Virus record (IMG/VR): IMGVR_UViG_3300023181_000025
Coordinates: 62,001-126,000 of that record
DNA length: 64,000 nucleotides
Reading direction: 5' to 3' (one strand)
In this document: one piece after another, positions 1-64,000 of the stretch
How the letters are laid out: the number at the start of each line of letters is the position of its first letter
Numbering within the stretch: the first letter of the stretch is position 1
Notes under the pieces: generated by a model
Told to the model about the DNA's origin: nothing
The model's database searches: none
The model's input: only the letters and a program-made list of their open reading frames with translations
Program-made: the position numbers and the translations under genes

Positions 1-33
1 CTGCTCTCATCTCACTGGGTAATTGATTTTTAT

Positions 34-441
34 TCATATGACGCCTTGTTCCTGTAAAAATTCTTTGGTTAGTGGAAGGTCTTCAGGATAGATCTCCACC
101 ATTGTCCAGCCATTGGCTTCGCAATATTTTTTCTTTTCCATATCTCTCTCAATCTGAGCATAGAAATTCATTTTATTTCCTTTGTGGAAATGTTTGTTTG
201 GTGTTCTGTGTTGTTCACCCTGAATTTCTATTGCAACCTTATATGTAAGGTTTAAAAGATCAATGGTCATTCGAGTTCCGGCGACAGGAAACTCTTCATA
301 TACAATATGGTTTTTCCAAAATGGGTATAGGAAAAATTTAACTGAATCTTGAAACTTACTGCGGGTTTTCTTATTCCATTTAATTAAATATTTTGAAACG
401 GCCTTTTCTATTTTGTTTCCTTGGGGGGTGTAAAGGATCAC
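34..441 (-). CDS. PD-(D/E)XK / Vsr-DUF559-like endonuclease
   Basis: EE..V....IDL......AIEIQGEQH and RD.EK..YC..NGW..VEI pattern. Confidence 0.7.
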   Translation of the reverse strand: MILYTPQGNKIEKAVSKYLIKWNKKTRSKFQDSVKFFLYPFWKNHIVYEEFPVAGTRMTIDLLNLTYKVAIEIQGEQHRTPNKHFHKGNKMNFYAQIERDMEKKKYCEANGWTMVEIYPEDLPLTKEFLQEQGVI

Positions 442-1631
442 AGATTTTCCTCTTCTTGAATTTCTATTTCTTCGTCAGAAGAAAGATCTATTTCATCGTT
501 TGAAGCAAACTCGTTTAGATATTTTTTAATAGTAGGAAAAATGTCTGGTCTTGCCAAGAATACATTGCACTTGTTTTCTCCATTAACTTTATCTGGAAAA
601 TCAAGTCCTCTTGCTCTCATTTCTTCTACGAAATAAGGCGAAAACTCATTGGCTGCTTTCTTAACCGTTAGAAGCCCATAACTAATAAGCATTCCTCTAA
701 CCTCTAGTTCCGACCAAATGGCAGACCCATTTTTAACTTTATACTTAACTGGATATCTAACAGTCAAGCCAGTAGATTCATTTTCGCTCTTTCTGATCGT
801 TACTTTGCACCAATGGCCAATTGTATTATTGGTTTCAAAATCCAACTTAACTTCTTTTTCTCCATTTTTGGTAATATAGTCAGATTTATTACGAGGCCTA
901 TATTCCATAGAGATATTAGAGAAGTGGATTTGTGCATTCCCCCCTGAACCCCCAACACTAAGCTGGTCTTTAACATCATACTTAGGGGCAATGTGAGCAC
1001 TAACTTGAGCGATTAGAACGAGAACATGGCCGAAAGTGGCAATTGGAAGGCCTACTTGTTTTAAAAGTCTCTTTGTTAAGACTTGTGGTCCGGCAACCTT
1101 AACGCTTTCGTCTCCGTCAAAAGATTTCTTTACGTCCGCCTTTAGAATAAGGCCGTCCATACTATCAATTACAATAAGAAATTTAAAATCTTCCGGATTG
1201 TCTGTAACTAAATCGAAAATTAGTTGAGCAAGACTATCAAAAATATTTGACTTTAGAACTAGGCAGGTGCCTACATCCCATTTCGAGAAGTCTTCGGTAA
1301 ACTTAATTCCACAACGAGCCTTCATCTTTTCTGACAGCCTTCCCTCGGCTTTAATATAAAGAACTTTAGAGCGAGGAACAACTTCTAAAAAGTTCGCAGC
1401 CTCCTCTAGGGTGCTGGCGGATTTGCCGCCTTCAGAACTCCCTGATTTTCTTATGATTCCCGGACCATACCCGCCATCTAACGCGGCGTCTAGCTTAATG
1501 CTTCCACTAGAATACTTATAGGTAAAATCTTGAATTCCATTGTAATGGTCCTCCTTATGCTTTTCTCCATACCTTTCGATAACAGACTTAATCTTTGGTT
1601 TGGATTCTTTTTCTTCTTTAGTTTTTGCCAT
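438..1631 (-). CDS. recA: RecA/UvsX-like recombinase
   Basis: SSGSIKLDAALDGG, Walker A GSSEGGKS, IVIDSM, GGSGGNAQIHFS. Confidence 0.9.
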   Translation of the reverse strand: MAKTKEEKESKPKIKSVIERYGEKHKEDHYNGIQDFTYKYSSGSIKLDAALDGGYGPGIIRKSGSSEGGKSASTLEEAANFLEVVPRSKVLYIKAEGRLSEKMKARCGIKFTEDFSKWDVGTCLVLKSNIFDSLAQLIFDLVTDNPEDFKFLIVIDSMDGLILKADVKKSFDGDESVKVAGPQVLTKRLLKQVGLPIATFGHVLVLIAQVSAHIAPKYDVKDQLSVGGSGGNAQIHFSNISMEYRPRNKSDYITKNGEKEVKLDFETNNTIGHWCKVTIRKSENESTGLTVRYPVKYKVKNGSAIWSELEVRGMLISYGLLTVKKAANEFSPYFVEEMRARGLDFPDKVNGENKCNVFLARPDIFPTIKKYLNEFASNDEIDLSSDEEIEIQEEENL

Positions 1632-1828
1632 GTTATAAATTTTCTTTTCTTATTTTGTAAAACGGGCATTCCTCACAATGCTCTTCATTCAAATCCTCTA
1701 TATTCCTATAGAAGCACAAGTATGCCATATGGAGGGTATCTTTGCAACAAGAAAATTCTCCAACCTCAACTTCTTCAAAGCTCCTATATTTACAGGAATG
1801 AAACTTTTCTTTTCCAGATAATTCTTCA

Positions 1829-2929
1829 TTAGCCATTTTGGGATAATGCACTTTCTACCATTTCTTTTACAAGTTTATCAAAATCATATTCGGGCTTCCA
1901 TCCCATATCTTTTCGAATAAGGTCGCTACTCCCTACGTTCTTAATCGTAGACTCGGAGGGTCGAAAAAACTTAGGATTTATTTTTACAAATATTATTTCT
2001 TCGTTTTCCTCTGATATATATTTTTCATTAATACCTTCCCCAATCCATTTTCCTTTTATACCGGCTATTTCAAAAGCTTTATCTACAAAGTCTTTTATGG
2101 TGTGTGGGACCCCAGACGATAAGACATACTCTTTGATAAAAAGGGAATACGGTTGAGTGAATCCTGCGGATTTTGGAAACTTGCCATACTTTTCTTGATT
2201 TAACATCATCCAGATCCCTACAATAAAATCATTAACATGACTCCAATCTTTTTCTGTGTAGATATATCCTAATTCTATTGGGACTATTGCCACCTTATTC
2301 GTCAAAGATTTCTTTATCTCGGCTGTGCCTCTTGCTATTTTTTGAGTCACAAACTCAATTGAGCGTTTGGGGCTTTCATGGGAGAATAGTATTCCTTGGA
2401 GTGCGTAAAGATCGTATGCTTCTCGATAAATCTTTATGATGTGATGGGAGGCAATTTTGCTTGCACCGTAAGGGGAACGCGCGCTCTTTGGGTGCTCTTC
2501 GTCCTGTGGAACATATTCTACGTCAGATATTTCCTCACTGCTTCCGGCATTGAAAAATCTGCAATGCCTGCAATGTTTTCTTATTGCTTCTAAGCATCTA
2601 ATTACGCCCGTTGCGTTTATATCAAAGGTTAATTCAGGAATATCCCAAGAAGATGAAACAAAGCTTTGGGCAGCAAAATTAATAAAATAGTCTGGCTTTA
2701 TATCCATAACTATTTTTTCCAATGAATGGCTATCCGATAAGTCGGCTGTAATTAATTTAAAATTAGGATTGTCTAAAGCATCTTTTAAGTCGTTTAGGTT
2801 TTGATGCGAAGTGCGTCTTACCACGCCATAAACGTCTAGATTTTCTTTACTTAAAAGAAAATCAATCATTGACGAACCATCAAGACCATTGGCTCCCGTG
2901 CAAATTACTTTTTTCTTAATTGGTTTCAT
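1829..2929 (-). CDS. gmd: GDP-mannose 4,6-dehydratase
   Basis: TGANGLDGS, NFAAQSFV.SSW, SPYGASK, HESPKR..EFVTQKI, KDWSH, KFFRPSE. Confidence 0.92.
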   Translation of the reverse strand: MKPIKKKVICTGANGLDGSSMIDFLLSKENLDVYGVVRRTSHQNLNDLKDALDNPNFKLITADLSDSHSLEKIVMDIKPDYFINFAAQSFVSSSWDIPELTFDINATGVIRCLEAIRKHCRHCRFFNAGSSEEISDVEYVPQDEEHPKSARSPYGASKIASHHIIKIYREAYDLYALQGILFSHESPKRSIEFVTQKIARGTAEIKKSLTNKVAIVPIELGYIYTEKDWSHVNDFIVGIWMMLNQEKYGKFPKSAGFTQPYSLFIKEYVLSSGVPHTIKDFVDKAFEIAGIKGKWIGEGINEKYISEENEEIIFVKINPKFFRPSESTIKNVGSSDLIRKDMGWKPEYDFDKLVKEMVESALSQNG

Positions 2930-3085
2930 TTGAAAATTTCTAATTCCACTATTGAATCTTTGATGCTTTTTATTTTAAGCTTTGACCAAAATGATTTATA
3001 AAAATGAATTTTTAAATCATCCATCTCCTCTTGAGAGAAAAACCTTTCTTCGGTAAAATTTTGAAAAGATTCTTCAAAGACCCCC

Positions 3086-3583
3086 TCAAGGACTGACACT
3101 AAAAGCGATTGATTCATTAAAATCAAATTTAAATTGTGAATTTTCTTTGATAGCTATTTCATCTAATAGTTCTTGGAAATCTGCCGGTCTGTAGCTTGGC
3201 CCCTTTACCCATTTCCCATCATCACGGCGATGCCCGTCAATAAACTTAGATAAATTAGATGATTGACATTCATCATGACCCAGTTGCATGCAAAGTCCCC
3301 AGCCATTAGCTGCGCCATTAACCACATAACTCGTATCAACTAAGCCATCCCAAACTTTATCTAGCTCTACCCTTGCTTCACCTACATCAACAACATCAGT
3401 TATGCTTAAATCATCGTTATATACCATTTTAAGGCCCATCGCCTCTAATGTTTCCAGGGTTTCCTCTAAAATTAGACGGCCATGAAGAACTCTTGCCTCG
3501 GGCGTGGGTATAGTTGGTCTATTATATGTTGTTTGGCCAGCGGCCACCATAAATTGCTTTACATCTTCTTGAATAGAGTTCAT
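3086..3583 (-). CDS. MazG-like (PRA-PH family) NTP pyrophosphohydrolase
   Basis: V.QFM..AGQ, LI.EE..E, D.LVD..YV, SNLSK, DGK.VKGP.Y. Confidence 0.8.
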   Translation of the reverse strand: MNSIQEDVKQFMVAAGQTTYNRPTIPTPEARVLHGRLILEETLETLEAMGLKMVYNDDLSITDVVDVGEARVELDKVWDGLVDTSYVVNGAANGWGLCMQLGHDECQSSNLSKFIDGHRRDDGKWVKGPSYRPADFQELLDEIAIKENSQFKFDFNESIAFSVSP

Positions 3584-3625
3584 AATAAAAATAATATAAC
3601 ATAAATTTTACAGCATGTCAATAAC

Positions 3626-4690
3626 TTATCCTAAATCACCAAAACTATCGAAATCTCCAGCTTCAATTGTGGTATCCATGGCACCTACTTCATACCTGTA
3701 ATTTTCAGTTTCTTGATTTGCTACTTGAATCTTAGAAGTATCGGAAAAAGTTCCAAGCCAGCCCCCAATAGGATTATTTTTTTGGTCAAATATTTTTTTG
3801 AATCCGAGCGATACCAAACGATTATTAGCAAGCCATTCAATATATCCTTTGAGTAAACTAGCATTAAACCCAATTAATTCGCCTTGGGAAAATAAATAAT
3901 CCGCCCAAGCTTTTTCATTTTCAACAGTCAATGCAAACAAATCATATACTTTCTGTTCGTTATCCTTCATTATTTGCTGGAAGCCTTCAAGAGGATCTTG
4001 TTTCCAAAACTTCATAATATTTTGAGTTATAGCAACATGAAGAGCTTCGTCGCGTTCAATTAATTGAATTATTGACCCGTTACCCACTAGTTTGCCGCGA
4101 TATTTAAAATACAGTGTGCAAGCGAACGATATGTAAAACGATAGACTTTCGGTGATGTAGGTCGCCAAAACAGCATCAAAAATTTCTTGCTTAATATTTT
4201 TTGGCTCCCCTAAAAGTTTGTCGTAAGAATTCTTTGCAAATTCCATTCGAGAGACAATTTCTTTATCTTCTAGAATAGAATCAAAAAACTGCTTTGGATT
4301 TTTTGTAATATTTTGCAATACCCATGTATAGGACCGAGAGTGAATAGTCTCGTAAAATGCCCATGTTGCACAACAAATTTCAAGTTCTGGGCTAGTTATA
4401 TAACTAGAAACTTCGTGAATACTTCTTGAAAGCATCGAATCTGTTGATGTTTGCCAACGAAGATTATTCTCGAAAATAAACTTTTCCGTAGAATTAAGAG
4501 ACTCATAATCCATGCGGTCCTTTGTAAGATTTATTTCGTCATGCTTCCAAAAGTTTTTGATTTGCTTATCTGTTAACTCAATAAAAATAGGCCTTTTGAC
4601 TAAATCATACCTTTGTAACCCAAGCGACTCCCCCAAAAACATTGGGTTCGCCATGATATCATAATTTTTTGTGTTTAAAACTGTTTTCAT
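3626..4690 (-). CDS. nrdB: ribonucleotide reductase class Ia beta subunit
   Basis: FW...EI.L.KD, ETIHSRSY, FY.SFAC, IERDEALH, QVANQETE; start moved to ATG 4690 just after nrdA stop. Confidence 0.95.
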   Translation of the reverse strand: MKTVLNTKNYDIMANPMFLGESLGLQRYDLVKRPIFIELTDKQIKNFWKHDEINLTKDRMDYESLNSTEKFIFENNLRWQTSTDSMLSRSIHEVSSYITSPELEICCATWAFYETIHSRSYTWVLQNITKNPKQFFDSILEDKEIVSRMEFAKNSYDKLLGEPKNIKQEIFDAVLATYITESLSFYISFACTLYFKYRGKLVGNGSIIQLIERDEALHVAITQNIMKFWKQDPLEGFQQIMKDNEQKVYDLFALTVENEKAWADYLFSQGELIGFNASLLKGYIEWLANNRLVSLGFKKIFDQKNNPIGGWLGTFSDTSKIQVANQETENYRYEVGAMDTTIEAGDFDSFGDLG

Positions 4691-4692
4691 AT

Positions 4693-6939
4693 TTAAATTG
4701 CACATGCTCCTGAAGCGCATCCGTCATCTTCCTTATTGGACATCCCCTCAGAGTTATGTCCGTCATCTTTTTTGGCGTAATACAGTGTTTTTGCGCCTAG
4801 CTTAAACGATAAAAGAATATCGGAGAGAACTCTTTTTACGGTAAGTTTTTCTTTTGAGTAGAAATGGTCAGCAGAAATAGACATATCACAATATTTTTGA
4901 ATTACTGCATAAATCTTAATAAGATTAGTATTATCAGGCATTTCAAAACAACCTTCATAATTCCAGTTTTTGTTTCCGGGCACAAATTGCTTAATAAGAC
5001 CTTGTTTGGATTCTTTTATTTGGAATCTTGATTGAATTGGTCCGACGCCATTTGTTGAGTTGAGGCAAACAGAAGATGCTTCGCATGGCATCATAGCGGT
5101 TAAGGTCATATTGCGCAAGCCCCAAGTTAGGATTTCTTTCCTGAGCCATTCCCAATCCATAGAAAGCGTCCTGTTGCAAACTTCATCCACAGTTTTTTTA
5201 TAACTGTCGATAGGTAGAATTCCATCGGAATAGCTGCTTTCACTAAATAAGGGTGCTGGACCTCTTTCTTTCGCCAAATTCATAGACGCTTTTAGACAAT
5301 AAAATTGAATCTTCTCCATTAATGCATCTACAAATGCAACAGATTCTGGATCTGAGTATTTTAAGTTATTTTTTGCTAATAAAGCCGCTAAGTTGGTTAT
5401 ACCAATCCCAAGGGATCTTTTATTAACTGCGAAGTTTCTGGCTTGTGGGGCAAAGTAATCTTGAATATCTAAAATATTGTCAAGCTGTCTCACGCTGGTT
5501 TCGCAAATTTCTTCTAATTCCTCATCACTTTTCGCTTCTAAAACATTGATAGCGCAAAGCGTGCAAATTCCAATTTCCCCATCCAAATCATAAAGATTTT
5601 TTGTTGGTGTGATATTCTGCAAAATTTCCTGACACAGATTTGAAAATCCAACCTTTTTCTTCCATGGGCTATGGTTGTTTGCATTATCAATATTTAATAT
5701 ATATATTCTTCCGGTTTCAATTCTTTCCTCGGCTAGGCGAGTAAACAGTTCGTTAGCACTTACTGTTTTTTTCATTTTAATCATTGGGTCGTTTTCGTAA
5801 CGAATATAAAGATCATCGAATTCTGGCAAACCGAAAGCTTCGAATAAGCCTTTTACTTCATTGGGGTTGAAAAGAGTAATGTTTCCGTTCTTAATTAATC
5901 TTTCATAAAAAAGCTTCGAAATCCCTATGCTATAATCCAAGCGCCTTACTCGGTTGGCATCTGTTCCTCTATTATTTTTAAGTTGAAGGATGTCCTCAAT
6001 CTCGTAATGCCAAATTGGGAAGGTTGTGGTGGCACTTCCTCCGCGCGCCCCTTGGAGGGTAGCAATAACGATAGATTCAAATGTTTTCAAATAAGGAATT
6101 ACACCTGTATGTAAAACTTGTCCGCCCCGTATAGGGGAGCCAATTGGGCGCAAACTGCCCGTATCTAGGCCAATTCCATATCCTTTTGAAGTCGCTTGAG
6201 ACGTGAAAACTCGTGATGCGTCAATAGACTCTAAAGTATCCAAAACAGGTAGAAGGCAACAAGACGCATATGATCTTGTATTTGTTCTAAGTTTTGACAT
6301 TAATGGAGAGGGCAAACTTATTTTTCTCTTTGTATAGGAATCATAGGCTCTTTTCACATAAAAAACTCTTTTTTCCGGACTTTCATTAATATGACCGGCC
6401 ATTGCCATTAACATGTATGCAAATGAAGGCGTTTCAAATGATTCTCCTGTTGATTTATTATTATAAAGGTATTTTTCCTTTAATTGTTTAACTGCCGCAG
6501 AATCTAATTGAAGATCTCTATCGTGGTGGATCTTTTCATTCAGTTTGTTAATTTCCTTTTGAGAAAAAACTTTTAAAATTTCTGGATCATAAATACCAAG
6601 ATCAATATTCTTTTTTATAAAATCATATAAATGTGGCGGATTTTTTCCTCCCCAAACCTCTTTTCTTAAAGAAAAGATCATTAATCTACCCGCGACTAGG
6701 CTATAATTGGGAGATGTTTCTGAAAATAAATCGCTGGCAGCGTCTATTATCGAACTATGGATGTCCTGGGAATTAATTTTCTTCGATAGACTCATATTGG
6801 CGTTAATAGCTATTAAATTAGCATCAACTCCACTAACCCCCTCTGTTGCCCAATTTATAACTTTATTTATTTTTTCAACGTCGAACAATTCTTGCGAGCC
6901 GTCTCGTTTTATTACTTTCACCTCTTCATTAATACTCAT
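4693..6939 (-). CDS. nrdA: ribonucleotide reductase class Ia alpha subunit with ATP cone
   Basis: VIKRDG ATP cone, ASCCL, SNLCQEI, KTLYY, C-terminal C..GAC. Confidence 0.96.
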   Translation of the reverse strand: MSINEEVKVIKRDGSQELFDVEKINKVINWATEGVSGVDANLIAINANMSLSKKINSQDIHSSIIDAASDLFSETSPNYSLVAGRLMIFSLRKEVWGGKNPPHLYDFIKKNIDLGIYDPEILKVFSQKEINKLNEKIHHDRDLQLDSAAVKQLKEKYLYNNKSTGESFETPSFAYMLMAMAGHINESPEKRVFYVKRAYDSYTKRKISLPSPLMSKLRTNTRSYASCCLLPVLDTLESIDASRVFTSQATSKGYGIGLDTGSLRPIGSPIRGGQVLHTGVIPYLKTFESIVIATLQGARGGSATTTFPIWHYEIEDILQLKNNRGTDANRVRRLDYSIGISKLFYERLIKNGNITLFNPNEVKGLFEAFGLPEFDDLYIRYENDPMIKMKKTVSANELFTRLAEERIETGRIYILNIDNANNHSPWKKKVGFSNLCQEILQNITPTKNLYDLDGEIGICTLCAINVLEAKSDEELEEICETSVRQLDNILDIQDYFAPQARNFAVNKRSLGIGITNLAALLAKNNLKYSDPESVAFVDALMEKIQFYCLKASMNLAKERGPAPLFSESSYSDGILPIDSYKKTVDEVCNRTLSMDWEWLRKEILTWGLRNMTLTAMMPCEASSVCLNSTNGVGPIQSRFQIKESKQGLIKQFVPGNKNWNYEGCFEMPDNTNLIKIYAVIQKYCDMSISADHFYSKEKLTVKRVLSDILLSFKLGAKTLYYAKKDDGHNSEGMSNKEDDGCASGACAI

Positions 6940-7262
6940 TATTTCTTTCCCTTTTTATCAAAAAATTGTTTTTCTGCCCTTTGTGTAATTACGTCCTTAG
7001 CTCCTTCTTTTTCCGTTCTAGCCTCGCTAAATTCCTTGCTTATTTTCCAAGCCTCTCCATAAGTTTTGACATTTTTTGTCTTATTTAAAAAGGATTTTTG
7101 AGAGAATGCATCAACTTTCCCATCCACGGAAGCGGTGGGGACCGTAAAAACTCTATTCCATTTAATTCCATCTTGATAGTATTCATGGACATCGTTCATG
7201 CCCTGAAAAACCTCAACCACCTCTTCACCGTCTTTCGGATTCGCGTATATATATAATCCCAT
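6939..7262 (-). CDS. FmdB-like small regulatory protein
   Basis: M.LY.Y..P..E..EV.Q.MND.H...W.RVF.VP pattern. Confidence 0.5.
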   Translation of the reverse strand: MGLYIYANPKDGEEVVEVFQGMNDVHEYYQDGIKWNRVFTVPTASVDGKVDAFSQKSFLNKTKNVKTYGEAWKISKEFSEARTEKEGAKDVITQRAEKQFFDKKGKK

Positions 7263-7369
7263 TTTTAAATTCCTTTTACCGTTGGAAACCTATTTACACT
7301 AAAAAAATCTCCCCATCAAAAGTTATAAATCTTTTACTTTCAAGAGTAATTTTTATAAGTAATTGATTA

Positions 7370-8440
7370 TTAAGCTAGATTTTCCAATATAATTTTTGCG
7401 GTATTTTCATAAGTCCAGCTTTTTAATTTCACGCCCTCATGATTATACTTACGTCCTGTTTTAGCGGCAACCAACATTGCATCAATCAAGTCAGAATCTT
7501 TGAAATCGTGCCATTCCCCTTGATTTATATCCTCTCCCTCAATGAAGAACCTATCATCAACAGCATCAACCATTCCATTTGGTTCTATTAAAATTGAATT
7601 GCTTGAATTGCAATAATCCTTGTGAGCGTGAGCGTTTAAAACAATTGCTTGTTTCCCGAGGCAGAGACTTTGGAAAAGTGGAAGATTAAACCCTTCGCCA
7701 CCGCTCATACCTGTTAACTCGATATCTGTATTATTCAATACTAAATTATATTCTGAATTAGTGCTAGAATATGGTAAAATATTGACATTCCAAGGGAGCC
7801 TTTTATCAGGGAGGGAATTAATAATCATGCTTGATTGCTCCTCATTAGACATGAATGCATTATGAATGGAGCAGTCAAGTCTGTATCTTGGATCGCCGCC
7901 GAAAACTTTTACCCAAGCCTTAATAACGCGGATCGTATTTTTTCTTTGTTCTAATTTTCCCTTTAGGCCGAAGGTGAGAACCTCTTTTTCGTCTTCACGC
8001 TTTTCTATCTCAAAAAAAGATTCACTATCAAATCCAAGCGGCGCGTATATTGATTGTATATTATGGTCAAGAAAAACTGATTGAGTGTATCTATTAGATA
8101 CGAAAACCTTATCTTGCTGAGATAAAATATTTTTTTCATAATTGGTAAGCCTATTAGTTTCATGATAAGTAAATAAGCTTGGATTTCTGCCAACTGAATC
8201 CTCCGAACCTCTTATATGAAAGTATTTTAATGTCGGATTATTTCTGTTATAATATTCCTTTGAATATCTTAAGCTATTTTTTATAATTTCTATATCAGAA
8301 TCCTTAAGTTCAAAACATTCCAAACCAATTCCATTTATTGGAAAAAGGCACACATCTGTCATTTTGGTTATTTCTTTAAAAATATTATAACCTGACTGCC
8401 CTATGCTTGTTAAATTAAAAGGTGCTTGAAAATTTATCAT
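7370..8440 (-). CDS. glycosyltransferase family 4 (GT-B)
   Basis: GKLE.RKN, S.GEGFNLP..Q.L..GK. Confidence 0.8.
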   Translation of the reverse strand: MINFQAPFNLTSIGQSGYNIFKEITKMTDVCLFPINGIGLECFELKDSDIEIIKNSLRYSKEYYNRNNPTLKYFHIRGSEDSVGRNPSLFTYHETNRLTNYEKNILSQQDKVFVSNRYTQSVFLDHNIQSIYAPLGFDSESFFEIEKREDEKEVLTFGLKGKLEQRKNTIRVIKAWVKVFGGDPRYRLDCSIHNAFMSNEEQSSMIINSLPDKRLPWNVNILPYSSTNSEYNLVLNNTDIELTGMSGGEGFNLPLFQSLCLGKQAIVLNAHAHKDYCNSSNSILIEPNGMVDAVDDRFFIEGEDINQGEWHDFKDSDLIDAMLVAAKTGRKYNHEGVKLKSWTYENTAKIILENLA

Positions 8441-8486
8441 ACTTATGGTCCGCCAAATTCAATTAAGAATTAGGACGGATTAATTT

Positions 8487-8873
8487 TTAGAAAAGAGGAT
8501 CTTCTTCGTCCTCTTCAACGGGGGATGGCTTGCTAGATTTAGCTTTTGGCTCAGAAGTTGCCTGTGATGACTTATCGCCCTTTGGCGGCAAGTCAATTCG
8601 GGAAACCTTGATATAAACCTTAGATTGCTTTTGTCCATCCTTTTCCCAAGTGTCTTGGACGAGTTCCCCCGTTACAATTGCAAAATCCCCTTTGGATGCA
8701 TATTTCTCAAGGACTTCCGCAGTTTTCTCCCAAGCCTCAACTTGAAAGAAGCTCGCTCCCGCATCTTTTCCGAACTTATCAACTGCGATAGAGCCTGTCG
8801 CCTTTTTCTTACCGCCCACATCAGAAACTTTAAAATCTTGAGACCATCTTCCTGTTAAATTTACTATGTTCAT
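8487..8873 (-). CDS. ssb: single-stranded DNA-binding protein
   Basis: MN.V.L.GR, F..V.AW.KTAE, KG....V.G.L....W..DG, acidic tail ending DPLF. Confidence 0.92.
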   Translation of the reverse strand: MNIVNLTGRWSQDFKVSDVGGKKKATGSIAVDKFGKDAGASFFQVEAWEKTAEVLEKYASKGDFAIVTGELVQDTWEKDGQKQSKVYIKVSRIDLPPKGDKSSQATSEPKAKSSKPSPVEEDEEDPLF

Positions 8874-9191
8874 TTTATTTTTTTATTAATACTATTCAAT
8901 AGAGAGTATACCGACTCAAAGAAATAAATCAAGCATAAAGTTGCGCAAATCCCAAAAAAGATTTCGATTGACCGACAAAACAATATATTAACCCAAAACA
9001 CGAAGCAGAATGCGCATTTCGTAGCAACATATATAAACGCCTTGGCAATTGGGTGACCCATTCTACTGCGAAGTATTAATTTAATTCCTTCTGTTTTGAT
9101 TATCGCTTCCCTGATCGGCCTGCCAATACTTGTGCGATTTAGTAGTATCCAGAGGAAATAGGGAAATAATAGTTCTGCGTTCATTTTTTTC

Positions 9192-9219
9192 TTGACAACT
9201 AAAAATCGTTCGTTATAAT
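9192..9219 (+). promoter_or_regulatory. sigma70-type promoter
   Basis: TTGACA-16 nt-TATAAT. Confidence 0.7.
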
Positions 9220-9384
9220 ATACTCTTACTCGCTTCGCTCGTAATTTATAGGATTTAAATTTATAAATAAATATTAAATTAAAAGCGAAGCTTTTCAGAA
9301 CTAATCGAGCTTGCGAGGTTAGTTCTGTAATCTTAAAACGATATATTAGACCTTACCTCTCTTCGTTCGTTAAGGTCTTTTTCT

Positions 9385-9413
9385 ATTATAAGCATGCCCT
9401 TTCGTTTTGTCAA
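9385..9413 (-). promoter_or_regulatory. sigma70-type promoter facing the previous one
   Basis: perfect TTGACA-17 nt-TATAAT on minus strand. Confidence 0.75.
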
Positions 9414-9428
9414 GAAAATAATTTCAGA

Positions 9429-9457
9429 TTGACAATTCTCATTATTTTTGGTATCTT
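9429..9457 (+). promoter_or_regulatory. sigma70-type promoter of sigma-factor gene (near-leaderless)
   Basis: TTGACA-17 nt-TATCTT, ATG 8 nt after the -10 box. Confidence 0.65.
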
Positions 9458-9465
9458 AATACTTT

Positions 9466-9972
9466 ATGAACGAAACCGAAAAAACCTTACTGAAGCGTTA
9501 TCTAGAAACGGGGGTAATGGACGAGAGACTATTACTTATAAACAAAGGAATTCTTGACTTCATATACCAGAAGTATTTTCTTTCATTTTCTTTTATAAAA
9601 GACGATCTTATGCAAGAGGGCCTTCTTGGGCTTCTCGAAGCCTTTAATAGATTTGATGAAAGTCGCGAGGGAGGATTTTTTAATTATAAAAAGCTTTGGG
9701 TTAGAAAAAAGATGCAAGTTCTAGCTTATAAGCAAAGCAGGATTAATTCTTTCAGCGATCTAAAAATTTCAGAACCAATCTCATTTTGGGGAAGTTCTTG
9801 CTATAGATTAGAAAGAATTCAAAATGTTATTGACTTAGTTGAATCTTGCGATAAAATATCAATTCACGATAAAATTGAAATCGCCGAAGCCATAAAAGGT
9901 AATAGGCCCGGCTTCAAGAACAGCAAAACCTTTGCGAAGTTAAGAAAATTAGTAAGTTATGACAAAATTTAA
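9466..9972 (+). CDS. phage sigma factor (sigma70 region 2)
   Basis: DDLMQEGLLGLLEAFNRFD.SR...F..Y...WVR. Confidence 0.8.
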   Translation: MNETEKTLLKRYLETGVMDERLLLINKGILDFIYQKYFLSFSFIKDDLMQEGLLGLLEAFNRFDESREGGFFNYKKLWVRKKMQVLAYKQSRINSFSDLKISEPISFWGSSCYRLERIQNVIDLVESCDKISIHDKIEIAEAIKGNRPGFKNSKTFAKLRKLVSYDKI

Positions 9973-9984
9973 ATCATATTGGAA

Positions 9985-10548
9985 ATGGGAACAAGAATAA
10001 TTGGAATTTCAGGAAATGCACGGAGCGGCAAAGATTCTTTGGCAATCTGTATACAAAAAGACCTTCAAAAAGATGGATTAACTTCACGGATTATTAGTTT
10101 AGCCGCGCCACTTAAAGAAGTGGTAAAACCCTTTGTTTACGAAAACTTTGGCATAGATCTTGACAACTGCACAGACAATGAGAAATTACTACTAAGGCCC
10201 TTAATGGTCGCATTTGGACAAGCAAAGAGAAATTTCACACAAGGCCGATATTTTATTGATATTTTAGACGAAAAGATTCGTAATTCGAATTATGATTTTA
10301 TTATAGTTCCAGATATAAGATTCGCGGACTTCGGGTTTGACGAGTTAGATTGGTTAATGCAGAAAAGTGGAGTTCTTTGGTATGTTGAAAAAACTTTGGA
10401 AAATGGAGAAATCTTAGGTCCGCCCAATGAGGACGAGGCAAGAAATAACCCAATTTTGAAATCTAACGCTCATTTTAAATTAGTATGGCCCGACAAATTA
10501 TCTGAGGAAGAAAGATTTAATTTTTATATATATGGGAAAGCTAAATAA
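9985..10548 (+). CDS. deoxynucleoside monophosphate kinase
   Basis: IIGISGNARSGKD, LA.PLK, K...RPL, VPDIRF. Confidence 0.8.
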   Translation: MGTRIIGISGNARSGKDSLAICIQKDLQKDGLTSRIISLAAPLKEVVKPFVYENFGIDLDNCTDNEKLLLRPLMVAFGQAKRNFTQGRYFIDILDEKIRNSNYDFIIVPDIRFADFGFDELDWLMQKSGVLWYVEKTLENGEILGPPNEDEARNNPILKSNAHFKLVWPDKLSEEERFNFYIYGKAK

Positions 10549-11068
10549 CACAAAATCATATTTGGTTGGGGCCATCCAGTATGAAAATGGACAGGCTTGG
10601 AGATCTGATTTTACAGACAAGCTTAATTCCATAGGGGTGAGGGTTTTGAACCCATATAATAATATATTTGTAAATAGCCCGGCTGAAGATATCACAGCCC
10701 ATGAGGATTTATATAAGTTGATGGATAGCGGTCAATTTGATAAGGTTCGTCAACATATGAAATTAATACGGAATTTGGATTTATCAGCCGTTGATAGAAG
10801 TGATTTCATTGTGGCTTATATTAATCCAAAAGTTCCCACAATAGGCTCCATAGAAGAGTTAACAGTAGCTTCAGCAATTAAGCGCGCCACCTTTATCATT
10901 ATTGAAGGTGGAATAAAAAAATGCCCCTTTTGGCTTCTTGCGATGTTTCCAACAAAGTATTTTTATAATTCATTTGGGGAAGCTTGGGAAACTATTTCAA
11001 AAATTGATTCGGGGGAAATAGAAATTGATTCCGATAGATGGAGATTATTGGTCGAGCACTTGAGATGA
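10532..11068 (+). CDS. nucleoside 2-deoxyribosyltransferase-like protein
   Basis: YL.GAI, WR, V.NP, DL..VD.SD.IVA, TIGS.EEL. Confidence 0.7.
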   Translation: MGKLNNTKSYLVGAIQYENGQAWRSDFTDKLNSIGVRVLNPYNNIFVNSPAEDITAHEDLYKLMDSGQFDKVRQHMKLIRNLDLSAVDRSDFIVAYINPKVPTIGSIEELTVASAIKRATFIIIEGGIKKCPFWLLAMFPTKYFYNSFGEAWETISKIDSGEIEIDSDRWRLLVEHLR

Positions 11069-11116
11069 CCAAAAAATAGTGTAAATAATAAAGCAAAACA
11101 TAACAAAATAAAATAT

Positions 11117-11575
11117 ATGAAAATTGAATTCACGCAGGACTTCGAAGTAAAAGTCCAAAAAGATGGGGAAGAAACTAAAGTAAAAACTTTTGAAGGGGAT
11201 AAAAAATATTCCATCGAAAGCTTCAGAAATGCCGGTAATATTGTCGAGATTTCTTTTAAAGATGGATCTAGGATAAATAGATTGGCCGCTGGTTTAGTTA
11301 AAAGCGTCGAGCAATCGAAAGCTGAAATCAAGGAAGATCAAGAGTCCCAAGAAGAGCTAGATAAAATTAACAAAGAAATCGCGGACAGGGAGTTTGCAGA
11401 AATTAAGCAAAGAGAAGAAGATGAGGCCCGTGCTGTTAAAGAGCAAGAAGATGCTCTTCTGGCAGAACAAGAGAGAGAGGAACTGGCAGCAAAAATTGCC
11501 GAAGAAAATGCCAAAGAAGAGGAAAAAGAAGCCAAAAAGACAAAGAAAAAGTCAGACAAAGTCGATAAAGACTAA
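11117..11575 (+). CDS. hypothetical protein with charged coiled-coil tail
   Basis: E/K/A-rich C-terminus; preceded by AGTGTAA motif. Confidence 0.6.
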   Translation: MKIEFTQDFEVKVQKDGEETKVKTFEGDKKYSIESFRNAGNIVEISFKDGSRINRLAAGLVKSVEQSKAEIKEDQESQEELDKINKEIADREFAEIKQREEDEARAVKEQEDALLAEQEREELAAKIAEENAKEEEKEAKKTKKKSDKVDKD

Positions 11576-11864
11576 TTTCTCTCCCCTTCCATAAGAAATC
11601 GCGAAAGATTGAAATAATTTTAATATAATTAAATCCTTGGTTATAGCCGGACGATAAAGTTGGGTGTAATTAGAAGTTTCGCAATTTTTCAAAAAATCTA
11701 ATTGTTTTTTAAGGATTTCCCTTGCGGGAAATCTTTTTTTTGCGTATGCGAGCCATTCATCGAATTTATCTTCTTGACTTTTTATGGAAAATTGATAAAG
11801 TGCAATCCACGCAAGTAATTCTTCTGAGTTACAATTTGCTTCAAATATTTTCTCAACACTTTCC

Positions 11865-13370
11865 ATGACTAAAGATTTTTACGAACACAAGACAGTTACA
11901 CAAAAACAATTAGATTTTTGGTTCCTGAAGAGAAAAAACGTTCTTTTTATATCCGAGTTCGGGGTCGGGAAAACGACCATTGTAAAAAATTATTTTGAGA
12001 GCATGGGTCTAAACTATGCTATATTCAGCGGTGCCACACTGGACCCTTGGGTAGATCTAATTGGGATTCCAAAACTAGTTGAGAAAGAATTTTCGAGGAA
12101 AGACGAAAAAGGCAAAGAAATTAAATATATTGATAAAGTATTAGAATTTGCGCGTCCGCAGAATCTAAGTGAAGATATCGAAGCGATTTTCATTGATGAA
12201 TTTAATAGATCACACCCGAAAGTAAGAAATGCGGTAATGGAATTAATGCAGTTTAAAACAATTAATGGCAGAAAATTTCCCAACCTCAAGGTCATATGGG
12301 GCGCGATAAATCCAGACAACTCTGATAATTCTTATGATATTGATGTTGTGGACCCTGCACAATTAGATAGATTCCACGTTATTATTAATTTGGCTAATCA
12401 AATTAACGTAGAGGTTTTCACAAAAAAATATAATAAGGCAATTGCAGAGTCTTGTCACAATTGGTATAATAAATTAGACCAATCGTTTAAAAGCTTTGTT
12501 AGCCCGCGTCGTTTAGATTATGCTGTGGAGCACTATTTACAAGGTGGAGATATAAGAGAGATTTTACCGCATAAGGGTTTAAATATTGTGGATTTGGTAA
12601 AACAATGGCGCACAAGCAATGATTTTGACAAATTTAAAACTCTAATATCTGCGGGTGACGAGGATCAAATTAAAATATTTCTAGGTAATCAAGAGTCTTA
12701 TCAATCTGTGCTAAAGGATTGCTTAGGGAGTAACGAATATTGTAATATACTAATAAAATATGCCCTACCCGAACAAATATTGGCGCTTGCAGAAAGTGAA
12801 CCGAAAACGGCTAATTTAATTTACAAAGCCGCCCAAACAAGAAAGGATTTATACGAAAGCTTGAACGAACATAAGAAGGCATCGGGATCTTACCCCGATT
12901 GGTTTTCTAGTTCTTCTGGAGCGGTTTTAAATGCCAAGGTTTGTTTGGATTGTTTTGAAGAGCAGATCAATATTTATCCCCTTAATCTTGGATGGCAAAC
13001 GGAAGTAAATGATATAGCTGGGTTAGTTAATTCAAGGGCACTTTCGGAAATACTTGATGATATTAAATCTCCTTCCGAGGTTTCAATTGTTTCAATTAAT
13101 GAAGATTCGGCCATTAATTTTCTTCGTTTTTGTAAGAAATTTTCAGATGCTTTTGGAATTTCTAAAATATATGAAGATGATACCAACTCAAAGAAAATAG
13201 TATCTAATAAGTTTAAATCCCTTTATTATAGTTCTCTTTACACCTTTTATTTAAAGGATGCAAATTTCTTAGGAGTTGAGTATGAGGTTCCGGGAGTAAT
13301 AAAGCTTATCAATTCGTTTAGTGGCCCGAAAAAATTAGTTAAAGGCAAATTTCTTCAAGAAGATCTATGA
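11865..13370 (+). CDS. MoxR-like AAA+ ATPase
   Basis: FGVGKT, DL.GIP, IFIDEFNR, GAINP, DPAQLDRF, SPRR. Confidence 0.88.
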   Translation: MTKDFYEHKTVTQKQLDFWFLKRKNVLFISEFGVGKTTIVKNYFESMGLNYAIFSGATLDPWVDLIGIPKLVEKEFSRKDEKGKEIKYIDKVLEFARPQNLSEDIEAIFIDEFNRSHPKVRNAVMELMQFKTINGRKFPNLKVIWGAINPDNSDNSYDIDVVDPAQLDRFHVIINLANQINVEVFTKKYNKAIAESCHNWYNKLDQSFKSFVSPRRLDYAVEHYLQGGDIREILPHKGLNIVDLVKQWRTSNDFDKFKTLISAGDEDQIKIFLGNQESYQSVLKDCLGSNEYCNILIKYALPEQILALAESEPKTANLIYKAAQTRKDLYESLNEHKKASGSYPDWFSSSSGAVLNAKVCLDCFEEQINIYPLNLGWQTEVNDIAGLVNSRALSEILDDIKSPSEVSIVSINEDSAINFLRFCKKFSDAFGISKIYEDDTNSKKIVSNKFKSLYYSSLYTFYLKDANFLGVEYEVPGVIKLINSFSGPKKLVKGKFLQEDL

Positions 13371-14539
13371 CTGATTCTGAAAGAAATAAAAGATTCGATA
13401 TAATTAAGTATCAATTGATGGAGTTTTCTGAGTGTTTTTATGAACTTGGGAAAATAGGAGACCCTATTTGGGACGACTCAATTCCAACTGCCCAGATAGA
13501 GTTTACTCGCGATGGAAGGAGACTTGCATTTAGATGGAGCACAATTGATTTTGACAAGCATGATGACTATACAATTATGGCTACTTTATGCCATGAAATG
13601 TGTCATATTATTTTGCAACATGGCAAAAGAGGCTTGAAGCTCACAGACCATCGGAAGGCGAATATAATGATGGATGTATATGTAAATCATTTAATGGTTG
13701 ACGGGTTTGGAATGAACAGGTCATTGATTAATAACTGGAAAGACTGGTGTTGGCGCGATACCGTTTTTAATATAAATATAGAACATAAGCCATCTTTTGA
13801 ATATTATTATAATATTGAAGATGAGTTTATTGTTCCCGGCTTTAGCACCAGAGATGGCCATTCGTTTCTTATCGCGCCCGATTCTGAGATTAAAGATGCT
13901 ATAGAGGATGCCGCAACTGTGTTTTTTGATGCTCTCCCAAGCGGATACGGGGATGAGGCCAAAGAGATATGTTCCGATTTTGAAACAAAAAAATCAATTA
14001 AGAGAAAATTTGAACATCTAGTGAAGGGATTGGTTTCCTCAATAAAAGAAAAAGATGAATCGTTATTTGAATCTTGGGGGCAGTTAGACAGAAGGCTTTG
14101 CGATTTTACAACCGATATACCCGGATCAATAATTATAGATAGTCATATTGCTCCAAGAAAATATCGTTGTTATTTTTATGTAGATAATAGCGGATCGTGT
14201 GCTAATTGGGCAAAGAAATTTTGTAATGTTTCCGCATCCCTTGATGAAAAGTTATTTGAGGTGAAGCTTTTTAGTTTCGATACCAAAGTGTATGAAGTTG
14301 AAAAACAAAATAATTTATACCGTCTATATGGTGGAGGAGGAACGAGCTTTGAGGTGGTTGTAAATCATTTGCAATCGCAAGAAGAAAAAGCGGACATTGT
14401 AATTGTTTTGACCGATGGTTTTGGCGAACAGGTTTTTCCAAAGAATAAGAAAATTTGGAATTGGTTATTAACAGAATGCGGGACAGCCAGCTCTCTAGAT
14501 AGGGCTGGCAATATTTATAGATTATCTCAGTATGAATAA
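13367..14539 (+). CDS. metallopeptidase-vWA protein (DUF2201-like), AAA partner
   Basis: HEMCH zinc motif; MIDAS DNSGS, GGGTSF, TDG. Confidence 0.85.
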   Translation: MTDSERNKRFDIIKYQLMEFSECFYELGKIGDPIWDDSIPTAQIEFTRDGRRLAFRWSTIDFDKHDDYTIMATLCHEMCHIILQHGKRGLKLTDHRKANIMMDVYVNHLMVDGFGMNRSLINNWKDWCWRDTVFNINIEHKPSFEYYYNIEDEFIVPGFSTRDGHSFLIAPDSEIKDAIEDAATVFFDALPSGYGDEAKEICSDFETKKSIKRKFEHLVKGLVSSIKEKDESLFESWGQLDRRLCDFTTDIPGSIIIDSHIAPRKYRCYFYVDNSGSCANWAKKFCNVSASLDEKLFEVKLFSFDTKVYEVEKQNNLYRLYGGGGTSFEVVVNHLQSQEEKADIVIVLTDGFGEQVFPKNKKIWNWLLTECGTASSLDRAGNIYRLSQYE

Positions 14540-15230
14540 AATAAATGCTATATATTTTTCCTGTGAGAGGGATGCGGATATGCTAGAGAACTCAATCGAC
14601 TCGTTGCGATTAAATTATCCAATTAATAGGATCATTGTTGCAAACGATTTAAACGATCCAATCTTAAGAAAAATTCCCGGAGTGGAAATTATAAATAAAA
14701 AGAAATCTAGCGAAAAACTCTATGGACTTGAAAATATTGGTGAGATGCTTTCTTTTTTTAAATTCGCATCGAATGATTGCGATTATATACAAAAGATTGA
14801 CAGCGATACATTGGTTTGCTCAGATTTAGCTTATAGAAATCTGGAAGAGGGAAAGTGGGACGCATACGGGTCTTTTCCTATGGCAATTCCCGAAATGATC
14901 CCCCCAAGGCATTTCGCGGGACCGTCCTATTTTCTTAGGTCTTCTTTAGCGGCGAAATTATTTGACTTTGGATTCCCAAAAACGGTTCATGATTGGGCTT
15001 GGATGAAATACCCCGAGGACATGGTAATAAGTGATATTTGCAATCATCTCACTCAAAACATTCAAGTTGATGGAACCGCCATGCATAAGGCCGGAAAGTA
15101 TTTATTCGATACATACTTGACAAAAATAGCGGGTTGTGATAAAAGTGAAATTACAAAATACGGATTTGCTCATTGTCGGACTAACCCCTATGTTTTGCGG
15201 TATATTAAGGAAAAGATTTATGTAAAATAA
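14532..15230 (+). CDS. putative GT-A glycosyltransferase
   Basis: KIDSD DxD motif, G..YFL, PED. Confidence 0.55.
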   Translation: MNKINAIYFSCERDADMLENSIDSLRLNYPINRIIVANDLNDPILRKIPGVEIINKKKSSEKLYGLENIGEMLSFFKFASNDCDYIQKIDSDTLVCSDLAYRNLEEGKWDAYGSFPMAIPEMIPPRHFAGPSYFLRSSLAAKLFDFGFPKTVHDWAWMKYPEDMVISDICNHLTQNIQVDGTAMHKAGKYLFDTYLTKIAGCDKSEITKYGFAHCRTNPYVLRYIKEKIYVK

Positions 15231-15687
15231 TAACTTTTGCTATTGAATATGGAGGATTAGTTTGTATTTAGCTTAGAGAAAAATTAAAATATGAAAACAA
15301 AAAAACTGGAATTATCAAATGAAGAAGCAAAGCTACTAAATAATATTTTAGTAGAACATTGTATGAGTGTGGTAGAATTGCTAAATACGTGTAAAACAAA
15401 ACAAGATCACGACAACACGTTGAAGATTATTCAGTCGTCTGTCTTTTCTCAGCAAACTCTTTTCGCCCAAGTGGTTTCTAGAGAATATGAATTTGGAGAG
15501 GGATTTTTAGATTTTCTAAATGCCATTATAGAAGCGGCTATTGAATATCTTAAGGAAATCAAGGAAAAAACAAATGATATTCTTCAAAACGTCACATTGA
15601 GCACAAACATTGATTTGCTTGAGGGCATCATAAAAAAAATTCCAGAAAAGAGCTTGATTATTACCTGATCACAGATATCATATTTTT

Positions 15688-16188
15688 ATGAGCACTTTTA
15701 AAAATAGACAAAATAAATGTTTCGATACGGTTTGTGGCCAAAAAATTTGGAAGTCTCGAAATGTAGCGGTTGCGACTTGTATCTTGCGCCCAAAGCCCCA
15801 AGAAGACTCAAAATTACAAATTCTTGCCATCGAAAGAGGCCCCGCCGTAACCGACACAGGTAAATTTTGTTTTCCCTGTGGGTATCTAGATTGGGATGAA
15901 ACCGTTGAACAAGGGGCGCTTAGAGAAGTTTTTGAAGAATCCAACATTTCACTTTCCGAAGAAGATTTAGAGTTTCAATATGTAAACAGTGACCCAAATT
16001 CCGAACTTCAGAATGTTACCATGCATTTTATTGCATACGCTCTTGACGGGGAAGAAATCTCTGGCAAGAATGCAGAAGAAGGTGAGATTACCAGTGTTAG
16101 GTGGGTTGATATCGAAAATATCAAAGATTATATTTGGGCTTTTAATCATGATAAAATTGCACTAAATTACTTACGCCATGTCCTTTGA
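15688..16188 (+). CDS. Nudix hydrolase
   Basis: GYLDWDETVEQGALREVFEESNI Nudix box. Confidence 0.92.
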   Translation: MSTFKNRQNKCFDTVCGQKIWKSRNVAVATCILRPKPQEDSKLQILAIERGPAVTDTGKFCFPCGYLDWDETVEQGALREVFEESNISLSEEDLEFQYVNSDPNSELQNVTMHFIAYALDGEEISGKNAEEGEITSVRWVDIENIKDYIWAFNHDKIALNYLRHVL

Positions 16189-16371
16189 TATAAAAATTAT
16201 TAATTACTTAGAAAGGCTCGCGGGTTTGAAGGCTAAAATAAATACGCGTTATTATGGTTCAGTAGAAGCTATTACTGAAAAAGGCGAAAAAGTTATTGTC
16301 CCAGATAATAATTTTGAATATTTGTCAGAAAGTAATTCCCATAGTAATAATACTGGTGTAAAATAAAAAGT

Positions 16372-16487
16372 ATGAGCGTATGTAATTCCAAATTTACCCA
16401 TAAGACAGGAGCGAGTAATCGTTATCTGGGGTAAGATTTGTATTTATATACTTCTCTTTTAAACCCCACTTTAAAGTGGGTTTTTTT
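16372..16487 (+). promoter_or_regulatory. attenuator-like unit: 20-aa leader ORF (16372-16434) + intrinsic terminator
   Basis: MSVCNSKFTHKTGASNRYLG*; CCCACT-ttaa-AGTGGG-T7; leader end TGGGGT complements ACCCCA in terminator arm. Confidence 0.5.
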
Positions 16488-16559
16488 GTTCTTTGACATT
16501 AAATATTTTATTTATCTTGACAGATAGAGTGTATTATCATACACTCATGCCAAGATTAA

Positions 16560-16631
16560 CTTGACTTAGCTGAGATGGATTAGCATGAATTTGAAACATT
16601 CACTAGGGAGGATCGTTACCTCCAGTCAAGG
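16560..16631 (+). tRNA. tRNA-Phe(GAA)
   Basis: acceptor CTTGACT/AGTCAAG, loop TTGAAAC. Confidence 0.85.
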
Positions 16632-16638
16632 CTTAAAT

Positions 16639-16711
16639 TGCGTATTGGTAGATTGGTTTCATACAGGAATCTGCAAAATTTCAGAAATGGGTTCGATTCC
16701 CATATACGCAT
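16639..16711 (+). tRNA. tRNA-Cys(GCA)
   Basis: TGCGTAT/ATACGCA, loop CTGCAAA, TTCGATT. Confidence 0.9.
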
Positions 16712-17056
16712 CTTATGATTGAGGAATGGAAAAGAGTCTTAACCAAGGTAACTGTTTTTCCATTGGCAACAATTGATTCAGTATTTTTTATCTTAAAAGA
16801 TTCTCAAAAAACTATTGACTTTATTACTACTTGTAGTAAAACAGGGGTGCAACCAATAAAAACATTGGTAAGCCTTAAAAACTTATTAAAATATGAATAT
16901 CGAAGACGCATTGAAAGTTTTATTGACTCCGGACGGTAAAGGGGCCAAAAGAAAAGCAGTGATCTTATCAGAACTTTGTGTTACAGCAAATGCTAATTTA
17001 GTTCGTGATATCATTGAAAAAATGTTGAAGAATAAGAAATTAGTGTAAATATATCT

Positions 17057-17128
17057 GGGTTGATAGCTTAATCGGTAAAGCCTTCGATTGTGAATCGAAC
17101 CTCGGGAGATCGTAGCTCCCTCAACCCT
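17057..17128 (+). tRNA. tRNA-His(GTG)
   Basis: GGGTTGA/TCAACCC, TTCGA-TTGTGAA-TCGAA; no encoded G-1. Confidence 0.85.
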
Positions 17129-17133
17129 CAGCA

Positions 17134-17736
17134 ATGTTTTACGATTTTATAGAAGCAGGATTATATCAGTTTGAGTCGCTGTCAAAAAGGGGCGACCTGC
17201 AAAAGGGTATTGTTATTGAACCGATAACTGATATTATAAACAAAACAGAAGTAGGAAAATATGTTTTCAAAGAGAACTCTGCAATTGACGGAGAAAGCCG
17301 CATAGATCATAGATTTTATGTTGACGATGAATTGAGAATAAAATATGATCTCCCTTCTTGGATTTGTAGTTTGTCGTCTTTTACTCAAGTTCATCCTCTG
17401 GTTGAAAAAGAATTTAATCAAAGGGGCATTTTTCTTTCGGAGATTAAATTGAGGCAAGTGGATGTTGTTACTTGGGAAATTATATTTCAAAAATACAATG
17501 TTGTTGGAGTAAATGTATTGAAATTAAATAGTTTTAAAAGAGATTGTAAGATTCTTGAATTATTTCTTGACCAAGCAGAAAAGACAGCCATAGTTCTTCC
17601 GGAGAAGATAATTTATCATACTCTTTACGAAAAGGATATTAATTACGTCGAAAGCTCATACAAGAGACTAAAGGAACTAGGTTATAAGATAGAAATAATA
17701 GGGATAGAAACGATCGCAACCAAAAATGAAAATTAA
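17134..17736 (+). CDS. FkbM-like methyltransferase (divergent)
   Basis: YDFIE.G, GIVIEP, V..LK.....DC.IL. Confidence 0.5.
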   Translation: MFYDFIEAGLYQFESLSKRGDLQKGIVIEPITDIINKTEVGKYVFKENSAIDGESRIDHRFYVDDELRIKYDLPSWICSLSSFTQVHPLVEKEFNQRGIFLSEIKLRQVDVVTWEIIFQKYNVVGVNVLKLNSFKRDCKILELFLDQAEKTAIVLPEKIIYHTLYEKDINYVESSYKRLKELGYKIEIIGIETIATKNEN

Positions 17737-18412
17737 ATACTATACAGTAGGTGGGGCGATAAGGGACGAACTACTTGGAGTTAAAAGTAAAGATATTGAT
17801 TTTGCAGTAGAGGCTTCAAGCTATGAAGCGATGAGAGAGGATCTAATTTCCAAAGGTATTGAGATTTTTCAGGAGCGTCCCGATTTTTTTGCAATTAGAG
17901 GAAAGCATCCGAAATTGGGCGCGGTTGATTATACATTGTGTAGAAAAGAAGGATTTTATTCTGATGGACGTAGACCAGACAGTGTTACGATCTGTTCAAT
18001 TGAAGAAGAGCTTTCCAGAAGGGACTTTTCGATCAACTCGATGGCCAAAAATGAAGAAGGAATTTTAATTGACCCATTTGATGGGGCGCGGGATTTAGAA
18101 AATAATCTTTTGAGATGTGTTGGTAGTTCTTACGAAAGATTTTCCGAAGATTCCCTTCGATTAATTAGAGCTATTCGATTTTTCATAACCAGAGGGTTTC
18201 GCCTTCATGAGGACATATGTTATTGTTTGAGAGATGAATTTCTTTTGGAAAAAATTAAAAATATTTCAATTGAAAGAATCTATGAAGAGTTGACAAAGTG
18301 TTTCGCTTATGATAGCTTTGCGACACTTCAGTTTTTCAGAGAATATCGTAAGTTGGAAAAGGTTGTTTTTGAAGACATCGGATTAAAATTGACACCAAAA
18401 ATAATCAAGTAG
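17726..18412 (+). CDS. cca: tRNA nucleotidyltransferase (class II CCA-adding, short form)
   Basis: VGGAIRD.LLG...KDIDF, RRDFSINSMA, DPFDG..DL, EDSLRLIRAIRF, ERIYEEL. Confidence 0.9.
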   Translation: MKIKYYTVGGAIRDELLGVKSKDIDFAVEASSYEAMREDLISKGIEIFQERPDFFAIRGKHPKLGAVDYTLCRKEGFYSDGRRPDSVTICSIEEELSRRDFSINSMAKNEEGILIDPFDGARDLENNLLRCVGSSYERFSEDSLRLIRAIRFFITRGFRLHEDICYCLRDEFLLEKIKNISIERIYEELTKCFAYDSFATLQFFREYRKLEKVVFEDIGLKLTPKIIK

Positions 18413-18417
18413 AATAT

Positions 18418-18489
18418 GCCTTCCTAGCTCAAGTTAGAGCAAGCCCCCGAGGGGGCATAAGGTTTGTGGTTCATGTCCACGGGGAGGCG
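18418..18489 (+). ncRNA. tRNA-like RNA with tetraloop instead of anticodon loop
   Basis: GCCTTCC/GGGAGGC, D-arm GCTC/GAGC, T-arm; GCCCC-CGAG-GGGGC. Confidence 0.7.
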
Positions 18490-18521
18490 CAGAAAATATA
18501 TAAAAATATTATTTTATATAT

Positions 18522-18592
18522 GCCTCAATAATTCAATGGTAGAATTCTAGCTTTGTAATCTAGGAACGAGGGTTCGATTCCCTCTTGAGGCT
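18522..18592 (+). tRNA. tRNA-Thr(TGT)
   Basis: GCCTCAA/TTGAGGC, loop TTTGTAA. Confidence 0.88.
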
Positions 18593-18858
18593 CTTAACTC
18601 TTTAAATATCAACATATTACAACATGATTACATTTTTCCAATTAACATTTGCAGGAATTATTATAATGATGCTGTTTGATATTTTTTGGTTATCAGAATA
18701 TATTTTCAATAAGTCATTTCATAGAGTGGTTTACAATCGTATTTTAAAATTTAATGATAAAGGTTTCTTTGGCCGTTCCCATTCTATTGCATTGTGGACA
18801 TATATTTTGTGCCCGCCGATTTGGATCGCGGCATATTTATTAAATACATATTAAGTTA

Positions 18859-19461
18859 ATGAAAAACATTGCCGTCATAATGACCATGGAAGGCTATAGC
18901 CTTGTCAATTCAGAAGTATTTACTGAAAATAATCCTAATACCCCTGTTTACTATTTGTATGGGGACGCATCCAAAGAAAAAGGCAAAAGAAATATTGATA
19001 GGCTCGTAAAGAAGTGGTGGGAATCCGAAGGTAAAGAATTAGATTTTGAATACGCCTTATTTATGGAATGGGATGTATTGTTTGATGAGAAAATTGAAAA
19101 TATATTTTCAGAAGATTCCGATTTTGAAGTAAAAACTTTAATACAGGATGGGAGTGGCTGGATTGGATTCCGAGACAGAAGAAAAATTTTATCAGAATTT
19201 AAAACTTTAGTAGGAGTTGGCCCGCTTTGTTTGTTTAGAATTAGCCGAAAATGCTTAGAAGTTATTTTTAATCGAAAAAATATTGATGCTTTGTATGCTA
19301 AAGATATGGCGGCGGGCCTTAGATTTGGTTCACTCATTAATAGTTTTAGTTTTCAAATAAAAGAATTGGATAATATTAAAGGTGTTGATTGGGGTGGCGA
19401 AAATAAAGTCGTAAAAGGCAAGGGTGTTTGGCACCCAGTAAAAAATGTAGATTTTAGTTGA
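18859..19461 (+). CDS. putative glycosyltransferase-like protein
   Basis: EWDV motif, C-terminal WHPVK. Confidence 0.4.
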   Translation: MKNIAVIMTMEGYSLVNSEVFTENNPNTPVYYLYGDASKEKGKRNIDRLVKKWWESEGKELDFEYALFMEWDVLFDEKIENIFSEDSDFEVKTLIQDGSGWIGFRDRRKILSEFKTLVGVGPLCLFRISRKCLEVIFNRKNIDALYAKDMAAGLRFGSLINSFSFQIKELDNIKGVDWGGENKVVKGKGVWHPVKNVDFS

Positions 19462-19490
19462 CAATAATCTAAAAATAGTGTAAATTTCAT

Positions 19491-19564
19491 TGCGGGTTAG
19501 ACTGGAGGTGGTTCCAGCCAAGTTTCATAAGCTTAGGAGATCAGTTCGATTCTGATACCCGCAA
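19491..19564 (+). tRNA. tRNA-Met(CAT)
   Basis: TGCGGGT/ACCCGCA, loop TTCATAA. Confidence 0.85.
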
Positions 19565-19637
19565 CTCAAAAACAATTAAAAAGCTAATTGACTGTTAGTA
19601 AATGTATTGTTCTCTTTCGCTAGTCACTAAAGAGTTT

Positions 19638-19708
19638 CGCGCATTCGTCTAATGGTAAGATGCCTCAAAAACATGGGGTGAAAGGTGATTCGATTTCATC
19701 GTGCGCAA
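19638..19708 (+). ncRNA. tRNA-like RNA, 6-nt A-rich loop without U33
   Basis: GCGCAT/GTGCGC, D-arm with TGGTA, TTCGATT; CCTCA-AAAACA-TGGGG. Confidence 0.65.
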
Positions 19709-19714
19709 CATAAT

Positions 19715-19804
19715 TCCCATCGGGCTGGCTAGAGAAGGCTCTCGACTGTTAATCGAGTGGCACCGAATTAAGTAGGTGGCTAGGGGCGGAACCTAGGATG
19801 GGAG
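19715..19804 (+). tRNA. tRNA-Asn(GTT) with long variable arm
   Basis: TCCCATC/GATGGGA, CTCGA-CTGTTAA-TCGAG, atypical T-loop. Confidence 0.75.
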
Positions 19805-19854
19805 CAAATATTTCTTGACTTATCCAATAAATCAGGTAATATACAAAAAGATTA

Positions 19855-19932
19855 GCGGGAATAGCTCAATGTAGAGCGCGACTTGGTTTTAAAAATCCCG
19901 TCGAGGCAGCGGTTCAAACCCGTTTTCCCGCA
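19855..19932 (+). ncRNA. tRNA-like RNA with enlarged anticodon arm
   Basis: GCGGGAA/TTCCCGC, normal D/T arms, CGAC-17 nt-GTCG. Confidence 0.7.
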
Positions 19933-19936
19933 CAAA

Positions 19937-20014
19937 AACTCGGTCGTCTAATAAAAATTAGGGCACCACTCATCGGTAGTGGAAATAAAGGTGAAAGGCC
20001 TTTCCGGGTTGCCA
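19937..20014 (+). tRNA. atypical tRNA-Arg(TCG)-like, CCA encoded
   Basis: AACTCGG/CCGGGTT-G-CCA; CCACT-CATCGGT-AGTGG (A33). Confidence 0.6.
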
Positions 20015-20040
20015 TTTATAATGAATTTATTCATTGTGAC

Positions 20041-20150
20041 GCTGAATGACGGTTCTATTAGATATATTAAAAATAAATTGGCGCTCTGGCCTCTTCGTTT
20101 GCTTACTCATAAAGTATATCTTATACCAGATTCAATATCTGGGTTCAGCA
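20041..20150 (+). ncRNA. tRNA-like RNA with large insert in anticodon arm
   Basis: GCTGAAT/GTTCAGC, T-arm CCAGA-TTCAATA-TCTGG, AGATATA/TATATCT enclosing ~45 nt. Confidence 0.55.
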
Positions 20151-20164
20151 CATTGTAATATAAT

Positions 20165-20236
20165 GGGGGTAGAGCTTGTTAGGAGAAGCACTCGGCTTTT
20201 AACCGATAGAACTGGGTTCGAATCCCAGTGCCCCTA
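20165..20236 (+). tRNA. tRNA-Lys(TTT)
   Basis: loop CTTTTAA, GGTTCGAATCCC. Confidence 0.88.
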
Positions 20237-20251
20237 CATTTAATATTAATA

Positions 20252-20330
20252 GCGAGTATCACATAGAGGTCGATTGTGCCTAACTTCCAATTAGGAATAC
20301 CACGCGTGAGTTCGAATCTCACTACTCGCA
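20252..20330 (+). tRNA. tRNA-Gly(TCC)
   Basis: GCGAGTA/TACTCGC, CCTAA-CTTCCAA-TTAGG. Confidence 0.88.
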
Positions 20331-20549
20331 CATATTTATAATGAAAGAGCCAAATATTATAGTAAGATTGATTCTTTGTTTAATTTCTCCTATAAAATGG
20401 AGAGAAAGGCTGGTTTTAGGCAAGTGTTTTGTTATATTATATAGAGAAAGTAGAAACGATAGTTTGGCCTTCGAGCTAAAAGACAGAATAAATGAGTTGT
20501 GGGAAAAAGAATACGAAAAATGGTGGAAGTTTAAAGCGAAATATTTTTA

Positions 20550-20661
20550 GCCTTCGAAGCAGACGGTTCGATTCCGTCGCCTAGAGATAGGTCCATGGAT
20601 GGTATAAAGCTTACGGTGACATGGTTTGACTCCATATCGGGTTCAATTCCCGACGAAGGCT
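20550..20661 (+). ncRNA. tRNA-like RNA with two T-arm hairpins
   Basis: GCCTTCG/CGAAGGC; GACGG-TTCGATT-CCGTC at D position and TCGGG-TTCAATT-CCCGA at T position. Confidence 0.65.
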
Positions 20662-20669
20662 CAGTAATA

Positions 20670-20761
20670 GGGTAACTAACTCAAGCGGTCTTGAGACTCG
20701 CCTTGAAAGCGATGAGTTCCAGTAAACATTCTGGAATGGGGATCGACACCTCAGTTGCCCG
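20670..20761 (+). tRNA. tRNA-Ser(TGA)
   Basis: loop CTTGAAA, long variable arm, G73. Confidence 0.88.
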
Positions 20762-20862
20762 CTTTTGTGGTTAGGCATTTGTTTCATATTGGTTTGAGGG
20801 TAGTCCCTCCGCAGTCGAAAGCGTTATCATGCCACCTCGCCAATTTATTGGCGAGGGTGAAT

Positions 20863-20947
20863 GGGTTGTAAATCGGACAGGCGTGCCGAGCTTTGTTGCT
20901 AACAAAAGGGACCGGAAACGGTTGGATTTCGAATATTCTGCAACCCG
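20863..20947 (+). tRNA. tRNA-Ser(GCT)
   Basis: loop TTGCTAA, long variable arm ACCG-GAAA-CGGT. Confidence 0.82.
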
Positions 20948-21006
20948 CACGGAAATTTATAAATAAGATTTCCAAAAATTGTCACAGATAAATAAAATAT
21001 TAATTA

Positions 21007-21080
21007 GGGGTCTTAGCTCAATTGGTAGAGCAGTGCGTTTGCAACGCGAAGGTTGTAGGGTTCGAGTCCCTCAGATTCCA
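21007..21080 (+). tRNA. tRNA-Ala(TGC)
   Basis: GGGGTCT start, G3:U70, loop TTTGCAA. Confidence 0.92.
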
Positions 21081-21083
21081 CAT

Positions 21084-21168
21084 GGAGTATTATGTAAACT
21101 GGTGTTTACGGTTGCTTGGAAAGCAACAGGCCGTTAGTTCGGCAAGGGTTCAATTCCTTAATGCTCCG
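21084..21168 (+). tRNA. tRNA-Ser(GGA)
   Basis: GTTGC-TTGGAAA-GCAAC, long variable arm. Confidence 0.88.
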
Positions 21169-21341
21169 CAGAACTAATATTATGAAAACAACTCATCAAT
21201 TCGCCCTCAAGTTAAACGGAAAAAAGCCGGGCCGATAAAATGATTGAATATTTAGATTACTTAATTAAGAGTCAGACAAAAATACCCGTTTCCAATCAAT
21301 GTTTCGCGGTAATAGTTTTTGATAGCATTAAAAATAAATAT

Positions 21342-22118
21342 TTATTTGATTTCCGCTTTTCTAGTGTCTAAACCCTGTTGAAATAGCCTTGATTCAGCCT
21401 CTCGTCTTAACCATAGGCCTTTTAGCTTTTCTCTTGACCACAGCCTTCTCATGCTCAATATGTCACTAGGAACATTTTCCACTTTATCATTAGCGATATT
21501 ATACTTAATCCATCTCATTTCTTTTCGCGAATCCGTATTAGCTAGCGATGGGCCTCGATTAAAAACTAGCGAGGTTAAAGCTCCGTTAGAATGCGGATGC
21601 AATGTTGTGGGGGCAAGAGAGAACGCATCTTTTGTTTGCTTGGTGAAAACCGGCATGGTATAATTAGTAAATACTTTTTCGGCTTGATTGTAATCAAACC
21701 TTAATAAATTTCTAACCTTTGGAAGGCCATTATAATATGCGTTTTTCCCGGTCATTCCAGACACAGACTGCATCAATTGTATTTCTTTTTCTGTTGCTAC
21801 GCCTGTAAAAGCTTTACGTATTTGATCTTTAGTCATCATCCCTAAGTCATTCCCAATGCATACAGTTACTCCCGATGAGGTTGTTTGCCAAGCAGGAACC
21901 GTTGGTCTGGTTAGATACTTGTCATAGTATTCTCTAGTTCCAGATTCATAATAAATTATCAAATCAACGCTTTTTTGAGAAACTGGGAGCGATAAACCTT
22001 CGCTAATAACGTCATTAGGGCCAGCAAATGCCAGCCCCATAAACGCTACTAATAATAGTAATGTTTTTTTAATTAATTTCAAAGTATCCCACATTTTCCA
22101 TTTTGAATTTAGAAGCAC
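21342..22118 (-). CDS. lysozyme-fold endolysin with signal peptide (true start probably ~22071-22094)
   Basis: LIIYYESG, SGVT..IG.DLG, AL.SLVFNRG, GL..RREAE..LF; KKTLLLLVAFMGLAFA. Confidence 0.8.
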   Translation of the reverse strand: MLLNSKWKMWDTLKLIKKTLLLLVAFMGLAFAGPNDVISEGLSLPVSQKSVDLIIYYESGTREYYDKYLTRPTVPAWQTTSSGVTVCIGNDLGMMTKDQIRKAFTGVATEKEIQLMQSVSGMTGKNAYYNGLPKVRNLLRFDYNQAEKVFTNYTMPVFTKQTKDAFSLAPTTLHPHSNGALTSLVFNRGPSLANTDSRKEMRWIKYNIANDKVENVPSDILSMRRLWSREKLKGLWLRREAESRLFQQGLDTRKAEIK

Positions 22119-23007
22119 TATAGTTATTTTTTGTTTTTAGAAGTATTTTCAAACCCTTTCTTTCCCAATACCTTAAATAATTAGAAAGCGTGGAATTTTC
22201 AGGATAATTGCCAAATTTTGCCTTTATAAAAGATTTAACGTTTATTATATAATATAATTTGTTTTCATAGTTTACAACATACCTAGGTCCATATTTGCAT
22301 TTTAACTTTTTTATAGAATTTATTCTTTTTTGCTTTGATTCTTCAGTATGATTTCTGCCATAAAATGGATTATTTTTACCTTCATAAATCCCAAGCTTTT
22401 TTTCGCGCATTATTATTTTGTCTTTTTTTGTATGTTTATAGCCCTTTGCCGGAGGAGTCACTTCCCCGGATTTAATTTTTTCTACATATTTAATTAGACT
22501 TTGTCGGCTTTTTTCTTTTGATTCTGGAGTTATTTTAGATAAATTATTTATGCTGGTCGCTATAGCCTTTTTACTGTTTTCACCGGTGTAAAAAGCTTTG
22601 AGTTTAAGTGATATTTTTTCTTTTGTAGAGACGCTTCTATGCTTTTCGAATAACTTAAAATCAGTTGGATCATTAAGAATATTGAAACCAAAATCTGGGA
22701 AAGAAGATTGGTAGAAATCTATCCAAAATTTTTCCATTTTAAGTAGATTCTCATATGTATAATTTTTTGCCCATTCTAATATTTCGATTATAAATTCTTC
22801 ATGTCCGAATTTATTCCAATAGTTTTGAAGATGTGCGTTGCCATGTAACTTTTTATTTAGTTGCTGAATATGCTCTTTTAACCTCCTAGATACATTAACT
22901 GAACTTCCTATATAAATTTTACCCGTAGGTATATGAGTTATTGAATAAATAGCCTTTTCATTTTTGTTGTATAACCCATAGCTTTTTATTAATTCTGTAG
23001 CTGTCAT
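22069..23007 (-). CDS. GIY-YIG homing endonuclease with NUMOD3-like repeats
   Basis: AIYSI....GKIYIGSS...RRL.EH; GYKHT, NPFYGRNHTEESK. Confidence 0.9.
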   Translation of the reverse strand: MTATELIKSYGLYNKNEKAIYSITHIPTGKIYIGSSVNVSRRLKEHIQQLNKKLHGNAHLQNYWNKFGHEEFIIEILEWAKNYTYENLLKMEKFWIDFYQSSFPDFGFNILNDPTDFKLFEKHRSVSTKEKISLKLKAFYTGENSKKAIATSINNLSKITPESKEKSRQSLIKYVEKIKSGEVTPPAKGYKHTKKDKIIMREKKLGIYEGKNNPFYGRNHTEESKQKRINSIKKLKCKYGPRYVVNYENKLYYIINVKSFIKAKFGNYPENSTLSNYLRYWERKGLKILLKTKNNYSASKFKMENVGYFEIN

Positions 23008-23411
23008 TTAGAAGCAAGAATTATAATAGAAAAAAGAACTAAGAAAAAAGAAAGAGTCCACCTAGTCTTTTCTTTTACGGAAAATTCATCCCAGCCTATG
23101 TTCATCATTGAACCGAAAAATATTCCAATAGTTTTTGGAAACACCACCCTTTTAACAACCCAAACAAGCGCCGACGCCACGGCAACATGAAGAGAAAGAG
23201 AGGCAATATCCACAAGTGTATAAGCTTCAGCAAGCCCAAACGCACCGTCTACCCATTTCGCCAAGAGTAAAACAAGGTAGAAAAATACCACACTCCCACC
23301 GGCGACAGCTAAGTCTTTAACAACCCCGTTTTGTTTCCCCTTTGTTTCAACAGCTACTTCGATCTTTTTTTCGACCTTTGCTTCTTCTTTTTTTTCTTCT
23401 AGAGTTTCCAT
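23004..23411 (-). CDS. membrane protein, holin candidate
   Basis: three hydrophobic segments, upstream of endolysin, preceded by AGTGTAA. Confidence 0.5.
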   Translation of the reverse strand: METLEEKKEEAKVEKKIEVAVETKGKQNGVVKDLAVAGGSVVFFYLVLLLAKWVDGAFGLAEAYTLVDIASLSLHVAVASALVWVVKRVVFPKTIGIFFGSMMNIGWDEFSVKEKTRWTLSFFLVLFSIIILASK

Positions 23412-23471
23412 AGTAAATTTATTTACACTAAAAATCTTGACATACTAGAAAAAGTTGATATATTCTTGCCC

Positions 23472-23831
23472 ATGATCTCTCCACTTAAACTTTATTTTTT
23501 AGTAATGTATAATCTTTCCGGCATTCAAAAGGGTATTCAGGCCGGTCATAGCGGATTAGAATATGCCAAAAAATATGGCGATACTCCTTTATATAAAGAA
23601 TTTATAGATAACCATAAAACATTCATTCTTTTAGACGGCGGCGGCTCAGAAGATATGGAGCAATATTTAAAATACATCGAAAGTTTGGGTGTTAATTATG
23701 CGGAGTTTCGAGAGCCCGACCTGAATAATTCAGTTTCCGCCATTGCATTTATCGTATCTGATGAGGAGAGGGAGAGTCCAGACAGTAAAATAGGTTTGTT
23801 CTTAAGTCATTTTAATTTTGCCCGCAATTAA
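23472..23831 (+). CDS. peptidyl-tRNA hydrolase Pth2-like protein
   Basis: LY.LV..NLSG.QKGIQAGH, FREPDLNN.V.AIA. Confidence 0.65.
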   Translation: MISPLKLYFLVMYNLSGIQKGIQAGHSGLEYAKKYGDTPLYKEFIDNHKTFILLDGGGSEDMEQYLKYIESLGVNYAEFREPDLNNSVSAIAFIVSDEERESPDSKIGLFLSHFNFARN

Positions 23832-23874
23832 TTACTGGAAACTTTAAAATTTTAGTGTAATATTAGCATACTAT

Positions 23875-23946
23875 GCGGGATTAACTCAGTGGTAGAGTGA
23901 CTCTTTTACAAGGAGTAGGTCGCAGGTTCGAACCCTGCATCTCGCA
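23875..23946 (+). tRNA. tRNA-Val(TAC)
   Basis: ACTCT-TTTACAA-GGAGT, canonical arms. Confidence 0.92.
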
Positions 23947-23951
23947 CATTA

Positions 23952-24022
23952 GGAACGTTTATATATGGGTATTGTAATAGCCTGTCGAGTTAGAGAAAGA
24001 GGTTCGGGTCTCCTACGTTCCG
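23952..24022 (+). tRNA. tRNA-Asp(GTC)
   Basis: GGAACGT/ACGTTCC-G, loop CTGTCGA; weak D and T arms. Confidence 0.7.
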
Positions 24023-24027
24023 CAACA

Positions 24028-24055
24028 AAAAGCCACTAATTACTTGGTGGCTTTT
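24028..24055. terminator. bidirectional intrinsic terminator
   Basis: AAAAGCCAC...GTGGCTTTT between convergent units. Confidence 0.75.
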
Positions 24056-24061
24056 AATGTT

Positions 24062-26209
24062 TTACAAGCTTTCTAGAAAGCTCCCCACCATTGGTGAGTA
24101 AGATGCATAGCCAGCTACATTAGGGTGTAGCCCATCTGAAGCATAATAACTGGCAATATTATAAGGATTCCATCCACTTTTTCGGTTTAAGTCCAAAACA
24201 GGAATTGAATAAGTCGCACAAGTTTGAATTATGGCATCCACAAATTGGCGTAGTGTGGCTCCATTACCGTTTACTGCCGATACACCTGCTCCGCTTCCGC
24301 CTGTAGCTGCCGCAGAGCGAGGGAGAGGCGTAGTAAATGCGACCCTTACTGTTGGTTTTTCTGTTAAAATAGCCTCTATCAGTCCCCTAACATCTCCATA
24401 GAAGGTTCCGGGACCGTTGTAAACACCATAACTAGCTGCTGGGCTAGCGGCATCGCCAAATGCCCCCAATGGCCTATTAAATCCCCAATCGTTTGTGCCT
24501 AACGCAACTACAGCCAAGTCTACTCCGGCTGCACCGGCTGTTGTAGCTACAGATGTAGGTGCAGATGTGATTCCAACGGCTGTTCCGGTAGATATAGAAA
24601 TATTTAAAGAGGAATCATTTACTAGTGCCGTTGTTGATGTAAGGGTAACCGTATCGCCAGACCCACCCACCGTAAATCTTGAAGTTATAGATGAATTAGC
24701 GGCCAATGCTGCTCGAACTTGCGCCATCCAAACTGATGGAGATCCAGTAGAAACTGCCACTGATACTGTCACTGGGGAAACAGGGATTTGAGAGCTAGTC
24801 ACCACAACAGAAGCATTTCCTGCGCTTGATACCGTCCCAATTCCAGTTGCGGTTGTAACTTGTAAAGTTCCCGATAGCGAGCCGGGTGTAATTGCTCCAA
24901 TTTTATGTCCCATTGATGATCCAGAAGTTCCGCTATCTAAGATCATAGAGCCTTCAAGATATCTTGTGGCCGCTTCTTTCCAACCTTCGGCATCGGTTAT
25001 ACTATCACCAATAAAGCCAAGACCTTTACCTTTCCAACGCTTGTTTATTGCGCCGGTAACTCCGAAATTACTAAAGAATAAAGGAAGAGTAGATCCATTA
25101 TAGACCCCCAATCTTTCGGCAACACTATTTAATACAGTCATTCTTGCATAAGCGGCCAAAGATGGAACAGTATATGGGGTATTACCCAATATAGATCCAG
25201 CTTGAGAAGTAGCCAGCCTATTAAAATTTAAATCATAGTAGACAATGCCAAACCCTGCTCCCGCAGCAGTTCCTTCACTCAATATAATTTGCTCTCCCGG
25301 AATAACGGGCATATAATTTGAAATAGAAAAAGAAGAACCGGCTGCTATCGTTCCCCCAGTGCTTAAGGTGAACCCAGAGATTATTCCAAATTTATTAAAT
25401 ATATTAGAAAAACCTCCTATTTCTCTAATTGCCTTTATATTTTGATCTCGATCTGACTGACTATCTATTAATTTAAATGAGGGTATAATTGAGGGTAATG
25501 TAGAACCATCTCCCACATACCAGCCTCTTATATTAACTCCTGCCGTTCCAATAGTAGAGCGCATAAAAAACGCTCCCGCTGGAACTGAAATAGGAGTATT
25601 GGCTGCAAAAGCAGCTATAGAAGATATAAATACTTTATTTGAATCATAAAATGCAGTTCCGCGAGTGGCATCGCTGAAAAATGCTTTGTTTGATATTACA
25701 GTCCCTCCCGGAGTAACGGGGATATAATCCGTTGATTGATATCCTGCGATTGTTTCCGTTGTTCCATTAGATTGTCTTATAAGAGTATTTTGCAATACTC
25801 TTGTTTCATCAAATCGGTTTTTTCCGACTGGAAAGGAGCGATTATCTATATCGGCTGAGGCCGCGACGATCAATGACGAAGATACGCCAGACTGGAACAG
25901 CCAAGCGGTTCCATTATCAATTAAATATCCATTTGATGTGACCGTAACTGCTGCGTCTGGATCAGTAAGTGTTCCGGTAACAGTTATATAATACCATCTT
26001 CCAGAGGTTCCCGGAGCAGGAATAGCTTGCCCAAGCGCCGTTATTTGGCCTTGGTATTTATTTGGGTCTAACCCTGAAAGTGCAGCACTTTGAATTGAGG
26101 AGATCGACGCAACCAACTCATTAAAATTGCTATTTGCTTTAGAAAAAGAATTTCTAATTGTGTCTCCGGTTCCATCATTCGCGGAAGCTCCTATATTAAT
26201 TGTTTGCAT
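24062..26209 (-). CDS. tail fibre/spike-like protein with SGNH (GDSL) esterase domain
   Basis: N-terminal INIG..ANDGTGD.IR..F.K.N.NF.EL; FIGDSIT, LGTND, DGLHPN..G. Confidence 0.8.
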   Translation of the reverse strand: MQTINIGASANDGTGDTIRNSFSKANSNFNELVASISSIQSAALSGLDPNKYQGQITALGQAIPAPGTSGRWYYITVTGTLTDPDAAVTVTSNGYLIDNGTAWLFQSGVSSSLIVAASADIDNRSFPVGKNRFDETRVLQNTLIRQSNGTTETIAGYQSTDYIPVTPGGTVISNKAFFSDATRGTAFYDSNKVFISSIAAFAANTPISVPAGAFFMRSTIGTAGVNIRGWYVGDGSTLPSIIPSFKLIDSQSDRDQNIKAIREIGGFSNIFNKFGIISGFTLSTGGTIAAGSSFSISNYMPVIPGEQIILSEGTAAGAGFGIVYYDLNFNRLATSQAGSILGNTPYTVPSLAAYARMTVLNSVAERLGVYNGSTLPLFFSNFGVTGAINKRWKGKGLGFIGDSITDAEGWKEAATRYLEGSMILDSGTSGSSMGHKIGAITPGSLSGTLQVTTATGIGTVSSAGNASVVVTSSQIPVSPVTVSVAVSTGSPSVWMAQVRAALAANSSITSRFTVGGSGDTVTLTSTTALVNDSSLNISISTGTAVGITSAPTSVATTAGAAGVDLAVVALGTNDWGFNRPLGAFGDAASPAASYGVYNGPGTFYGDVRGLIEAILTEKPTVRVAFTTPLPRSAAATGGSGAGVSAVNGNGATLRQFVDAIIQTCATYSIPVLDLNRKSGWNPYNIASYYASDGLHPNVAGYASYSPMVGSFLESL

Positions 26210-26224
26210 ATTAAATTATTTTTA

Positions 26225-26569
26225 TTAAGCCGCACTGGCTAAGATTGAGTTATTGTCGGCTGTGTATCGAGTTGTATCGGCTGTCCAGAAAGTAGTTATA
26301 ATAATAGGGTTACTTATTATTCCGTTTCCATCAACAACCGTTATTAAATCCCCCGACTTAATGGTATAAGGAATAACAAAGGTAGAATTAGTTGCGCCAA
26401 CAACATTAATTCCATTTATTTGCCATTGGTATGTGGAATTTCCACCAGAAACGGTTAATAATTCTCCCGGATTTGGATTTCCCGATATTGACAAAGGAAT
26501 TCCCGCTCCACCGCCCAAGTTAATTTTTACGGGGAAAATTGAAATTCTTAATTTACTTGTGCCAATCAT
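26225..26569 (-). CDS. virion-associated Ig-like protein
   Basis: YQWQ.NG..V.GAT.STF; TAD repeats. Confidence 0.5.
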   Translation of the reverse strand: MIGTSKLRISIFPVKINLGGGAGIPLSISGNPNPGELLTVSGGNSTYQWQINGINVVGATNSTFVIPYTIKSGDLITVVDGNGIISNPIIITTFWTADTTRYTADNNSILASAA

Positions 26570-26571
26570 CG

Positions 26572-26832
26572 TTATGCTTTATATGCAATAGCAACCCCAG
26601 AAGATAGAGTTATAGACAAAATTCTATATAAAGTAATTAAATCCCCGGCTTGGACTGTTTGTCCATTTAGATTTCCCTCAATTCTGTCTTCGCAAACCAT
26701 TGTTTGAATGTCGATATCAGAAACCGCCTTTAAAGCGAAATATGGACCGTTATGCTGGGCGGTATCCGTAATTATAACGGCCCCCTCAGCACCCAAAAGG
26801 ATCCCGGAATTGTTACTTGATGCGCTAATCAT
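26572..26832 (-). CDS. small putative virion protein
   Basis: C-terminal ITLSSG.AIAY; first gene after AGTGTAA motif. Confidence 0.5.
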   Translation of the reverse strand: MISASSNNSGILLGAEGAVIITDTAQHNGPYFALKAVSDIDIQTMVCEDRIEGNLNGQTVQAGDLITLYRILSITLSSGVAIAYKA

Positions 26833-26936
26833 ATCACTATTTACACTTTTTTGGTTGACTTTTTCTGAAAATGGTGTAGTTTTTCGACAAATGATAAATT
26901 TCTTGCTATTTTTTGAACCTGTGCTAAAATATTAAT

Positions 26937-27551
26937 ATGAAAGGTAAAATCCTAAAGCTCAATAAATACTATTTCCCCGTTTCAGTTTCTGATTATAAAG
27001 AAATTATAAAAAATATATTTAGCGAGGCAGTATACCCTATTGATATTGTATACGAATTAAACGAAGACGGATCTCCAAATATGGAGGAAATCGCCTATTT
27101 TCAACCAATTAAGACTTGGGATGAATGGTCTAAGTTAGAAATCCGCGATTTCGATGAGTCCATTAAAGGCGTCAAAGGTTCTTATAGAATGCCGTCTGTT
27201 GTAATTTGCGCTGACTACAGCAAGATTAAATGGAACAAAGTGGTCTTTCCGACGAAACAAAATATTTGGCAAAGAGACAACTATATTTGCCAATATACTG
27301 GAAAAAAATTAAATAAAGAAACCGTTACTGTTGACCATATTGTCCCAAAATCAAGGGGCGGAAAAGATTGTTGGTTTAATCTTGTTGCGGCGGACAGAGA
27401 AGTCAATAGGGTTAAAGCCGACAGAACTCCAGAGGAATGCGGACTTAAATTAATTAGACAGCCTTTTATTCCAAAAACAAACGCACTTTCTCTCACTTTT
27501 TTAGAAGCTCGTCCAGAATGGACCAAATTTATTCCAGAAAAAACAATGTAA
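26937..27551 (+). CDS. HNH endonuclease (McrA-like)
   Basis: NI..RD.Y.CQYTG, TVDHIVPKSRGG...W.NLV, N..KADRTPEE. Confidence 0.9.
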   Translation: MKGKILKLNKYYFPVSVSDYKEIIKNIFSEAVYPIDIVYELNEDGSPNMEEIAYFQPIKTWDEWSKLEIRDFDESIKGVKGSYRMPSVVICADYSKIKWNKVVFPTKQNIWQRDNYICQYTGKKLNKETVTVDHIVPKSRGGKDCWFNLVAADREVNRVKADRTPEECGLKLIRQPFIPKTNALSLTFLEARPEWTKFIPEKTM

Positions 27552-27558
27552 AGAAATT

Positions 27559-28194
27559 ATGAAAAAAGATTATACACATATAGCAATGGTAATTGATAGA
27601 AGCGGGTCTATGACCAGAGCGTGGAGCGATGTTTTAGGAGGTTACACACAATATATTGAAGACCAAAAGAAACAGGCGGGTAAATGTTCGCTAACAACTA
27701 CCGTTTTTGATACATCTATTGATGTAATTGAAGACTTTACAGATATTCAAGATGTTAATGTCGAATTAAACGCATTCCCTAGGGGCGGAACGGCTTTGTT
27801 GGACGCAATAGGAGTGACTATTTCTTCAGTTGGTAAAAAATTATCAAATCTGCCTGAAGAGGAAAGACCAGAAAAGGTTCTAATAATTGTTCAAACAGAT
27901 GGTCTGGAAAATGCAAGCAAAGAATACAGGGCTTATAGAATTAAAGAAATGATTAAAGAACAGGAAACAAAGTATAACTGGGAATTTTCTTTCATCGGAG
28001 CTTCATTAGAATCAGTTAATGCCGCAGAATCTTGGGGATTCAATAAAGATAATTCAGCCGTTTACTCCACCTCTAATTCGTTTGAAACGATGAGCCTCTT
28101 AAGTGAAAAAACATCAAATTATCGCTCAATGGAATGTTTGGAAAAATCATTCGCATATTCTACTGAAGAAAGATCTAAATTAGTTGAAAAATGA
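27559..28194 (+). CDS. vWA-domain protein
   Basis: DRSGSM, PRGGTALLDAIG, TDGLENASKEY. Confidence 0.88.
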   Translation: MKKDYTHIAMVIDRSGSMTRAWSDVLGGYTQYIEDQKKQAGKCSLTTTVFDTSIDVIEDFTDIQDVNVELNAFPRGGTALLDAIGVTISSVGKKLSNLPEEERPEKVLIIVQTDGLENASKEYRAYRIKEMIKEQETKYNWEFSFIGASLESVNAAESWGFNKDNSAVYSTSNSFETMSLLSEKTSNYRSMECLEKSFAYSTEERSKLVEK

Positions 28195-28437
28195 TTACAG
28201 TAAAAGAATTAATAAAAAAACTAGAAAATGAAGACCAGGAACGCGTCATTATTATGTCTCGCGATCCAGAAGGAAACAGCTACTCGCCTTTTGAAAATTT
28301 TTGGACAGGGGCTTATTCTGAAGAAGGTAGGGAAGCTGGCCTTGATCAATTAACTCAAGAGGATGAAGATTATGGATTCACGGAAGATGATATACTAGAA
28401 GGAACCCCGGCTTTAATTCTTCAACCGTCCTATTAAT

Positions 28438-28875
28438 ATGATTAAGAAAATTTTAAATTATGTAAGTTTTGTGTTATTTTTCTGGAAATTTAATGATGGT
28501 TTATCGCCTTCATTTAAACAGATGGGGATGTTTTCAGATTGTCAGGCTTCTCGCGAGAAGGTAGATCGTGTTTATTCGCGAAATTCGGGAGCAACGACTT
28601 TTTTATCAACTTATTCTGCGTGGTTGGCTGGAAGAGGCTTCAAGGTTGGGTTCTTTACCTCTCCCTATGGGAAGATGAAGTATTTCTCTGGTGTCGCTAA
28701 TATTAAAAATATTAAATCAGCGGGAGCATATGTTTTCCATACGCGGAAAATGGACGAAAAGGCGAAAGGATTGTCATTAGACTATATTATTGTTGACAAT
28801 ACTGAGGTAGACATCCCACTTATTTTAACTCTTAATGGCGCGGGCAAGAAATTGATTCGTATTGATACAATTTAA
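28438..28875 (+). CDS. short terminase-ATPase-like protein
   Basis: SRNSGATT (cf. gp17 SRQ.GKT), KGLSLDYIIVD. Confidence 0.4.
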   Translation: MIKKILNYVSFVLFFWKFNDGLSPSFKQMGMFSDCQASREKVDRVYSRNSGATTFLSTYSAWLAGRGFKVGFFTSPYGKMKYFSGVANIKNIKSAGAYVFHTRKMDEKAKGLSLDYIIVDNTEVDIPLILTLNGAGKKLIRIDTI

Positions 28876-28892
28876 GTGTAATTATAATTACT

Positions 28893-29060
28893 ATGATCAC
28901 TTCGATTCTTACCCTATTAGTTGTTTTCCTTTTACTTTATTTAGTATATTGGTGTGTTGGAAAGTTTATAAGTGGCACGCCATATCAAGTTGTGGGAATT
29001 ATATTGGCGATTGTTTTTATAATTTATGCCCTTAATTCTTTTGGAATAGCACTGCCGTAA
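28893..29060 (+). CDS. 55-aa two-helix membrane protein (absent from ORF track)
   Basis: MITSILTLLVVFLLLYLVYW...IILAIVFIIYAL; preceded by AGTGTAA. Confidence 0.7.
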   Translation: MITSILTLLVVFLLLYLVYWCVGKFISGTPYQVVGIILAIVFIIYALNSFGIALP

Positions 29061-29114
29061 AAATGCGGAGATTTATTTCTTCCCAAATACAAAAAATTGT
29101 GTAATAATACAAAC

Positions 29115-29244
29115 ATGAACTTAAGACAGTTACAACCGATTATTCTTCGCGAGTGGTATCCACTCGTTAAGGCGGTAATGTAAATATTTTTAGTTTAATT
29201 AAAATTTATATTAACCGCTTTTCTGTAAAGATTAGCGGTTTTTT
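29115..29244 (+). promoter_or_regulatory. attenuator-like unit: 22-aa leader ORF (29115-29183) + intrinsic terminator
   Basis: MNLRQLQPIILREWYPLVKAVM*; AACCGCT...AGCGGTT-TTTT; leader AAGGCGGTAA complements TTAACCGCTT. Confidence 0.55.
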
Positions 29245-29369
29245 GTTGGGTTTTTACAAGTTGCACCCGAAGCAATAAGCAGTCGCGGGAATGCGAGTTT
29301 GGTTCTAAAAGGGAACGGAAGGTTAAAGAAAATTATTGATAGGTTTAATACCCTGTCAATAAACATAAT

Positions 29370-29440
29370 ACGGTTATAGTTCAATGGTAGAACGACTGTC
29401 TCCAAAATAGTATATCAGGGTTCGATTCCTTGTAGCCGTG
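29370..29440 (+). tRNA. tRNA-Trp(CCA)
   Basis: ACGGTTA/TAGCCGT, loop CTCCAAA. Confidence 0.9.
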
Positions 29441-29591
29441 CATATATAAAATATTTTCAAGAAAAAAATTGACAAATTGTAATGTTTCAAGTATAGTATT
29501 TTTATGAATGAAGAACAAGCATACGAAAAGATACAGGATTTGATTGAACTAGCTAAGGAACTTATTGATTCCGGGCATTATACCTTCGAGG

Positions 29592-29671
29592 AAGTTGTTA
29601 ATGAGCTTTCTTGTTTGGAGTAACGCTAGACTATAGGCTTAGAAATTGCGGGTTTGAGTCCCGTCAACTTA
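29592..29671 (+). pseudogene. degenerate tRNA overlapping the end of a 39-aa ORF (29504-29623)
   Basis: AAGTTG/CAACTT, T-arm GCGGG-TTTGAGT-CCCGT. Confidence 0.35.
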
Positions 29672-29677
29672 ACATAA

Positions 29678-29749
29678 CGGAAATGGGCAGGCTGGGTATG
29701 CGACTTGTTTGGGGCAAGAACGAGATGATTTCGATTATCATATTTCCGA
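29678..29749 (+). tRNA. tRNA-Pro(TGG)
   Basis: CGGAAAT/ATTTCCG, loop TTTGGGG. Confidence 0.85.
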
Positions 29750-29752
29750 CAG

Positions 29753-29838
29753 TAGCTAGTAGCATAAAAGGGTAATGCGACTTACTTCGAAGATCTCGGG
29801 TAAGTGGATGAAGGAATTAATGCTACCTTCCTAGCTTG
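29753..29838 (+). ncRNA. tRNA-like RNA with extended anticodon arm and enlarged T-loop
   Basis: AGCTAG/CTAGCT, GCAT/ATGC, ACTTAC-14 nt-GTAAGT, GAAGG-11 nt-CCTTC. Confidence 0.6.
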
Positions 29839-29898
29839 TGTTTTTGATAGAAAACAACTTGACGAATCCAATAAATTCGCTAAGATGGTTTCAACAAA

Positions 29899-29972
29899 GC
29901 GCCGTTAGCTCAGCGGTTAGAGCGGTCCGACTCTAAATTGGATTGTCGGGGTTTCGAATACCTCACGGCGCA
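29899..29972 (+). tRNA. amber suppressor tRNA (anticodon CTA)
   Basis: GCGCCGT/ACGGCGC, canonical D/T arms, TCCGA-CTCTAAA-TTGGA. Confidence 0.88.
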
Positions 29973-30185
29973 CTTTTGACTTAAAAGAAAACATGGTGAC
30001 TAAATGATTATTGTCATGGTTAAGCTAGAAAATACTGCTAGCAGATTATTTAGAGTGATGCGATAGCTTAGCAAGCTGAGATTATTCAAGGGTTGACAAC
30101 AGTTGCCTGATAATCTCAAATATCTAAAGAAAGTTAAAATATTTTCACTTTTTTCTTCCAAAATCTAAACTTTTAGTGTAAATAT

Positions 30186-30362
30186 ATGAAGCCAAAAATG
30201 ATTACAAGAGTTACAGCAACAGAATTTGAAACCGATGATGGAGTTATCCATGATATTCCGTTTGAATTAGATGAAGTTCCAACAGTTGAGGATTTTCAAC
30301 GAATCTATGACGAATGGTTCAGATTATTTCAACAGAAAGGATTGATAGACAAAAATGGATAA
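30186..30362 (+). CDS. 58-aa acidic protein at IS left end (absent from ORF track)
   Basis: MKPKMITRVTATEFETDDG...; stop overlaps tnpA start. Confidence 0.6.
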   Translation: MKPKMITRVTATEFETDDGVIHDIPFELDEVPTVEDFQRIYDEWFRLFQQKGLIDKNG

Positions 30363-30987
30363 AAAGATTCTATCAATTAGTGATGCTGCATCTATCTTAG
30401 GCGTTTCTGATGAAACTCTTAGAAATTGGGAAAGAGAAGGCAAAGTGATCCCATTTCATACGGAAGGTGGCCATAGACGCTATTATAGAACCGATATTGA
30501 GAAGTTGGCAGGAATCTATGTAGAAACTGTTAAAGAGTCTAGTGGTAAGCGTGTGGGTATCTATTGCCGTGTTAGCTCACATGAGCAGAAGACCAAAGGT
30601 GATTTAGAAAGACAGGTTGGCAGAATGACTACAGAGGCACTAAAACGTGGTTATTCTATTGTTGCGGTTTTTGATGAGGTAGGTTCAGGAATGAACGACA
30701 ATAGGAAGAAATTACAGAAACTTTTTGAATTGGTTGAGAAGAAAGAAATTGATGTAGTCTTAATCGAACATAAAGATAGATTGTCAAGGTTTTGTTTTAA
30801 TTATCTATTATCTTATTTTAATTCCTATGGGGTTAGAATTGAAAAAGTTGAAGAGGTAATGAGTAAGAGTTTCGAGAATGAACTCGTAGAAGATATTTTG
30901 TCTTTGATGGCTAGTTTTTCTGCTAAAATCTATGGACGTAGAAGTTCGCAGAATCGAAAGAAGAAAGAAAAGGAGGAACCAGAATGA
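30355..30987 (+). CDS. tnpA: IS607 serine-recombinase transposase
   Basis: MerR HTH (TLRNWE.EGK, GGHRRY), YCRVSS..QK.DL.RQ, KDRLSRF, ELVED, FSAKIYGRRS. Confidence 0.95.
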   Translation: MDKKILSISDAASILGVSDETLRNWEREGKVIPFHTEGGHRRYYRTDIEKLAGIYVETVKESSGKRVGIYCRVSSHEQKTKGDLERQVGRMTTEALKRGYSIVAVFDEVGSGMNDNRKKLQKLFELVEKKEIDVVLIEHKDRLSRFCFNYLLSYFNSYGVRIEKVEEVMSKSFENELVEDILSLMASFSAKIYGRRSSQNRKKKEKEEPE

Positions 30988-31691
30988 GACAGGAAATTTT
31001 ATATGGCGACTGTTTAGAGCTATTAAAAAACATTCCTGATAAATCAATTGATTTCATTTGTATTGACCCGCCATACGGTTTAACCGCTCCGAAATGGGAT
31101 TCTATTGTTTCTTTTGATTTTTTATGGGCTGAATTTAATAGAATTGGCAAAAATGGATATGTCGCGGCTATATTTGGCTGTCAACCATTCACTACGAAAG
31201 TTATTTGCTCTAATATAGAACAATTTAAATATTGTTGGTATTGGAATAAAAACCAAGGAACAAATTTCTTTCATGCCAAGAGAATGCCAATTAGAAAAGT
31301 TGAAGAAATATCTATTTTTGGCGGCAAAACATATAATCCACAAATTACGGATGGGCATATTCCTACCAATTCTGCTAAAGGCTGCTCCAACGGAAAAGCA
31401 TATCATGGAACCAATACGCGAAATTACGAAGGTGGGAAAACAACGCGATTTCCTGACAATATTTTAAATTTTAAATGCGTGGATAATTATTCGAGAGTTC
31501 ATTCCAGTCAAAAACCAGTTGAGCTTTTGGAGTATCTTATCAATACATATACTAATGAGAATGATGTTGTTTTGGATAGCTTTGCTGGTTCAGGCTCAAC
31601 TTTAGTAGCGGCAAAAAATCTCAATCGTCAATTCATAGGTATCGAAAAAGAAAAAGAATATTATTATATTTGTTTAGAAAGATTGAAATGA
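30984..31691 (+). CDS. N6-adenine/N4-cytosine DNA methyltransferase (beta class)
   Basis: DPPY precedes H..QKP..LL and VLDSFAGSGST. Confidence 0.92.
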   Translation: MRQEILYGDCLELLKNIPDKSIDFICIDPPYGLTAPKWDSIVSFDFLWAEFNRIGKNGYVAAIFGCQPFTTKVICSNIEQFKYCWYWNKNQGTNFFHAKRMPIRKVEEISIFGGKTYNPQITDGHIPTNSAKGCSNGKAYHGTNTRNYEGGKTTRFPDNILNFKCVDNYSRVHSSQKPVELLEYLINTYTNENDVVLDSFAGSGSTLVAAKNLNRQFIGIEKEKEYYYICLERLK

Positions 31692-32908
31692 TTTTACGCG
31701 CATACAAAACCGAGATTAGTGTTAATAACAAGCAACAAACCTTGTTATTGCAACATATCGGTTGTGCAAGATGGGCATATAATTGGGCATTAGCTAAAAA
31801 GAAAGAACAATTCGATAAAAAAGAAAAGATTCCTAATGCTATTGAACTTCATAGGGAATTAAACAAGTTAAAACAGTCGGAAGTTCCTTGGATGTATAAT
31901 TCAAGTAAGACTTCTCCACAAAATGCACTTAGAGATTGCGATAAGGCATTTCAAAATTTTTTCGCTCGTTGTAAGAGAAAAGTCAAAGGCAAGAAAGGAT
32001 TTCCTAAATTTAAATCCAAAAAGAACGAAAAACAGTCGTTTAGATTAGACGGAGCAATTTCAGTAGAGTCTGATTGTATTAAATTGCCACGAATCGGTAA
32101 ACTTAGATTAGCCGAGAAAGATTATATTCCCACTGATTGTAAAATACTATCTGCTACCGTCTCTAAACGAGCGGACAAATGGTTTATATCTATTCAAGTA
32201 GAAACGCCTGACAGAGAGCATCTTGACGCTAAGAACGAGGTAGTAGGAATTGATTTGGGAATTAAAACTTTGGCTACTTGTTCTGATGGAGCCATTTATG
32301 AAAATCCAAAAGCCTTAAAGAAAAATCTTAAAAGACTAAAACGTAAACAAAAACAATTAAGCAGAAAGAACAAGGGAATCAAAAACTATGGAAAAGTAAA
32401 ACAAAAATTAGCAAAATTACATTATCACATATCAAACATTCGTAAAGATTGCTTACATAAAATCACTTCTAAAATTATAGACGAAAACCAAGTCGTAGTT
32501 TTGGAAGATTTGAAAGTAAGCAATATGATGAAAAATCACTGTTTGGCGCAAGCTATCAGTGATGTTGGATTATTTGAATTTCGTCGTCAGATAGAATATA
32601 AAGCAAAATGGAATGGAAGAAAAGTTATCTTCGCGGATACCTTCTTTGCTTCCAGTAAGACTTGTAGCTGTTGCGGATGGAAAAATTCAGATTTGAAGTT
32701 GACAGATAGAATATTTGACTGTAAGATGTGTGATAATAAAATGGATAGAGATTTAAATGCAAGTTTGAATCTAAAACAAATTTATAGGGAAAGTTCTTCC
32801 CGAATTGACGCTTCTGGAGATGGGAGTTCATCAAACGCAAGTTTGGTTAGCCCGTCGTTGAACGAAGAATTTAACAAAAAATCGAGAGTTTATGTCCTAA
32901 AAAGATGA
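31688..32908 (+). CDS. tnpB: RNA-guided endonuclease TnpB
   Basis: RuvC GIDLG / VLEDL / DRDLNA intact; SSKTCSCCG...C..C zinc ribbon. Confidence 0.95.
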   Translation: MILRAYKTEISVNNKQQTLLLQHIGCARWAYNWALAKKKEQFDKKEKIPNAIELHRELNKLKQSEVPWMYNSSKTSPQNALRDCDKAFQNFFARCKRKVKGKKGFPKFKSKKNEKQSFRLDGAISVESDCIKLPRIGKLRLAEKDYIPTDCKILSATVSKRADKWFISIQVETPDREHLDAKNEVVGIDLGIKTLATCSDGAIYENPKALKKNLKRLKRKQKQLSRKNKGIKNYGKVKQKLAKLHYHISNIRKDCLHKITSKIIDENQVVVLEDLKVSNMMKNHCLAQAISDVGLFEFRRQIEYKAKWNGRKVIFADTFFASSKTCSCCGWKNSDLKLTDRIFDCKMCDNKMDRDLNASLNLKQIYRESSSRIDASGDGSSSNASLVSPSLNEEFNKKSRVYVLKR

Positions 32909-33147
32909 CTTTAGATTTTTGTAAGTTTAAAAGAACGGTGTTAAGTAAATTTTCTTGAGAATCGTTTAAGTTAAAATTTTATAAAAACATGAAGAAGAAA
33001 ACGGTAATTATAACTGATCCAAAAGAAATTACCCGCATTTGTTTAAATCAGCCAGCGGTTTCTGGTGAACGAATGAAGCAATCAATAATTTCACAAAACA
33101 AAAAAAATAAAATGAATACACATACGTAGGTTGAATTAAAAGAAGCA

Positions 33148-33681
33148 ATGGCCAATACGAAACAGACTGCAACACAATCTGTTTTAGAGCATGGAGAAAG
33201 TGTTTGGAAATACACCCAAAGAATCTTAAAACAAGATTTCGAAGGGATGAAAATTCCAAATTGGCTAAAAGATAATTTTGGAGAGATTATTAGCAATCTT
33301 CATTATCCAAAAACTATACAGGAGTATAACGAACTTCACGATTGCGGGAAACCGTATTGTCTTGAAGTTGATTCTGATGGCAAGAGGCATTTTCCAAATC
33401 ACGCCGAGGTTTCAAAGCGAGTTTATTTAAACTTGCCGGGAGCTAACAGTATAGTCGGCAACCTAATTGGTTTGGATATGATTTTTCATACATTTACTGC
33501 CGAAGAAATTACGGCGCTCAACCTATCAAAGCGAGACTCTTATACCTTGTTGGTAACAGCCTTGTCAGAAATACACAGTAACGCGGAAATGTTTGGAGGA
33601 ATTGAAAGTGTTTCTTTCAAACAAAAATGGAAAAAGCTTGATCGGCGCGGCAATATGATTATGAAGGGAGGCGCAGAATGA
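33148..33681 (+). CDS. HD-domain phosphohydrolase
   Basis: VLEHG, LHDCGKP, HFPNHAEVS. Confidence 0.7.
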   Translation: MANTKQTATQSVLEHGESVWKYTQRILKQDFEGMKIPNWLKDNFGEIISNLHYPKTIQEYNELHDCGKPYCLEVDSDGKRHFPNHAEVSKRVYLNLPGANSIVGNLIGLDMIFHTFTAEEITALNLSKRDSYTLLVTALSEIHSNAEMFGGIESVSFKQKWKKLDRRGNMIMKGGAE

Positions 33682-33992
33682 AAAGATATATGTATGTTGC
33701 CGTAAGGCAAGATATAAGCGGACCCCAGCAAGTAGTTCAGGCATGTCACGCGGCGATTGAAGCTAGTTGGACATATCATTTTGATGGATTTGAACACCCG
33801 TCTGTGATAGTTTTAGGAATGAAAAGCGAAAAAGATCTTAATAAGTTCACGAAATATCTTGACACTTTGGAGTTTGTCCATTATGACGAATTTCGTGAAC
33901 CGGATAGAGATAATGAACTGACAGCAGTTGCAACTGTTGCTATCGGAGAAGAATATAAACACTTATTTAAAAAATATCAATTGTTAAAGTAA
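33678..33992 (+). CDS. second Pth2-like protein
   Basis: MYVAVRQDIS..QQVVQACHA, FREPD..NELTAVA. Confidence 0.7.
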   Translation: MKRYMYVAVRQDISGPQQVVQACHAAIEASWTYHFDGFEHPSVIVLGMKSEKDLNKFTKYLDTLEFVHYDEFREPDRDNELTAVATVAIGEEYKHLFKKYQLLK

Positions 33993-34053
33993 ATATTTTT
34001 GGTTATTTTGACTTATAAAATGACCGGCCCTAATGAAAAGTTAAGGCGTCAAT

Positions 34054-34125
34054 GCTGCCGTCTTCTACTGGCTAGGAAAGCAGGCTTTCAACCTGAAAAA
34101 GGCGGATCGTAACCGCTCGGCAGCA
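34054..34125 (+). tRNA. tRNA-Glu(TTC)
   Basis: GCTGCCG/CGGCAGC, loop CTTTCAA. Confidence 0.88.
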
Positions 34126-34127
34126 CT

Positions 34128-34199
34128 TTTAATGTAATATAAGATAGCATCCCCTGCAATTGTGGCGGGGTTGTTCTGGTTCAAATCCAGACATTAAAT
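34128..34199 (+). ncRNA. tRNA-like RNA with non-canonical anticodon loop
   Basis: TTTAATG/CATTAAA, TCTGG-TTCAAAT-CCAGA, CCTGC-AATTGTG-GCGGG. Confidence 0.6.
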
Positions 34200-34204
34200 C
34201 ATTA

Positions 34205-34291
34205 GCGTTGGTTGGGGATATTGGTAGTCCTCGCGGAGCTGTAACCTCCGAAACTAATAATTCATTGGACGTTCGATTCGTCTCCAGCGCA
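34205..34291 (+). tRNA. tRNA-Tyr(GTA)
   Basis: CGGAG-CTGTAAC-CTCCG, long variable region. Confidence 0.88.
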
Positions 34292-34294
34292 CTG

Positions 34295-34540
34295 GTAATT
34301 TTAAGGAGGTTGGCTTAGAAGTAGCAATCCTTTAAAAAGTAGAATCTATTCTCCGAATGACCGTAGTAACAACTTGAAGAGAAAATAGAGTTGCGAACGC
34401 TAAACGTAAGCTAGGACTAGGGAGGTAAATCAATATGAGGTTGTAAGAACCTATGAATTGACATAGGCATATCGTGCGGCACTCCGTAATTGGTAAGGCT
34501 GCAAACCGTTCTTTTGGTGTAAAAACATACTTTTAATTAC
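34295..34540 (+). ncRNA. 23S rRNA GTPase-centre (H43/H44, uL11-binding) mimic with ~170-nt insert
   Basis: GGAGGTTGGCTTAGAAGTAGCAATCCTTTAAAAAGT ... GTGTAAAAACATACT, closed by GTAATT/AATTAC. Confidence 0.75.
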
Positions 34541-34572
34541 AAATTGAAACAATAAAATTTATTGTTTCAAAA

Positions 34573-34645
34573 GGCTCGTTGGTGAAATTGGATATCACTC
34601 CAGATTACGACTCTGAGGTTCCTGATTCGAGTTCAGGGCGGGCTA
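34573..34645 (+). tRNA. tRNA-Arg(ACG)
   Basis: loop TTACGAC. Confidence 0.88.
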
Positions 34646-34848
34646 CATGAATAACATTCCAAGAAGAAATGATATGAGCCAATGGGTTGAGGCTGAGGGA
34701 TTGATTTTTGATGCCCTTGTAGGGGTTGAATCTATGGGCGCAGACCCATTGCTGACAGATGCGGTTGTTTTGCTTGAGAAAGCGAGAAGTAAAGTGGCGG
34801 ATTATGTTGACAAGATGAATGAAATATTGTAACTTATAAAGAACATTA

Positions 34849-34922
34849 GCCGTGTTAGCTCAATTGGATAGAGCAGGAGGTTTCTACCCTCAAGGTTATG
34901 GGTTCGAGTCCCTTATGCGGCA
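34849..34922 (+). tRNA. tRNA-Arg(TCT)
   Basis: loop TTTCTAC, canonical arms. Confidence 0.9.
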
Positions 34923-34974
34923 CTTTAAAACATTTTTCTGAGTTCGAATCTCAGGTTGTCTATAGGAATAAAAA

Positions 34975-35256
34975 ATGAAATTACCAGTTCTATATGATGA
35001 GATTCCACCAAAAGAACGGTGGAAAGTTAGAGAAGAATATATCAAAGTTCAAGACGGTCTATGTCAACATTGCAAAAACCCCTTAGTGGGACTAGCTTCG
35101 ACAGAAGTAATGAGTAAAAAAATAAATTTAAACTTATTTCCTGAAGCATTTCTAGATCATCCAATCCATCTTCATCATTGCCATAAAACAGGCTTGACTA
35201 TTGGGGCTGTTCATGCTAGATGTAATGCAGTTTTGTTTCAGTATTATGGAGAATAA
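34975..35256 (+). CDS. endonuclease VII/HNH-like small nuclease
   Basis: Q.GLC.HC, HLHHCH.TG...G.VH.RCN. Confidence 0.7.
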   Translation: MKLPVLYDEIPPKERWKVREEYIKVQDGLCQHCKNPLVGLASTEVMSKKINLNLFPEAFLDHPIHLHHCHKTGLTIGAVHARCNAVLFQYYGE

Positions 35257-35682
35257 AAAAATAGATAACTTTCCTTTTGTTCCTGTTTTCTTTACGGAGG
35301 AAGAGGCAGAATTAGTTGATTGGGATGCAGTTTTTTCTGACGGTTTATTTGATGCACTTCAAACCAACAAAAATTTCAATAAAGATTTTGGAGGCAACTT
35401 TGTTGATAAAAATATGAAAATTTGTGGAAAAATAAGCGCACAAAAGACTAAAAAAAGATTTGAAAAAGGTTAATTACATACAGTGTCATCTCCAGAAGGG
35501 CGATAAACATCACATGGCGTGGATTCCTGAAAAGTTTGCCGTTATTGGAAAATTTATTAAAATTCATGAGGATGATGGTTGGGAAGTAAAAGGTGATGGC
35601 GGCGGAGGCAAAATAACCGCTAAAGAAGCCGATGAACTTTCCCAACTTTATAAGAAAACAAGAAAAGCTTCCGATATTTAAT

Positions 35683-36087
35683 ATGAACGAAAAAACTAAA
35701 CTATATTGCTTTCAAAAGGAAATAGTAGAACTAATAAATTCAAATAAAGACTCCCGAATTTTGGTTCTTATGGCTAGAGGCGGCGGGAAATCATTTTTAT
35801 TTGATTGGCTGACGCCAATAAAGGCAAGGAAGGAAAACGGCATTAGTCGATTTGCAAAATTCAACGGGACAACATTTATTGATGAAGTTGTTGATGAATA
35901 TTTACCTGAGAACCCGGTAGTTGTTTTTTCTTCTTATAGCGAATTATTGGATTATGGAGAATTTGATTTGATAATTAAGTTTGATATTAATAGGATATCA
36001 AGGGAATTATTTAACTTTTACGACAAAGATTTGGTAAAGTTTGTTCCCGAAGATGTTTATAGAAGAGATTTTTTGTGTAGAAAATAA
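35683..36087 (+). CDS. short terminase/SF2-ATPase-like protein
   Basis: LY.FQ.EI, MARGGGKS, FIDE. Confidence 0.45.
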   Translation: MNEKTKLYCFQKEIVELINSNKDSRILVLMARGGGKSFLFDWLTPIKARKENGISRFAKFNGTTFIDEVVDEYLPENPVVVFSSYSELLDYGEFDLIIKFDINRISRELFNFYDKDLVKFVPEDVYRRDFLCRK

Positions 36088-36092
36088 AATTT

Positions 36093-36186
36093 GATATCCA
36101 TTAGTAATAATGCCGAGCGGTGCGGAGGACGCTCTATTGCGTCGGAACCTGAAGAACAATAAACCGGCAAAATCTCAGGGGATATT
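36093..36186 (+). ncRNA. structured RNA with glycine-aptamer-like motifs
   Basis: GATATCC/GGATATT; GCGGAGGA, CCTGAAGAACAA, AAATCTCAGG. Confidence 0.35.
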
Positions 36187-36193
36187 TTTTAAA

Positions 36194-36269
36194 TGTGGAA
36201 TAGCTTAGCCCGGTTAAAGCCCGCGACTGATAATTGCGAGATCGTTCGGTTCAAATCCGACTTCCACAA
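36194..36269 (+). tRNA. tRNA-Ile(GAT)
   Basis: CGCGA-CTGATAA-TTGCG. Confidence 0.88.
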
Positions 36270-36270
36270 C

Positions 36271-36341
36271 TGCCCTTTAGTTTAATGGTAAAACTACACG
36301 TTTTGAGCGTGTCTTTCTCGGTTCGAGTCCGGGCGGGGCTT
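36271..36341 (+). tRNA. tRNA-Gln(TTG)
   Basis: ACACG-TTTTGAG-CGTGT. Confidence 0.88.
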
Positions 36342-36434
36342 CATAAATAAATAACCCGAGCGAGGGCTGATATCCAAGATGCCGAATCTCTACCTGTGCC
36401 AACGGGTAAGTTCTAAATTCAGAATTTATTTATA

Positions 36435-36506
36435 GTTCTTCTCGTCTAAAGCTTAGGACGGCTCCCGCGTCAGGGGGTTATTGTGGCTCGCGCCCACAGA
36501 GGAACG
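36435..36506 (+). ncRNA. tRNA-like RNA with ambiguous anticodon and atypical T-loop
   Basis: GTTCTTC/GAGGAAC, GTCT/GGAC, TGTGG-CTCGCGC-CCACA. Confidence 0.6.
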
Positions 36507-36510
36507 CTTA

Positions 36511-36710
36511 ATGGTGCGGCGCTGAAGGAAGCGCGACGAAGTTTGTAAGTCAGTCATGGAAAGGCGCGCTGGTCATTCAATAATAGAGTTGGGAAACCTT
36601 AATCGGTCTGAAGCCCGAACGCTCCACGTAGCCCATGCGGGGTCGTGTCTAAACCTCATCCGTCAGGATAAGTTACTGACCCCATAGCCGGTATCAAGCC
36701 CGGCCACCAT
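36511..36710 (+). ncRNA. ~200-nt tRNA-like (YrlA-type architecture) RNA
   Basis: ATGGTG/CACCAT, GCGC-TGAAGGAA-GCGC, GTCAGT/ACTGAC enclosing ~120 nt, GCCGG-TATCAAG-CCCGGC. Confidence 0.65.
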
Positions 36711-37273
36711 TTATTTTTCTTGACATTTAATGAGATTTTCTTTAACCTACGTCTCATGAAGAAGCCAAAAACATTAACTCCACCCCCGGTTGATACGCGG
36801 AAAGAATTGTTTGTTGAAACACAGTCTCGTTGTGAAAAAGATTATCATTCTGGAGAACAGTTTGGAAGCTGGGAGACAATATATGACTCTTTAGTAAAAA
36901 GAGTCTCCCGGAATTCTTCATTTTTAAACAAATGGTCTTTCGAGGCATTTAAGGTTCCGGACGAAGTCTATAATGCGCAAAGTGTATATGTGATTTATGT
37001 CATTTATAGTTCTGGAGATTCGTTTGGAAATTCTTCTGGGAATTTAGCGGTTGCATTTATTACAGAAATGCCCGACGAGGCTTTAGAATGTAAGAAAGCC
37101 CTTGAAGAACAAGGCTCTGACTGCAATTATGATTGCGAAACGAATCCTCGCCCTCTCCCGTGGGATAAAAACTTCCGTCATCATCCAAAAAGCGTGCGAT
37201 CAGGATTCGCCCCATGGTTTGGTTATTTCGAACACATTGAAAGTGTAGAAATTGGATTTTTCCCAATCATAGG

Positions 37274-38173
37274 ATGAAAATAAACTATATTTTTCATAAA
37301 TTCCTAGGAGACCCCGTGGGATTTAATAGTTTAAATTCTAATGTTTTAGTCTACGAAGAATCGGAATTTTGCGATGAGAAAGATTTAGTTTTTGGCCCTA
37401 TTTTTCCTCGGGGATCAATCGCATTTATAAATAGTTTAAAATTTAGTTTGCGCGCCAAAGGTTGGCCGGACCTTATTTGGCCCTTCAATCAAAATGCGGC
37501 ATTATTTAATTACAGCAGTTGGAAGTGGTGGCATGAAGATTTACACAAGACTGTTTGGTTTGATGATATGCTGAATTTTGATGCCAAGTTTGAGATGCGT
37601 GTGGCCCAAGAATCAGATGGTGCAAAAGCAAAACCGATATGGGAGCCCGATACTTTTTCTTTTTTCAAGTTAGATTGGACTGACAAGATAAGGCCGAAGC
37701 ATTTGATTTCTAATTCTGGAGAAAATCTTAATTGGCCACTTTGGATAAGGTCAAATTCTGGAAATAAGTTATTTTCTGGTGGTGTATTTACCCGCGAAAG
37801 GTTTTTAAAGGAATATGAATATTTACTTCAAAATAATCTAACAGATATTGAATTAGTAATGGCTAAACCAAAATCAATTGGCCGGGAATGGAGATTAGTT
37901 TTCGTTGGTAATCAATATGTCACTGGATCTCAATATATGAATAAAGGAGTCATTGACTTGTCTACTGTCCCGCATGAAGTTTCAGAATGGGGTCATAATT
38001 GGGCCACAAAATGGGGTCATAATTGGGGAGGAAATTTTGTTCTTGACGTTTGCGAATCGCTGGGGTATAAAGTAGTTGAAATAAACTGTCTTTCTAGTTC
38101 TGGACTATATATGTGTGATATGCGGAAATTTATGACGGCCGTTAAAGAACAAATAGAAAAAGATATTTATTGA
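37274..38173 (+). CDS. ATP-grasp protein (R2K/DUF4343-like)
   Basis: IRSNSG.K.FSGG, K.I..EWR, GSQY, FVLDV, VVEIN...SSGLY. Confidence 0.75.
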   Translation: MKINYIFHKFLGDPVGFNSLNSNVLVYEESEFCDEKDLVFGPIFPRGSIAFINSLKFSLRAKGWPDLIWPFNQNAALFNYSSWKWWHEDLHKTVWFDDMLNFDAKFEMRVAQESDGAKAKPIWEPDTFSFFKLDWTDKIRPKHLISNSGENLNWPLWIRSNSGNKLFSGGVFTRERFLKEYEYLLQNNLTDIELVMAKPKSIGREWRLVFVGNQYVTGSQYMNKGVIDLSTVPHEVSEWGHNWATKWGHNWGGNFVLDVCESLGYKVVEINCLSSSGLYMCDMRKFMTAVKEQIEKDIY

Positions 38174-39162
38174 TCTTTAAAAATCTCTGTTTTTGGGAAT
38201 ATTCTTTTATTAAGCTTTGCTTTTATTGCTATAAATTTTTGATATTTCCTAAGAAGACCTAAACTGTCTTTTTCATAATTTGAATAAATGTAGTCACCAA
38301 ATTTAGACACCCTTGATTTTCCTGAAATTATAATTTTACTATAGCTCCCTCTTTCGGAAAAAACTCTTTTTATTTTCCAGTTTATTTTTAAATTTCTTAA
38401 CAGATTTTCAAAGCATCCCCAGTCTTGATTGTAAGACGAGCAAATTGAAAATGTATAGTTAGATGTTTTTTCGTTTATATAAAAACAACCATCTCCATCT
38501 ATAACGCCCAAAATAAAAGCTCGTTTAAAATTATCTGGAACAGCATTGTATATTTTATCTGCACCCAACTCTTTATTGCAATAATTCATTTCTTCTAAAA
38601 AAGATTTGAAATATAAATTATTCGTATATAAGGAAGTTCGGGCTTTCCCCTTTTCAGGAAATGAAACAGAAGAACCCCAATTTCCAGTTTTCTGAAAAAC
38701 AGGAACAAAATATTTGTCATCTGGAGAAGTAGTAATAAAATAAATTGAATTTTTAGTTTTCGATACGTGCCCATCGCTCCATAACAAACCTAATATATAT
38801 GCATGTATTTCTGAATTTATATTTTTAAATTGTTCATGACAAACCTTATAATTTATTTCGTTCTTAATATGGCATGATGATGAAATTGCAGATTTGGTTT
38901 CGGCAGTAATTTTAAGTTTTAATTTCGAGGCGATAAAATTTACTTGATTTTTTGTAATATTATATTTATCTACGCACCAATTGACACCGTATAAAGGGTA
39001 ATTAATCTTTATCTGATCTTGAATAATACCCGGTATTTCCTTCCTTTTTGGTTTACAATTTAAACAAAACTTTCGGCTTGATAAGCAAATATTTTTTCCG
39101 CTTTCAACAAAATTTACATCGAAACCTAAATTGCATTTTTTACAAATAATTTGTTTTTTCAT
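38167..39162 (-). CDS. free-standing LAGLIDADG homing endonuclease
   Basis: YILGLLWSDG and FILGVIDGDG. Confidence 0.88.
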   Translation of the reverse strand: MKKQIICKKCNLGFDVNFVESGKNICLSSRKFCLNCKPKRKEIPGIIQDQIKINYPLYGVNWCVDKYNITKNQVNFIASKLKLKITAETKSAISSSCHIKNEINYKVCHEQFKNINSEIHAYILGLLWSDGHVSKTKNSIYFITTSPDDKYFVPVFQKTGNWGSSVSFPEKGKARTSLYTNNLYFKSFLEEMNYCNKELGADKIYNAVPDNFKRAFILGVIDGDGCFYINEKTSNYTFSICSSYNQDWGCFENLLRNLKINWKIKRVFSERGSYSKIIISGKSRVSKFGDYIYSNYEKDSLGLLRKYQKFIAIKAKLNKRIFPKTEIFKDQ

Positions 39163-39237
39163 ATGGAATTGTTACACTAAAAAACAAGAAAGCGTGAAAA
39201 CTATTGACAAAAATGAAAAAAATGATAGACTTTTAAT

Positions 39238-40239
39238 ATGAAGTTACAGAAATATATCAACCACATAGCTCTTGTAGTGGATTCAAGCGCCTCTATGGGA
39301 AGACTTAAAAATCAAGTCACCAAGGTCTTGGACACTCTTATTGCAAGATTGGTAAATCGCTCAAAAACTTTAGACCAAGAAACTAGAATTTCAATTTACC
39401 TATTTAATAGCGAGGTCGAATGTATCGTTTTTGATAGAGATGTGTTAAGAATGCCGTCAATTAGTGAATATTATAATCCTGCGGGAATGACTGCATTAAT
39501 TGACGGGACATTATTGGCAATTAATGATTTAAGAAAAATGCCAGAACTTTATGGAGACCATTCAAATTTGATATATTGTATCAGTGATGGGGAAAATAAT
39601 ATTTCAAACAACAAATCGAGCTTACTCGCAAAAACTATCGCGAGCTTACCGGATAATTATACCTTGGCAGCGTTCGCTCCTGATGCAATCGCCGTTTCAG
39701 AATATAAGAAGTTTGGATTTCCTGCCCAAAACATAAGTATTTGGGATATAAATAATGATAAAGGTATCTTTGAGGTTGGCGAACAACTAGCCAATTCTAC
39801 GGATGTTTACATGGATAATCGCTCCAATGGGGTTCGCGGCACAAAGAACTTGTTTGAAATCAAAACTAATATTTCTCAAACAAAAATTAAATCATCCCTT
39901 GAAGAAATAAACCCCAACAAATATCAAGTTTTAACGGTTCGAAAGGACGGCCCAATCAAAGAATTTGCGGAAAGCTGGACCAAAGAAAGGTATCGCTTGG
40001 GAAGCGGATATTATCAACTTGGTAAAAGGGAAACGGTTCAGGCTAATAAGAATATACTGGTTAAAGATAAAAAGAATGGCCGTGTTTATGGTGGAGATTC
40101 CGCTAGACAGCTTTTGGGCCTTCCCAATCACGAAGTAAAGGTTGCCCCGGCTCAATTAGATGGATATGATATTTTTATTCAATCCAATGCAGTAAATAGG
40201 CGCTTGGTAGCAGGAACCCAATTAATTATCTTAAGCTAA
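39238..40239 (+). CDS. vWA-domain protein
   Basis: VVDSSASM, GMTALIDG, SDGENN. Confidence 0.8.
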   Translation: MKLQKYINHIALVVDSSASMGRLKNQVTKVLDTLIARLVNRSKTLDQETRISIYLFNSEVECIVFDRDVLRMPSISEYYNPAGMTALIDGTLLAINDLRKMPELYGDHSNLIYCISDGENNISNNKSSLLAKTIASLPDNYTLAAFAPDAIAVSEYKKFGFPAQNISIWDINNDKGIFEVGEQLANSTDVYMDNRSNGVRGTKNLFEIKTNISQTKIKSSLEEINPNKYQVLTVRKDGPIKEFAESWTKERYRLGSGYYQLGKRETVQANKNILVKDKKNGRVYGGDSARQLLGLPNHEVKVAPAQLDGYDIFIQSNAVNRRLVAGTQLIILS

Positions 40240-40251
40240 TAATAATAAATT

Positions 40252-40839
40252 ATGTTTCAAATTAAAAGTCCAGAAGAATATGGGTATGTTTTAAAAAACA
40301 ATATATGCTTATTTCAAAAAGGGCCATTGTCACAATGGTGGGGAGGCTTTAAGGGGCAAGATTCTACGTTTAAATGTTCTTCTGCCCTAATTGCCGCCCA
40401 TAGAGACTCTGAAGCCGGACATTATCTTGATGTAAGTTTTGAACCATTAACTTTTAACTGTTGCGAACAATGGATGATGGCAAATAAAGCCACTTTCTTT
40501 GATGATCTTGAAAGTTTTCATAAAATTATGGCGACGACAAATCCTAGTGAACAAAAAACCTTAGGAAGGGCAATAAGAAACTATAACGAAAAAAAGTGGG
40601 AAAATGTCAGATATGATATTGTTCTGAGAGGGAATAAAATAAAGTTTGAGCAAAATCCGGACCTTAAGGAATTCCTTCAACAATTTTCGAAACATACTAT
40701 TTTTGCGGAAGCGGCCCCGTGGGACAAAATCTGGGGAATTGGATTAGGTCCAGAAGATTCAAAGTCTCTTGATATATATAAATGGCAAGGTCTAAATCTT
40801 TTGGGAGAAGTTATTAGAGAGGTAAGACAAAAGAGATGA
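40252..40839 (+). CDS. NADAR (YbiA-like) hydrolase
   Basis: EQWMMA.KA..F.D, K.LGR.I, KFEQN, EAAPWDKIWGIG, G.NLLG. Confidence 0.9.
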   Translation: MFQIKSPEEYGYVLKNNICLFQKGPLSQWWGGFKGQDSTFKCSSALIAAHRDSEAGHYLDVSFEPLTFNCCEQWMMANKATFFDDLESFHKIMATTNPSEQKTLGRAIRNYNEKKWENVRYDIVLRGNKIKFEQNPDLKEFLQQFSKHTIFAEAAPWDKIWGIGLGPEDSKSLDIYKWQGLNLLGEVIREVRQKR

Positions 40840-41300
40840 GCAATATAATTAATAATTGTCTTGTAGAGACATATAAACATACACAAGCAGTCCGGCGATT
40901 TATGAATTTATTTATTCATGATCTTATTAATAGAAGTGAACACCATGATGATACTAAATTTGTTGAACCGGAATTAACCCCTTTTGCGGAACTTACCGCT
41001 GAATTATCAGGAGTTGAATATGGAAGCCCAGAATATGCCGCTCAACTTGAAAAGTTGAAGCCATGTCTTGAACACCATTATAGTAAAAACCGCCATCATA
41101 CAGAGTTTTTCGAAGACGGTATAAATGGAATGACATTGGTTGATCTTATTGAAATGATAAGTGACTGGCGCGCTGCCACCGAAAGAAACAAAGCAGGAAA
41201 TATCCGAAAATCATTAGATATTAATGCCAATAAATATGGTATGACACTACAGTTAAAGAAGATTTTTGAAAACACAATCAGGGAATATTTTAAAGACTAA
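40836..41300 (+). CDS. HD-like protein (DUF5662-like)
   Basis: HDDTK, HHY..NRHH.E, M.LVDLIEM..DW.AA. Confidence 0.7.
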   Translation: MSNIINNCLVETYKHTQAVRRFMNLFIHDLINRSEHHDDTKFVEPELTPFAELTAELSGVEYGSPEYAAQLEKLKPCLEHHYSKNRHHTEFFEDGINGMTLVDLIEMISDWRAATERNKAGNIRKSLDINANKYGMTLQLKKIFENTIREYFKD

Positions 41301-41941
41301 TGACTGGATTAGTAATAGCAGTTAATAAGGGAGGGATTCCATACGCAGAAGACTCCCTTGCCGTTCTTCAGGACTTTTTTGATTATAATAACACTGAATT
41401 AGTTATTGTAACCGAAGACTTGCCACAAAATAAATATGGCGCGCATCCGAGTTGGCTTAAGATGTTTTGCCATGATATTATTGAGGATGATATGGTTTTA
41501 TGCTGGGATCTTGATCTTTTGCCCATAAAACGCTATAAGATTGAAGAGTTTATACAAGACCGTGGAAAGCTAAATATAGGAATTGAGACCGGCCTTCTTT
41601 ACGGCTTTGGTATGGAAAATTTTGGACCTAAATTTAAGTATAACTGTGGATTTATGGGTGTTCCTGTTTATCTTAAACAGGCATTTTTGGATATTTATGA
41701 AAAGCGTGGAATGGAAACTCATAGGTCTGCATGGGAGCAGCTTTATGTGAACGACTTTATTGTAGATGAAAATATTGACATAAATATTATCCGCCCCGAA
41801 TACAATTGTTCTTTAAATAATAAAAAGGAATTTCTACCCCACACTAGAAATTCCCACTACACATTTGGGGAGATGAATGTTGACGTTAGGGCGCAAATGA
41901 TAAAACAACACAAAATTAATTATTTCTCACAATATGAATAA
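41300..41941 (+). CDS. GT-A glycosyltransferase
   Basis: WLK, WDLD, NCGFM, EQ...N. Confidence 0.6.
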   Translation: MTGLVIAVNKGGIPYAEDSLAVLQDFFDYNNTELVIVTEDLPQNKYGAHPSWLKMFCHDIIEDDMVLCWDLDLLPIKRYKIEEFIQDRGKLNIGIETGLLYGFGMENFGPKFKYNCGFMGVPVYLKQAFLDIYEKRGMETHRSAWEQLYVNDFIVDENIDINIIRPEYNCSLNNKKEFLPHTRNSHYTFGEMNVDVRAQMIKQHKINYFSQYE

Positions 41942-42864
41942 AAAAGATTTTAAATATAATACTGCGGAATATTTTATTGCAGAGGCTTCCGAAAAAATGG
42001 AGCAAGCTCTTCACTGCGTAAAGTCAGTCCGTAAGGAAATTGGTCAAATACAACCAGTTAGTAAAATTGTTCTAGGGGGAGGATCTTTTCTAGGGCCGGA
42101 ACCAAGAATTAAATATAATTTTAATACTGTTAGTTTAGAATCCTTTTTTAATCCCAAACCAACTTATAGTTCATGGGAACCAAAATTTGACCCCCTACTC
42201 TCATCTCACATTGCAACGGTGGTTAATAATTCTTTAGCGTTTGCTGCCGAAGCAGAAAAAGAAATAGAAGTTTGGCACAAAGAAAATATTGAGGCTATTG
42301 AAAATAATAAGAAGGTCGCCGAACAAATTAAGGACTTTATTAGTAGTGTTGGTATCCCTTCTACATATACCGCCAATGAAGTAGTAAGAGGGAAAAGCAA
42401 ATCCATAGCTAAAATGTCCGGGTATGTTGATGATATTTCTAGGAATTGTATAATTGAGGATAATTATGAATACGCCAAGCGTATTATGGTAGAATTTAGA
42501 AAAAGAGTAGCGGATTGGGAGAAAAATATACTTGGAGTAGCTAAAGCTCAGAAAGACTTAAAAGAAAAAGAAGACAAAAAGATAAGACTTATCGCCCGCG
42601 CCATGGAGATTTATAGAGAAAATAGGCTTACTGAAAAATATTCTACCAACGATGAACTGGTTCGTATCGCTACCGAAGCGGAGAAAGAAAAATGGGTAAA
42701 GGAAAATTATCCAGATGGAGAAATTGTTGACCAAAAAGCTTGCCAAGATTGTAGCACTTGGGTAGTTGGGGAAAGGCGTTGTGAGTGTGGAAATAGAAGG
42801 CTAGAAATCCAGATAGAAGGAAATATTCTTGATGGGTTTGCTGGATATGTAGAGGCATATTAAT

Positions 42865-43404
42865 ATGGATAACATACAATACAGAAAAGATTTACCCGCG
42901 CTTTTGCCTTTTGAGAGCGTTGGGGTGGAATTGGGAGTTTTTGAGGGAACTTATTCGCAAGAACTTTGGTCTTCTGAAAAATTTAAGGAATTGCATTTAG
43001 TAGATCCTTTTGAGGGTAAAATTGGTTCTGGAGATAAGGACGGCCTTAATTATAAAAATTTAAAAGGGGATTATTTATATAAAATTAATAAAGCCAATTT
43101 TTCTGAATTCAATAACGTTCACATTCATAGGCAAAAATCCATTCCGTTCCTTAAGGAAACGGCGGACGATGTATTTAATTTTGTTTATATAGACACTACC
43201 CATGTATATAAAGATACGCTAGATGAACTAAAAGAATCGTTTAGGACCATTAAAAATGGGGGAATACTTGCGGGACACGATCTTAATTTAGATGGTTCTG
43301 GGGTTAAAATGGCCCTTGCTGATTTTTGCGCCGAGTATAAACAAAAATTTTCCGTAGTGTATGGGGATAAGCTTCATTCATTTTATATTAAGGTCAATAA
43401 ATGA
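42865..43404 (+). CDS. class I SAM methyltransferase (Methyltransf_24-like)
   Basis: GVELGVFEG, FVYID..H.Y, GG.LAGHD. Confidence 0.85.
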   Translation: MDNIQYRKDLPALLPFESVGVELGVFEGTYSQELWSSEKFKELHLVDPFEGKIGSGDKDGLNYKNLKGDYLYKINKANFSEFNNVHIHRQKSIPFLKETADDVFNFVYIDTTHVYKDTLDELKESFRTIKNGGILAGHDLNLDGSGVKMALADFCAEYKQKFSVVYGDKLHSFYIKVNK

Positions 43405-43449
43405 TATTTTGATTGACGGAAGAGATTGTTATGGTATGATAAAGCTGTC

Positions 43450-43992
43450 ATGAGTTGGTTTCCAATTAATACTCAATATAATAGAGGCATTCCTATTAAT
43501 TCCCATCCCGGAGCTTTCGGATGCGCGCGTAAATATAATTTCCATGAAGGGATCGACCTTTACGGAAAAGAAGGGAATCTAGTATATTGTATTAATGATG
43601 GCATAGTAGTCGCAAATAGAGGGTTTACAGGGCCTTCCGTTGGTTATGATTGGTGGCTTGATACTGATGCTATATTGGTGAAATCTGAAACGGAATATTT
43701 TGTTTATGGCGAGCTTAAAAGCAATTTAAAAGTTGGAGACAAAATAAGGTCGGGAGGTGTTATTGGTCATTTGGTTCCAGTTCTTTCCGAAGAGAAGATA
43801 CGCGCCGATATCCCACGACACTCGAATGTAATGTTACACCTTGAGAAATATTCGCTTGACTATCGGCCAGAAATGGGTTGGAGTAGTTGGAATGAGAGAG
43901 AAAATCGGCCATCATATTTACTTGATCCGACTAATGACCTTATTGAAATTTTAAAGAAGGCATACAGAAAAGTAGAATTATTGACTTTATGA
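43450..43992 (+). CDS. M23-family peptidase
   Basis: FG..R....HEGIDL, MLHLE, DPT. Confidence 0.8.
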   Translation: MSWFPINTQYNRGIPINSHPGAFGCARKYNFHEGIDLYGKEGNLVYCINDGIVVANRGFTGPSVGYDWWLDTDAILVKSETEYFVYGELKSNLKVGDKIRSGGVIGHLVPVLSEEKIRADIPRHSNVMLHLEKYSLDYRPEMGWSSWNERENRPSYLLDPTNDLIEILKKAYRKVELLTL

Positions 43993-44307
43993 ATAAATAT
44001 ATATGTGAATGCTTGGTTGACCCGGTAACGGGAAAATCTTTTGAAATAGAAATTCCCCAAAACACTTCGATAGAAGAAATTAAACAATCGGGTCGCGAAT
44101 CCGGAGAAAGATTTCGATTGGGCTTGTTTCCTACAGAGCAAGAAAAAATTGTGATGGAAGAACTTTATGAATCTGCGGAATCATTGAGAAGTTCTCTGAC
44201 AGAAGAACAAAAACAGGCTGTAAGAGTTCTTCTGGAAAAACAAGAACCCATGCAATTTCGTGGCTCCATGAATTATGTTGCTTTTGTGAAAAGCATAGGA
44301 GAAGAAG

Positions 44308-44937
44308 ATGATTGAAACTATTAAAAATATGTTAGTAAATAAAAAATCAAAATTCAGCGTTTCAAAACCCTTGTTATGGGGCAATATTGAATCGACTGCG
44401 TTAGTCAGTTCAGGAGATCAAAATCTTATTGATCGCGTAAAAAAGAAAACCGGCTGGAGCCAAATCAAAACAGAAAAAAATGTAGCCGAATATCGAAAAT
44501 TTCTTTATCTTGCGACGATTAACGACAATGTAGTTCCCGCAAAAGATGTGGATGAAGTTTGGCATGAACATTTGTTGTTTACTCGGGATTATAACGCTTT
44601 TTGCAATAACGTGCTTGGAAAGCAAATTCATCACGAGCCTGAAGTTCCCAATAAGCCAAATAAATTTAAAGACGATTATAAAAAGACCGGCCTTTCCTAC
44701 CAAAAAGAGTTTGGAGAAACTCCTGAATTTGCAGGCGTTTGGGATTTTATTGCGGGGTTTGCAGTAAGCGAATCTTTTCATAGCTGTCCCTCAAGCCATT
44801 CTCATCACGATACCTCCCCAAGTTACGATAGCTCTCCATCACACTCTTGTTCGTCTGCGCACTCTTGTAGCTCAGTTTCATCTTGTTCAAGCGGTAGCTC
44901 ATGTGGCGGAAGTAGTTGCGGAGGCGGCGGAGATTAA
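44308..44937 (+). CDS. glycine-rich-domain protein with Ser/Cys/Gly tail
   Basis: EY.KFL.L, VD.VWH.HLL.T..Y..FC, HH.P; tail SSCGGSSCGGGGD. Confidence 0.75.
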   Translation: MIETIKNMLVNKKSKFSVSKPLLWGNIESTALVSSGDQNLIDRVKKKTGWSQIKTEKNVAEYRKFLYLATINDNVVPAKDVDEVWHEHLLFTRDYNAFCNNVLGKQIHHEPEVPNKPNKFKDDYKKTGLSYQKEFGETPEFAGVWDFIAGFAVSESFHSCPSSHSHHDTSPSYDSSPSHSCSSAHSCSSVSSCSSGSSCGGSSCGGGGD

Positions 44938-45763
44938 TATGGAAAGTCCTTATAAAGTTCCGCCTTTCAATCCTCCACCAAATGGTTGCGTAACTTATAT
45001 ATGGTGGAGTTGGCATCCAAGGTATCCTTATTGGTCGCAATCTTGTTGGGAAGCGGCTTCCATTGAGGAAGCTCAAGAATGGCTGGTAGACCCTAGAACC
45101 AAACTGAAATATTATCATAATAAACTTATTGAACATAACAGTATTACTTTAGTTGAGGTGCAAGATGAACCTTGTAAAGAAATGGAAATTTGGTGGGATA
45201 TATTTAATCAGGATAAAAGCAATGGAATTATTTGAATGCGAAAAGTGCAATACCAAATATTTTCGATTTAAAACTGCGCCAGCTTACTGGGTCGAATTAA
45301 AATCTGGTAAATATGCCTGTAAGAATTGCAAAGACAGTATCAACATAATTCATTGGAATTTTAAAAATAAAAAAGTATGAAAATAACCACCAAAAAAGTA
45401 GTTGAGGTTTCTGACTGGGATAGTCTTGTTGAAGAAACTTACGGGCGTCGATATAGTTTTCAGCAACAGAACGGCTGTCAGGACCGAGGGATATATAAAT
45501 TAGTTGTTCCAACGGAAAAAGCCCATGATTGTGAGCGTGAAACGATTAAAGAAAAAGTAAATGGTCCAGAAGAGGGCGTAAGTTTTGCGGCATGGCTTGC
45601 TCGTGACCCCAAGCAAAAATTAGATGGCCAAACCTATGACTATCAATTGAGTTTGTGGTGGGAGCGGAATTTCTATCCATCTATCGAAATGGTAGCAAAC
45701 GATCTACATGCCAAGGGGCTAATTGAAGCAGGCGAATATATAATCAATATAGATTGGTGAATT

Positions 45764-46423
45764 ATGAAAGTATTAATAACTAGCGGAGGCTGCAAAGCTC
45801 CAATTGATGAAATTCGTCACATAGGTAATTTTTCCAGTGGCAGGTATGGCTCGGAAATTATGGAGGAATTCACTAGTCAACCAAATGTTGAAATTGTATT
45901 TTTTCATGAACGAGGAACGAATCAATCCCAATATGGCCCCGGTGATATTGAATTATTTGGAAATTCTAAATTAAAATTTATCGAATATAAGTATTACGGA
46001 GATTATCTTAAAGTTAAAGATATTATTAAAGAATGGCAACCAGATATTATCATTTCCGTTGCCGCGATTTCTGATTATATTCCAGTCAAAACTGAAGGGA
46101 AGATTAGTTCAGATTCGGATGAAATTACAATTGTATGTAAGAAGTCTGAAAAAGTTATTAAAAGTTTTCGTGAACTCGCTCCCGGCGCTTATATAGTTGG
46201 CTTTAAATGTTTAGTTGGCCCGACAAAGGAAGAGAAAGATAGAGCAATTGAAAAGGTTTTTGATTCTAAAGTTAATATGGTGGTTTATAATGATCTTTTG
46301 GAATTGAGGAAGGGATATTCTGCCAGACAAATAATCAGAAATATAAAAAATGAAAAAAATTCTTTCCCCTTGTATGCTGAGAGAGCAAAAGATTTAGTGG
46401 ATTTAATTTTAGCAGACAGATAA
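45764..46423 (+). CDS. coaB: phosphopantothenate-cysteine ligase (CoaB/DFP domain)
   Basis: VLITSGG...PID.IR.I.NFSSG.YG, AAISDY, VGFK, VVYNDL. Confidence 0.82.
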   Translation: MKVLITSGGCKAPIDEIRHIGNFSSGRYGSEIMEEFTSQPNVEIVFFHERGTNQSQYGPGDIELFGNSKLKFIEYKYYGDYLKVKDIIKEWQPDIIISVAAISDYIPVKTEGKISSDSDEITIVCKKSEKVIKSFRELAPGAYIVGFKCLVGPTKEEKDRAIEKVFDSKVNMVVYNDLLELRKGYSARQIIRNIKNEKNSFPLYAERAKDLVDLILADR

Positions 46424-46424
46424 T

Positions 46425-46925
46425 ATGGAACACGAAATAAAGTTTAGGGTTTGGCATAAAGAAATGCAAAGATTTCTTTCTACCGATGAATGGGCGTTAG
46501 GTATGGAAGGCGTTCTTCGATACTTAGATGTCGGCGAAGGAAAATTAATTCCTGTTAACCAAAATTTGTATGAAATTTCAAGGTATACTGGCTATATAGA
46601 TAAAAACAATATTGATATTTATGAGGGTGATATTGTAAAGACTTACGATAGTTATATCTTCAAAGGATTTAATGAAGATTGGGCGGAACATGAATGCGCT
46701 ACTATTAAATTTTTTAATGCGGGGTTTCAAGTTTGTGAATGGTATAAAGGGTCTAGAAACTTTAAAAATTATAAATTTATATGTGATTGCTGTCCCTGCG
46801 GGCTTGAAATAATCGGTAATAAATTTGAAAACCCCGAAATGGTGCTTAAACCTGATAAACCGGAAAGGGACAAAGAGATTGAAGAAATTGCGAAAAGAAT
46901 CGTTTATGGAGATAAGTCCCCTTAA
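46425..46925 (+). CDS. YopX-family protein
   Basis: IKFRVW, YTG..DKN...IYEGDIV, EIIGN.FENPE. Confidence 0.88.
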   Translation: MEHEIKFRVWHKEMQRFLSTDEWALGMEGVLRYLDVGEGKLIPVNQNLYEISRYTGYIDKNNIDIYEGDIVKTYDSYIFKGFNEDWAEHECATIKFFNAGFQVCEWYKGSRNFKNYKFICDCCPCGLEIIGNKFENPEMVLKPDKPERDKEIEEIAKRIVYGDKSP

Positions 46926-47204
46926 ATTCATAGAAATACTCCGTAATGCTCGCCCGGATAATGAACATTATTATTTAAATGGTGGGTGCTGGGAGTTATT
47001 TTGTATTTTGAAAAGAGTATGGCCCCAATCAAAGCCTTACCATACATGGATAGAGATTTGCGGGCATGTGGCGACAGAGATAGATGGAAGACTCTATGAT
47101 ATTCGTGGTAGGATAAAAAAACCAAGCCTATACGAAAAGATGACAAATCAAACATGGCCCGCCATTAAAGGAAATCATCGGTGGCATAAAAGTTATAAAA
47201 ATTT

Positions 47205-47326
47205 ATGAATATTTTATTATAGGGGTAAGCGGGTCAGTCGCCACGCCTCTTCAAGAAGAGATTACGGCGGAATTGTATAGGCAAGGTCATGAGGTTAGAA
47301 TAGAAGACATAATTTCATTAATTTGA
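47205..47326 (+). pseudogene. frameshifted, truncated CoaC/flavoprotein fragment
   Basis: removing an extra TA gives MNILLGVSGSVAT...ELYRQGHEVRI. Confidence 0.6.
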
Positions 47327-47460
47327 GAATTTTATAAATTTTTCTGTATTCATTGAATTACTTACACTGGAAATGTTAAATCACCCTACAAAAAAATAAC
47401 ATTGACAAAACAAGAAAATAAGCCATTCTGACTGTAGAAACAAAATTTAAACGATATTAT

Positions 47461-47994
47461 ATGTTCGATAAAATAATTAATCACACCAAAAGTATTTCTG
47501 AAGATTGGCTAATGACCAGCGCGGAAAGGTTTTTCACCATTGGGCTGCTTGAAACGTTGCGTCCCAAAAGAGCCTTGGAAATAGGTTGCCGCTTTGGTGG
47601 ATTTACCCGCCATCTTAGCAGATTTTGCGAACAGGTTGATACGGTTGATATGGACCCCATGATTTATGAATCATGCAATGATCTACAAAACGTAAGTCCA
47701 TTCAATATCATGAGCGACAGCTTCTTTTGCGTTAATGAACAAAATTATTATGATTTTTGTTTAATTGATGGAGATCATAGTCGTGACGGAGCGCGGAAAG
47801 ATTTAATTAATGCTTCTAAGATTTGTGAAATTATAATTTTTCACGATACGATGAATCCAGAATGTCGAAGTGGCTACGAGGATGCTCTTAATTTGATTGG
47901 GAGAGAAAATTTGGAATATATTAATCTTGATATTGTCTTAAATAGCGGAATATGGGGCGGCCTAGGAATGGTCGTAACTAAATCAAACAAATAA
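47461..47994 (+). CDS. class I SAM methyltransferase
   Basis: LEIGC..GG, LIDGDHS..G...D, HD. Confidence 0.85.
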   Translation: MFDKIINHTKSISEDWLMTSAERFFTIGLLETLRPKRALEIGCRFGGFTRHLSRFCEQVDTVDMDPMIYESCNDLQNVSPFNIMSDSFFCVNEQNYYDFCLIDGDHSRDGARKDLINASKICEIIIFHDTMNPECRSGYEDALNLIGRENLEYINLDIVLNSGIWGGLGMVVTKSNK

Positions 47995-47995
47995 A

Positions 47996-48373
47996 ATGAA
48001 TAAATTAATATTAATTATTGTTCTGGTGCTTTCGTCTTGCGCGGCAGCAGTAGAGAAAAAAGTTGAGTCAATTTCAAAAACTCAAACTGGCAAGGCTTCT
48101 TGGTATTCTACAAGCTGCAATGGAGGAAGTAGAACGGCAAGTGGAATTAAACTGAAAAACCATGAAATGACTGCCGCACATAAAACCTTACCTTTTGGTA
48201 GTAAGGTGAGGGTAACGAATTTAAATAATGGAAAATCAGAAATTGTTAAAATTATTGATCGCGGACCTTATGTGAAGGGTCGAGTAATTGATGTCAGTGT
48301 GGGCGCGGCAGAATCTCTTGGCTTTAAAGGAAAAGGCGTAACGAATGTTAAACTAGAAGTTTTAAATGATTAA
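47996..48373 (+). CDS. rlpA: RlpA-family lytic transglycosylase lipoprotein
   Basis: lipobox LSSC, G.ASWY, TAAHKTLPFG..VRVTN, DRGPY..GR.ID. Confidence 0.9.
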   Translation: MNKLILIIVLVLSSCAAAVEKKVESISKTQTGKASWYSTSCNGGSRTASGIKLKNHEMTAAHKTLPFGSKVRVTNLNNGKSEIVKIIDRGPYVKGRVIDVSVGAAESLGFKGKGVTNVKLEVLND

Positions 48374-48375
48374 AT

Positions 48376-49263
48376 ATGAATAAATTAGATGAACAATACC
48401 AAAGACTTATTTCCCAAATTTTGCTTGAGGGAAGTGAATCTAATGACCGAACGGGGGTTGGAACATTATCTATTGCTGGCGCGCAAATCCGCCATAATAT
48501 GGCGGAAGGCTTTCCGCTTTTGACCGTTAGAAAGGTTCCGTATAGATCTGTTCGAGTAGAATTGGAAGGATTTATTAATGGTATTAATTCTAAAAAATGG
48601 TATCAAGACCGCAATTGTAGCTATTGGAAATCTTGGTGTAACCCACAAAAAGTGCCCTATGGAACCGATGAAGAAACAAAAACTAAAATGTTGGCGGAAG
48701 ATGATTTAGGAATCATTTATGGTAATAATTGGAGAGGTTTCCATGATCCAACGGGGGTGTCTGATGACCCATTTTGCGGCGTCGAAAGCCTTCATGTAGA
48801 TCAGCTTTCTGATTTAGTTAAGACTCTTAAAGCCGACCCAAATAGTCGCCGCATGATGGTTTATGCGTGGAACCCTCTCGCCTTGGATCATGCAGCACTT
48901 CCAGCCTGCCACGACAGTTTTCAAGTAACCGTTACAGAGAACAAACTAAACTTAATTTTTAGAATGCGTTCCTCAGATGCAGTCTTAGGTCTTCCAAGCA
49001 ATTTAGCCTCTTACGGAACACTTCTTCATTTACTCGCAAAAGAAAGCGGATTCCAAGAAGGTTACTTGGTAGCACACCTTGGGGACATTCATATTTATAA
49101 AAACGCCCTTGACGCCGCCCAAGAGTATTTAAAAAGAGAGCCGTTTGAATTGCCGAGAATTTTTACTGAAGGATTCACCAGTATTTTTGACTGGACGCAC
49201 GATCAAACGAAAGCGGTTGACTATAAGGCTCACGATAGAATTAAAGTGGAGGTAGCAGTATGA
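48376..49263 (+). CDS. thyA: thymidylate synthase
   Basis: DRTGVGT, GFPLLT, SRR, ALPACH, RSSD..LG.P.N, D.HIY. Confidence 0.95.
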   Translation: MNKLDEQYQRLISQILLEGSESNDRTGVGTLSIAGAQIRHNMAEGFPLLTVRKVPYRSVRVELEGFINGINSKKWYQDRNCSYWKSWCNPQKVPYGTDEETKTKMLAEDDLGIIYGNNWRGFHDPTGVSDDPFCGVESLHVDQLSDLVKTLKADPNSRRMMVYAWNPLALDHAALPACHDSFQVTVTENKLNLIFRMRSSDAVLGLPSNLASYGTLLHLLAKESGFQEGYLVAHLGDIHIYKNALDAAQEYLKREPFELPRIFTEGFTSIFDWTHDQTKAVDYKAHDRIKVEVAV

Positions 49264-49413
49264 TAGCCACAATAAGAATTAATATGGACGGATATAATTC
49301 CTCGGAAGAGGAAAGGGAAGCCATTAAAATATTTATTGAAGAGCAATTGGATTTTTCTGCTTGCAGTGTCGAGGTAATAGATGTTAAAGTTTCTGAGGAC
49401 GAAATCTATTAAA

Positions 49414-50532
49414 ATGAACTTCATATATAAAAGAGCAAAATCGGGAAAAATCCAAATTTGGGATTGTGTGGTCGCGGGTAATGAATTAAGAACAATCGAG
49501 GGGCTTTTAGGGGGAGCCCTTACGACCTCCGAACCGACAATATGTAAACCCAAAAATATTGGAAAGAAAAACGAAACAAGCGCGGAACAGCAAGCCACCA
49601 TTGAAGCTACCGCCCGTCGCGAGAAAAAGCTTAAGAGTGGGGGATACCATGAAAGCATTGATGAAGTTGATAATCATAAGTATTTTGAGCCAATGCTGGC
49701 AAAAAAGCTTAATGATGAAAAGCATAAGCTAGCGTTTCCGTGTTGGGTTAGTATAAAATTAAATGGAAACCGATGCGTATTAAAGAAAGATGGCGCGTTC
49801 ACACGAAAAGGCGAACGCTATATGACAATTCCACATATTGAAGAGTCATTTAAAGAATTTTTTAATATTTTTCCTGATGCGGTTTTAGACGGAGAGCTTT
49901 TCAACGAAGATCTTAAAGAAAGGCTCAATAATCTTAATAGCATCATTCGCCGGACTACAAATATAACTCCGGAACACCTTAAAAAAAGCGAGGAAATGGT
50001 TAAGTTTTATATTTATGACGGTCTTGGCTTTGGAGCAGATTTATTTCATTATGGAGCAAAACTAGATCAAATACGAAATTTAGCAGGAGAGAACCCTTAC
50101 TTTAGAGAGGTCGAAACCTATCGGGTAAGTGACCTTGATCATATTTATCATTATTACAATAAGTTTATTGAGAGGAATCACGAAGGCGCTATTGTAAGGT
50201 CTTACCATTGTCCTTATAAACATGGCCGCTCATCTGACCTTCTTAAAGTTAAGCCGGAAAATTCTTCCGAGGGCCGGATAACTGCTATTTACGAAGGGAA
50301 AGGAAATTGGGCTGGAGTAGCAAAAACAGCAACATTAGAATGGATTGATGCGGAAGAGGTAACGAGGGTTTTTGATGCAACTTTTAAAGGCTCCCTTGCA
50401 GAGTGTAAGGAAATTCTGGAAAATCCAACTAAGTGGCTTGACAAAGAAGTCACATTCCTTTACAACTCTTTAACCGGACTAGGAGTTCCTAACTTTGCCC
50501 GTATTGACGTGAACAACTGTTTTAAATCTTAA
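49414..50532 (+). CDS. ATP-dependent DNA ligase
   Basis: PMLA, KLNG.R, LDGEL, EG.IVR, RS..LLKVK. Confidence 0.9.
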   Translation: MNFIYKRAKSGKIQIWDCVVAGNELRTIEGLLGGALTTSEPTICKPKNIGKKNETSAEQQATIEATARREKKLKSGGYHESIDEVDNHKYFEPMLAKKLNDEKHKLAFPCWVSIKLNGNRCVLKKDGAFTRKGERYMTIPHIEESFKEFFNIFPDAVLDGELFNEDLKERLNNLNSIIRRTTNITPEHLKKSEEMVKFYIYDGLGFGADLFHYGAKLDQIRNLAGENPYFREVETYRVSDLDHIYHYYNKFIERNHEGAIVRSYHCPYKHGRSSDLLKVKPENSSEGRITAIYEGKGNWAGVAKTATLEWIDAEEVTRVFDATFKGSLAECKEILENPTKWLDKEVTFLYNSLTGLGVPNFARIDVNNCFKS

Positions 50533-50543
50533 CCAATAAAAAC

Positions 50544-51008
50544 ATTAATATTTTTGCTATAGACAATTGCCCCGTGCAAGCAGCGAAACATCATGTTGAC
50601 AAACATTGTGTGAAGCAAATTCTAGAAACGGCGCAGATTTTATGCGCTGCTTTTCATTTGCAGGGAATCGGTGCTCCATATAAACTAACTCATCGGAATC
50701 ATCCAGTTAGCCTTTGGGCGCGAAAATCAAAAGGAAATTTTCTCTGGTCACTGAAGCTGGGCAAGGCTTTATGTGCAGAATACTCTGAACGATACGGGAA
50801 AACTCATAAAACAGAAGATATTCTTAATTGGATTGCGATTAATATGAACAGGCTCGCTTTTGATGAACTTGAACAAACAGCGTTTGCTCAAGCAATGCCC
50901 GAAGAGTTTCGTAACTCCGACCCTATTAAGGCATACAGAAACTATTATAAGGAAGGAAAGAAACACCTTCATCAGTGGAAACAAAATAAACCTTCGTGGA
51001 TTGGATGA
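50544..51008 (+). CDS. pyrimidine-dimer DNA glycosylase-like protein (probable ATT start)
   Basis: (I)NIF.ID..P..AA..H.DKH..K.ILE.AQ.L, TH.NHP...W, QAMP, AYR.YY. Confidence 0.82.
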   Translation: MNIFAIDNCPVQAAKHHVDKHCVKQILETAQILCAAFHLQGIGAPYKLTHRNHPVSLWARKSKGNFLWSLKLGKALCAEYSERYGKTHKTEDILNWIAINMNRLAFDELEQTAFAQAMPEEFRNSDPIKAYRNYYKEGKKHLHQWKQNKPSWIG

Positions 51009-51564
51009 AAAATATCATATCTAAAATATCAGAATTTCTTAATCGCCCGGACCCTGTTTGGGAGCCAATAGAATATAAATATATTCGCAGCGGTTGGGAA
51101 TGGGACGGAGCGCCGGATATTGAATTTTTTTATATTTGGGCGGTTAAAGAAAGAGAATTAAATTCAGGTAAGGAACGTTGGGTTAGGGAAAAGCTACTTA
51201 GCTTTGAGCATGATTTAAGAAGAAAAAGATTGAAAATACAATAAATTTATGAACCTGCAAGAATATATAATTACCAATTGGGCAACCCTTTCAAAATCAA
51301 ATTTTAATGATGATGAGGTTGTTATTTTTAAATGTGATGAAGATTATGATGGTGGATGGGGTCATCATACCTATGCTGGATGGGGAGTAGATCAACACGG
51401 CAATACTGTTTACTGTTACAGTTCTGGTTGTTCTTGTAATGGTTCCGCTTATGTGGAATCCATAAAAGATGTTAAAGTTCTAATTGCTGATAAAGATATT
51501 TCTGAGGTAGAGAGCGCGGATATTAATTTTGAAAGTTTGGTGGTGAATTTTTACGATTATTGAT

Positions 51565-52308
51565 ATGACTAAAGTGGTTAATAGACACCACAACATTCCC
51601 TTTGATTTCTATATTGGGAGAGGAAGCTTTGTAGGAAACAGTTGGAGTCACGATCCACGATACGCCAAAGATCATTTTTTATGTAAAAGTAGAGAAGACT
51701 CAATTAAAGAGTATGGCACGTGGCTAAGACAGGCGTGCGCCTATGAGGAAGAGTTTTGCATTAACGTATTAAAATTAAAAGGGAAAACGCTAGGGTGCTC
51801 GTGTAAGCCTCTAGCTTGCCATGGAGACGTGTTGGCAGAATTTATTGATAGTTATGATTTTTTTCCAGTTAATGAGGGTCGTGACCATATTAATATTTAT
51901 TCTAAATCAAATCAGGAATTAGGTAGATTATTGAGCAATTTTGCGCACACTCCATTTGAGTGTGAAGGATTGAAATTCGCTTCTGTGGAGGGTTATTGGT
52001 ATTGGCTTAAAACCGGACGAAAACATGATGAACTTAGAAATTTCTGGGGAATTGATGCCAAAACTCGCGGAAAGGAATTAGAGGTAATTGAAGTCGAAAA
52101 TTTTAACGAATTGATTCTTGAGGCTATTAGATGTAAATTACGCCAAAATAAAAAGATTCAAAAGCTACTTAAGGATTCCACTTTAGCCTTGACTCATTAT
52201 TACTATTTCGGCAATATTAATGAGCCAAAGATTGTTCGGTTAAATAAATATAATTGGATAGTCGATGAGATTGAAAGAATTAGAAATATCTTACATAAAC
52301 ACACATGA
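51565..52308 (+). CDS. DUF4326 + NADAR-like fusion
   Basis: YIGRGS..GN, LGC.CKP..CHGDVL; then INIYSKS..ELGR.LSNFAH, SVEGYW. Confidence 0.7.
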   Translation: MTKVVNRHHNIPFDFYIGRGSFVGNSWSHDPRYAKDHFLCKSREDSIKEYGTWLRQACAYEEEFCINVLKLKGKTLGCSCKPLACHGDVLAEFIDSYDFFPVNEGRDHINIYSKSNQELGRLLSNFAHTPFECEGLKFASVEGYWYWLKTGRKHDELRNFWGIDAKTRGKELEVIEVENFNELILEAIRCKLRQNKKIQKLLKDSTLALTHYYYFGNINEPKIVRLNKYNWIVDEIERIRNILHKHT

Positions 52309-52610
52309 AAACTCCAGAAGAATTTACCGAATCAGAAGAACATCTACCGGATTTTCTTAGGGATTTTCATAGTCAAAAGGACATCTTTAAAACTATTCAT
52401 TGGTTGTATAGCGGCAAAGACCACGCGAAAGAGATCAGTTGGATTGACGGGCATTGTTATACCATTGATTGGTTTCTTTGGTTTATGGCAAAACATGGTT
52501 ATACCCTTCAAAAATCTCGCAAAAGTAAAGTTTCGTGACCTATATGAGACAATTGAGAAAAGAAAAGACGAAGAAACTAAAGCGTTTAAGAGTATATTAA
52601 ACAAAACAAA

Positions 52611-53093
52611 ATGAAAAGTATAACAGGAGTAGCATGCGTTGACATGAACCATTTTTATGCTGAAAAGGAAGGCGGGCCGCTACCTTGGCCTTCTATTCAA
52701 GCAGATCTTCAGTGGTTCAAATTTTTAACCAATGGAGGGATCGTTGTAGTGGGAGACAATACATACCAAGAGTTGCAAAAACTACCTCCATTGAAAAATC
52801 GGGAAATTTGGCCAGTTGGGAAAAACCATGAACTCAAATGTGTTTCAGACGTTCTTATTAAGTATTCGCAAGAAGAGTCTCGGCCACTCTTTGTGGGCGG
52901 TGGCGGAAGACTTTGGAAGGAATTTTCTGAATGGTATGATTGTTTTTATGTAACTGTTTTAAAAAAGAATTACGTCCATGACGGACGAAGGTTAAATGTT
53001 TATGGAGATTGTCATGAAGTTTTAGAAAAAGAAAATTATACTATATTTAGAGTATCTAATAAAAGCCCAATCCCAATTCAAGTAATCGCTTGA
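52611..53093 (+). CDS. dihydrofolate reductase (divergent)
   Basis: LPW....DL.WFK..T, PL.NR, VGGG. Confidence 0.8.
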   Translation: MKSITGVACVDMNHFYAEKEGGPLPWPSIQADLQWFKFLTNGGIVVVGDNTYQELQKLPPLKNREIWPVGKNHELKCVSDVLIKYSQEESRPLFVGGGGRLWKEFSEWYDCFYVTVLKKNYVHDGRRLNVYGDCHEVLEKENYTIFRVSNKSPIPIQVIA

Positions 53094-53411
53094 CAAAAAT
53101 AGTCTTAAATGATAAAACAAATAATCATGAATGCAAAGTATTTTCCTCTTTTACTAATTGGTTTTATGGCGGGATGTCTAAACGAACCATCTCCCCAAAA
53201 GAAACCCGTGGGCTATAGTTCAAAAAGCTCTAAAGACGCCCTTGTTGAAATTCTTATCCCTCCGGGAGATCCACTTGATCGTCCCGAAGGATCAATATTT
53301 TTTACCCCAATGACGGTTCCAGATGTTATTTCTTTACCTCCAATTACAGATTCTGATTTTTGTCCAAAAAAATAAATTGACATTCAAATACAAATATACT
53401 ACAAAAGAACA

Positions 53412-54200
53412 ATGAAAACACTACTACTCGCCGCTTCCCTCCTAACATCTAATGCCTTTTCCCAAAATGCAGTTATTCTTAATGATGCTGTAACATATGG
53501 CGGCCATAGCGATGGAGGGGTATACGTTAAAGGGAATTGGTATGGGACCAATTATGAAGCCAACCAACACTCTATTGGACTTATTTCGATTTTTCTTGGG
53601 GGAAACAATCTAACCTCTAATTTTCTAAGAGCAAATAATGGGGCCTCTGAAATTGTAGGGACTAAAGGAACTTTTTATGGTCCGCAAATGGATTTTGAAG
53701 AACCTGATTTTGATTACTTTGCCGGGCTTTCTAACTCATATACTTTGCTAGGGGGAGGATCGGCTAACCTTAGCGCAATGAACAATGTCACACTTGCTCT
53801 AAATGGACCCCTTACAATTTATAAGATTCAATCGTCCCAATTGTCTGGGATGAAAACACTTGACTTTACTGGTCAAGGAGGGGTGGTTGTATTTAATGTT
53901 ACCGGAAATCTTTCCAGTTGGGGCTGGTCAGTAAATTATGATCCTTCCAAGATTGTGTGGAACTTTATTGATGCAACTACAATTAATATTGATCAAAGGC
54001 AATTTACCGGATCTTTAATCGCTCCAAATGCAAACGTCACCCAAAGCCAAAATATTAATGGAACCCTTATTGCTTCTGATTGGCAGGTAAATAATTCTGT
54101 AGAACTTCATAGTTACCCCCTTCCTTCGGTCCCCGAACCTTCGGTTTTTGGATTGGCTATTGTTGGCGGCTTGGTTACTTGTGGAAAGCGTAGGCGGTAA
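53412..54200 (+). CDS. choice-of-anchor A domain protein with PEP-CTERM sorting signal
   Basis: signal peptide; VVFNV.G, IVWNF..AT, GSLIAPNA, INGTLIA, ELH; VPEPS-TM-KRRR. Confidence 0.85.
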   Translation: MKTLLLAASLLTSNAFSQNAVILNDAVTYGGHSDGGVYVKGNWYGTNYEANQHSIGLISIFLGGNNLTSNFLRANNGASEIVGTKGTFYGPQMDFEEPDFDYFAGLSNSYTLLGGGSANLSAMNNVTLALNGPLTIYKIQSSQLSGMKTLDFTGQGGVVVFNVTGNLSSWGWSVNYDPSKIVWNFIDATTINIDQRQFTGSLIAPNANVTQSQNINGTLIASDWQVNNSVELHSYPLPSVPEPSVFGLAIVGGLVTCGKRRR

Positions 54201-54414
54201 TATGATAGAATATTATACAGACGGGACGGCGTGGGTTGCCTGCACAAAAGAACGCCCTCAATTAGCAAGAACCGTAAGGATCGACCAAATTGTTTGCCGG
54301 GTTTATCATCCCGAAGCCGTTGATTTAGATGATGGAAGCGAAGTATACGAAGGTGACAGTCATTATAGATGTCCAAATTGTAAAAAAGATTGGTGGGTAG
54401 AAAGGGATGGCTAA

Positions 54415-54918
54415 ATGAGATTTAATAATGAAGTGTCGCATAAAAGACTTTTAGAGGTTTTAGATTATAATAAGAATACCGGATATTTTTATTGGAAAGT
54501 GTTTAGAAATCAAAAGTCTCGAATTGGGGATAAAGCTGGGTTATTAAGTAGCGAAGGATATATAAGAATAAAAATTGATGGTGTTTCTTATTCTGCGCAT
54601 AGATTGGCTTGGTTGTATATTTATGAAAAGTGGCCAGAACATATTCTAGACCATAAAAATAACATAAGAACAGACAATAGAATTAAAAATCTTAGAGAAG
54701 CCGATTTTTCAAAAAATACTTGTAATTCTAATATTCGATCAGATTCTTCTTCCGGTTTTAAAGGAATAAATTGGGACAAAGACTCAGGAAAATGGAGGGC
54801 GAGGATTTGGTTACAGGGGAAGGCGATATGGTCAAAAAGATTTGATATTTTAGAGGAGGCCAAAATAGAGATAGAAAAACAAAGGAAAATTTTACACAAG
54901 GAATTCGCAAAATCATGA
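54415..54918 (+). CDS. HNH (+AP2) homing endonuclease
   Basis: AHRLAWLY, DHKN...DNR..NLREA, SG.KG, KWRA.I. Confidence 0.9.
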   Translation: MRFNNEVSHKRLLEVLDYNKNTGYFYWKVFRNQKSRIGDKAGLLSSEGYIRIKIDGVSYSAHRLAWLYIYEKWPEHILDHKNNIRTDNRIKNLREADFSKNTCNSNIRSDSSSGFKGINWDKDSGKWRARIWLQGKAIWSKRFDILEEAKIEIEKQRKILHKEFAKS

Positions 54919-55403
54919 TAGTGGCATTTACCGGCCATCGGCCAAACAAACTCTACAAGGCTTACGAAAAAGAAGGGATAATTTTAATTCGAGATGTTTT
55001 TATCGAAGATCTAAAAACACTTAAGCCAGATAAAATAATATCTGGAATGGCCCTTGGCGCAGATACCGCAGGAGCGGCAGCGGCAATTAAAATGGGAATC
55101 CCTCTAGCGGCGTATGTCCCTTTTATTGGACAGGAAAAATTGTGGCCTCAAAAATCTCAAGATACTTTCAATAAAATATTGGACAAAGCTTCAGAGGTTG
55201 TTATTGTTTCCGAGGGTGGATATTCTCCAGCAAAAATGCAAATCAGAAACATTAAAATGACGGACGATTGTGATGTCTTATTGGCGCTTTGGAACGGAAG
55301 CTCGGGAGGAACGGCAAATTGTGTAAAATATGCAGAAAAAGTCGGCAAAACTATTGTTAATTGTTGGGAACAATATCAAATTCACTTAATAAGTCACCAA
55401 TAA
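54915..55403 (+). CDS. SLOG/YspA-family protein
   Basis: AFTGHRP, SGMALG.D, RN..M.D, GGTAN.V.YA. Confidence 0.88.
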   Translation: MIVAFTGHRPNKLYKAYEKEGIILIRDVFIEDLKTLKPDKIISGMALGADTAGAAAAIKMGIPLAAYVPFIGQEKLWPQKSQDTFNKILDKASEVVIVSEGGYSPAKMQIRNIKMTDDCDVLLALWNGSSGGTANCVKYAEKVGKTIVNCWEQYQIHLISHQ

Positions 55404-55461
55404 AAAAATAAACATTTTGAAGTTGCGGAAATTATAAGAGTCTTTGTTGATAAAAATATTT

Positions 55462-56475
55462 ATGAAATTATTAACACGCGACCAGTTTAGAGAAGGGTGT
55501 CTTGAAAGAGACAGTCATAAGTGCGTTATTTGTGGAGAAACGAAAAATCTTTCTGTCCATCATATTATAGAGCGGCGGTTATTCTCTGATGGCGGATACT
55601 ATCTTTCTAATGGATCTACACTTTGTGAGCCTCATCATATTCAGGCGGAAAAAACAGAGTTAAGTTGCGAAATAATTAGAGAGGCTTGTAATATTACGAA
55701 AATATGCTTGCCTGAAGATTATTACCCCGACCATCAATACACGAAATGGGGAGACGTTATATTGCCAAATAAACAGCGCATGAAAGGACCGCTTTTTTAC
55801 GATGAAAGCGTTCAAAAGATTCTTAAAGATCATTTTTCGCTTTATACGGATTACGTTAAGTATCCTAGATCATGGCATCTTTTATGGAGTCAAGGGAAAA
55901 CAAAGGATGACCGGGTTCTTCCCGATTGCTCTCAATTTGAAGGTAAGGAAATTGTTGTAACCGAGAAACTTGACGGGGAAAATACAAGTATCTACCACGA
56001 TTATATTCATGCCCGTTCTATTGACGGTCGAAACCATTGGAGCCGTGATTGGGTAAAAAATCTACAGGCTAGGGTTGGGTATCAGCTTGATCCCGGCTGG
56101 AGGATTTGCGGCGAAAATCTTTTTGCCAAACATTCCATTGGTTATGATAATCTGAAATCGTTTTTTTATGTGTTTAGCATCTGGAACGACAGGAATGAAT
56201 GCCTTAGTTGGGATGAAACGGTCGAGTATTGCTCTATATTAGAGCTTCAACACGTCCCGGTGCTATACCGGGGACTATGGGACGAAAGAAAGGTCAAAGC
56301 CCTTTATGATGAATCTAAACGCGAAACGATGGAGGGATATGTTGTAAGAATCGCGGACGGATTCAAATATGGAGAATTTAATAAATCATTGGCTAAGTTT
56401 GTGCGCAAGGACCACATAAACCCAGATAGCCATCATTGGTTCTTCACGGCTAGTGAAAAAAACAAATTACAATAA
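55462..56475 (+). CDS. HNH-fused RNA ligase
   Basis: RD..CVIC...HHI.ER; KYPR..HL, TEKLDGEN, GEN..AKHSI, EG.V.R. Confidence 0.88.
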   Translation: MKLLTRDQFREGCLERDSHKCVICGETKNLSVHHIIERRLFSDGGYYLSNGSTLCEPHHIQAEKTELSCEIIREACNITKICLPEDYYPDHQYTKWGDVILPNKQRMKGPLFYDESVQKILKDHFSLYTDYVKYPRSWHLLWSQGKTKDDRVLPDCSQFEGKEIVVTEKLDGENTSIYHDYIHARSIDGRNHWSRDWVKNLQARVGYQLDPGWRICGENLFAKHSIGYDNLKSFFYVFSIWNDRNECLSWDETVEYCSILELQHVPVLYRGLWDERKVKALYDESKRETMEGYVVRIADGFKYGEFNKSLAKFVRKDHINPDSHHWFFTASEKNKLQ

Positions 56476-56871
56476 TGTATTAATATGAAATTAGAAGAAT
56501 TAATTAAATTTGCGCCGCAAGAAAAACAAAAGGCCCTTCAAAAGGAATTGGATGAGCTTTACGATCGCGATTTTAAACTAAACTGTTTGGAAAATGGAGG
56601 GGTAGATAATTGGCAGTGGTATTCGGAGAGTCTTGAAGAATACTGGGAAAGCAAAAAGGGGGAAGAAAATTGAAACTTAAAAATATAAATAAACTTAGCA
56701 AAATTGGGGTAAGTAATTTTTTATTTGAATTATTTGATGGATTAATTAATGCCCGTCAATCAATGGACGAGGATTCAATGAAAGATCTGGCGAAAATAAT
56801 GATTGCTAATTTGGATGACTTGGATGAAGATGACTTCTTTGGAACCGAGGGTTGGAGACATACTATTTTAG

Positions 56872-57906
56872 GTGAAGACTGATTTGTCATATAGGTGGAT
56901 AGAGACATGCCCACGCCGTGAAATTACTTATGGAGAGCCCGAATGGGTTGGTAACCATAAGGTTGAATTTCATGACCGCATGTCTCACTATTTTCCGGCC
57001 AAGGGCGTTCTTTTTTTAAAGGATGCTTTTTTGTATGGGTCTCAGGGCGTGGTTAGATCGAAAGAGGGGAAATCAAAGTCTTTTTTGCCTATTTTATGGC
57101 CATCTCAATATGAAACCAAATTTAAATATTTTGAAAAGCCCCACAATACTGAGAGCCTCTCAGGAAATGTAGCGGCTATTTTTTCGCCTTGGGCGCAAAC
57201 AAACTATTGTCATTTTGTGTTGGATTGTTTAAGTCGCCTTAAAACATTAAGAGATGCGGGATTCGATGACAAAGATATAAGTAAATATATACTTCCAATC
57301 CCGCCATCAGGTTTCTGCAATGAACTGGTGAGAAGGACAGATATTGATCAATCAAAAATTATATGGGCCAAGGACCACGATTTATTTGTATGTGAGAATT
57401 TAATAGTCCCGTCTTATCCCGGATCGGCAAGAACATATGATGACACTATTAAATATATTCACTCGTTACGAGAAAATAATTTTGACTTAAACAAAAAAAG
57501 GAGAATTTATATTGAGAGAGGCAAGAGCAAAAGAAAAATACTTAACAATTCTCAAATCTATGACGTGTTGGACAAATACAATTTCGAGATTTTTGACGAA
57601 CGAAGTTTTGAAAAGGCGGACAAAATTTTTGCTGAAGCTAATTTAATTGTTGGGGCGCATGGAGCAGGTATGGCCAATCTGATTTTTTGTCAGCCACATA
57701 CTAAAGTTTTTGAGATTATGCCTTCATCTTGGCCAACTCCATTTTTCTTTTCTCTTTCAAAAGTTTTGAATTTAGATTATAGTTGCATGTTGGGAATAAG
57801 CGAAGGAAATATTTTCAACGATGTCAATAGCTGTAATGCCAATATGACTATTGAGATTCCCGTTTTCGAGAAGCAAATAGAGCGATTAGTCTTGACAAGT
57901 GAATAA
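56872..57906 (+). CDS. glycosyltransferase family 61
   Basis: NY.HF, IYI.R....R...N, F..A..IVGAHGAGMAN..FC. Confidence 0.85.
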   Translation: MKTDLSYRWIETCPRREITYGEPEWVGNHKVEFHDRMSHYFPAKGVLFLKDAFLYGSQGVVRSKEGKSKSFLPILWPSQYETKFKYFEKPHNTESLSGNVAAIFSPWAQTNYCHFVLDCLSRLKTLRDAGFDDKDISKYILPIPPSGFCNELVRRTDIDQSKIIWAKDHDLFVCENLIVPSYPGSARTYDDTIKYIHSLRENNFDLNKKRRIYIERGKSKRKILNNSQIYDVLDKYNFEIFDERSFEKADKIFAEANLIVGAHGAGMANLIFCQPHTKVFEIMPSSWPTPFFFSLSKVLNLDYSCMLGISEGNIFNDVNSCNANMTIEIPVFEKQIERLVLTSE

Positions 57907-57926
57907 AGTTTGGTAAAGTCTTCGTT

Positions 57927-59279
57927 ATGAAGCTATCAAAATCAAAAGATCATGACGTTAATTACCTAGCTGCGGTAATTGAAATTGAATCAATTCAAGA
58001 ACACCCAAACGCTGAAAAGCTCCAAATTATTGAGGTTTTTGGAGGAAATGTAATTATTGGAAAAGGTAGTTATTCAGTGGGGCAAAAGGTAGTTTATTTC
58101 CCGATTGAAACAAGCATTGAGCCTGAGTTCCTTAGTTGGGCGAATCTCTTTAGCGACCCAAACCTAAACAAGGACGAAAAGAGCAAGGGTTTCTTTGAAG
58201 CGAAGGGAACTAGAGTAAAACCAATTCGTTTGCGCGGAATCCCCAGCGAAGGGTTCGTTTATCCCGTCGATAAACTTGCTGAATTTTATGGAGCTAAAGA
58301 AAGTGATTTTAAAGTTGGCGAAACCTTTGACGAGGTTGGCGGCAAATCTTTGGTAAAGAAATGGGTCAGAAACACAACTGTTTCCCAAGTTCAAAGTGTA
58401 AAAGTAAAACTTCCTAAGTGGCTGGAAAAATTTCCCCGTCCCATTAGAAAATTTATTGGACAGAAGCTTTATAATCGCAAGGATGAGGGTGTAAAAGCTT
58501 CTATTGTTCCGGGACAATTTCAATTCCATTATTCTACGCCTCAGCTCTCTAGAACTTTCTTTGTATTGTCGCCGGAGGATGAAATTACAGCGTCTTGGAA
58601 ACTACACGGAACTTCTGCCGTTTTCTGCAATATTCTTGCCTATGAAAAACAGGGAATTATCGAAAAAGTGTTTAAGCGCAGTAAAAAGAAGGGGTATAAG
58701 TTCTTTTATGCTTCAAGGTCTGTCTTAAAGACTCGCAAGGACGAAACTTGGACAGATGATGTTTGGGGAAAGCATGCAAAAGAAGTTTACGAACGCGGCA
58801 TTCCTGAAGGAATTACAATCTTTGGAGAGCTGGTTGGCTACTCTTCGGCTCAAAAGCAAATTCAAAAAAAATATGATTACGGTTGCTCGGTTGGCCAAAG
58901 TGAATTGTATGTTTATCGTATCACTCATACGGATAAATTCAGTCAAGTCAGAGAACTTTCTTTTCCTGAAATTCAGGAATTTTGCGAAACCTTTGACTTA
59001 AAAACGGTCCCAGTTATTTACCAAGGAAAAGCAAAAGATTTGTTCCCGGAAATTCCAATTGACGAGAACTGGAGCAAAGCATTCGTTGAAAAACTTTCAG
59101 AAAATTACCTTGAAAAGGATTGCGAATTCTGCAAGAATAAAGTTCCAGCAGAAGGGGTTGTTGTAAAAATTGACAGTAAAGAAAATAAGCCCGTCTTTAA
59201 ACACAAAAGTGTCGCCTTTAAATTTCTTGAGAGCAAAGAAAGAGATAGCGGAGAAAGTAACATCGAAGAAGAATCATGA
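57927..59279 (+). CDS. RNA ligase with N-terminal OB domain (DRB0094-like)
   Basis: HPNA.KL, VVYF, IRLRG..SEG, KLHGTS, GELVG, EGVV. Confidence 0.85.
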   Translation: MKLSKSKDHDVNYLAAVIEIESIQEHPNAEKLQIIEVFGGNVIIGKGSYSVGQKVVYFPIETSIEPEFLSWANLFSDPNLNKDEKSKGFFEAKGTRVKPIRLRGIPSEGFVYPVDKLAEFYGAKESDFKVGETFDEVGGKSLVKKWVRNTTVSQVQSVKVKLPKWLEKFPRPIRKFIGQKLYNRKDEGVKASIVPGQFQFHYSTPQLSRTFFVLSPEDEITASWKLHGTSAVFCNILAYEKQGIIEKVFKRSKKKGYKFFYASRSVLKTRKDETWTDDVWGKHAKEVYERGIPEGITIFGELVGYSSAQKQIQKKYDYGCSVGQSELYVYRITHTDKFSQVRELSFPEIQEFCETFDLKTVPVIYQGKAKDLFPEIPIDENWSKAFVEKLSENYLEKDCEFCKNKVPAEGVVVKIDSKENKPVFKHKSVAFKFLESKERDSGESNIEEES

Positions 59280-60237
59280 ATACAAATTCACAATTAAAAG
59301 AATATCCCCTAGAGAGCGCAAGAAGCAAAGAGGCAGTATTCTTGACATACGAAAAATTCGGAGAAGCTTGGGATAAGGCAGCTAAAGAAAACAATGATCG
59401 CGGCGAATTAAGCATTGATGATTATTACGATATGTGCGAAAAATACACGGAAATATATGGGGAGCCAAACTCCGATGATAGCGAAGAGTTCGAAAAATTC
59501 GCCAAGGGATACCAATTAGGCTTTAAGTTAGGCCATGAAGTAGCAAAATATAAATACGAATAAACCCTTGGAAAAAGAAATACTTAAATTAACATCAGAA
59601 GAGGCGCGAAATATAATTTATAATCAAAATAAAGATTATAAGGAAATTAAGGTGGAAATTTACGAAAAGAATAGGTGGTTGATTTATTTTGAAAAAATTA
59701 TGCAGCGCATTTCTGACAATAAGTTTTTTAGTTTTTGTTATTCCGAAGGATCGGGCTGGCAAGGAGAGAAAAATGCTTATGAAGGAGAAGATTTTATCGA
59801 AGCTAAAGAGGTTTTTGAAAAGCGAATTACCACTTACGAATAATATTAATAATAATGAATGCACCAACAAAATTAAAACAAGCTATTCTTCTTGATGCAA
59901 AAGAAGGCTACGATCATTTAGATTTTTCTCAGTATAATCTTGAAGACCCCGGAGGCATCGAAGAATGCTGGGAAAAGTTTAATTGGGATATTCAAGACTG
60001 TAAAGAAGAGTTTCGTGGGGGCTCAGACAAAACCAACATACCTACGCCATACAGTCGTTATTATGAATCAAAATCTGTTGCAACTAAGATGAGCGATGGA
60101 TCATGGGTTGGATGGACTTATTGGTATGGCGGCGGAAAACACGGACAACCTGAAGCGGTTGAATGGGTTGATGACGCCTATTATTTAGACTGTAAAGAAG
60201 AAGAAAAAGTAGTAACGGTTAGAACATTTACAAAGCA

Positions 60238-60729
60238 ATGATACAGCACGGAGCTTCTTTTATCCACCCTCCTTTAGGGATTCACCCAACCGATTCAGAC
60301 AAATTTAAGATTTTCTTAGCTGGAAGTATCGAAATGGGGGCGGCAGAAGATTGGCAATCGAAGGTTACTTGGGACGTTCGTGACTTTAGAGATAAAGTCA
60401 TTTTTATGAATCCTCGTCGCCCAGACTGGGACAATACATGGCAGCAAAGCATAACCGACCCAAACTTTAAAGAGCAAGTGAATTGGGAACTTGACATGCT
60501 TGCATCAAGTGATATGGTCGTTTTCTACTTTGATCCCAATACGCTTTCTCCGATTTCCCTTTTGGAATTAGGTCTTTACGCCGCAACGAAGAAAAAGGTT
60601 TTAGTTTGTTGCCCAAAAGGGTATTGGAGGCGAGGGAATATTGAGGTTATTTGTGATAAATATGGAATTCCATTATTTGAAAGCTATGAAGAATGGATCG
60701 AAGAAATTAAAAAGAATATTATATGGTAA
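60238..60729 (+). CDS. nucleoside 2-deoxyribosyltransferase-like protein
   Basis: FLAGSIEMG.A.DWQ, NPRR, QV.WE, SPISLLELG. Confidence 0.88.
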   Translation: MIQHGASFIHPPLGIHPTDSDKFKIFLAGSIEMGAAEDWQSKVTWDVRDFRDKVIFMNPRRPDWDNTWQQSITDPNFKEQVNWELDMLASSDMVVFYFDPNTLSPISLLELGLYAATKKKVLVCCPKGYWRRGNIEVICDKYGIPLFESYEEWIEEIKKNIIW

Positions 60730-61000
60730 TACCAAAAGAAGTTTGGATTAATTATATGTAGGTAAAACTTTTTTCGAGACTGGAGAGTATCCAATAAATT
60801 TAACCACCCATAATCCAGCATTAAGAGAAGAATTAATTGATATAAAAATTAATCCGCAAAGTTATAATAGAAAAGATTTAGAAGCACGAATTTATGAAGA
60901 ACTTGATAGTCTTCATAAGACTATAGACAAATCAACTATTAATTTTAAATATAATTGGGACTTAGCCGCAGATATAATTACACAAGCAAGAAAACTATAA
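60723..61000 (+). pseudogene. frameshifted ~91-aa gene
   Basis: ATG 60723 hits TAG 60759; open start-less frame 60752-61000; one extra TA separates them. Confidence 0.55.
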
Positions 61001-61637
61001 CATGTCAATTAACAATACTTACTATACCGTGGCCGGAATTCGTTTTAATTCGGTCGAAGAGTTCAAGGGATATCTAAAGCCAAGACTTTTTACTGACACC
61101 TCGGAAGAATATTATAATCTTTATGTCGAACCATTTGACGACAATGGATATAATGAAAAAATTACAAAAACGGAAAGTGGGCTCCATGTAATTATGGATG
61201 GCTTTAACGGAAGTTATGTAATTGTGGGAAAAATACTTAAGAAAAGCTTATACAGCCTTGAAATGACATCCTTTGCGGATATTCAGGCTGAAGTAGACTG
61301 GGGCGATTTGGAGGACAAGATCTATATGTATTTTGGAAACCACGGGAAAATGTTGGATATTCACATTGGAGGGCACCTGCATTAAATATGATTAGTCGAA
61401 TTATTTCATTCCATAGTCTTGATTGGGAAGGGGGACTTGTTGAGGACACGTCTGCCTTCAATAGTATTTCAGAAGTTGGTGGACAGGATGAACCGGACAA
61501 CTATTTAATTTTTGACGAAAATGGGAGCTGTGAACAAATCGAAAATTGTCTAGAGAAAATTGAAGAATTGGTAAAATATGGCCAATTTGATATTGACATT
61601 GTTCGCGAAATCATATTAAATGAGGTCTTCAAACAAT

Positions 61638-62057
61638 ATGAATAAACCACCTGATATTATCATAACTACCGCCGCTTCGGGCGCGGGAAAATCGACTTTT
61701 TCTAAATTGCTATGCGACAATCAGTTGGGCTGGGTGTCAGTGGAGGCCGATTCATTTTTTTACGATTCCCAAGGAAATTACAATTTCGATGCGTCGAAAC
61801 TTGGGCTAGCCCACAAAAGTTGCCAAGATCAATTCTTAAGATATCTTAAGGAACCATCCGTAAAGACTATTATTGTGGCCAATACAAATACCAAACCCGC
61901 AGACTATAAGTTCTATGAGGACGCGGCAAATAAGTTGGGGTGCCGGATTTTCCACATTATCATTCAAAATCGCCACGGAAATGAAAATGTCCACAATGTC
62001 CCATTTCAGACTCTTGATAGACAAAAAGACAATATTTTAAATAACATTAAGCTATGA
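61638..62057 (+). CDS. AAA_33/polynucleotide-kinase-like P-loop protein
   Basis: ASGAGKST, EAD.FF, V.NTN, N.HNVP. Confidence 0.8.
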   Translation: MNKPPDIIITTAASGAGKSTFSKLLCDNQLGWVSVEADSFFYDSQGNYNFDASKLGLAHKSCQDQFLRYLKEPSVKTIIVANTNTKPADYKFYEDAANKLGCRIFHIIIQNRHGNENVHNVPFQTLDRQKDNILNNIKL

Positions 62058-62249
62058 AAGTTTACAAATTAGAGGTTTACGTGATGGATGTTTACGACGA
62101 AGGGGAAAAGACGATCGTTCAGTGCATTGAAGACAGCGATTATTTTTCTTGCTATGTAAAAGATGTAAAATCTGTAGACGCGGGAGAGTGGAGCGATGAC
62201 CATCCATTAAATAGAATAGAAACCTCAGCGAAAGAACTAGAAAAGCTAT

Positions 62250-62489
62250 TTATTCTTGATTAATTTTATTTTCTTCTTGAATATCTTGCTTACACTCCAC
62301 CTTTGCGGCCTGATAAGTTCCCCAATGTCCGGTTACGATTGAATAAACAGAGATAAAAACCAACACAGGGACAGAATCCTTTAGCCAAACACAAATTGGA
62401 ATAGATAAAATTAGCCATATAATAGTTAACCAGCCATTTATTCGGCGCATTAATATTGGGCTATCAATCAATTCTAACAATTTTCTCAC
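62250..62489 (-). CDS. small two-helix membrane protein
   Basis: two hydrophobic segments; TGTGTAA motif upstream. Confidence 0.6.
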   Translation of the reverse strand: MRKLLELIDSPILMRRINGWLTIIWLILSIPICVWLKDSVPVLVFISVYSIVTGHWGTYQAAKVECKQDIQEENKINQE

Positions 62490-63023
62490 AACTTATATTA
62501 CACACAAAAATAAACATATGGAAGACATTCACGGATTAATTGCAGGAAATATCAAAACAACCAATTATGAAGAATTTTTGGAAATTATTAAATTAATAAA
62601 CAAGGATTATGGACAACTTCAAAAAGAAGGGAAGTTCACCCATACATATTTTAAAGATACTCTTACTGATTGGGAAACAGTCAGGGGTTGGAAACATAAG
62701 GAAGAGGATGCAAAGGAACTCCGACATGTGCTTAGAACTGAGTGGTATATAGGGGGAGTAAGCGGGGGGAGCTGTTGGGATGATGGGTCAGAAAACAATC
62801 ATTACAGTGTTGTTTCGGATTCTTCTCCAGAAGAATTAACTATTCTAGATGCGATTTTACTGAAATTTTGCCCCTCTATTAATTTTCTTGAATACAAGAT
62901 TTTAACTAACAAACTAGTTGAATACAAAACAAGGTCAGAAAATGAATATTATGGAAATTCTTCAAATTACGCAAGTTACACTGTAGTTGTGGAGGATTTA
63001 TTTAACTACATTAAAGAAAAAGG

Positions 63024-63419
63024 ATGGCTCGCGTAATAGTAATAATAGGACTGCCGGGTAGTGGAAAAAGCTTTTTAAGTCGTCAAATACTAAAAGAGAA
63101 TCCGGGATTTGAGATATTAGATGACCCGACACAAAAAGAGTCGCATATTTTAATTAATCTTTTAGAGAACGGTAAAAATCTAATAGTTTGTGATCCTCAT
63201 TTATGCAATCCCGCCAATAGAAAGCTGGCGGAATCAATTTTTGCGGATTGGGGATATGAAGTTAGCCGGATTTTCTTTGAAAACAATGTTGAAAAATGTA
63301 AAAACAACATTAAGTTTCGCAATGACGAAAGAATTATTGACAGGTTTGAAACTTTCCAATACGTTGTTCCTGAATGGGCGGAACCTTTGAAAATTTGGCA
63401 AAACGAAGAAAAATTATGA
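63024..63419 (+). CDS. second AAA_33/kinase-like P-loop protein
   Basis: IIGLPGSGKS, LDD, C..N...R. Confidence 0.7.
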   Translation: MARVIVIIGLPGSGKSFLSRQILKENPGFEILDDPTQKESHILINLLENGKNLIVCDPHLCNPANRKLAESIFADWGYEVSRIFFENNVEKCKNNIKFRNDERIIDRFETFQYVVPEWAEPLKIWQNEEKL

Positions 63420-64000
63420 ATAACTCGGAATACAAAAAATATTGCACAGGTTTTCCATATCTTTTGGTTTTAAATAGTAAGAGAGGCTATATTTATTATT
63501 TAATTAATTCGGAAGCAGATTTTAAAACTTCTTGCGAAAGGGTATTTAATTTTAATTTTGATTTTTACCCATCTGAAAAGAATAGGCTTTATTATGAGGC
63601 ACTCGTAGAAAAATATAAAAAAGAAAGCGAAGCTCTGCAATCAGTTGCCAATTCAATTTATGATGAAGAGGTTAAAAGGGCTCTTGGGGTTGAAATAAAA
63701 CTTATTAATTCAAATAATTATCTTTACGATGCAGAAAATTATTTAGATGAGATAAACGAAATAAAAGAATTATCTACCAAAAGAGATATAGAGAAAATAG
63801 TGGATTATGTTTTGTTTAGGCAGGATTATCAATACGAAAATATTCAAAGAGAAGAATTCTCATGAATGTAACGTCAAGACCTAAAGTAATTCAGTTGATT
63901 TCAACAAAAAATAAATCTAAGACAAGCCATAAAAATTCCAAAAAAATTCATTTTCAAAGACGTTTTCGCGACCGAGTCGGGTGGATTCTAAACGATAATT

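What the first reader, a model, noticed from the sequence alone, without database searches (positions are those of the whole stretch)
20550..20661. tRNA-like RNA carrying two T-arms
Seen: a perfect 7-bp acceptor encloses a canonical T-hairpin GACGG-TTCGATT-CCGTC where the D-arm should be, two more small hairpins (GCCTA/TAGGT, ATGG/CCAT) and a second T-arm. Known: paired T-loops form the tRNA-elbow-binding platform of RNase P, T-box leaders and the L1 stalk. Inference: either a chimera of two tRNA 3' halves or an RNA that binds or mimics tRNA elbows.
Basis: partly seen in the sequence, partly recalled or inferred. Interest (0 to 1): 0.65.

Follow-up and report, generated by a model that had tools for sequence, protein, structure and literature searches.

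The report
Conserved tRNA-like RNA with extra T-arms
A 112-base gene in a giant phage's tRNA cluster has the acceptor stem and T-arm of a tRNA but carries two extra T-loop hairpins and no anticodon arm. A second phage-like contig encodes the same RNA with matching compensatory base changes, so it is a conserved small RNA of unknown role, not a recombination scar.

Summary
A perfect 7-bp acceptor stem encloses a canonical T-hairpin five bases after the stem, a GAGA-capped hairpin, an ATGG/CCAT hairpin whose loop is itself T-loop-like, and a normal T-arm stacked on the acceptor.

ARAGORN at default settings and Rfam do not call it. The window is part of a 211-kb phage from leaf litter with about 25 tRNA or tRNA-like genes.

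A metagenome scan found one true homologue, L040:492-611 (identical in L057), directly after tRNA-Pro in another tRNA array. A model built from the window sequence alone scores it 68.7 bits. All 26 base pairs are kept, and nine changed on both sides, with at least one such pair in each of the five helices. Loops and linkers are better conserved than stems. This rules out a recent scar.

It cannot fold as a decoding cloverleaf. Its T-loops (UUCGA, UUUGA, UUCAA) are tRNA-type and do not fit the AGNNA/UGNNA elbow-docking module.

Most likely it is a non-decoding tRNA mimic, cut out by tRNA-processing enzymes. Its function is unknown. The closest analogues are T4 RNAC/RNAD and the irregular "E-loop" tRNAs from forest soil.

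The family is rare: two lineages, and absent from six related phage arrays.

The parts
20550..20556 (+). Acceptor stem, 5' strand (GCCTTCG). Pairs 1-3 (G-C, C-G, C-G) are identical in the homologue; pairs 4-6 covary.
20557..20561 (+). Linker AAGCA. AAGC (positions 8-11) is identical in the homologue. Position 8 is A, not the U8 of tRNAs. G10-C11 can pair with G60-C61 like the outer two pairs of a D-stem (inference; no covariation).
   Evidence: direct reading
20562..20578 (+). T1: extra T-arm hairpin GACGG-TTCGATT-CCGTC where a D-arm would start. The loop is identical in the homologue, and two stem pairs changed on both sides.
20579..20592 (+). Hairpin 2: GCCTA-GAGA-TAGGT. In the homologue it is a 6-bp hairpin with a 9-nt loop at the same place. 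Two pairs changed on both sides.
20593..20620 (+). Central strand of 28 nt, D-loop-like, with two GG doublets, then AGCTT and the fully conserved block ACGGTGAC. The homologue folds part of it into a D-arm-like hairpin (stem GUGGU/GCUAC); the window copy does so only weakly.
20621..20635 (+). T3: hairpin ATGG-TTTGACT-CCAT, with a T-loop-like loop (U at the C56 position). It lies one base 5' of the T-arm, the place of a type-II variable arm. One pair changed on both sides (U-A to C-G).
20637..20653 (+). T2: canonical T-arm TCGGG-TTCAATT-CCCGA stacked on the acceptor. The outermost pair covaries (U-A to C-G), which supports a 7/5 arrangement rather than 8/4.
20654..20661 (+). Acceptor 3' strand CGAAGGC plus discriminator T. 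No encoded CCA here; the homologue reads TCCA.
20341..20550 (+). Upstream 69-aa ORF with no family match. Its TAG stop overlaps base 1 of the RNA, so 5' processing of the RNA would also make the 3' end of this mRNA.
20670..20762 (+). Next gene 8 nt downstream: an irregular 93-nt tRNA-Ser(UGA)-like gene with an 8-bp acceptor and 4-bp T-stem. It shows that the element sits as one unit in a tRNA array.
17726..18412 (+). Phage-encoded tRNA nucleotidyltransferase head domain (PolyA_pol) inside the same array. It is a candidate enzyme for adding CCA to array products that lack an encoded CCA.

Best explanation
The element is a gene for a conserved, tRNA-derived small RNA of about 112-120 nt that belongs to phage tRNA arrays.

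Shown: it folds into a multi-helix junction. A 7-bp acceptor stem is stacked on a canonical 5-bp T-arm (T2). Two extra T-loop hairpins (T1 and T3), one variable hairpin, and a conserved D-loop-like strand holding two GG doublets and the invariant block ACGGUGAC complete it. It has no anticodon arm of tRNA geometry.

Inferred: the acceptor/T-arm minihelix is the substrate module of RNase P, the 3' trimming enzymes and the CCA-adding enzyme. The RNA is therefore cut out of the polycistronic array transcript with tRNA-like ends, and the phage's own nucleotidyltransferase may add CCA.

Inferred, less sure: it is not a decoder. It copies the upper half of a tRNA (acceptor, T-arm, elbow), possibly with more than one elbow-like surface.

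Speculative: it acts by occupying or titrating factors that read that half, such as T-arm modification enzymes, processing enzymes, a synthetase that reads G1-C72/C2-G71/C3-G70/U73, or host tRNA-targeting defence nucleases.

My odds: conserved structured RNA 0.9; processed like a tRNA 0.7; non-decoding mimic 0.5; any one named target 0.2 or less.
For: - Anatomy is as described.
- The T-arm motif is essentially confined to tRNA-like genes in this genome.
- The homologue L040:492-611 (identical in L057) was found by a T-loop pattern scan of metagenome contigs. A covariance model built from the window sequence alone scores it 68.7 bits, E 2e-16, full length. Every other locus scores 16.8 bits or less.
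- All 26 pairs are standard in both sequences, and 9 changed on both sides: acceptor 3, T1 2, hairpin 2 2, T3 1, T2 1. Slid controls give 0-2.
- RNAalifold returns the same five helices. The minimum-energy fold of L040 alone gives them too.
- Unpaired columns are 75% identical and paired columns 62%. Each T-loop keeps its own arm-specific sequence.
- Both copies sit as single units within 8 nt of a tRNA gene in a tRNA array, on the tRNA strand.
- The flanking coding DNA of L040 shows no similarity to this phage.
- The phage encodes a nucleotidyltransferase head domain in the array and two RNA ligases.
- No cloverleaf fits: ARAGORN at default settings and Rfam do not call it.
Against: - Only two lineages are known, so covariation rests on one pairwise comparison, and the counted alignment was fitted to the structure.
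- There are no expression data. Only three DNA runs hold the locus.
- Six related phage tRNA arrays (lysozyme 60-69% identical) lack it, so it is dispensable in that clade.
- For the window copy, folding energy favours a hairpin that excludes T3 by 2.5 kcal/mol.
- Fold z-scores are modest: -2.9 and -1.5.
- The mimic or decoy function is inference from anatomy and gene neighbourhood only.
Confidence: 0.62

Rival explanations
1. It is a tRNA pseudogene or recombination scar: pieces of two or three tRNA genes fused during turnover of the array, with no function of their own.
For: The array holds several decayed or irregular tRNA-like genes and lone T-arm remnants at 34175-34191 and 34938-34954. 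Related phages have canonical arrays without the element. Homing endonuclease genes lie in and near the array, at 22069-23007 and 26937-27551.
Against: A homologue in an otherwise dissimilar contig keeps every helix with nine two-sided compensatory changes and no broken pair. Non-tRNA segments (AAGC, ACGGUGAC) are conserved, and stems vary more than loops. All helices of the window copy are perfect.
Confidence: 0.06
2. It is an unusual but working tRNA that is charged and decodes. Either the UUUGAYU loop serves as an anticodon loop (UGA, serine codon UCA), or a short intron is removed.
For: - U33-like U and a conserved UGA triplet lie in the T3 loop of both copies.
- Acceptor pairs 1-3 and U73 are invariant and equal to those of this phage's tRNA-Thr.
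- L040 encodes CCA.
- ARAGORN at an 80% threshold offers 'Ser(AGA) with a 28-nt intron'.
- Irregular tRNAs with an extra loop between acceptor and D-stem are known from forest soil (PMC5389517).
Against: - T3 has a 4-bp stem and a pyrimidine at position 37. It lies 1 nt from the T-arm and 10 nt from the D-like region, the reverse of tRNA connectors.
- Position 8 is A, not U.
- The low-threshold intron models differ completely between the two homologues: Ser AGA with a 28-nt intron against Val GAC with a 47-nt intron elsewhere.
- From general knowledge, short spliceosome-free tRNA introns need an archaeal or eukaryal endonuclease that is not expected here.
Confidence: 0.1
3. It is a cis-acting processing signal, as in tRNA punctuation or the MALAT1 mascRNA. 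Its only role is to be cut by RNase P and so separate the upstream ORF's mRNA from the downstream tRNAs.
For: The stop codon of ORF 20341-20550 overlaps G1. In L040 an ORF starts about 20 nt after the RNA. The weak Rfam similarity is to mascRNA (19.1 bits, below threshold).
Against: A plain tRNA or a bare minihelix would do this job. It does not explain selection on three further hairpins, arm-specific T-loops and an invariant single-stranded block.
Confidence: 0.1
4. It is a tRNA binder: two of its T-loops lock head to tail into the platform that docks tRNA elbows in RNase P, T-box leaders and the L1 stalk, so the RNA captures tRNAs.
For: Three T-loop motifs sit in one junction.
Against: The known module has invariant AGNNA...UGNNA pentamers, usually in internal or bulge loops (PMC3664808). 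Here the pentamers are UUCGA, UUUGA and UUCAA on ordinary T-arm hairpins, and GG doublets are available to fill them as in a tRNA elbow.
Confidence: 0.07

Closest known systems
Phage T4 RNAC and RNAD (species 1 and 2 RNAs), NC_000866 70908-71171
   Same: These are small stable RNAs of 139 and 119 nt encoded inside a phage tRNA cluster, directly after a tRNA gene. RNAC ends in a canonical T-arm (CCGGG-UUCGAAU-CCCGG) followed by a strand that closes on the 5' end. Their function is still unknown (PMC3014915, PMC9697503).
   Different: There is no sequence or structure homology: model R2 gives 12.4 bits, E 0.05, on RNAC, driven by the T-arm only. RNAC has one T-arm and long irregular hairpins. 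It has no extra T-loops and no perfect 7-bp acceptor.
Irregular and allo-tRNAs of soil bacteria and phages, including '(8/4) tRNA1 with an E-loop' (Mukai et al. 2017, PMC5389517)
   Same: These are tRNA-like genes in polycistrons from forest and peat soil with an extra loop between acceptor stem and D-stem, U73, possible five-stem junctions and doubtful use in translation. The window comes from leaf litter, and its neighbour 20670-20762 is an 8/4 Ser-like tRNA.
   Different: Those RNAs keep an anticodon arm and have an 8/4 or 9/3 acceptor branch. Here covariation supports 7/5, there is no anticodon arm, and the extra elements are T-loop hairpins.
tRNA-like domains without an anticodon arm: tmRNA, bacterial Y RNA (YrlA), mascRNA
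   Same: All have an acceptor-like stem plus T-arm, are processed by tRNA enzymes, and do not decode.
   Different: No match to any of them at curated thresholds. The element has no tag reading frame, no Ro-binding stem, and three T-loops instead of one.
[quoted passage not shown]
   Same: Several T-loop motifs lie close together in one RNA.
   Different: The defining AGNNA...UGNNA pentamers are absent. The loops here are standard tRNA T-loops on 4-5 bp hairpins (and direct reading).
Canonical tRNA (Rfam RF00005)
   Same: A 7-bp acceptor directly stacked on a 5-bp T-arm with GTTCRANNC, a discriminator base, and placement in a tRNA array.
   Different: There is no D-arm at positions 10-25 and no anticodon arm, and position 8 is A. 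The length is 112 nt. ARAGORN and the Rfam tRNA model do not detect it.

Membership tests
tRNA (RF00005) | 7-bp acceptor stem contiguous with a 5-bp T-stem and a T-loop of TTCRANN type | tested here: met
   Positions 20550-20556/20654-20660 and 20637-20653. The outer T-stem pair covaries.
tRNA (RF00005) | D-arm at positions 10-25 and U8 | tested here: not met
   Position 8 is A in both homologues, and a T-arm hairpin occupies positions 13-29.
tRNA (RF00005) | Anticodon arm: 5-bp stem, 7-nt loop with U33 and purine 37, 1 nt after the D-arm and at least 4 nt before the T-arm | tested here: not met
   The only candidate (T3) has 4 bp and Y37, and lies 1 nt from the T-arm.
tRNA (RF00005) | Score above the curated threshold of the family model or the ARAGORN default | tested here: not met
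   No call at 20550-20661. At E up to 10 there is only a partial mascRNA-like match.
Intron-containing tRNA | The same exon cloverleaf, anticodon and intron position in homologues | tested here: not met
   Window: Ser(AGA) with a 28-nt intron at 37/38. L040: Val(GAC) with a 47-nt intron at 28/29.
allo-tRNA (8/4 or 9/3) | 12-bp acceptor branch split 8/4 or 9/3, a long variable arm, and an anticodon arm | tested here: not met
   The fifth T-stem pair covaries (U-A to C-G), so the split is 7/5. The eighth 'acceptor pair' would be A-A. There is no anticodon arm.
E-loop irregular tRNA (Mukai 2017) | Extra loop between acceptor stem and D-stem, and U73 | tested here: inconclusive
   Extra hairpins at that position and U73 are present. 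The published sequences are not held, so homology could not be tested.
[quoted passage not shown] | Two T-loops with invariant AGNNA and UGNNA pentamers | tested here: not met
   The pentamers are UUCGA, UUUGA and UUCAA in both homologues.
[quoted passage not shown] | Mutual intercalation of the two loops, forming a stacking platform | not testable with these tools
   This needs a 3D structure or chemical probing.
T4 RNAC/RNAD | Sequence and structure homology | tested here: not met
   Model R2 on the T4 locus, filters off: RNAC 12.4 bits, E 0.05, T-arm only; RNAD only a 2.5-bit partial match at E 8.6.
T4 RNAC/RNAD | Stable non-tRNA product encoded within a phage tRNA cluster, adjacent to a tRNA | tested here: inconclusive
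   The location criterion is met. Stability and expression are untested, as there are no RNA runs.
tmRNA | tRNA-like ends enclosing a tag reading frame and pseudoknots | tested here: not met
   ARAGORN finds no tmRNA, Rfam has no match, and 112 nt leaves no room for a frame.

The most novel reading that the evidence does not exclude
Phage tRNA arrays encode a so far undescribed class of multi-T-loop RNAs. This element, with three T-loops and two GG doublets, would fold into a tRNA upper half with two or more elbow-like faces. It would work as a multivalent decoy or adaptor for host or phage factors that recognise tRNA elbows and T-arms. One example would be soaking up tRNA-targeting defence nucleases or modification enzymes during infection.

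A second family with two T-arms, seen in about ten other arrays, would be a relative in design.
Probability: 0.15. Interest if true: 0.85.

Novelty: new variant of a known kind. Interest (0 to 1): 0.66.

Why it matters
Phage tRNA clusters have been known for fifty years to encode stable RNAs that are not tRNAs (T4 RNAC and RNAD), and nobody knows what they do.

This element is a structurally clearer case. It is a tRNA frame that has lost the decoding arm and gained two T-loop hairpins, and it is kept by selection in two unrelated-looking arrays. That gives a defined, small, testable RNA for asking what non-decoding tRNA look-alikes do in infection.

It also shows that tRNA finders and Rfam miss conserved tRNA-derived genes in phage arrays. 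A second such family turned up as by-catch.

The current interest in tRNA-targeting anti-phage defences, and in phage tRNAs as counter-measures, makes a decoy role worth testing.

Tried and rejected
- **Known families.** ARAGORN at default settings, Rfam gathering thresholds and Rfam at E up to 10 gave nothing for the element.
- **Intron-containing tRNA.** The low-threshold ARAGORN models are inconsistent between the homologues, so I rejected this reading.
- **Near-identical relatives.** Two exact 19-mers and one 23-mer in IMG/VR gave none. The 19-mer that includes the T-loop hit only an unrelated two-T-hairpin RNA (L002/L003).
- **Synteny.** Lysozyme neighbours at 60-69% identity gave six independent related arrays (L004-L011). 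None has the element or any uncalled T-arm.
- **Origin of the parts.** Local alignment against 102 tRNAs of this phage and its relatives matched at T-arm level only.
- **Flanking repeats as insertion scars.** The 12-mer TTTRGCCTTCGA repeat (20463 and 20546) is at chance level for a 2-kb region.
- **Read data.** Three leaf-litter DNA runs hold the locus, none of them RNA, and there are no variants inside the element.
- **More homologues.**
  - Conserved-block and T3-T2 geometry patterns in IMG/VR gave 0 hits.
  - GTDB genomes gave 8 hits, all chance matches in coding DNA.
  - BLAST against cultured phages gave only T-arm matches.
  - Models R1 and R2 on all loci held and on five whole virus records found only the window copy and L040/L057.
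  - Proteins next to the L040 copy led to one distant contig without the RNA.
- **Homology to T4 RNAC/RNAD.** None found.
- **TAG recoding.** This could have turned the region into coding sequence. Under code 11, ORFs of 100 aa or more already sum to about 88% of the genome length (overlaps included), so I named no other code.

Full report
**1. Setting**

The window is bases 62001-126000 of a 211,168-bp virus record rated complete. The same contig appears in the metagenome collection as L043, and the DNA comes from leaf-litter metagenomes. It is a large tailed phage, with ribonucleotide reductase, baseplate and tail-fibre proteins, a GH24 lysozyme, homing endonucleases and two RNA ligases. Under the standard code, ORFs of 100 aa or more sum to about 88% of the genome length, overlaps included.

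Between about 16.5 and 36.3 kb of the window, ARAGORN tRNA genes, all on the + strand. Rfam adds two more. A tRNA nucleotidyltransferase head domain is encoded inside the array at 17726-18412. None of the tRNA genes I inspected encodes CCA.

**2.

| Part | Window coordinates | Sequence |
|---|---|---|
| Acceptor stem (7/7 paired) | 20550-20556 with 20654-20660 | GCCTTCG / CGAAGGC |
| Discriminator | 20661 | T |
| First T-hairpin (T1) | 20562-20578 | GACGG-TTCGATT-CCGTC |
| Hairpin 2 | 20579-20592 | GCCTA-GAGA-TAGGT |
| Third hairpin (T3) | 20621-20635 | ATGG-TTTGACT-CCAT |
| T-arm (T2) | 20637-20653 | TCGGG-TTCAATT-CCCGA |

T2 abuts the acceptor 3' strand with no spacer, as in a tRNA.

- The single-sequence fold is -40.2 kcal/mol, z = -2.9.
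- A strict T-arm motif occurs 20 times on the + strand of the whole genome. Most of the other 18 lie in tRNA or tRNA-like genes, and only one occurs on the - strand. The extra T-hairpin is therefore not a chance hairpin.
- ARAGORN at default settings and Rfam do not call the element. The best Rfam match is a sub-threshold partial hit to mascRNA.

**3. First impression: a scar**

Several things pointed to decay.

- With a relaxed threshold, ARAGORN finds a run of irregular tRNA-like genes between 19566 and 21170.
- Lone T-arm remnants lie at 34175-34191 and 34938-34954.
- Homing endonuclease genes lie in and near the array, for example 22069-23007 and 26937-27551.
- Six independent related phage arrays, found through the neighbouring lysozyme at 60-69% identity, have canonical tRNAs in a similar order and no such element.
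- Exact-word scans of IMG/VR, BLAST against cultured phages, and the sequencing-run index found no close relative.

**4. The homologue**

I scanned the metagenome contigs with a pattern that asks only for three T-loop cores at the observed spacing. It returned 40 loci.

- Most were tandem repeats or pairs of normal tRNAs.
- One was the window's own contig.
- Two, L040 and L057, are 99.9% identical to each other and carry a 120-nt sequence with the same architecture, 8 nt after a tRNA-Pro gene in an array Ala-Asp-Pro.

Nothing else among 28 sources exceeds 16.8 bits.

Comparison of the two sequences gives the following.

- On the model-guided alignment, all 26 pairs are standard in both sequences.
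- Nine pairs changed on both sides: three in the acceptor, two in T1, two in hairpin 2, one in T3 and one in T2. Sliding the 3' partners by one to three columns leaves 0-2 such pairs and 38-55% pairing.
- RNAalifold predicts the same five helices.
- The minimum-energy fold of L040 on its own contains them as well, plus a D-arm-like hairpin.
- The T-stems are anchored by their invariant loops, and a structure-blind MAFFT alignment already aligns the acceptor, T3 and T2. The result does not depend on the fitted alignment.
- Overall identity is 69%. Unpaired columns are more conserved (75%) than paired ones (62%).
- Invariant parts are acceptor pairs 1-3, U73, AAGC at positions 8-11, the block ACGGUGAC, and each arm's own loop sequence (UUCGAUU, UUUGAYU, UUCAAYU).
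- The coding DNA around the L040 copy has no detectable similarity to this phage.

This is the signature of a structured RNA under selection, and it removes the recent-scar explanation.

**5. A correction to the single-sequence fold**

For the window copy, the energy model prefers CCAUG/CAUGG (44-48 with 71-75) over the ATGG/CCAT hairpin by 2.5 kcal/mol. That alternative is not available in L040, whereas ATGG/CCAT is kept through a U-A to C-G change.

Its loop, UUUGAYU, is a T-loop with U in place of C56, so the RNA has three T-loop hairpins.

**6. What it is not**

- *Not a cloverleaf.* Position 8 is A. A T-arm sits where the D-arm starts. The only 7-nt loop with a U33-like U (T3) has a 4-bp stem and a pyrimidine at position 37. 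It lies 1 nt from the T-arm and 10 nt from the D-like strand, which is the position of a type-II variable arm, not of an anticodon arm.
- *Not an intron-containing tRNA.* Low-threshold intron models are unrelated in the two homologues.
- *Not an allo-tRNA.* The fifth T-stem pair covaries, so the acceptor branch is 7/5.
- *Not the elbow-docking double T-loop module.* That module has invariant AGNNA...UGNNA pentamers (PMC3664808). Here the pentamers are UUCGA, UUUGA and UUCAA, as in tRNA T-loops.
- *Not tmRNA, Y RNA or mascRNA* by any model.
- *Not homologous to T4 RNAC or RNAD*.

**7. How it most likely works**

Shown: this is a conserved junction of acceptor, T1, hairpin 2, a D-loop-like strand with two GG doublets, T3 and T2.

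Inferred from established tRNA biology: the 12-bp acceptor/T-arm stack with a discriminator is the element read by RNase P, the 3' trimming enzymes and the CCA-adding enzyme. The RNA should therefore be excised from the array transcript like its neighbours. In the window, cleavage at G1 would also cut the upstream ORF's mRNA at its stop codon. L040 even encodes CCA after U73, but that could be chance.

Without an anticodon arm it cannot decode. I therefore favour a mimic of the upper half of a tRNA.

The T-loops are of the kind that accept G18/G19 of a D-loop, and the central strand offers two GG doublets in both homologues. More than one elbow-like face is possible, but this is inference only.

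The invariant acceptor end (G1-C72, C2-G71, C3-G70, U73) equals that of this phage's tRNA-Thr. That hints at a protein reading this end.

The phage's investment in tRNA maturation and repair (a nucleotidyltransferase and two RNA ligases) fits a conflict over tRNAs. A decoy for tRNA-targeting factors is a reasonable hypothesis but unproven.

**8. Comparison with what is known**

- The nearest characterised analogues are T4 RNAC and RNAD. They are stable RNAs in the T4 tRNA cluster, one of them with a terminal T-arm, and their roles are still unknown.
- The nearest described structural relatives are the irregular tRNAs of forest and peat soil with an extra loop between acceptor and D-stem, U73, and no activity in E. 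coli tests (PMC5389517, PMC7609411). I could not compare their sequences.
- The element differs from both in having extra T-loop hairpins and no anticodon arm.

**9. Rarity**

- One copy in this genome.
- Absent from six related arrays.
- No further hit in IMG/VR with four patterns.
- None in GTDB representative genomes: the 8 pattern hits are all chance matches in coding DNA.
- None in cultured phages.

The pattern scans need exact T-loop cores, so diverged members would be missed.

**10. By-catch**

The same scans showed a second, larger family of uncalled RNAs in phage-like tRNA arrays. It has about ten distinct members, each directly after a tRNA. Each has a D-arm-like hairpin, two tandem T-arm hairpins supported by covariation, and what looks like a covarying closing stem (read by eye from the MAFFT alignment; RNAalifold did not predict it). 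Rfam has no match for them.

A further 98-nt RNA with two UUCGAUU hairpins sits next to a deformylase gene in L002/L003.

T-arm duplication inside tRNA-like frames therefore seems to recur in phages.

**11. Verdict**

- The scar reading is rejected.
- The elbow-binding reading fails its motif test.
- The tRNA-mimic reading is the best fit but is untested.

It is a new, rare family of tRNA-derived small RNA, and its function is unknown.

Noticed in passing
L012:2150-2261(-), L014:4214-4315(+), L018:8155-8249(-), L026:3-97(-), L037:867-974(-), L038:1483-1594(-), L051:1723-1825(-), L056:1285-1388(+), L020:141-244(+), L023:7599-7707(-): A second, distinct family of unannotated RNAs of about 100 nt, each directly 3' of a normal tRNA in phage-like tRNA arrays. 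Each has a D-arm-like hairpin with GG in its loop and two tandem T-arm hairpins (7 of 11 predicted pairs covary). Read by eye from the alignment, a closing stem also appears to covary (e.g. GTCAAGT/ACTTGAC, GTTAAGT/ACTTAAC, GATCAG/CTGATC). No Rfam match.
   Followed up: partly
L002:524-624(-) and L003:1644-1745(-): A 98-nt RNA closed by an 8-12 bp terminal stem and containing two hairpins with the identical loop TTCGATT. It lies just upstream of a peptide deformylase gene in an unrelated viral contig. ARAGORN and Rfam do not call it.
   Followed up: partly
window 19638-19709, 19715-19805, 19855-19933, 19937-20014, 20670-20762, 20863-20948: A run of irregular tRNA-like genes that ARAGORN misses at default settings:
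- one with a 6-nt anticodon loop;
- an Asn(GTT) anticodon on a 91-nt long-variable-arm body with T-loop GGCGGAA;
- a 79-nt Leu(TAA)-like gene (Rfam 49.5 bits);
- an 8/4 Ser(TGA)-like gene, for which a 93%-identical copy with different flanks exists in another leaf-litter run;
- a Ser(GCT)-like gene.
   Followed up: partly
window 34175-34191 and 34938-34954: Two canonical T-arm hairpins (TCTGG-TTCAAAT-CCAGA and CTGAG-TTCGAAT-CTCAG) stand alone between tRNA genes without an acceptor stem. They may be tRNA gene remnants or processing signals.
   Followed up: no
window 29899-29973: A suppressor-type tRNA with anticodon CTA (labelled Pyl by ARAGORN). Related phages have one too (L009). Yet under the standard code ORFs of 100 aa or more sum to about 88% of the genome length, overlaps included, and TAG ends 21 of those 286 ORFs. 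There is no sign of TAG recoding.
   Followed up: partly
window 17726-18412; 55444-56475; 57927-59279: A tRNA nucleotidyltransferase head domain is encoded inside the tRNA array; relatives carry PolyA_pol plus HD genes near their arrays. Two RNA ligase genes are also present, one fused to an HNH motif. Together they form a tRNA maturation and repair tool kit.
   Followed up: partly
L005:7396-7482, L006:11371-11466 and 10837-10923, L009 (Arg CCG 88 nt, Pro 96 nt), L008 (Asn 89 nt), L011 (Glu 89 nt): Related phages encode tRNAs of 87-96 nt with long variable arms but anticodons of amino acids that normally use short-armed tRNAs (Trp, Pro, Lys, Arg, Asn, Glu).
   Followed up: no
window 20252-20331; L005:8981-9061; L009 second tRNA-Thr (81 nt; at 4735-4815 in reverse-complement coordinates of the locus): tRNA-Gly(TCC) of the window (80 nt) and an 81-nt tRNA-Thr(TGT) of related phages share a similar 10-11 nt variable-loop insert (AATACCACGC and TATTCCACACC).
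   Followed up: no
window 30355-32908: A serine resolvase with a MerR-type HTH, a DNA methylase and a transposase-family protein (phrog_506) lie in a row within the tRNA region. It looks like an IS607-like mobile element carrying a methylase.
   Followed up: no
L004:10935-11006(-) and L009 first tRNA-Thr (72 nt; at 4423-4494 in reverse-complement coordinates of the locus): The 72-nt tRNA-Thr(TGT) of two related phages has the acceptor strands GCCTTCA/TGTCGGC with two conserved central mismatches. Its 5' strand resembles that of the element (GCCTTCG).
   Followed up: no

Follow-up and report, generated by a model that had tools for sequence, protein, structure and literature searches.

In enterobacteria, the amino-acid biosynthetic operons trp, his, phe, thr, leu, ilvGMEDA and ilvBN are controlled by leader-peptide attenuators. 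A short translated leader comes first, followed by four successive segments that pair 1:2, 2:3 and 3:4, the last pairing forming an intrinsic terminator. The stop codon is placed so that a ribosome finishing the leader masks region 2, and the regulatory codons lie in and just before region 1. The thr and ilv leaders are multivalent, responding to more than one amino acid. In the pheST attenuator of E. coli, the pheM leader peptide is rich in codons for one tRNA and controls, by attenuation, a gene of the translation apparatus that serves that same tRNA. T-box riboswitches also sense tRNA status and decide between a terminator and an antiterminator upstream of genes of the translation apparatus. 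Short structured RNAs are also encoded next to tRNA genes, such as species 1 and 2 (RNA C and D) of the phage T4 tRNA gene cluster. Others are released by attenuation, such as rnTrpL of Sinorhizobium, which acts in trans (10.1101/606483).

How phages regulate their own tRNA genes is largely unknown, although phage tRNAs are now seen as tools for late protein synthesis and as counter-measures against host anticodon nucleases. Here, a large soil phage is described in which a tiny open reading frame and a predicted intrinsic terminator precede tRNA genes, in the layout of a leader-peptide attenuator. The tiny gene contains codons read by the tRNAs that follow, which suggests that it probably switches the tRNA genes on only when those tRNAs run short. 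The regulation itself is inferred from sequence.

Source and genomic setting

The window analysed is a stretch of 64,000 nucleotides, bases 62001-126000 of the 211,168-bp IMG/VR virus record IMGVR_UViG_3300023181_000025, which has terminal repeats and was assembled from a leaf-litter metagenome. All positions below are those of the window. The record represents a large tailed phage with 37.5% G+C whose terminase carries an intein, and which encodes ribonucleotide reductase, RNA ligase, a NUDIX hydrolase and a CCA-adding enzyme. About twenty tRNA genes lie on the + strand between 16.5 kb and 36.3 kb. Its genes have no Shine-Dalgarno signal, since 19 of 204 long ORFs have a match, against 9 in a control window. 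The sequence runs found to hold this phage were DNA runs only, and three leaf-litter DNA runs carry the same sequence with no differences. An attempt to identify the host through the IS607/TnpB insertion gave only short MAG contigs of mixed taxonomy.

Anatomy of module A

The element that prompted the analysis, termed module A, and the genes that follow it comprise these features:

29099-29104 (+), GTGTAA promoter-like motif after an A/T-rich stretch, 10 nt before the leader ATG; a sigma-70-like reading (TTCCCA-17-AATAAT with TG) spans 29080-29108.
29115-29183 (+), leader ORF of 22 codons, MNLRQLQPIILREWYPLVKAVM, from ATG 29115 to TAA 29181-29183; putative sensor codons are about 2-16, and the last codons and the stop lie in region 2.
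29116-29138 (+), region 1, the 5' arm of the long 1:2 hairpin, pairing with 29173-29197.
29144-29172 (+), tip hairpin inside the ORF, with core CGAGUGG/CCACUCG (arms 29150-29156 and 29160-29166).
29169-29185 (+), region 2, the 5' arm of the predicted antiterminator, covering the last four codons and the stop codon.
29204-29221 (+), region 3, which can pair either with region 2 (antiterminator) or, over 29213-29219, with region 4 (terminator).
29213-29246 (+), predicted intrinsic terminator, a 7 + 3 bp stem-loop (29213-29240; arms AACCGCT 29213-29219 and AGCGGTT 29234-29240) followed by T6 (29241-29246).
29370-29441 (+), tRNA-Trp(CCA), the first gene after the module.
29678-29973 (+), tRNA-Pro(TGG) at 29678-29750 and the amber-suppressor-type tRNA(CTA) at 29899-29973, each behind a sigma-70-like promoter.
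34054-36342 (+), the rest of array A, tRNA-Glu, Tyr, Arg(ACG), Arg(TCT), Ile and Gln, separated from the first part by an IS607-like insertion (30355-32908).

The original prediction had described the TGTGTAA motif (29098-29104), the 22-codon ORF with its internal hairpin, the terminator and an alternative pairing between the last leader codons and the terminator's 5' arm, and every one of these elements was confirmed in place. The alternative pairing is longer than had been described, as 29169-29185 pairs with 29204-29221 over 17 pairs with one bulged A at 29213. As a hairpin it reaches -16.1 kcal/mol, against -13.9 for the terminator. The terminator is the only strong + strand terminator inside this tRNA region apart from one at 24030.

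The pattern is not a chance one. The whole element folds at -42.4 kcal/mol (z = -5.3, with 0 of 200 shuffles as good), its minimum-energy fold being a long 1:2 hairpin (29116-29197) that encloses the ORF, followed by the terminator, and the terminator alone has z = -4.1. When the terminator's 5' arm was kept fixed and the upstream 88 nt were replaced by 4000 random windows of the same genome, duplex energies were -6.7 +/- 2.3 kcal/mol, against -17.4 observed between region 2 and the arm. Only 0.18% of the windows (p about 0.002) and 0 of 3000 dinucleotide shuffles were as good, and the four-segment layout is therefore real. An earlier ranking against all hairpin-plus-T-run candidates of the genome placed the antiterminator energy only 27th of 185, but the arm lengths differ among those sites, and this uninformative comparison was replaced by the fixed-arm controls.

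The GTGTAA motif is part of a genome-wide promoter-like motif. It is usually preceded by an A/T-rich stretch, often TTTTTA, and followed by ATA, and it lies 4-31 nt (mostly 4-16) before start codons and tRNA 5' ends across this genome and its relatives, including directly before tRNA-His, tRNA-Met and tRNA-Val. The same motif, 8-12 nt before the ATG, heads many genes in related phages, in one of which these include a virion structural protein and a minor tail protein. It is read here as a phage promoter element, probably of the late class, that gives nearly leaderless RNAs, although both the timing and the transcription start are inferred.

Recurrence of the module

The whole 211-kb genome was scanned for the motif, an ATG-ORF of 8-45 codons and a terminator within 70 nt of the stop. 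Only two units have the motif at -16 and a terminator about 30 nt after the stop, namely module A and a second unit, module B, with these features:

16356-16361 (+), GTGTAA motif, again exactly 10 nt before the ATG.
16372-16434 (+), leader ORF of 20 codons, MSVCNSKFTHKTGASNRYLG.
16427-16468 (+), predicted antiterminator, in which 16427-16436 (end of the ORF and the stop) pairs with 16455-16468; duplex p = 0.056.
16465-16487 (+), predicted terminator CCCACU/AGUGGG (16465-16480) and T7, -8.6 kcal/mol.
16560-21081 (+), array B, tRNA-Phe (80 nt beyond the terminator), Cys, His, Thr, Met, Lys, Gly and Ala, plus non-canonical tRNA-like genes, with genes of the CCA-adding enzyme between them.

Relatives were reached through the terminase and their tRNA regions were inspected. 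A third unit, module C, was found in G002, a 133.8-kb phage with terminal repeats whose terminase is about 42% identical. It lies at 1612-1746 of locus L096 of that phage and consists of GTGTAT, 10 nt, an ATG, 18 codons (MNYYPTNEQPQNTSIRVR), about 35 nt, and a terminator (-9.8 kcal/mol) followed by T6, with tRNA-Glu 25 nt further on. All three modules thus have GTGTAA/T, exactly 10 nt, ATG, 18-22 codons, about 30-35 nt and then a terminator. In four complete or large genomes, these are the only strong terminators within 500 nt upstream of a tRNA on the same strand; two further weak hairpins, 234-276 nt from a tRNA, lack the module layout. In each module the end of the ORF is complementary to the terminator's 5' arm and the stop codon lies inside region 2. 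The 2:3 complementarity of B (p = 0.056) and C (p = 0.045) is individually modest but goes the same way as in A, and 1:2 hairpins are predicted in all three.

The three modules are the only independent examples, and most related phages with tRNA arrays have none. No module was found in the other relatives examined (G001, G004 and L120-L126), nor in eight more distant phage contigs reached through the CCA-adding enzyme. A DNA alignment of modules A and B shows no convincing homology, and the modules are treated as analogous rather than alignable. Close relatives that would allow covariation of module A to be assessed were found neither in the phage database nor in IMG/VR, searched with the flanking 145-aa protein, the terminator string or the terminase alone. 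The 145-aa protein has no homologue in a set of 5.8 billion proteins, and a pattern search of JGI metagenomes for the leader peptide gave only the phage's own contig and a chance hit inside a gene.

Codon content of the leaders

Module C gave the clearest result. Two close relatives of G002, L137 and L138, whose neighbouring metallophosphatase is 89% identical in protein, keep the module and have tRNA-Asn, Glu, Thr, Tyr, Pro and Gln directly behind the terminator. Leader codons 2-13 are AAC, TAT, TAT, CCG, ACA, AAT, GAA, CAA, CCA, CAA, AAC and ACA, and all twelve are read by exactly those six anticodons under standard wobble rules. G002 itself lacks tRNA-Asn but keeps the Asn codons.

For the two modules of this genome, the array was taken as all default-ARAGORN tRNAs that follow on the same strand, a definition chosen after a first look at the data. 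Array A is Trp, Pro, Glu, Tyr, Arg(ACG), Arg(TCT), Ile and Gln, with the suppressor set aside, and array B is Phe, Cys, His, Thr, Lys, Gly and Ala, with Met set aside. Each leader has at least one codon for every tRNA of its own array. Leader A covers 8 of 8 tRNAs with 11 of 21 codons cognate, and under phage codon usage P(all covered) is 7e-4. Leader B covers 7 of 7 with 9 of 19 codons cognate (P = 1.4e-3). Leader C covers 6 of 6 in L137/L138 with 12 of 17 codons cognate; P(all covered) is 6.9e-3, and P(12 or more matches) is 9e-5. Among all 16-26-codon ATG ORFs of the same genomes, full coverage occurs in 2 of 710 (A), 4 of 710 (B) and 3 of 538 (C), the leaders themselves included. Shuffling each leader's own letters gives similar values. 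In leader A, eleven of codons 4-16 (R, Q, L, Q, P, I, I, L, R, E, W, Y, P) are cognate, and in leader B codons 7-14 are K, F, T, H, K, T, G, A.

The internal control is the most telling. Leader A matches array B at only two codons, and leader B matches array A at only two, and all four lie in the structural tail, beyond the sensor window. A broader match of leader B to all downstream tRNAs is not meaningful on its own, because the genome encodes tRNAs for most amino acids, and own-array against other-array contrasts were used instead. A stricter test, using only the tRNAs of the immediately adjacent cluster, is weaker for A and B (P = 0.03-0.2) and still strong for C (0.0014), with a combined value of about 7e-4. 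The four Leu codons of leader A have no tRNA in array A. Two small predictions held: the Asn and Ser(AGY) codons of leader B, at first unmatched, led to a relaxed scan that found non-canonical tRNA-Asn(GTT) and tRNA-Ser(GCT) candidates in array B, and the Asn codons of leader C correspond to a tRNA present in the close relatives but lost in one genome.

Conservation of module C

Between G002 and L137/L138 the module, from motif to U tract, is 94.8% identical (128 of 135). The neighbouring gene is 87.5% identical overall and 75% identical at third codon positions, and the tRNAs range from 64% to 100%. The 42 nt of codons 1-14 are unchanged. Three of the seven differences lie in the tail, where amino acids change (I-R-V to T-R-M), and one of them turns a U.G pair into U-A in a stem whose partner sequence, CAUCC, occurs both in the ORF and in the terminator arm. 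This is selection on the RNA and on the codons, not on a peptide sequence. A TnaC-like peptide-specific arrest was considered and dropped, because the three peptides are unrelated and the tail of module C changes amino acids between close relatives while the RNA pairing is kept.

Predicted folding with a ribosome on the leader

In silico folds were made of the RNA that exists just before the terminator's 3' arm is transcribed, and only of the part beyond the leading edge of a ribosome (P-site +15). With the A site on codons about 2-15, the probability that the terminator's 5' arm is sequestered by region 2 is 0.80-0.85 in A, 0.50-0.64 in B and 0.86-0.87 in C. With the ribosome at the last codons or the stop it is 0.2 or less in all three. 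In these folds the three modules behave like classical attenuators, and the switch point, at about codon 15-16, coincides with the end of the cognate-codon run in each leader. Without a ribosome, the 1:2 hairpin of B and C holds region 2 and the arm stays free (0.03 and 0.01-0.14), whereas in A the 2:3 pairing is so strong that it wins at equilibrium (0.83). Module A may therefore be leaky by default, although the order of folding could still favour 1:2. In full-length equilibrium folds the terminator mostly persists, and in A a 6-7 bp terminator is kept at most ribosome positions, so that any switch must be kinetic, as it is in the trp operon.

No acceptable promoter was found in the 125 nt between the terminator and tRNA-Trp, and tRNA-Trp at least should depend on read-through. 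Other tRNAs have their own promoter-like sequences: sigma-70-like promoters stand before Phe, before the 39-aa ORF that precedes Pro and before the suppressor tRNA, and GTGTAA stands before His, Met and Val. The modules could only add to the expression of such genes, and it is inferred that they would provide a conditional, probably late, supply on top of constitutive or early expression.

Interpretation

The favoured reading, held with moderate confidence, is that module A is a ribosome-mediated transcription attenuator that controls a phage tRNA array, one of at least two in this genome. In this view, a phage promoter of the GTGTAA type, probably late, starts an RNA whose first codons are the leader ORF, with almost no 5' leader and no Shine-Dalgarno site, as for the other genes of this phage. 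The first 13-16 codons would sample the codons read by the tRNAs encoded downstream on the same strand. If all those tRNAs are available and charged, the ribosome would run to the end of the ORF and cover region 2, region 3 would pair with region 4, and RNA polymerase would terminate at 29241-29246. If the ribosome is held at any sensor codon, it would cover region 1 and leave region 2 free to pair with region 3 before region 4 is made, and transcription would run into tRNA-Trp and the array. The result would be a negative feedback that tops up phage tRNAs when translation of their codons slows, for whatever reason, be it heavy late protein synthesis or loss or cleavage of host tRNAs.

The analysis itself establishes the sequence elements, their non-random complementarity, the repeated geometry, the conservation and the match between codons and tRNAs, while the transcription start, translation of the ORF, termination efficiency, the response of read-through to the supply of charged tRNA and the switch itself are inferred. 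It is very likely that the modules are real, selected, tRNA-matched leader units, and somewhat less certain, though more likely than not, that they act through intrinsic-terminator attenuation. The interpretation in the original prediction, that a translated leader gates downstream phage tRNAs on demand by sensing general ribosome stalling, is partly supported. Its core idea agrees with everything that sequence analysis could address, but general stalling is not what the data show. The leader has no run of a single amino acid, as had been stated, yet its codons are not unspecific, and the sensing would be specific and multivalent.

Among the alternatives, the one that survives best, although unlikely, is an independent small transcription unit of about 130 nt, a small RNA or a micropeptide gene with its own promoter and a constitutive terminator, which happens to sit beside tRNA genes like the small stable RNAs of unknown function in the T4 tRNA region and acts in trans without regulated read-through. 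The RNA does look like a typical small RNA, with a long 5' hairpin followed by a terminator hairpin and a U tail, the terminators are strong, full-length equilibrium folds keep them, and several downstream tRNAs have their own promoters. However, this reading does not explain why each ORF carries a codon for every tRNA of its own array and not of the other, why the ATG sits exactly 10 nt from the motif in all three modules, or why the end of the ORF is complementary to the terminator's 5' arm in all three. The three peptides are unrelated in sequence, and no Rfam family matches. The two readings are not exclusive, since a terminated leader RNA could also act in trans, as rnTrpL does (10.1101/606483).

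Also unlikely, and slightly less well placed, is the possibility that the leader is translated and senses the array's tRNAs but that the output is not read-through of an intrinsic terminator. Ribosome position could instead control processing or stability of the precursor, Rho-type termination, or firing of the tRNA promoter that overlaps or follows the terminator. The codon-tRNA match supports sensing but says nothing about the output. In module C the terminator abuts a TAAAAT -10-like box 7 nt before the tRNA, in module B sigma-70-like promoters follow directly, and in module A the ribosome-free state is ambiguous. Against this, GC-rich stems with U6-U7 tails, together with mutually exclusive 2:3 pairings placed at the stop codon, are what intrinsic attenuation needs, and they are found in all three modules.

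An ordinary operon-end terminator for the upstream + strand genes (26937-29060), with the ORF and the pairing as chance features of AT-rich intergenic DNA, is very unlikely: although those genes have only a weak hairpin of their own and a 20-codon open frame has by estimate roughly a 1 in 4 chance in DNA of this composition, the competing pairing and the codon match are non-random, the geometry is repeated in three modules, module C is conserved far above the neutral rate, and the promoter-like motif sits at gene-like spacing.

A broader reading, judged only slightly more likely than not, is that some large phages carry a tRNA supply sensor, in which each array is headed by a late-promoter-driven leader ORF with at least one codon for every tRNA of that array, and a ribosome hesitating at any of them prevents termination and turns the array on. 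This would be the first attenuation control of tRNA genes and a viral homeostat of decoding capacity, which would also respond to host defences that cleave or deplete tRNAs. If the element works as proposed, attenuation, a textbook mechanism known for amino-acid operons and one synthetase operon, has been adapted to tRNA genes themselves. The leader would be a readable list of the tRNAs it controls, giving a purely computational way to find such sensors and to predict operon membership, and it would offer a compact, portable sensor of codon-specific translation speed.

Comparison with known systems

The layout and logic are those of leader-peptide attenuation, and literature searches found no paper that links leader peptides or attenuators with phage tRNA genes. 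A permissive covariance-model search (cmscan, Rfam 15) of 14000-40000 found only tRNAs and chance hits, with nothing at 29098-29250 or 16356-16490, and no T-box or other Rfam family matched at E of 1 or less. A T-box binds uncharged tRNA directly and needs no ORF, while here the sensor would be a translating ribosome. The T4 RNAs have no reported coding frame or codon match and share no sequence similarity with the element, although the terminated 130-nt leader RNA could likewise have a function of its own.

The multivalent thr and ilv leaders and the pheST attenuator are the nearest precedents. Compared with the enterobacterial biosynthetic operons, the genes that would be regulated are tRNA genes of a phage and not biosynthetic enzymes. 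The leader samples 6-8 different codon families once or twice each instead of a run of one or two, the mRNA is inferred to be nearly leaderless and has no Shine-Dalgarno site, the signal would be tRNA supply as such and not amino-acid supply, and there is no sequence similarity. The pheST attenuator is the nearest in logic, namely feedback on decoding capacity, but it regulates an aminoacyl-tRNA synthetase and not tRNA genes, senses a single amino acid, and is cellular, not viral.

Promoter-like motif and initiation signals

An A/T-rich stretch followed by GTGTAA(ATA) is found throughout the window, lying 4-31 nt (mostly 4-16) before start codons and tRNA 5' ends. Examples occur at 7299(-), 11079(+), 17043(+), 19478(+), 23428(-), 23855(+), 26846(-), 28876(+), 30176(+), and 39177(-). 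The motif is shared with related phages, where it heads virion genes, and it is probably a late promoter that gives nearly leaderless RNAs. Together with the lack of Shine-Dalgarno sites, it hints at a host with SD-independent initiation.

Additional features of the tRNA region

Besides the motif, the following features were observed in and around the tRNA genes:

15688-16188, NUDIX hydrolase
17134-18412, apparently two-part CCA-adding enzyme (two adjacent ORFs)
57927-59279, RNA ligase
18418-18490, 19638-19709, 19715-19805, 19855-19933, 19937-20014, 20550-20762, 20863-20948, 21083-21169, 23952-24022, 34128-34200, and 36435-36507, non-canonical tRNA-like genes
24028-24055, perfect 12-bp palindromic hairpin, likely bidirectional terminator
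29245-29369, 125-nt spacer between the terminator and tRNA-Trp
29469-29623, near-consensus sigma-70 promoter and 39-codon acidic ORF
29899-29973, tRNA with anticodon CTA
30355-32908, IS607-like unit

The NUDIX hydrolase, the CCA-adding enzyme, and the RNA ligase form a tRNA repair and maintenance toolkit, as judged from the sequence. The many non-canonical tRNA-like genes were detected only with relaxed ARAGORN settings or with Rfam. They have odd anticodon loops, short insertions, or long arms; some may be functional, and others may be decayed copies. The palindromic hairpin has T runs on both strands and lies between the tRNA-Val unit and the convergent tail-fibre genes.

The spacer in front of tRNA-Trp holds a small GC hairpin (29283-29296) followed by GTTTGGTT, and no recognisable promoter was found in it. 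Further downstream, the near-consensus sigma-70 promoter (TTGACA-17-TATAGT) is predicted to drive the 39-codon acidic ORF, which ends 55 nt before tRNA-Pro. This is another small ORF heading a tRNA, but it has no terminator. The tRNA with anticodon CTA is of the amber-suppressor type, is called 'Pyl' by ARAGORN, and sits behind a sigma-70-like promoter; a relative (G001) has one too. The IS607-like unit, which comprises a MerR-HTH serine recombinase, an N6/N4 DNA methylase, and TnpB, is inserted in the middle of tRNA array A, the array that follows the leader ORF and terminator described here. TnpB relatives 88-89% identical occur on short contigs of MAGs of mixed taxonomy.

Comparison with related phages

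Outside the window, the large terminase subunit of this phage (912 aa; G000:C1:13560-16298, locus L002) carries an intein (PF14890), and relatives occur with and without it. Differences around the module were also seen when locus L136 was compared with L137 and L138, relatives of G002, a phage that carries a third leader module of this kind. G002 has lost tRNA-Asn precisely at the junction behind the terminator, yet its leader keeps three Asn codons. L137 and L138 also carry an extra 240 nt or so between the upstream gene and the module.

What the first reader, a model, noticed from the sequence alone, without database searches (positions are those of the whole stretch)
29899..29972. Amber suppressor tRNA in a genome that is not recoded
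Seen: a well-formed tRNA with anticodon CTA and its own sigma70-like promoter (TTGACG about 29859). Genes read intact in code 11 and nearly all stops I checked are TAA/TGA (TAG at 18412, 20550, 33129). Inference: selective read-through of a few phage genes, interference with host TAG termination, or an early step towards recoding.
Basis: partly seen in the sequence, partly recalled or inferred. Interest (0 to 1): 0.6.

Follow-up and report, generated by a model that had tools for sequence, protein, structure and literature searches.

The report
Lysine-type amber suppressor tRNA, jumbo phage
A 211-kb soil (leaf-litter) phage that uses the ordinary genetic code carries a well-formed tRNA that should read the UAG stop codon, built on a lysine-tRNA body; this situation is already documented in other large phages, so it is a nice but not a surprising example.

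Summary
The tRNA at 29899-29972 is real (Rfam 57.4 bits, anticodon CUA) and sits in a ~20-tRNA array of a complete 211-kb standard-code jumbo phage from leaf litter. Genome-wide tests confirm no recoding: TAG closes 15 of 349 predicted genes, and there are no in-frame TAGs in 155 homology segments covering 103 genes. The genome has no release factor, no LysRS/GlnRS/PylS-type synthetase and no flanking ribozyme. TAG rarity (4%) is shared with two close relatives that lack the suppressor, so it is a lineage trait. The tRNA body is lysine-type: 119 of 120 bacterial tRNAs with the same acceptor stem, A73 and D-arm frame read Lys codons. It differs by U36A, a compensatory T-stem swap and a rare extra nucleotide that gives a 6-bp anticodon stem. 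It is not cargo of the adjacent IS607-like element. Only one TAG (outside the window) looks premature relative to 60 homologues, and support for read-through there is statistically weak. Amber suppressors in standard-code phages are already published (XacN1; Borges et al.), and I found 80 more in IMG/VR, with none of the 51 testable loci locally recoded. Verdict: a genuine feature and a new member of a known kind. The lysine-type body and stem architecture are the only unusual points.

The parts
29899..29972 (+). Amber suppressor tRNA, anticodon CUA. It has a tRNA-Lys-type body, A73, no encoded CCA (only C74), a 6-bp anticodon stem with a 4-nt variable loop, and a U53:A61 pair.
   Evidence: ARAGORN; Rfam 57.4 bits; alignment A1; bacterial tRNA census
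29859..29886 (+). Sigma70-like hexamer pair TTGACG-16-TAAGAT, 12 nt upstream of the tRNA. Weak, and not above chance.
   Evidence: 9/12 match; 9 sites found against 6.5 +/- 2.6 in shuffles
29469..29497 (+). Stronger sigma70-like site TTGACA-17-TATAGT upstream of tRNA-Pro. A possible shared promoter for tRNA-Pro and the suppressor.
   Evidence: 11/12 match; this motif class is enriched upstream of genes genome-wide
16560..36342 (+). tRNA array holding the suppressor: 18 ARAGORN tRNAs plus two further Rfam tRNA hits (19855-19932, 21083-21168), all on the + strand, interspersed with small ORFs, HNH endonucleases and an IS.
17726..18412 (+). Phage CCA-adding enzyme (tRNA nucleotidyltransferase), needed because no tRNA gene here encodes a full CCA. 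It ends in TAG, which is a genuine stop.
   Evidence: Pfam PF01743 and PHROG 2244; G001 homologue ends 2 aa before the TAG; 3' ends of the tRNA genes
30089..32939 (+). IS607-like element (TnpA serine recombinase 30355-30987, DNA methylase 30984-31691, TnpB 31688-32908). It is a neighbour of the tRNA, not its carrier: its left end lies 116 bp downstream of the tRNA.
   Evidence: Pfam; boundaries from blastn to independent IMG/VR copies, none of which has a CUA tRNA in the upstream sequence fetched

Best explanation
This is a structurally intact, phage-encoded amber suppressor that arose from a tRNA-Lys(CUU)-type gene by a U36-to-A change. Inferred steps: it is transcribed with the neighbouring tRNAs of the array, has its 3' end completed by the phage (or host) CCA-adding enzyme, and is charged by a host synthetase. 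That synthetase is most likely LysRS (U35, A73 and A31-U39 are present), with GlnRS as the known competitor for CUA anticodons. It then competes with RF1 at UAG, giving partial read-through in the infected cell. The A36-A37-A38 loop is the favourable context for amber suppressors and for i6A37 modification (my own knowledge). The phage can afford this because its lineage was already TAG-poor: 15 of 349 stops, none in the structural or replication blocks, with a median of 6 codons to the next stop. So this is the 'suppressor present, code still standard' state already described for other large phages. Its pay-off is not shown. The likeliest are host-directed read-through and/or tolerance of occasional in-frame TAGs, such as the one candidate at genome 203636. 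Shown here: the tRNA, its lysine-type ancestry, the standard code, and the low exposure of the phage to UAG read-through. Inferred: expression, charging, suppression and benefit.
For: The tRNA is real and well folded, and the identical sequence occurs in a second sample. Lysine-type body: 24 of 31 phage-database matches are annotated tRNA-Lys, best 79.7% to a Lys(CUU). Of 120 bacterial tRNAs with the same acceptor stem, A73 and D-arm frame, 119 have Lys anticodons. The compensatory G53:C61 to U53:A61 change keeps the T-stem paired. Identity elements are taken from PMC1483225. Standard code. No code-change partners: no RF domain and no class II, class Ic or PylS-type synthetase. Low cost. CCA completion is needed and the enzyme is present. 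Precedents: XacN1 has two CUA suppressors in a standard-code genome with no read-through targets found, and Borges et al. describe a suppressor in a standard-code relative. I found 80 CUA tRNAs in 72 IMG/VR contigs, with 0 of 51 loci locally recoded.
Against: There is no expression, charging or suppression data; no RNA run holds the phage. A36 removes one LysRS identity element. The extra nucleotide and the U53:A61 pair are atypical and could impair function. No orthologue exists in any collection searched, so conservation and covariation cannot be assessed. The claimed private promoter is not above chance.
Confidence: 0.55

Rival explanations
1. Incipient recoding with a dedicated target. The TAG at genome 203636-203638 (L009:8636-8638) is a sense codon decoded by this tRNA, giving a 202-aa protein instead of the 119-aa product. 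The phage would then be at the very first step of TAG reassignment, possibly to lysine.
For: All 60 homologues with the SDG..W motif continue at least 20 residues past it (median 39), whereas here TAG comes two codons after it. The TAG column is Glu/Asp in 49 of 60 homologues (GAG to TAG is one change), and the next column is Gly in 51 of 60 and in this phage too. The frame stays open for 82 codons with positive coding score. The post-TAG peptide fits the family's helix pattern by eye. The subclade is TAG-poor, as the Borges model requires.
Against: The post-TAG segment adds only 1.5 bits to the family HMM; 12% of shuffles and 17% of unrelated peptides do as well. AlphaFold gives a confident core that ends before the TAG, with pLDDT about 51-66 for the post-TAG helix and below 50 for the rest. 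The distal extension matches no homologue tail and coincides with an independently callable ORF that has its own ATG. This is one case among 15 TAG genes, and chance in-frame continuation is expected about once. A recent nonsense mutation in an accessory gene explains it equally well.
Confidence: 0.17
2. Neutral or decaying gene: a tRNA-Lys(CUU) copy whose anticodon mutated. It is poorly charged or poorly used by the ribosome and persists only because it is harmless in a TAG-poor phage.
For: It is unique to this genome; four relatives lack it and there is no orthologue elsewhere. It has lost U36, a LysRS determinant. It has an atypical extra nucleotide, seen in 0 of 120 bacterial tRNA-Lys and 1 of 76 other phage suppressors, and a non-canonical 53:61 pair.
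Against: The cloverleaf is fully paired and scores 5th of the 15 Rfam hits in the window. The T-stem change is compensatory. It is not a recent paralogue of any tRNA in this phage (about 70% at best), so it has survived considerable divergence with its structure intact. Diverse CUA tRNAs recur in many large phages, which argues for selection on the class.
Confidence: 0.18
3. Not primarily a decoder. The lysine-shaped tRNA could act as a decoy or neutraliser for host defences that target tRNA-Lys (PrrC-type anticodon nucleases, PARIS). Alternatively, its C34 could be modified, for example by the phage's TilS-like PP-loop enzyme, so that it reads something other than UAG.
For: tRNA-Lys is a frequent target of such defences, and phage tRNA variants are known to counter them (titles and abstracts of PMC10264068 and PMC11464382). 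The phage encodes a TilS-like PP-loop ATPase.
Against: There is no direct evidence here. A CUA anticodon cannot replace cleaved tRNA-Lys in decoding. The TilS-like gene sits next to a tRNA(CAU) 80 kb away, which is its obvious substrate. Lysidine at C34 would make the tRNA read UAA, which is the phage's main stop codon.
Confidence: 0.05

Closest known systems
CUA suppressor tRNAs of Xanthomonas jumbo phage XacN1 (PMC5852040)
   Same: A cultured jumbo phage with the standard code and a large tRNA array that includes CUA suppressors. It has few TAG stops (18), and in-silico read-through found no target genes. This is the same situation as here.
   Different: XacN1 has two copies, located in long terminal repeats, and a high-GC host. 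The isoacceptor ancestry and stem architecture of its suppressors were not compared here.
Suppressor tRNAs of TAG-recoded (code 15) phages: crAss-like, Lak and others (Borges et al., 10.1101/2021.08.26.457843; PMC9523058)
   Same: A phage-encoded CUA tRNA in a low-GC, TAG-poor lineage. The published model places suppressor acquisition before in-frame stops appear, and reports a standard-code relative that carries a suppressor.
   Different: Those phages have many in-frame TAGs in late and lysis genes, read TAG as Gln, sometimes encode RF2, and often have theta ribozymes beside the tRNA. Here there are 0 in-frame TAGs in 103 genes with homologues (one uncertain candidate), no RF, no ribozyme, and a Lys-type rather than Gln-type body.
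Bacterial and phage tRNA-Lys(CUU)
   Same: Identical acceptor stem GCGCCGU/ACGGCGC, A73, the D-arm, A31-U39 and the CU-NNN-AA loop. The nearest sequence is 85% identical (L163); Mycobacterium phage Whirlwind tRNA-Lys(CUU) is 79.7% identical.
   Different: A36 instead of U36, U53:A61 instead of G53:C61, and one extra nucleotide 5' of the anticodon stem (74 nt against 73 nt).
Laboratory amber suppressors charged by LysRS or GlnRS in E. coli (PMC1483225 and work cited there)
   Same: A CUA anticodon with U35 is recognised by both LysRS and GlnRS, and A31-U39 tips the balance towards lysine. This tRNA has U35, A73 and A31-U39.
   Different: Those are engineered tRNAs tested in E. coli. Here the host and its synthetases are unknown and nothing has been measured.

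Membership tests
Elongator tRNA (Rfam RF00005) | Cloverleaf scoring above the family gathering threshold, with G18G19 and a T-loop UUCGAAU | tested here: met
   57.4 bits against a 29-bit cut-off; cloverleaf drawn by ARAGORN
Elongator tRNA (Rfam RF00005) | Canonical G53:C61 pair and 5-bp anticodon stem | tested here: not met
   U53:A61, and one extra nucleotide giving a 6-bp stem with a 4-nt variable loop. These are deviations, not disqualifying ones.
Amber suppressor tRNA | Anticodon CUA in a 7-nt loop with U33 and a purine at 37 | tested here: met
   Loop is C-U-CUA-A-A
Amber suppressor tRNA | The tRNA is aminoacylated and inserts an amino acid at UAG in vivo | not testable with these tools
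   No RNA runs hold the phage. An amber reporter and a charging assay are needed.
tRNA-Lys isoacceptor class | Body (acceptor stem, A73, D-arm frame) characteristic of tRNA-Lys | tested here: met
   119 of 120 bacterial tRNAs with this frame have CTT or TTT anticodons; 24 of 31 phage-database hits are annotated tRNA-Lys
tRNA-Lys isoacceptor class | LysRS identity set U34/U35/U36 plus A73 (E. coli; PMC1483225) | tested here: inconclusive
   U35, A73 and A31-U39 are present. C34 occurs naturally in CUU isoacceptors. U36 is replaced by A36.
Gln-type suppressor as used in code-15 phages | GlnRS identity set U1-A72, G2-C71, G3-C70, G10, Y34, U35, G36, A37, U38, G73 | tested here: not met
   Present: G3-C70, G10, C34, U35, A37. 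Absent: U1-A72 (G1-C72 here), G2-C71 (C2-G71 here), G36, U38 (A38 here), G73 (A73 here).
tRNA-Pyl (ARAGORN's label) | 6-bp anticodon stem, 3-nt variable loop, 5-nt D-loop without G18G19, one base between the acceptor and D stems, and a pylS gene in the genome | tested here: not met
   Only the 6-bp stem matches. The variable loop is 4 nt, the D-loop is 8 nt with GG, there are two linker bases, and the T-loop is canonical. There is no tRNA-synt_2d / PylS-type domain in the genome.
TAG-recoded (code 15) phage | In-frame TAG codons in conserved genes, and a clear gain in coding density when TAG is read as sense | tested here: not met
   0 TAGs in 155 homology segments covering 103 genes. TAG-sense gain in ORF coverage is +3.7 points, below the TGA-sense and TAA-sense controls. 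One uncertain candidate.
TAG-recoded (code 15) phage | Accessory code-change parts: RF2, a cognate synthetase, a theta ribozyme next to the suppressor | tested here: not met
   No PF00472, PF00152, PF00749 or PF01409 domains in the six-frame genome search. No ribozyme within 29400-30400.
Standard-code phage carrying a suppressor tRNA (XacN1-like state) | Phage genome in code 11, a suppressor within a large tRNA array, and no demonstrable read-through target | tested here: met
   precedent
IS607 cargo | The tRNA lies inside the element boundaries and travels with other copies | tested here: not met
   Element is window 30089-32939; the tRNA ends at 29972. None of the copies in L073-L081 has a CUA tRNA in the upstream sequence fetched.

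The most novel reading that the evidence does not exclude
The phage is caught at the first codon of a TAG reassignment that uses lysine rather than glutamine. On this reading, a lysine-bodied suppressor whose extra nucleotide lengthens the anticodon stem to 6 bp (as in the natural stop-codon readers tRNA-Sec and tRNA-Pyl) decodes the single premature TAG in the gene at genome 203279-203887, restoring the C-terminal part that all 60 motif-bearing homologues possess.
Probability: 0.12. Interest if true: 0.7.

Novelty: new member of a known kind. Interest (0 to 1): 0.35.

Why it matters
Suppressor tRNAs in standard-code phages are proposed as the entry point to stop-codon recoding, but few have been dissected. 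This one gives a clean, complete genome in which three things can be stated. The code is still standard. TAG depletion came before the tRNA, because relatives without it are equally TAG-poor. The suppressor derives from tRNA-Lys rather than tRNA-Gln. If it proved to be charged with lysine, it would show that the choice of glutamine in known recoded phages is not the only route. The rare 6-bp anticodon stem is a testable variable for suppression efficiency. Otherwise the finding is an ordinary instance of a published phenomenon.

Tried and rejected
1. tRNA as cargo of the adjacent IS607-like element: rejected. The element boundaries are 30089-32939, and other copies have no CUA tRNA in the upstream sequence fetched.
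2. TAG purged because of the tRNA: rejected. G001 and G002 lack the tRNA and have the same TAG share (p=0.59).
3. Backup stops or selected extensions after TAG: none; the distribution matches TAA/TGA.
4. Second gene with the same TAG-GGA-C context (genome 179968-180264): a genuine stop, because the homologue ends at the same place.
5. HNH gene at 188147-188764, which has a 49-codon extension: no homology beyond the TAG, and the extension runs antisense through tRNA-Leu.
6. Post-TAG homology in the 203279 gene: the HMM gain is not significant, the fold is not decisive, and Foldseek against the PDB gives nothing.
7. Orthologues of the tRNA: none in IMG/VR by exact pattern, in four related phage records, or in metagenome contigs other than the source contig. 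The E. coli collection gave nothing useful.
8. Megablast of the region against cultured phages: no match.
9. Expression: no RNA runs. The laid runs were contigs only and showed the same genotype with no variants.
10. Host: there is no Shine-Dalgarno signal, sigma70-type promoters are enriched and the Bacteroidota -7 motif is not, so the host is undetermined.
11. An apparent TAA-split gene at genome 52140/52155 turned out to be an N-terminal alignment over-extension.
12. The high GC of the tRNA as a sign of recent transfer: it is only the top of the array's range, 0.39-0.57.

Full report
**What is there.** ARAGORN finds 18 tRNAs in the window, all on the + strand between 16.5 and 36.3 kb. One is a 74-nt tRNA with anticodon CTA at 29899-29972. 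Rfam's tRNA model scores it 57.4 bits against a 29-bit cut-off, fifth best of the 15 Rfam hits in the window, and adds two further tRNA hits at 19855-19932 and 21083-21168. The window is bases 62001-126000 of a single 211,168-bp contig with 37.5% GC and a ~130-bp terminal direct repeat, so the genome is complete. It encodes a large terminase, a DnaE-like polymerase and glycosyltransferases, but has no close cultured relative: polymerase identity is 31% or less. Sequencing runs place it in leaf-litter metagenomes. A second sample has a contig identical across 29660-30241, so the CUA anticodon is not an artefact of one assembly. An 11/12 site lies upstream of the preceding tRNA-Pro.

**Is the genome recoded? 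No.** A simple codon-model gene caller gives 349 genes covering 89% of the genome, with stops TAA 222, TGA 112 and TAG 15. Reading TAG as sense increases long-ORF coverage less than reading TGA or TAA as sense. As a direct test, I called proteins from the two closest uncultured relatives (G001 and G002, 59% polymerase identity) and aligned them to this genome. The 155 segments cover 103 genes and contain no in-frame TAG. The genome has no release-factor domain, no class II (LysRS-type), class Ic (GlnRS-type) or PylS-type synthetase domain. There is no HDV-like or other ribozyme beside the tRNA. None of the accessory parts of published code-change modules is present.

**TAG usage.** TAG makes up 4.3% of stops here, 5.4% in G001 and 4.7% in G002, and neither relative has a suppressor (p=0.59). 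More distant relatives G003 (complete) and G004 also lack a suppressor and use TAG for 9.4% and 11.9% of stops (subclade against outgroup p=4e-4). So TAG depletion is a lineage trait that came before the tRNA, not a response to it. Eleven of the 15 TAG-terminated genes lie among small genes at 172-211 kb, and none lies in the structural or replication blocks. The distance to the next in-frame stop is the same after TAG (median 6 codons) as after TAA or TGA (7 and 6.5; p=0.85). There is therefore no sign of backup stops or of selected extensions.

**What kind of tRNA is it?**
- It is not a recent copy of any other tRNA in the phage (about 70% identity at best); the phage's own tRNA-Lys(UUU) is very different.
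- Against annotated phage genomes, 24 of 31 full-length matches are tRNA-Lys. The best is a Lys(CUU) at 79.7%.
- I scanned one genome per bacterial species for tRNAs with exactly this acceptor stem, A73 and D-arm frame and a CU-NNN-AA loop, leaving the anticodon free. The body is therefore lysine-type.
- Relative to its nearest match (85%), it differs by U36 to A, a compensatory G53:C61 to U53:A61 swap, and one extra nucleotide 5' of the anticodon stem.
- ARAGORN draws that extra base as a sixth G.U pair with a 4-nt variable loop, and this model is 1.5 kcal/mol better than the 5-bp alternative. The insertion is rare: 0 of 120 bacterial tRNA-Lys and 1 of 76 other phage CUA tRNAs have it.
- ARAGORN's 'Pyl' label only reflects the anticodon. 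The D-loop, T-loop, linker and variable loop are not those of tRNA-Pyl.

**Which amino acid?** PMC1483225 lists the E. coli identity sets. For Lys these are U34, U35, U36 and A73, with A31-U39 favouring LysRS. For Gln they are U1-A72, G2-C71, G3-C70, G10, Y34, U35, G36, A37, U38 and G73. The paper shows that LysRS and GlnRS compete for CUA suppressors through U35. This tRNA has U35, A73 and A31-U39. It lacks U1-A72, G2-C71, U38 and G73. Lysine is therefore the more likely charge and glutamine the alternative. This is inference for an unknown host. From my own knowledge, A37-A38 after the anticodon is the efficient context for amber suppressors, and A36-A37-A38 is the MiaA (i6A37) motif. Both follow automatically from U36A in a Lys loop. 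None of the 18 tRNA genes encodes more than C74. A phage CCA-adding enzyme lies in the array at 17726-18412, which fits a self-contained tRNA maturation set.

**Neighbourhood.** Downstream lies an IS607-like element: a MerR-HTH serine-recombinase TnpA, an N6/N4 DNA methylase and a TnpB. Independent copies in other viral contigs (80-90% TnpB identity) define its ends sharply at window 30089 and 32939. The tRNA ends 116 bp before the left end, and no other copy has a CUA tRNA in the upstream sequence fetched. The tRNA is a neighbour of the element, not its cargo.

**Is there a read-through target?**
- For 14 of the 15 TAG genes there is nothing. The CCA-adding enzyme's homologue ends 2 residues before the TAG. 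The gene at 179968-180264 ends where its only homologue ends.
- The exception lies outside the window, at genome 203279-203638 (L009:8279-8638). All 68 homologues start at the same Met.
- In all 60 homologues with the C-terminal SDG..W motif, the protein continues at least 20 residues beyond it (median 39). Here TAG comes two codons after it.
- The TAG column is Glu or Asp in 49 of 60 homologues. The next column is Gly in 51 of 60, and is Gly here too.
- The frame then stays open for 82 codons with good coding score.
- Against this, adding the post-TAG peptide raises the family-HMM score by only 1.5 bits (p about 0.12-0.17).
- AlphaFold places the confident core entirely before the TAG, with the post-TAG helix at pLDDT about 51-66 and the rest below 50.
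- The distal extension matches no homologue tail and overlaps an ORF with its own ATG.
- A recent nonsense mutation that trims a variable tail explains the data as well as suppression does. I record it as a lead, not as evidence.

**How common is this?** One restrictive pattern (this D-arm type plus a CUCUAAA loop) finds 80 CUA tRNAs in 72 IMG/VR contigs, many on 150-580-kb contigs. None is closer than 81% to this one. None of the 51 loci of at least 6 kb looks locally TAG-recoded, though a local test cannot exclude late-gene recoding elsewhere in those genomes. In the literature, the cultured standard-code jumbo phage XacN1 has two CUA suppressors, and in-silico read-through of its 18 TAG stops found nothing (PMC5852040). 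Atu_ph07 has a UCA suppressor (PMC6102473). Borges et al. report a suppressor in a standard-code relative of recoded phages and propose the sequence low GC, rare stop, suppressor, then in-frame stops. A review mentions host-directed read-through as an anti-defence idea.

**Verdict.** The most likely account is a functional, low-cost, lysine-type amber suppressor in a TAG-poor phage, which is an already described state. The benefit is undemonstrated. The unusual details are the lysine ancestry and the 6-bp anticodon stem, plus one uncertain premature TAG. I rate it a new member of a known kind, of modest interest.

Noticed in passing
window 30089-32939: IS607-like element (TnpA serine recombinase, DNA methylase, TnpB) with sharply defined ends. 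Copies at 66-91% nucleotide identity occur in at least 8 other IMG/VR phage contigs. The methylase segment (about 31040-31508) is divergent in some copies and absent in L077/L078, so it behaves as variable cargo.
   Followed up: partly
window 16560-36342 (all 18 tRNA genes): Every tRNA gene encodes the discriminator base plus a single C and then diverges, so none carries a full CCA. A short (228 aa) phage CCA-adding enzyme lies inside the array at 17726-18412.
   Followed up: partly
genome 171668-173002 (outside the window; L007:11668-13002): A tRNA with anticodon CAT is followed about 660 bp later by a 198-aa PP-loop ATPase (PF01171, the TilS N-terminal type). This may be a phage tRNA-Ile2 plus lysidine synthase pair.
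   Followed up: no
genome 203279-203887 (L009:8279-8887): A member of an uncharacterised protein family (68 homologues, motifs MGYTHYW..FNG.GEDGHETF..FCKT..KPYD..SDG..W, no Pfam match, no PDB fold match) is cut by a TAG two codons after the last conserved motif, where all 60 motif-bearing homologues continue at least 20 residues.
   Followed up: yes
window 33678-33992: A 104-aa ORF just before tRNA-Glu gives a weak, sub-threshold match to peptidyl-tRNA hydrolase PTH2 (E 5.6e-4, 20.5 bits against a 23-bit cut-off).
   Followed up: no
window 19855-19932 and 21083-21168: Two Rfam tRNA hits that ARAGORN missed. The second is an 86-nt class II tRNA that passes the tRNA-Sec model (52 bits against 47) but looks by eye like a Ser-type tRNA. 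Neither was typed.
   Followed up: no
whole genome (G000): There is no Shine-Dalgarno enrichment upstream of the 349 genes (leaders are A/T-rich). TTGAC[AG]-N16-18-TAnnnT pairs are enriched upstream of genes (10% against 1% in coding background), while the Bacteroidota -7 motif is not. The host phylum is unresolved.
   Followed up: partly
L104:872-949 (IMGVR_UViG_3300001199_000039): This is the only other phage CUA tRNA found with the same extra nucleotide before the anticodon stem. It also has a Lys-type anticodon arm (GCCGA/UCGGC) and sits in a 66% GC contig that also carries a second CUA tRNA.
   Followed up: no
L016 and L017 (match 10001-13464): The DnaE-like polymerase of the two closest relatives spans about 950 nt more than in this phage and the other relatives. 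This suggests an insertion (an intein or a homing element) in their polymerase gene.
   Followed up: no
window 24062-27551: A 715-aa tail-fibre-like gene on the minus strand and an HNH endonuclease (26937-27551) are embedded in the tRNA array. The array region is a mosaic of mobile and accessory genes.
   Followed up: no

What the first reader, a model, noticed from the sequence alone, without database searches (positions are those of the whole stretch)
30103..32938. IS607 element carrying a DNA methyltransferase between tnpA and tnpB, with the phage late-type motif inside
Seen: 58-aa ORF, tnpA, beta-class MTase and intact TnpB all overlap at stop/start codons; AGTGTAA sits 5 nt before the first ATG. 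Known: IS607 elements are usually just tnpA-tnpB. Inference: cargo MTase gives anti-restriction benefit or modulates TnpB self-targeting, and the element is adapted to phage transcription. The predicted guide starts TGTTAAGTAAATTTTC after the right end; the TAM would be near ACAG.
Basis: partly seen in the sequence, partly recalled or inferred. Interest (0 to 1): 0.65.

Follow-up and report, generated by a model that had tools for sequence, protein, structure and literature searches.

The report
IS607 transposon carrying a methyltransferase
An intact jumping gene of the IS607 type in a giant phage carries a DNA methyltransferase as cargo, and belongs to a clade, not found described, whose members carry from one up to five such enzymes.

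Summary
Window 30090-32938 is a complete 2,849-bp IS607-family element. It has orf58, tnpA (serine recombinase), a beta-class N6-adenine DNA methyltransferase (MTase) and tnpB, all joined by overlapping start/stop codons, plus a covariation-supported guide RNA at the 3' end.

Comparison with about 170 related loci fixes the ends. The left end starts at GGGTTGACAACAGTT (30090, not 30103). The right end stops at ...AACGG (32938). The predicted guide start is right. The proposed TAM 'ACAG' is not: ACAG lies in a conserved left-end palindrome, and the TAM is most likely the GGG at the left junction.

The MTase is true cargo. Elements with the same ends carry MTases at 10 or more unrelated insertion sites. 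All 13 cargo-bearing elements form one TnpA clade nested among cargo-less orf58-tnpA-tnpB elements. Their backbones are 80-100% identical, but the cargo varies in family, number and position. Each beta-MTase allele has closer free-standing relatives in phage genomes than among the other elements.

The most likely role is anti-restriction cargo that benefits the phage. Control of TnpB is unlikely. AGTGTAA(AT) is a real gene-proximal motif of this phage, but 'late' is untested. No empty site or excision product was found. I found no published description of MTase-carrying IS607 elements.

The parts
30090..30092 (+). GGG at the left junction. It holds the GG crossover core of the serine recombinase and is the probable TAM of TnpB.
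   Evidence: It is invariant in almost all aligned copies, and the sequence to its left is unrelated between loci. Tested IS607 relatives use TGGG or GGG as TAM.
30093..30185 (+). Left end. It contains the near-palindrome CAACAGTTG (30097-30105), a likely TnpA (MerR-type HTH) binding site.
   Evidence: The GGGTTGACAACAGTT motif is conserved in phage, bacterial and archaeal copies of the subfamily. The binding role is inferred.
30175..30181 (+). AGTGTAA motif 4 nt upstream of the orf58 ATG. It is a promoter-like or start-proximal signal shared with the host phage.
   Evidence: The window has 15 copies against 6.0 expected. In the genome, 11 of 31 copies lie within 30 nt upstream of an ORF start, against a mean of 1.8 for same-composition permutations. 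Three more precede tRNA genes. The motif is conserved in the close element copies.
30186..30362 (+). orf58, a small acidic protein of unknown function and a conserved first gene of this IS607 subfamily.
   Evidence: It is found upstream of tnpA in most loci with TnpA of 50% identity or more, including cyanobacterial, actinobacterial and archaeal MAGs. In a 30-sequence alignment G19, F37, Q38, Y41, D42 and W44 are invariant. It has no Pfam, PHROG or NCBIfam match. The predicted fold has pLDDT 86 and no PDB match.
30355..30987 (+). tnpA, the IS607-type serine recombinase. It is intact at 210 aa with the catalytic motif YCRVSSHEQ.
   Evidence: Pfam MerR + Resolvase. NCBIfam NF033518 at 193.8 bits, cut-off 110.
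30984..31691 (+). Cargo: a beta-class N6-adenine DNA methyltransferase of 235 aa (DPPY ... FAGSG).
   Evidence: PF01555 at 1.6e-29. Best PDB matches are M.MboIIA, CcrM and DpnA. It is the only PF01555 hit, and the only MTase-like gene detected, in the 211-kb genome. The centre of the gene (about 31040-31530) is replaced in sister elements.
31688..32908 (+). tnpB, an RNA-guided endonuclease of 406 aa counted from the ATG. It has RuvC D (GIDLG), E (LEDLK), D (DRDLN) and a CxxC...CxxC zinc finger.
   Evidence: Pfam HTH_OrfB_IS605, OrfB_IS605 and Cas12f1-like TNB. NCBIfam guided_TnpB at 331 bits. The catalytic residues were read from the translation.
32739..32938 (+). Guide-RNA (omegaRNA) scaffold overlapping the 3' end of tnpB. 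It ends at the right end ...AACGG.
   Evidence: Across 7 copies there are 32 pairs, with 98.7% of cells paired and 10 pairs showing compensatory changes. None of 500 shuffles reached this, and slid controls collapse. There is no Rfam match.
32939..32958 (+). Predicted guide, the right flank TGTTAAGTAAATTTTCTTGA.
   Evidence: Sequence becomes unrelated between copies exactly after ...AACGG. The first 16 nt have no other match in the genome with 2 mismatches or fewer.

Best explanation
Window 30090-32938 is a complete, probably still mobile IS607-family transposon inserted between a tRNA cluster and downstream genes of a 211-kb tRNA-rich jumbo phage.

Core machinery:
- TnpA (serine recombinase) excises and inserts the element as a double-stranded circle by crossover at GG.
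- TnpB, with a guide RNA transcribed across the right end, should cut the empty site (GGG + TGTTAAGTAAATTTTC...). After excision, or in a co-infecting phage that lacks the element, recombinational repair would then copy the element back.
- orf58 is a conserved accessory gene of the subfamily, possibly a TnpA partner.

Cargo: the MTase is a passenger gene placed in a translationally coupled slot between tnpA and tnpB. The element belongs to one clade of IS607 elements that carry variable methyltransferase cargo, exchanged with the resident MTase genes of large phages by recombination in the conserved ends of the MTase genes. The most likely benefit is protection of the phage genome from host restriction enzymes, which also favours keeping the element.

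Shown: anatomy, ends, co-location of the cargo within the ends at many sites, cargo turnover, guide-RNA structure.

Inferred: present activity, TAM, homing between phages, anti-restriction role, the orf58 role.
For: - Ends and mobility: homology to 8 or more copies stops at 30090 and 32938, with unrelated flanks in each locus and GG at both ends.
- Full-length elements with cargo and both ends: WIN 2849 bp, the L005 site 2869 bp (seen on 4 contigs), L025 2890 bp, L003 3991 bp, L106 3706 bp, L008 2523 bp, L105 2688 bp.
- Cargo-less relatives: L006 2149 bp, L007 2140 bp, L087 2188 bp.
- In the TnpA tree, all 13 cargo-bearing elements form one clade (SH-aLRT 97) nested among cargo-less elements.
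- In sliding windows, WIN, L005 and L025 are 80-100% identical in the backbone but only 27-65% identical in the MTase centre.
- In the MTase tree, starred branches force at least 4 switches between IS-borne and free-standing states. Free-standing homologues 85-88% identical sit in phage contigs without IS607 genes.
- Cargo includes PF01555, PF02086, PF05869 and PF00145 MTases, with up to 4-5 per element in L015 and L014.
- The MTase is the only one detected in this phage.
- The guide-RNA structure is supported by covariation.
- The TAM logic matches tested IS607 TnpBs.
- The same occupied junctions are present in two further samples.
Against: - No empty site, excision joint or circle junction was found. 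Only assembled contigs, not raw reads, could be examined.
- There is a single copy in the genome.
- The MTase specificity is unknown and the host's restriction systems are unknown, so the anti-restriction benefit is inferred only from what orphan phage MTases generally do.
- Many relatives in the clade are decayed, with tnpA truncated by a homing endonuclease gene or tnpB truncated. The clade may therefore be losing mobility.
- The direction of MTase transfer (phage to IS or IS to phage) is not resolved.
Confidence: 0.65

Rival explanations
1. The MTase serves the element itself. Methylation of the ends, the TAM or the target would control TnpA recombination or TnpB cleavage, as Dam methylation controls IS10 and IS50 (established knowledge).
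For: All four genes are tightly coupled by overlapping start/stop codons. There is precedent for methylation-controlled transposition (own knowledge). The cargo slot is stable within one clade.
Against: - Near-identical backbones, with the same left end, right end and GGG, carry beta N6A MTases of at least 4 separate clades, D12 Dam, PF05869 Dam, C5 MTases or a DruA-like protein. The sister clade carries nothing.
- The GGG/CCC TAM contains no adenine for an N6A enzyme.
- Guides differ at every site.
Confidence: 0.1
2. The MTase is a neutral hitch-hiker. It was dragged in by homing-endonuclease-driven or homologous recombination in an MTase-rich, hypervariable part of large phage genomes. It has no selected function, and the elements are on their way to decay.
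For: LAGLIDADG endonuclease genes sit next to the MTases and truncate tnpA in L003, L014, L015-17, L028, L032 and L033. tnpB is truncated in L015, L014 and L028. A 39-bp segment from the tnpA 3' end is repeated before two MTase genes in L015. Free-standing homologues lie beside GIY-YIG and HNH endonuclease genes.
Against: In the window, L005, L025 and L106 every gene is intact and the MTase keeps its catalytic motifs. Cargo has been gained repeatedly and consists almost always of MTases rather than random phage genes. The MTase is this phage's only one.
Confidence: 0.17
3. The window copy is a fixed, no longer mobile relic, a domesticated gene block that the phage keeps for the MTase or for TnpB.
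For: There is a single copy. Identical occupied junctions occur in three samples and no empty allele was found.
Against: tnpA, tnpB, guide-RNA scaffold and both ends are intact. Copies with 86-97% identical parts sit at many different sites, which implies recent movement of the lineage.
Confidence: 0.08

Closest known systems
IS607-family insertion sequences (IS607 of Helicobacter pylori, ISXfa1, the Clostridium botulinum IS607 IStron)
   Same: - A serine-recombinase TnpA with a MerR-type HTH, upstream of tnpB.
- GG at both ends, with no inverted repeats.
- A guide RNA across the right end.
- A G-rich junction motif (GGG) set against CGG at the right end, as in CboTnpB (TGGG versus TCGG) and ISXfa1 (GGG).
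   Different: - It carries a DNA methyltransferase between tnpA and tnpB and a conserved 58-aa ORF in front of tnpA. A 2026 review still describes IS607 as encoding two proteins (PMC13565253).
- It has no group I intron.
- TnpA is under 42% identical to any IS607 in cultured phages.
- There is no Rfam (RAGATH-18) match to the guide RNA.
Transporter IS and other small transposons with passenger genes (own knowledge of the ISfinder term 'tIS')
   Same: An otherwise IS-sized element that carries one or a few non-transposition genes inside its ends.
   Different: Here the carrier is a TnpB/guide-RNA-bearing serine-recombinase element living in phage genomes. The cargo is almost only DNA MTases, placed in translationally coupled slots and swapped between nearly identical backbones.
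Free-standing homing endonuclease gene islands of T-even phages (seg and mob genes with co-conversion of neighbours)
   Same: A site-specific nuclease in a phage genome that can drive itself and linked genes into co-infecting relatives. The element sits in a tRNA region, as does T4 segB (PMC13565253).
   Different: Target recognition would be RNA-guided (TnpB) and the unit has discrete ends and its own recombinase. Homing between phages is not shown here.
Orphan MTase arrays of large phages
   Same: The cargo MTases are 80-88% identical to free-standing phage MTases (85%, 80% and 88%). Some of those lie in tandem arrays with ATGA overlaps, such as L174 with five PF01555 genes.
   Different: Here the MTase lies inside a transposon, so it can move to new sites and new genomes as part of it.

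Membership tests
IS607 family | Serine-recombinase transposase with an N-terminal MerR-like HTH and a C-terminal resolvase catalytic domain | tested here: met
   Pfam MerR/HTH_17 at residues 6-54 and Resolvase at 69-207. NCBIfam IS607 family transposase equivalog at 193.8 bits, cut-off 110.
IS607 family | tnpB downstream of tnpA on the same strand | tested here: met
   tnpB lies at 31688-32908 with three TnpB Pfam domains. guided_TnpB scores 331 bits, cut-off 100. The narrower IS607_TnpB 'exception' model scores 291, below its cut-off of 350.
IS607 family | Ends terminate in GG, with no terminal inverted repeats and no target-site duplication | tested here: met
   The left junction is flank|GGGTTGAC and the right end is ...AACGG|flank in all copies. 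Flanks show no duplication beyond the shared G(G).
IS607 family | Mobility: the same element at different sites, empty sites, a circular intermediate | tested here: inconclusive
   The same ends occur at 10 or more unrelated sites in other phage contigs. No empty site, excision joint or circle junction was found.
IS607 family | Only two genes (tnpA, tnpB) | tested here: not met
   There are four genes. orf58 is shared with a broad subfamily and the MTase is cargo of one clade. This is a departure in content, not in transposition machinery.
TnpB RNA-guided nucleases (OMEGA) | Intact RuvC D-E-D triad and zinc finger | tested here: met
   GIDLG, LEDLK, CSCCG...CKMCD and DRDLN are present in the translation. 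The domain models are matched end to end.
TnpB RNA-guided nucleases (OMEGA) | Structured guide RNA overlapping the 3' end of tnpB and running into the flank | tested here: met
   The consensus structure has 10 compensatory pairs, and none of 500 shuffles reaches the observed value. Transcription and processing were not tested.
TnpB RNA-guided nucleases (OMEGA) | TAM-dependent cleavage of the donor joint | not testable with these tools
   Only the analogy is available: GGG at the left junction against ACGG at the right end, as in CboTnpB and ISXfa1.
Beta-class N6-adenine DNA methyltransferases (PF01555) | Motif IV DPPY before motif I FxGxG, and a family profile match | tested here: met
   DPPY is at about residues 28-31 and FAGSG at about 199-203. 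PF01555 matches at 1.6e-29 over profile positions 1-218 of 221. PDB matches are M.MboIIA, CcrM, RsrI and DpnA.
Beta-class N6-adenine DNA methyltransferases (PF01555) | Methylation activity and recognition sequence | not testable with these tools
   No close characterised homologue was found. The best solved structure matches at E 3.7e-18.

The most novel reading that the evidence does not exclude
One clade of IS607/TnpB transposons living in large phages acts as an RNA-guided shuttle for anti-restriction genes. It offers translationally coupled cargo slots that take up and swap DNA methyltransferases of several families from resident phage genes. TnpB-guided cutting of empty sites during co-infection then drives the whole package into related phage genomes. 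orf58 would be a previously unrecognised cofactor of the IS607 recombinase.
Probability: 0.3. Interest if true: 0.8.

Novelty: new variant of a known kind. Interest (0 to 1): 0.62.

Why it matters
IS607 and IS605 elements are treated as minimal units of a transposase plus TnpB and its guide RNA. Large surveys and a 2026 review that I could read do not mention methyltransferase cargo.

A clade that carries and rapidly exchanges DNA MTases inside phage genomes links two fields: RNA-guided transposon maintenance and homing, and the phage-host restriction arms race. It suggests a route by which anti-restriction genes spread between phages.

The material is directly testable:
- three near-identical backbones (WIN, L005, L025) carry different MTase centres;
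- a two-MTase element (L106) is intact;
- cargo-less sisters are available for comparison.

The widely conserved orf58 is also an unstudied component of a large IS607 subfamily found in bacteria, archaea and phages.

Tried and rejected
- Empty site of the window insertion. Exact-pattern scans of IMG/VR found nothing. The first used the wrong junction with two Gs and the second a gapped pattern.
- Empty sites of the L005 and L003 insertions: none. None among all fetched loci either.
- Contigs of four sequencing runs. The source and two sister samples show the occupied junctions, and a fourth run holds a roughly 90% identical element in another flank. There were no skipping joints at the ends. 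All runs were available only as contigs, so rare excision products cannot be seen.
- Megablast of the region against GenBank phages: no match. The right-flank protein found no close relatives in IMG/VR and only distant ones (38-50% identity) in jumbo phages such as XacN1 and pT24. No syntenic empty site could therefore be read.
- Rfam found no guide-RNA family (RAGATH-18) at gathering or at E up to 1.
- orf58 has no Pfam, PHROG or NCBIfam match. The PADLOC scan was not run because the call failed on a bad coordinate. Homologues are all named 'hypothetical'. The Atlas returns only unnamed viral clusters. The fold has no PDB match at E 0.001 or better.
- orf58 with TnpA complex prediction gave weak support only: score 0.56, best control 0.01. 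At 0.60 or under, only 7 of 80 solved complexes and both of the passing mismatches fall. Partner pLDDT was at least 83 and the runs agreed in at least 95% of contacts. I do not count this as evidence of binding.
- TAG recoding. Despite the suppressor tRNA, reading TAG as sense lengthens ORFs no more than reading TGA or TAA does.
- 'Two partial elements flanking a resident MTase' was rejected. The ends and gene order are shared by elements at unrelated sites.
Full report
**What is there**

The window is bases 62001-126000 of a 211,168-bp virus record that is judged complete. It has 37.5% G+C, 18 or more tRNA genes, UvsX, ribonucleotide reductase, DNA ligase and RNA ligase. One flanking protein has its only cultured relatives in jumbo phages such as XacN1 and pT24.

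Between an amber-suppressor tRNA (29899-29973) and a gene for a PHROG-14850 protein lie four same-strand ORFs:
- orf58, 30186-30362;
- tnpA, 30355-30987;
- a methyltransferase (MTase), 30984-31691;
- tnpB, 31688-32908.

They are joined by ATGGATAA, ATGA and ATGA overlaps. TnpA has MerR-HTH plus Resolvase and passes the NCBIfam IS607 transposase model. The MTase matches PF01555 with DPPY before FAGSG, which is the beta-class N6-adenine order. TnpB has three TnpB domains, and the RuvC D/E/D residues and zinc finger are readable in the translation.

**Ends**

I fetched relatives of TnpB from IMG/VR and relatives of TnpA from metagenome and genome contigs.

DNA homology between the window and at least eight copies begins at 30090 (GGGTTGACAACAGTT...) and stops at 32938 (...AAAAGAACGG). 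The flanks are unrelated in every locus. The element is therefore 2,849 bp long.

GG at both ends, no inverted repeats and no duplication are the IS607 hallmarks. The left end holds a near-palindrome, CAACAGTTG, that is conserved even in cyanobacterial copies.

In the two IS607 TnpBs tested by others, the TAM is TGGG or GGG next to the left end, and the right end reads TCGG. The G at -3 tells the empty site from self (bioRxiv 10.1101/2023.11.20.567912 and PMC10711439). Here the junction GGG and the right end ACGG show the same pattern. The TAM is therefore most likely (N)GGG, and the base before GGG is not conserved. This is inference by analogy.

**The guide RNA**

The last roughly 200 nt of seven copies fold into a common structure of 32 pairs. 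Of the cells, 98.7% are paired and 10 pairs show compensatory changes. None of 500 shuffles reaches the observed values, and sliding the partners by one column drops pairing to 54-59%.

No Rfam family matches. The first 16 nt of the guide have no other match in the genome with 2 mismatches or fewer.

**Is the MTase cargo?**

Yes. Elements with the same ends and an MTase between tnpA and tnpB occur at unrelated sites:
- the window;
- the L005 site, seen on four contigs;
- L025;
- L003, which also has a LAGLIDADG endonuclease gene and a broken MTase;
- L106, with a beta MTase before tnpA and a D12 MTase after it, intact at 3,706 bp;
- L008, with a PF05869 Dam.

Left-end-only cases are L015/L017, L028, L029 and L033. 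L105 carries a DruA-like ORF instead of an MTase. A run from another study holds a roughly 90% identical element, with the window-type MTase, in a different left flank.

Cargo-less orf58-tnpA-tnpB elements of 2,140-2,190 bp (L006, L007, L087 and others) form the sister groups. In a TnpA tree all 13 cargo-bearing elements make one clade (SH-aLRT 97) nested among cargo-less ones.

**Cargo turnover**

WIN, L005 and L025 are 80-100% identical along the backbone. They are only 27-65% identical across the centre of the MTase gene, about 31040-31530. This stretch lies between the DPPY region and the AdoMet-binding region, so it includes the expected specificity domain.

Each allele has closer free-standing relatives than IS-borne ones:
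- proteins 85% and 80% identical to the window MTase are ordinary genes in phage contigs with Gp23, SegE and GIY-YIG neighbours;
- proteins 88% identical to the L005 MTase lie in a five-gene MTase array and next to a C5 MTase.

A tree of 58 beta MTases needs at least four switches between IS-borne and free-standing states on well-supported branches.

Decayed relatives have piled up MTases. L015 has C5, D12, beta and Dam. L014 has C5, beta, Dam, D12 and C5. In both, a homing endonuclease gene truncates tnpA and tnpB is a stump.

**What the MTase is for**

It is the only DNA MTase I could detect in this phage. Its relatives are orphan phage MTases.

The cargo varies across four MTase families while the TAM, the ends and the guide-RNA scaffold stay constant, and the sister clade has no cargo. 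This fits a benefit to the carrying phage, namely protection from restriction. It argues against a specific role in controlling TnpB or TnpA, and the GGG TAM has no adenine. Activity, recognition sequence and benefit are untested.

**The motif**

AGTGTAA occurs 15 times in the window against 6.0 ± 2.2 expected. Genome-wide, 11 of 31 copies lie within 30 nt upstream of the first ATG of an ORF on the same strand. Same-composition permutations average 1.8. For AGTGTAAAT the figure is 8 of 10. Three more copies sit 7-14 nt before tRNA-His, tRNA-Met and tRNA-Val.

The close element copies in other phage contigs keep TTTTAGTGTAAATATAT(AT)ATG. Sister phage-borne clades keep GTGTA. Several more distant copies show an SD-like stretch before the ATG instead, and one (L111) also has TTGACA.

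Nothing shows that it is 'late'.

**orf58**

It precedes tnpA in most loci with TnpA of 50% identity or more, including cyanobacteria, Actinomycetota, Thermotogota and Nanoarchaeota MAGs. It has six invariant residues and no family, name or structural match. The complex prediction with TnpA gave only weak support. Its function is open.

**Limits**

No empty site or excision product was found. Only contigs, not raw reads, were available. The host is unknown. One close copy lies on a short contig binned with a Lishizhenia MAG, which is weak evidence.

**Novelty**

IS607 elements in phages are known and annotated. MTase cargo in IS607 is not mentioned in the papers I could search, including a broad TnpB survey and a 2026 review that states IS607 encodes two proteins. 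I rate this a new variant of a known kind.

Noticed in passing
window 29899-29973: An amber-suppressor tRNA (anticodon CTA, labelled tRNA-Pyl by ARAGORN) lies 117 nt left of the element. TAG ends only 9 of 204 long ORFs in the genome. Reading TAG as sense does not lengthen ORFs more than other stops do.
   Followed up: partly
window 21083-21168: Rfam calls a tRNA-Sec here (52 bits, cut-off 47), directly after tRNA-Ala. ARAGORN does not list it. It may be a long-arm tRNA.
   Followed up: no
L015:270-5630 and L014:1-6060: These are decayed elements of the same clade that have become methyltransferase islands. L015 holds C5, D12, beta-N6A and Dam. L014 holds C5, beta, Dam, D12 and C5. Both have truncated tnpA and tnpB. 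In L015 a 39-bp piece of the tnpA 3' end is repeated before two MTase genes.
   Followed up: partly
L003:4129-5160; also L014, L015-L017, L028, L032, L033: A LAGLIDADG homing endonuclease gene (phrog_4645) is nested at the 3' end of tnpA. It truncates TnpA at about 168-192 aa, making one selfish element inside another.
   Followed up: partly
L010:5937-6818: An 882-bp mini-element made of 63 bp of left end fused to the last 819 bp (3' part of tnpB, guide-RNA scaffold and right end). It looks like a non-autonomous derivative that keeps the guide RNA.
   Followed up: no
L105:986-1594: A full-length element (2,688 bp, TnpA 96% identical) carries a 202-aa DruA-like ORF (PF14236, E 8e-8) in the cargo slot instead of an MTase. 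It lies on a 2,960-bp contig binned with a Lishizhenia MAG.
   Followed up: no
L174:3501-7762: A 98-kb phage contig has five tandem PF01555 methyltransferase genes with overlapping start/stop codons. The first is 88% identical to the L005 cargo MTase.
   Followed up: no
window 30186-30362 and about 90 related loci: orf58 is a conserved, unnamed first gene of a broad IS607 subfamily in bacteria, archaea and phages. The predicted fold is three strands plus one helix (pLDDT 86) with no structural match.
   Followed up: partly
whole genome (G000), for example window 17042, 19477, 23854: The motif (W-rich)AGTGTAAAT sits 4-28 nt upstream of many ORF starts and 7-14 nt upstream of tRNA genes. This suggests very short leaders in this phage.
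   Followed up: partly
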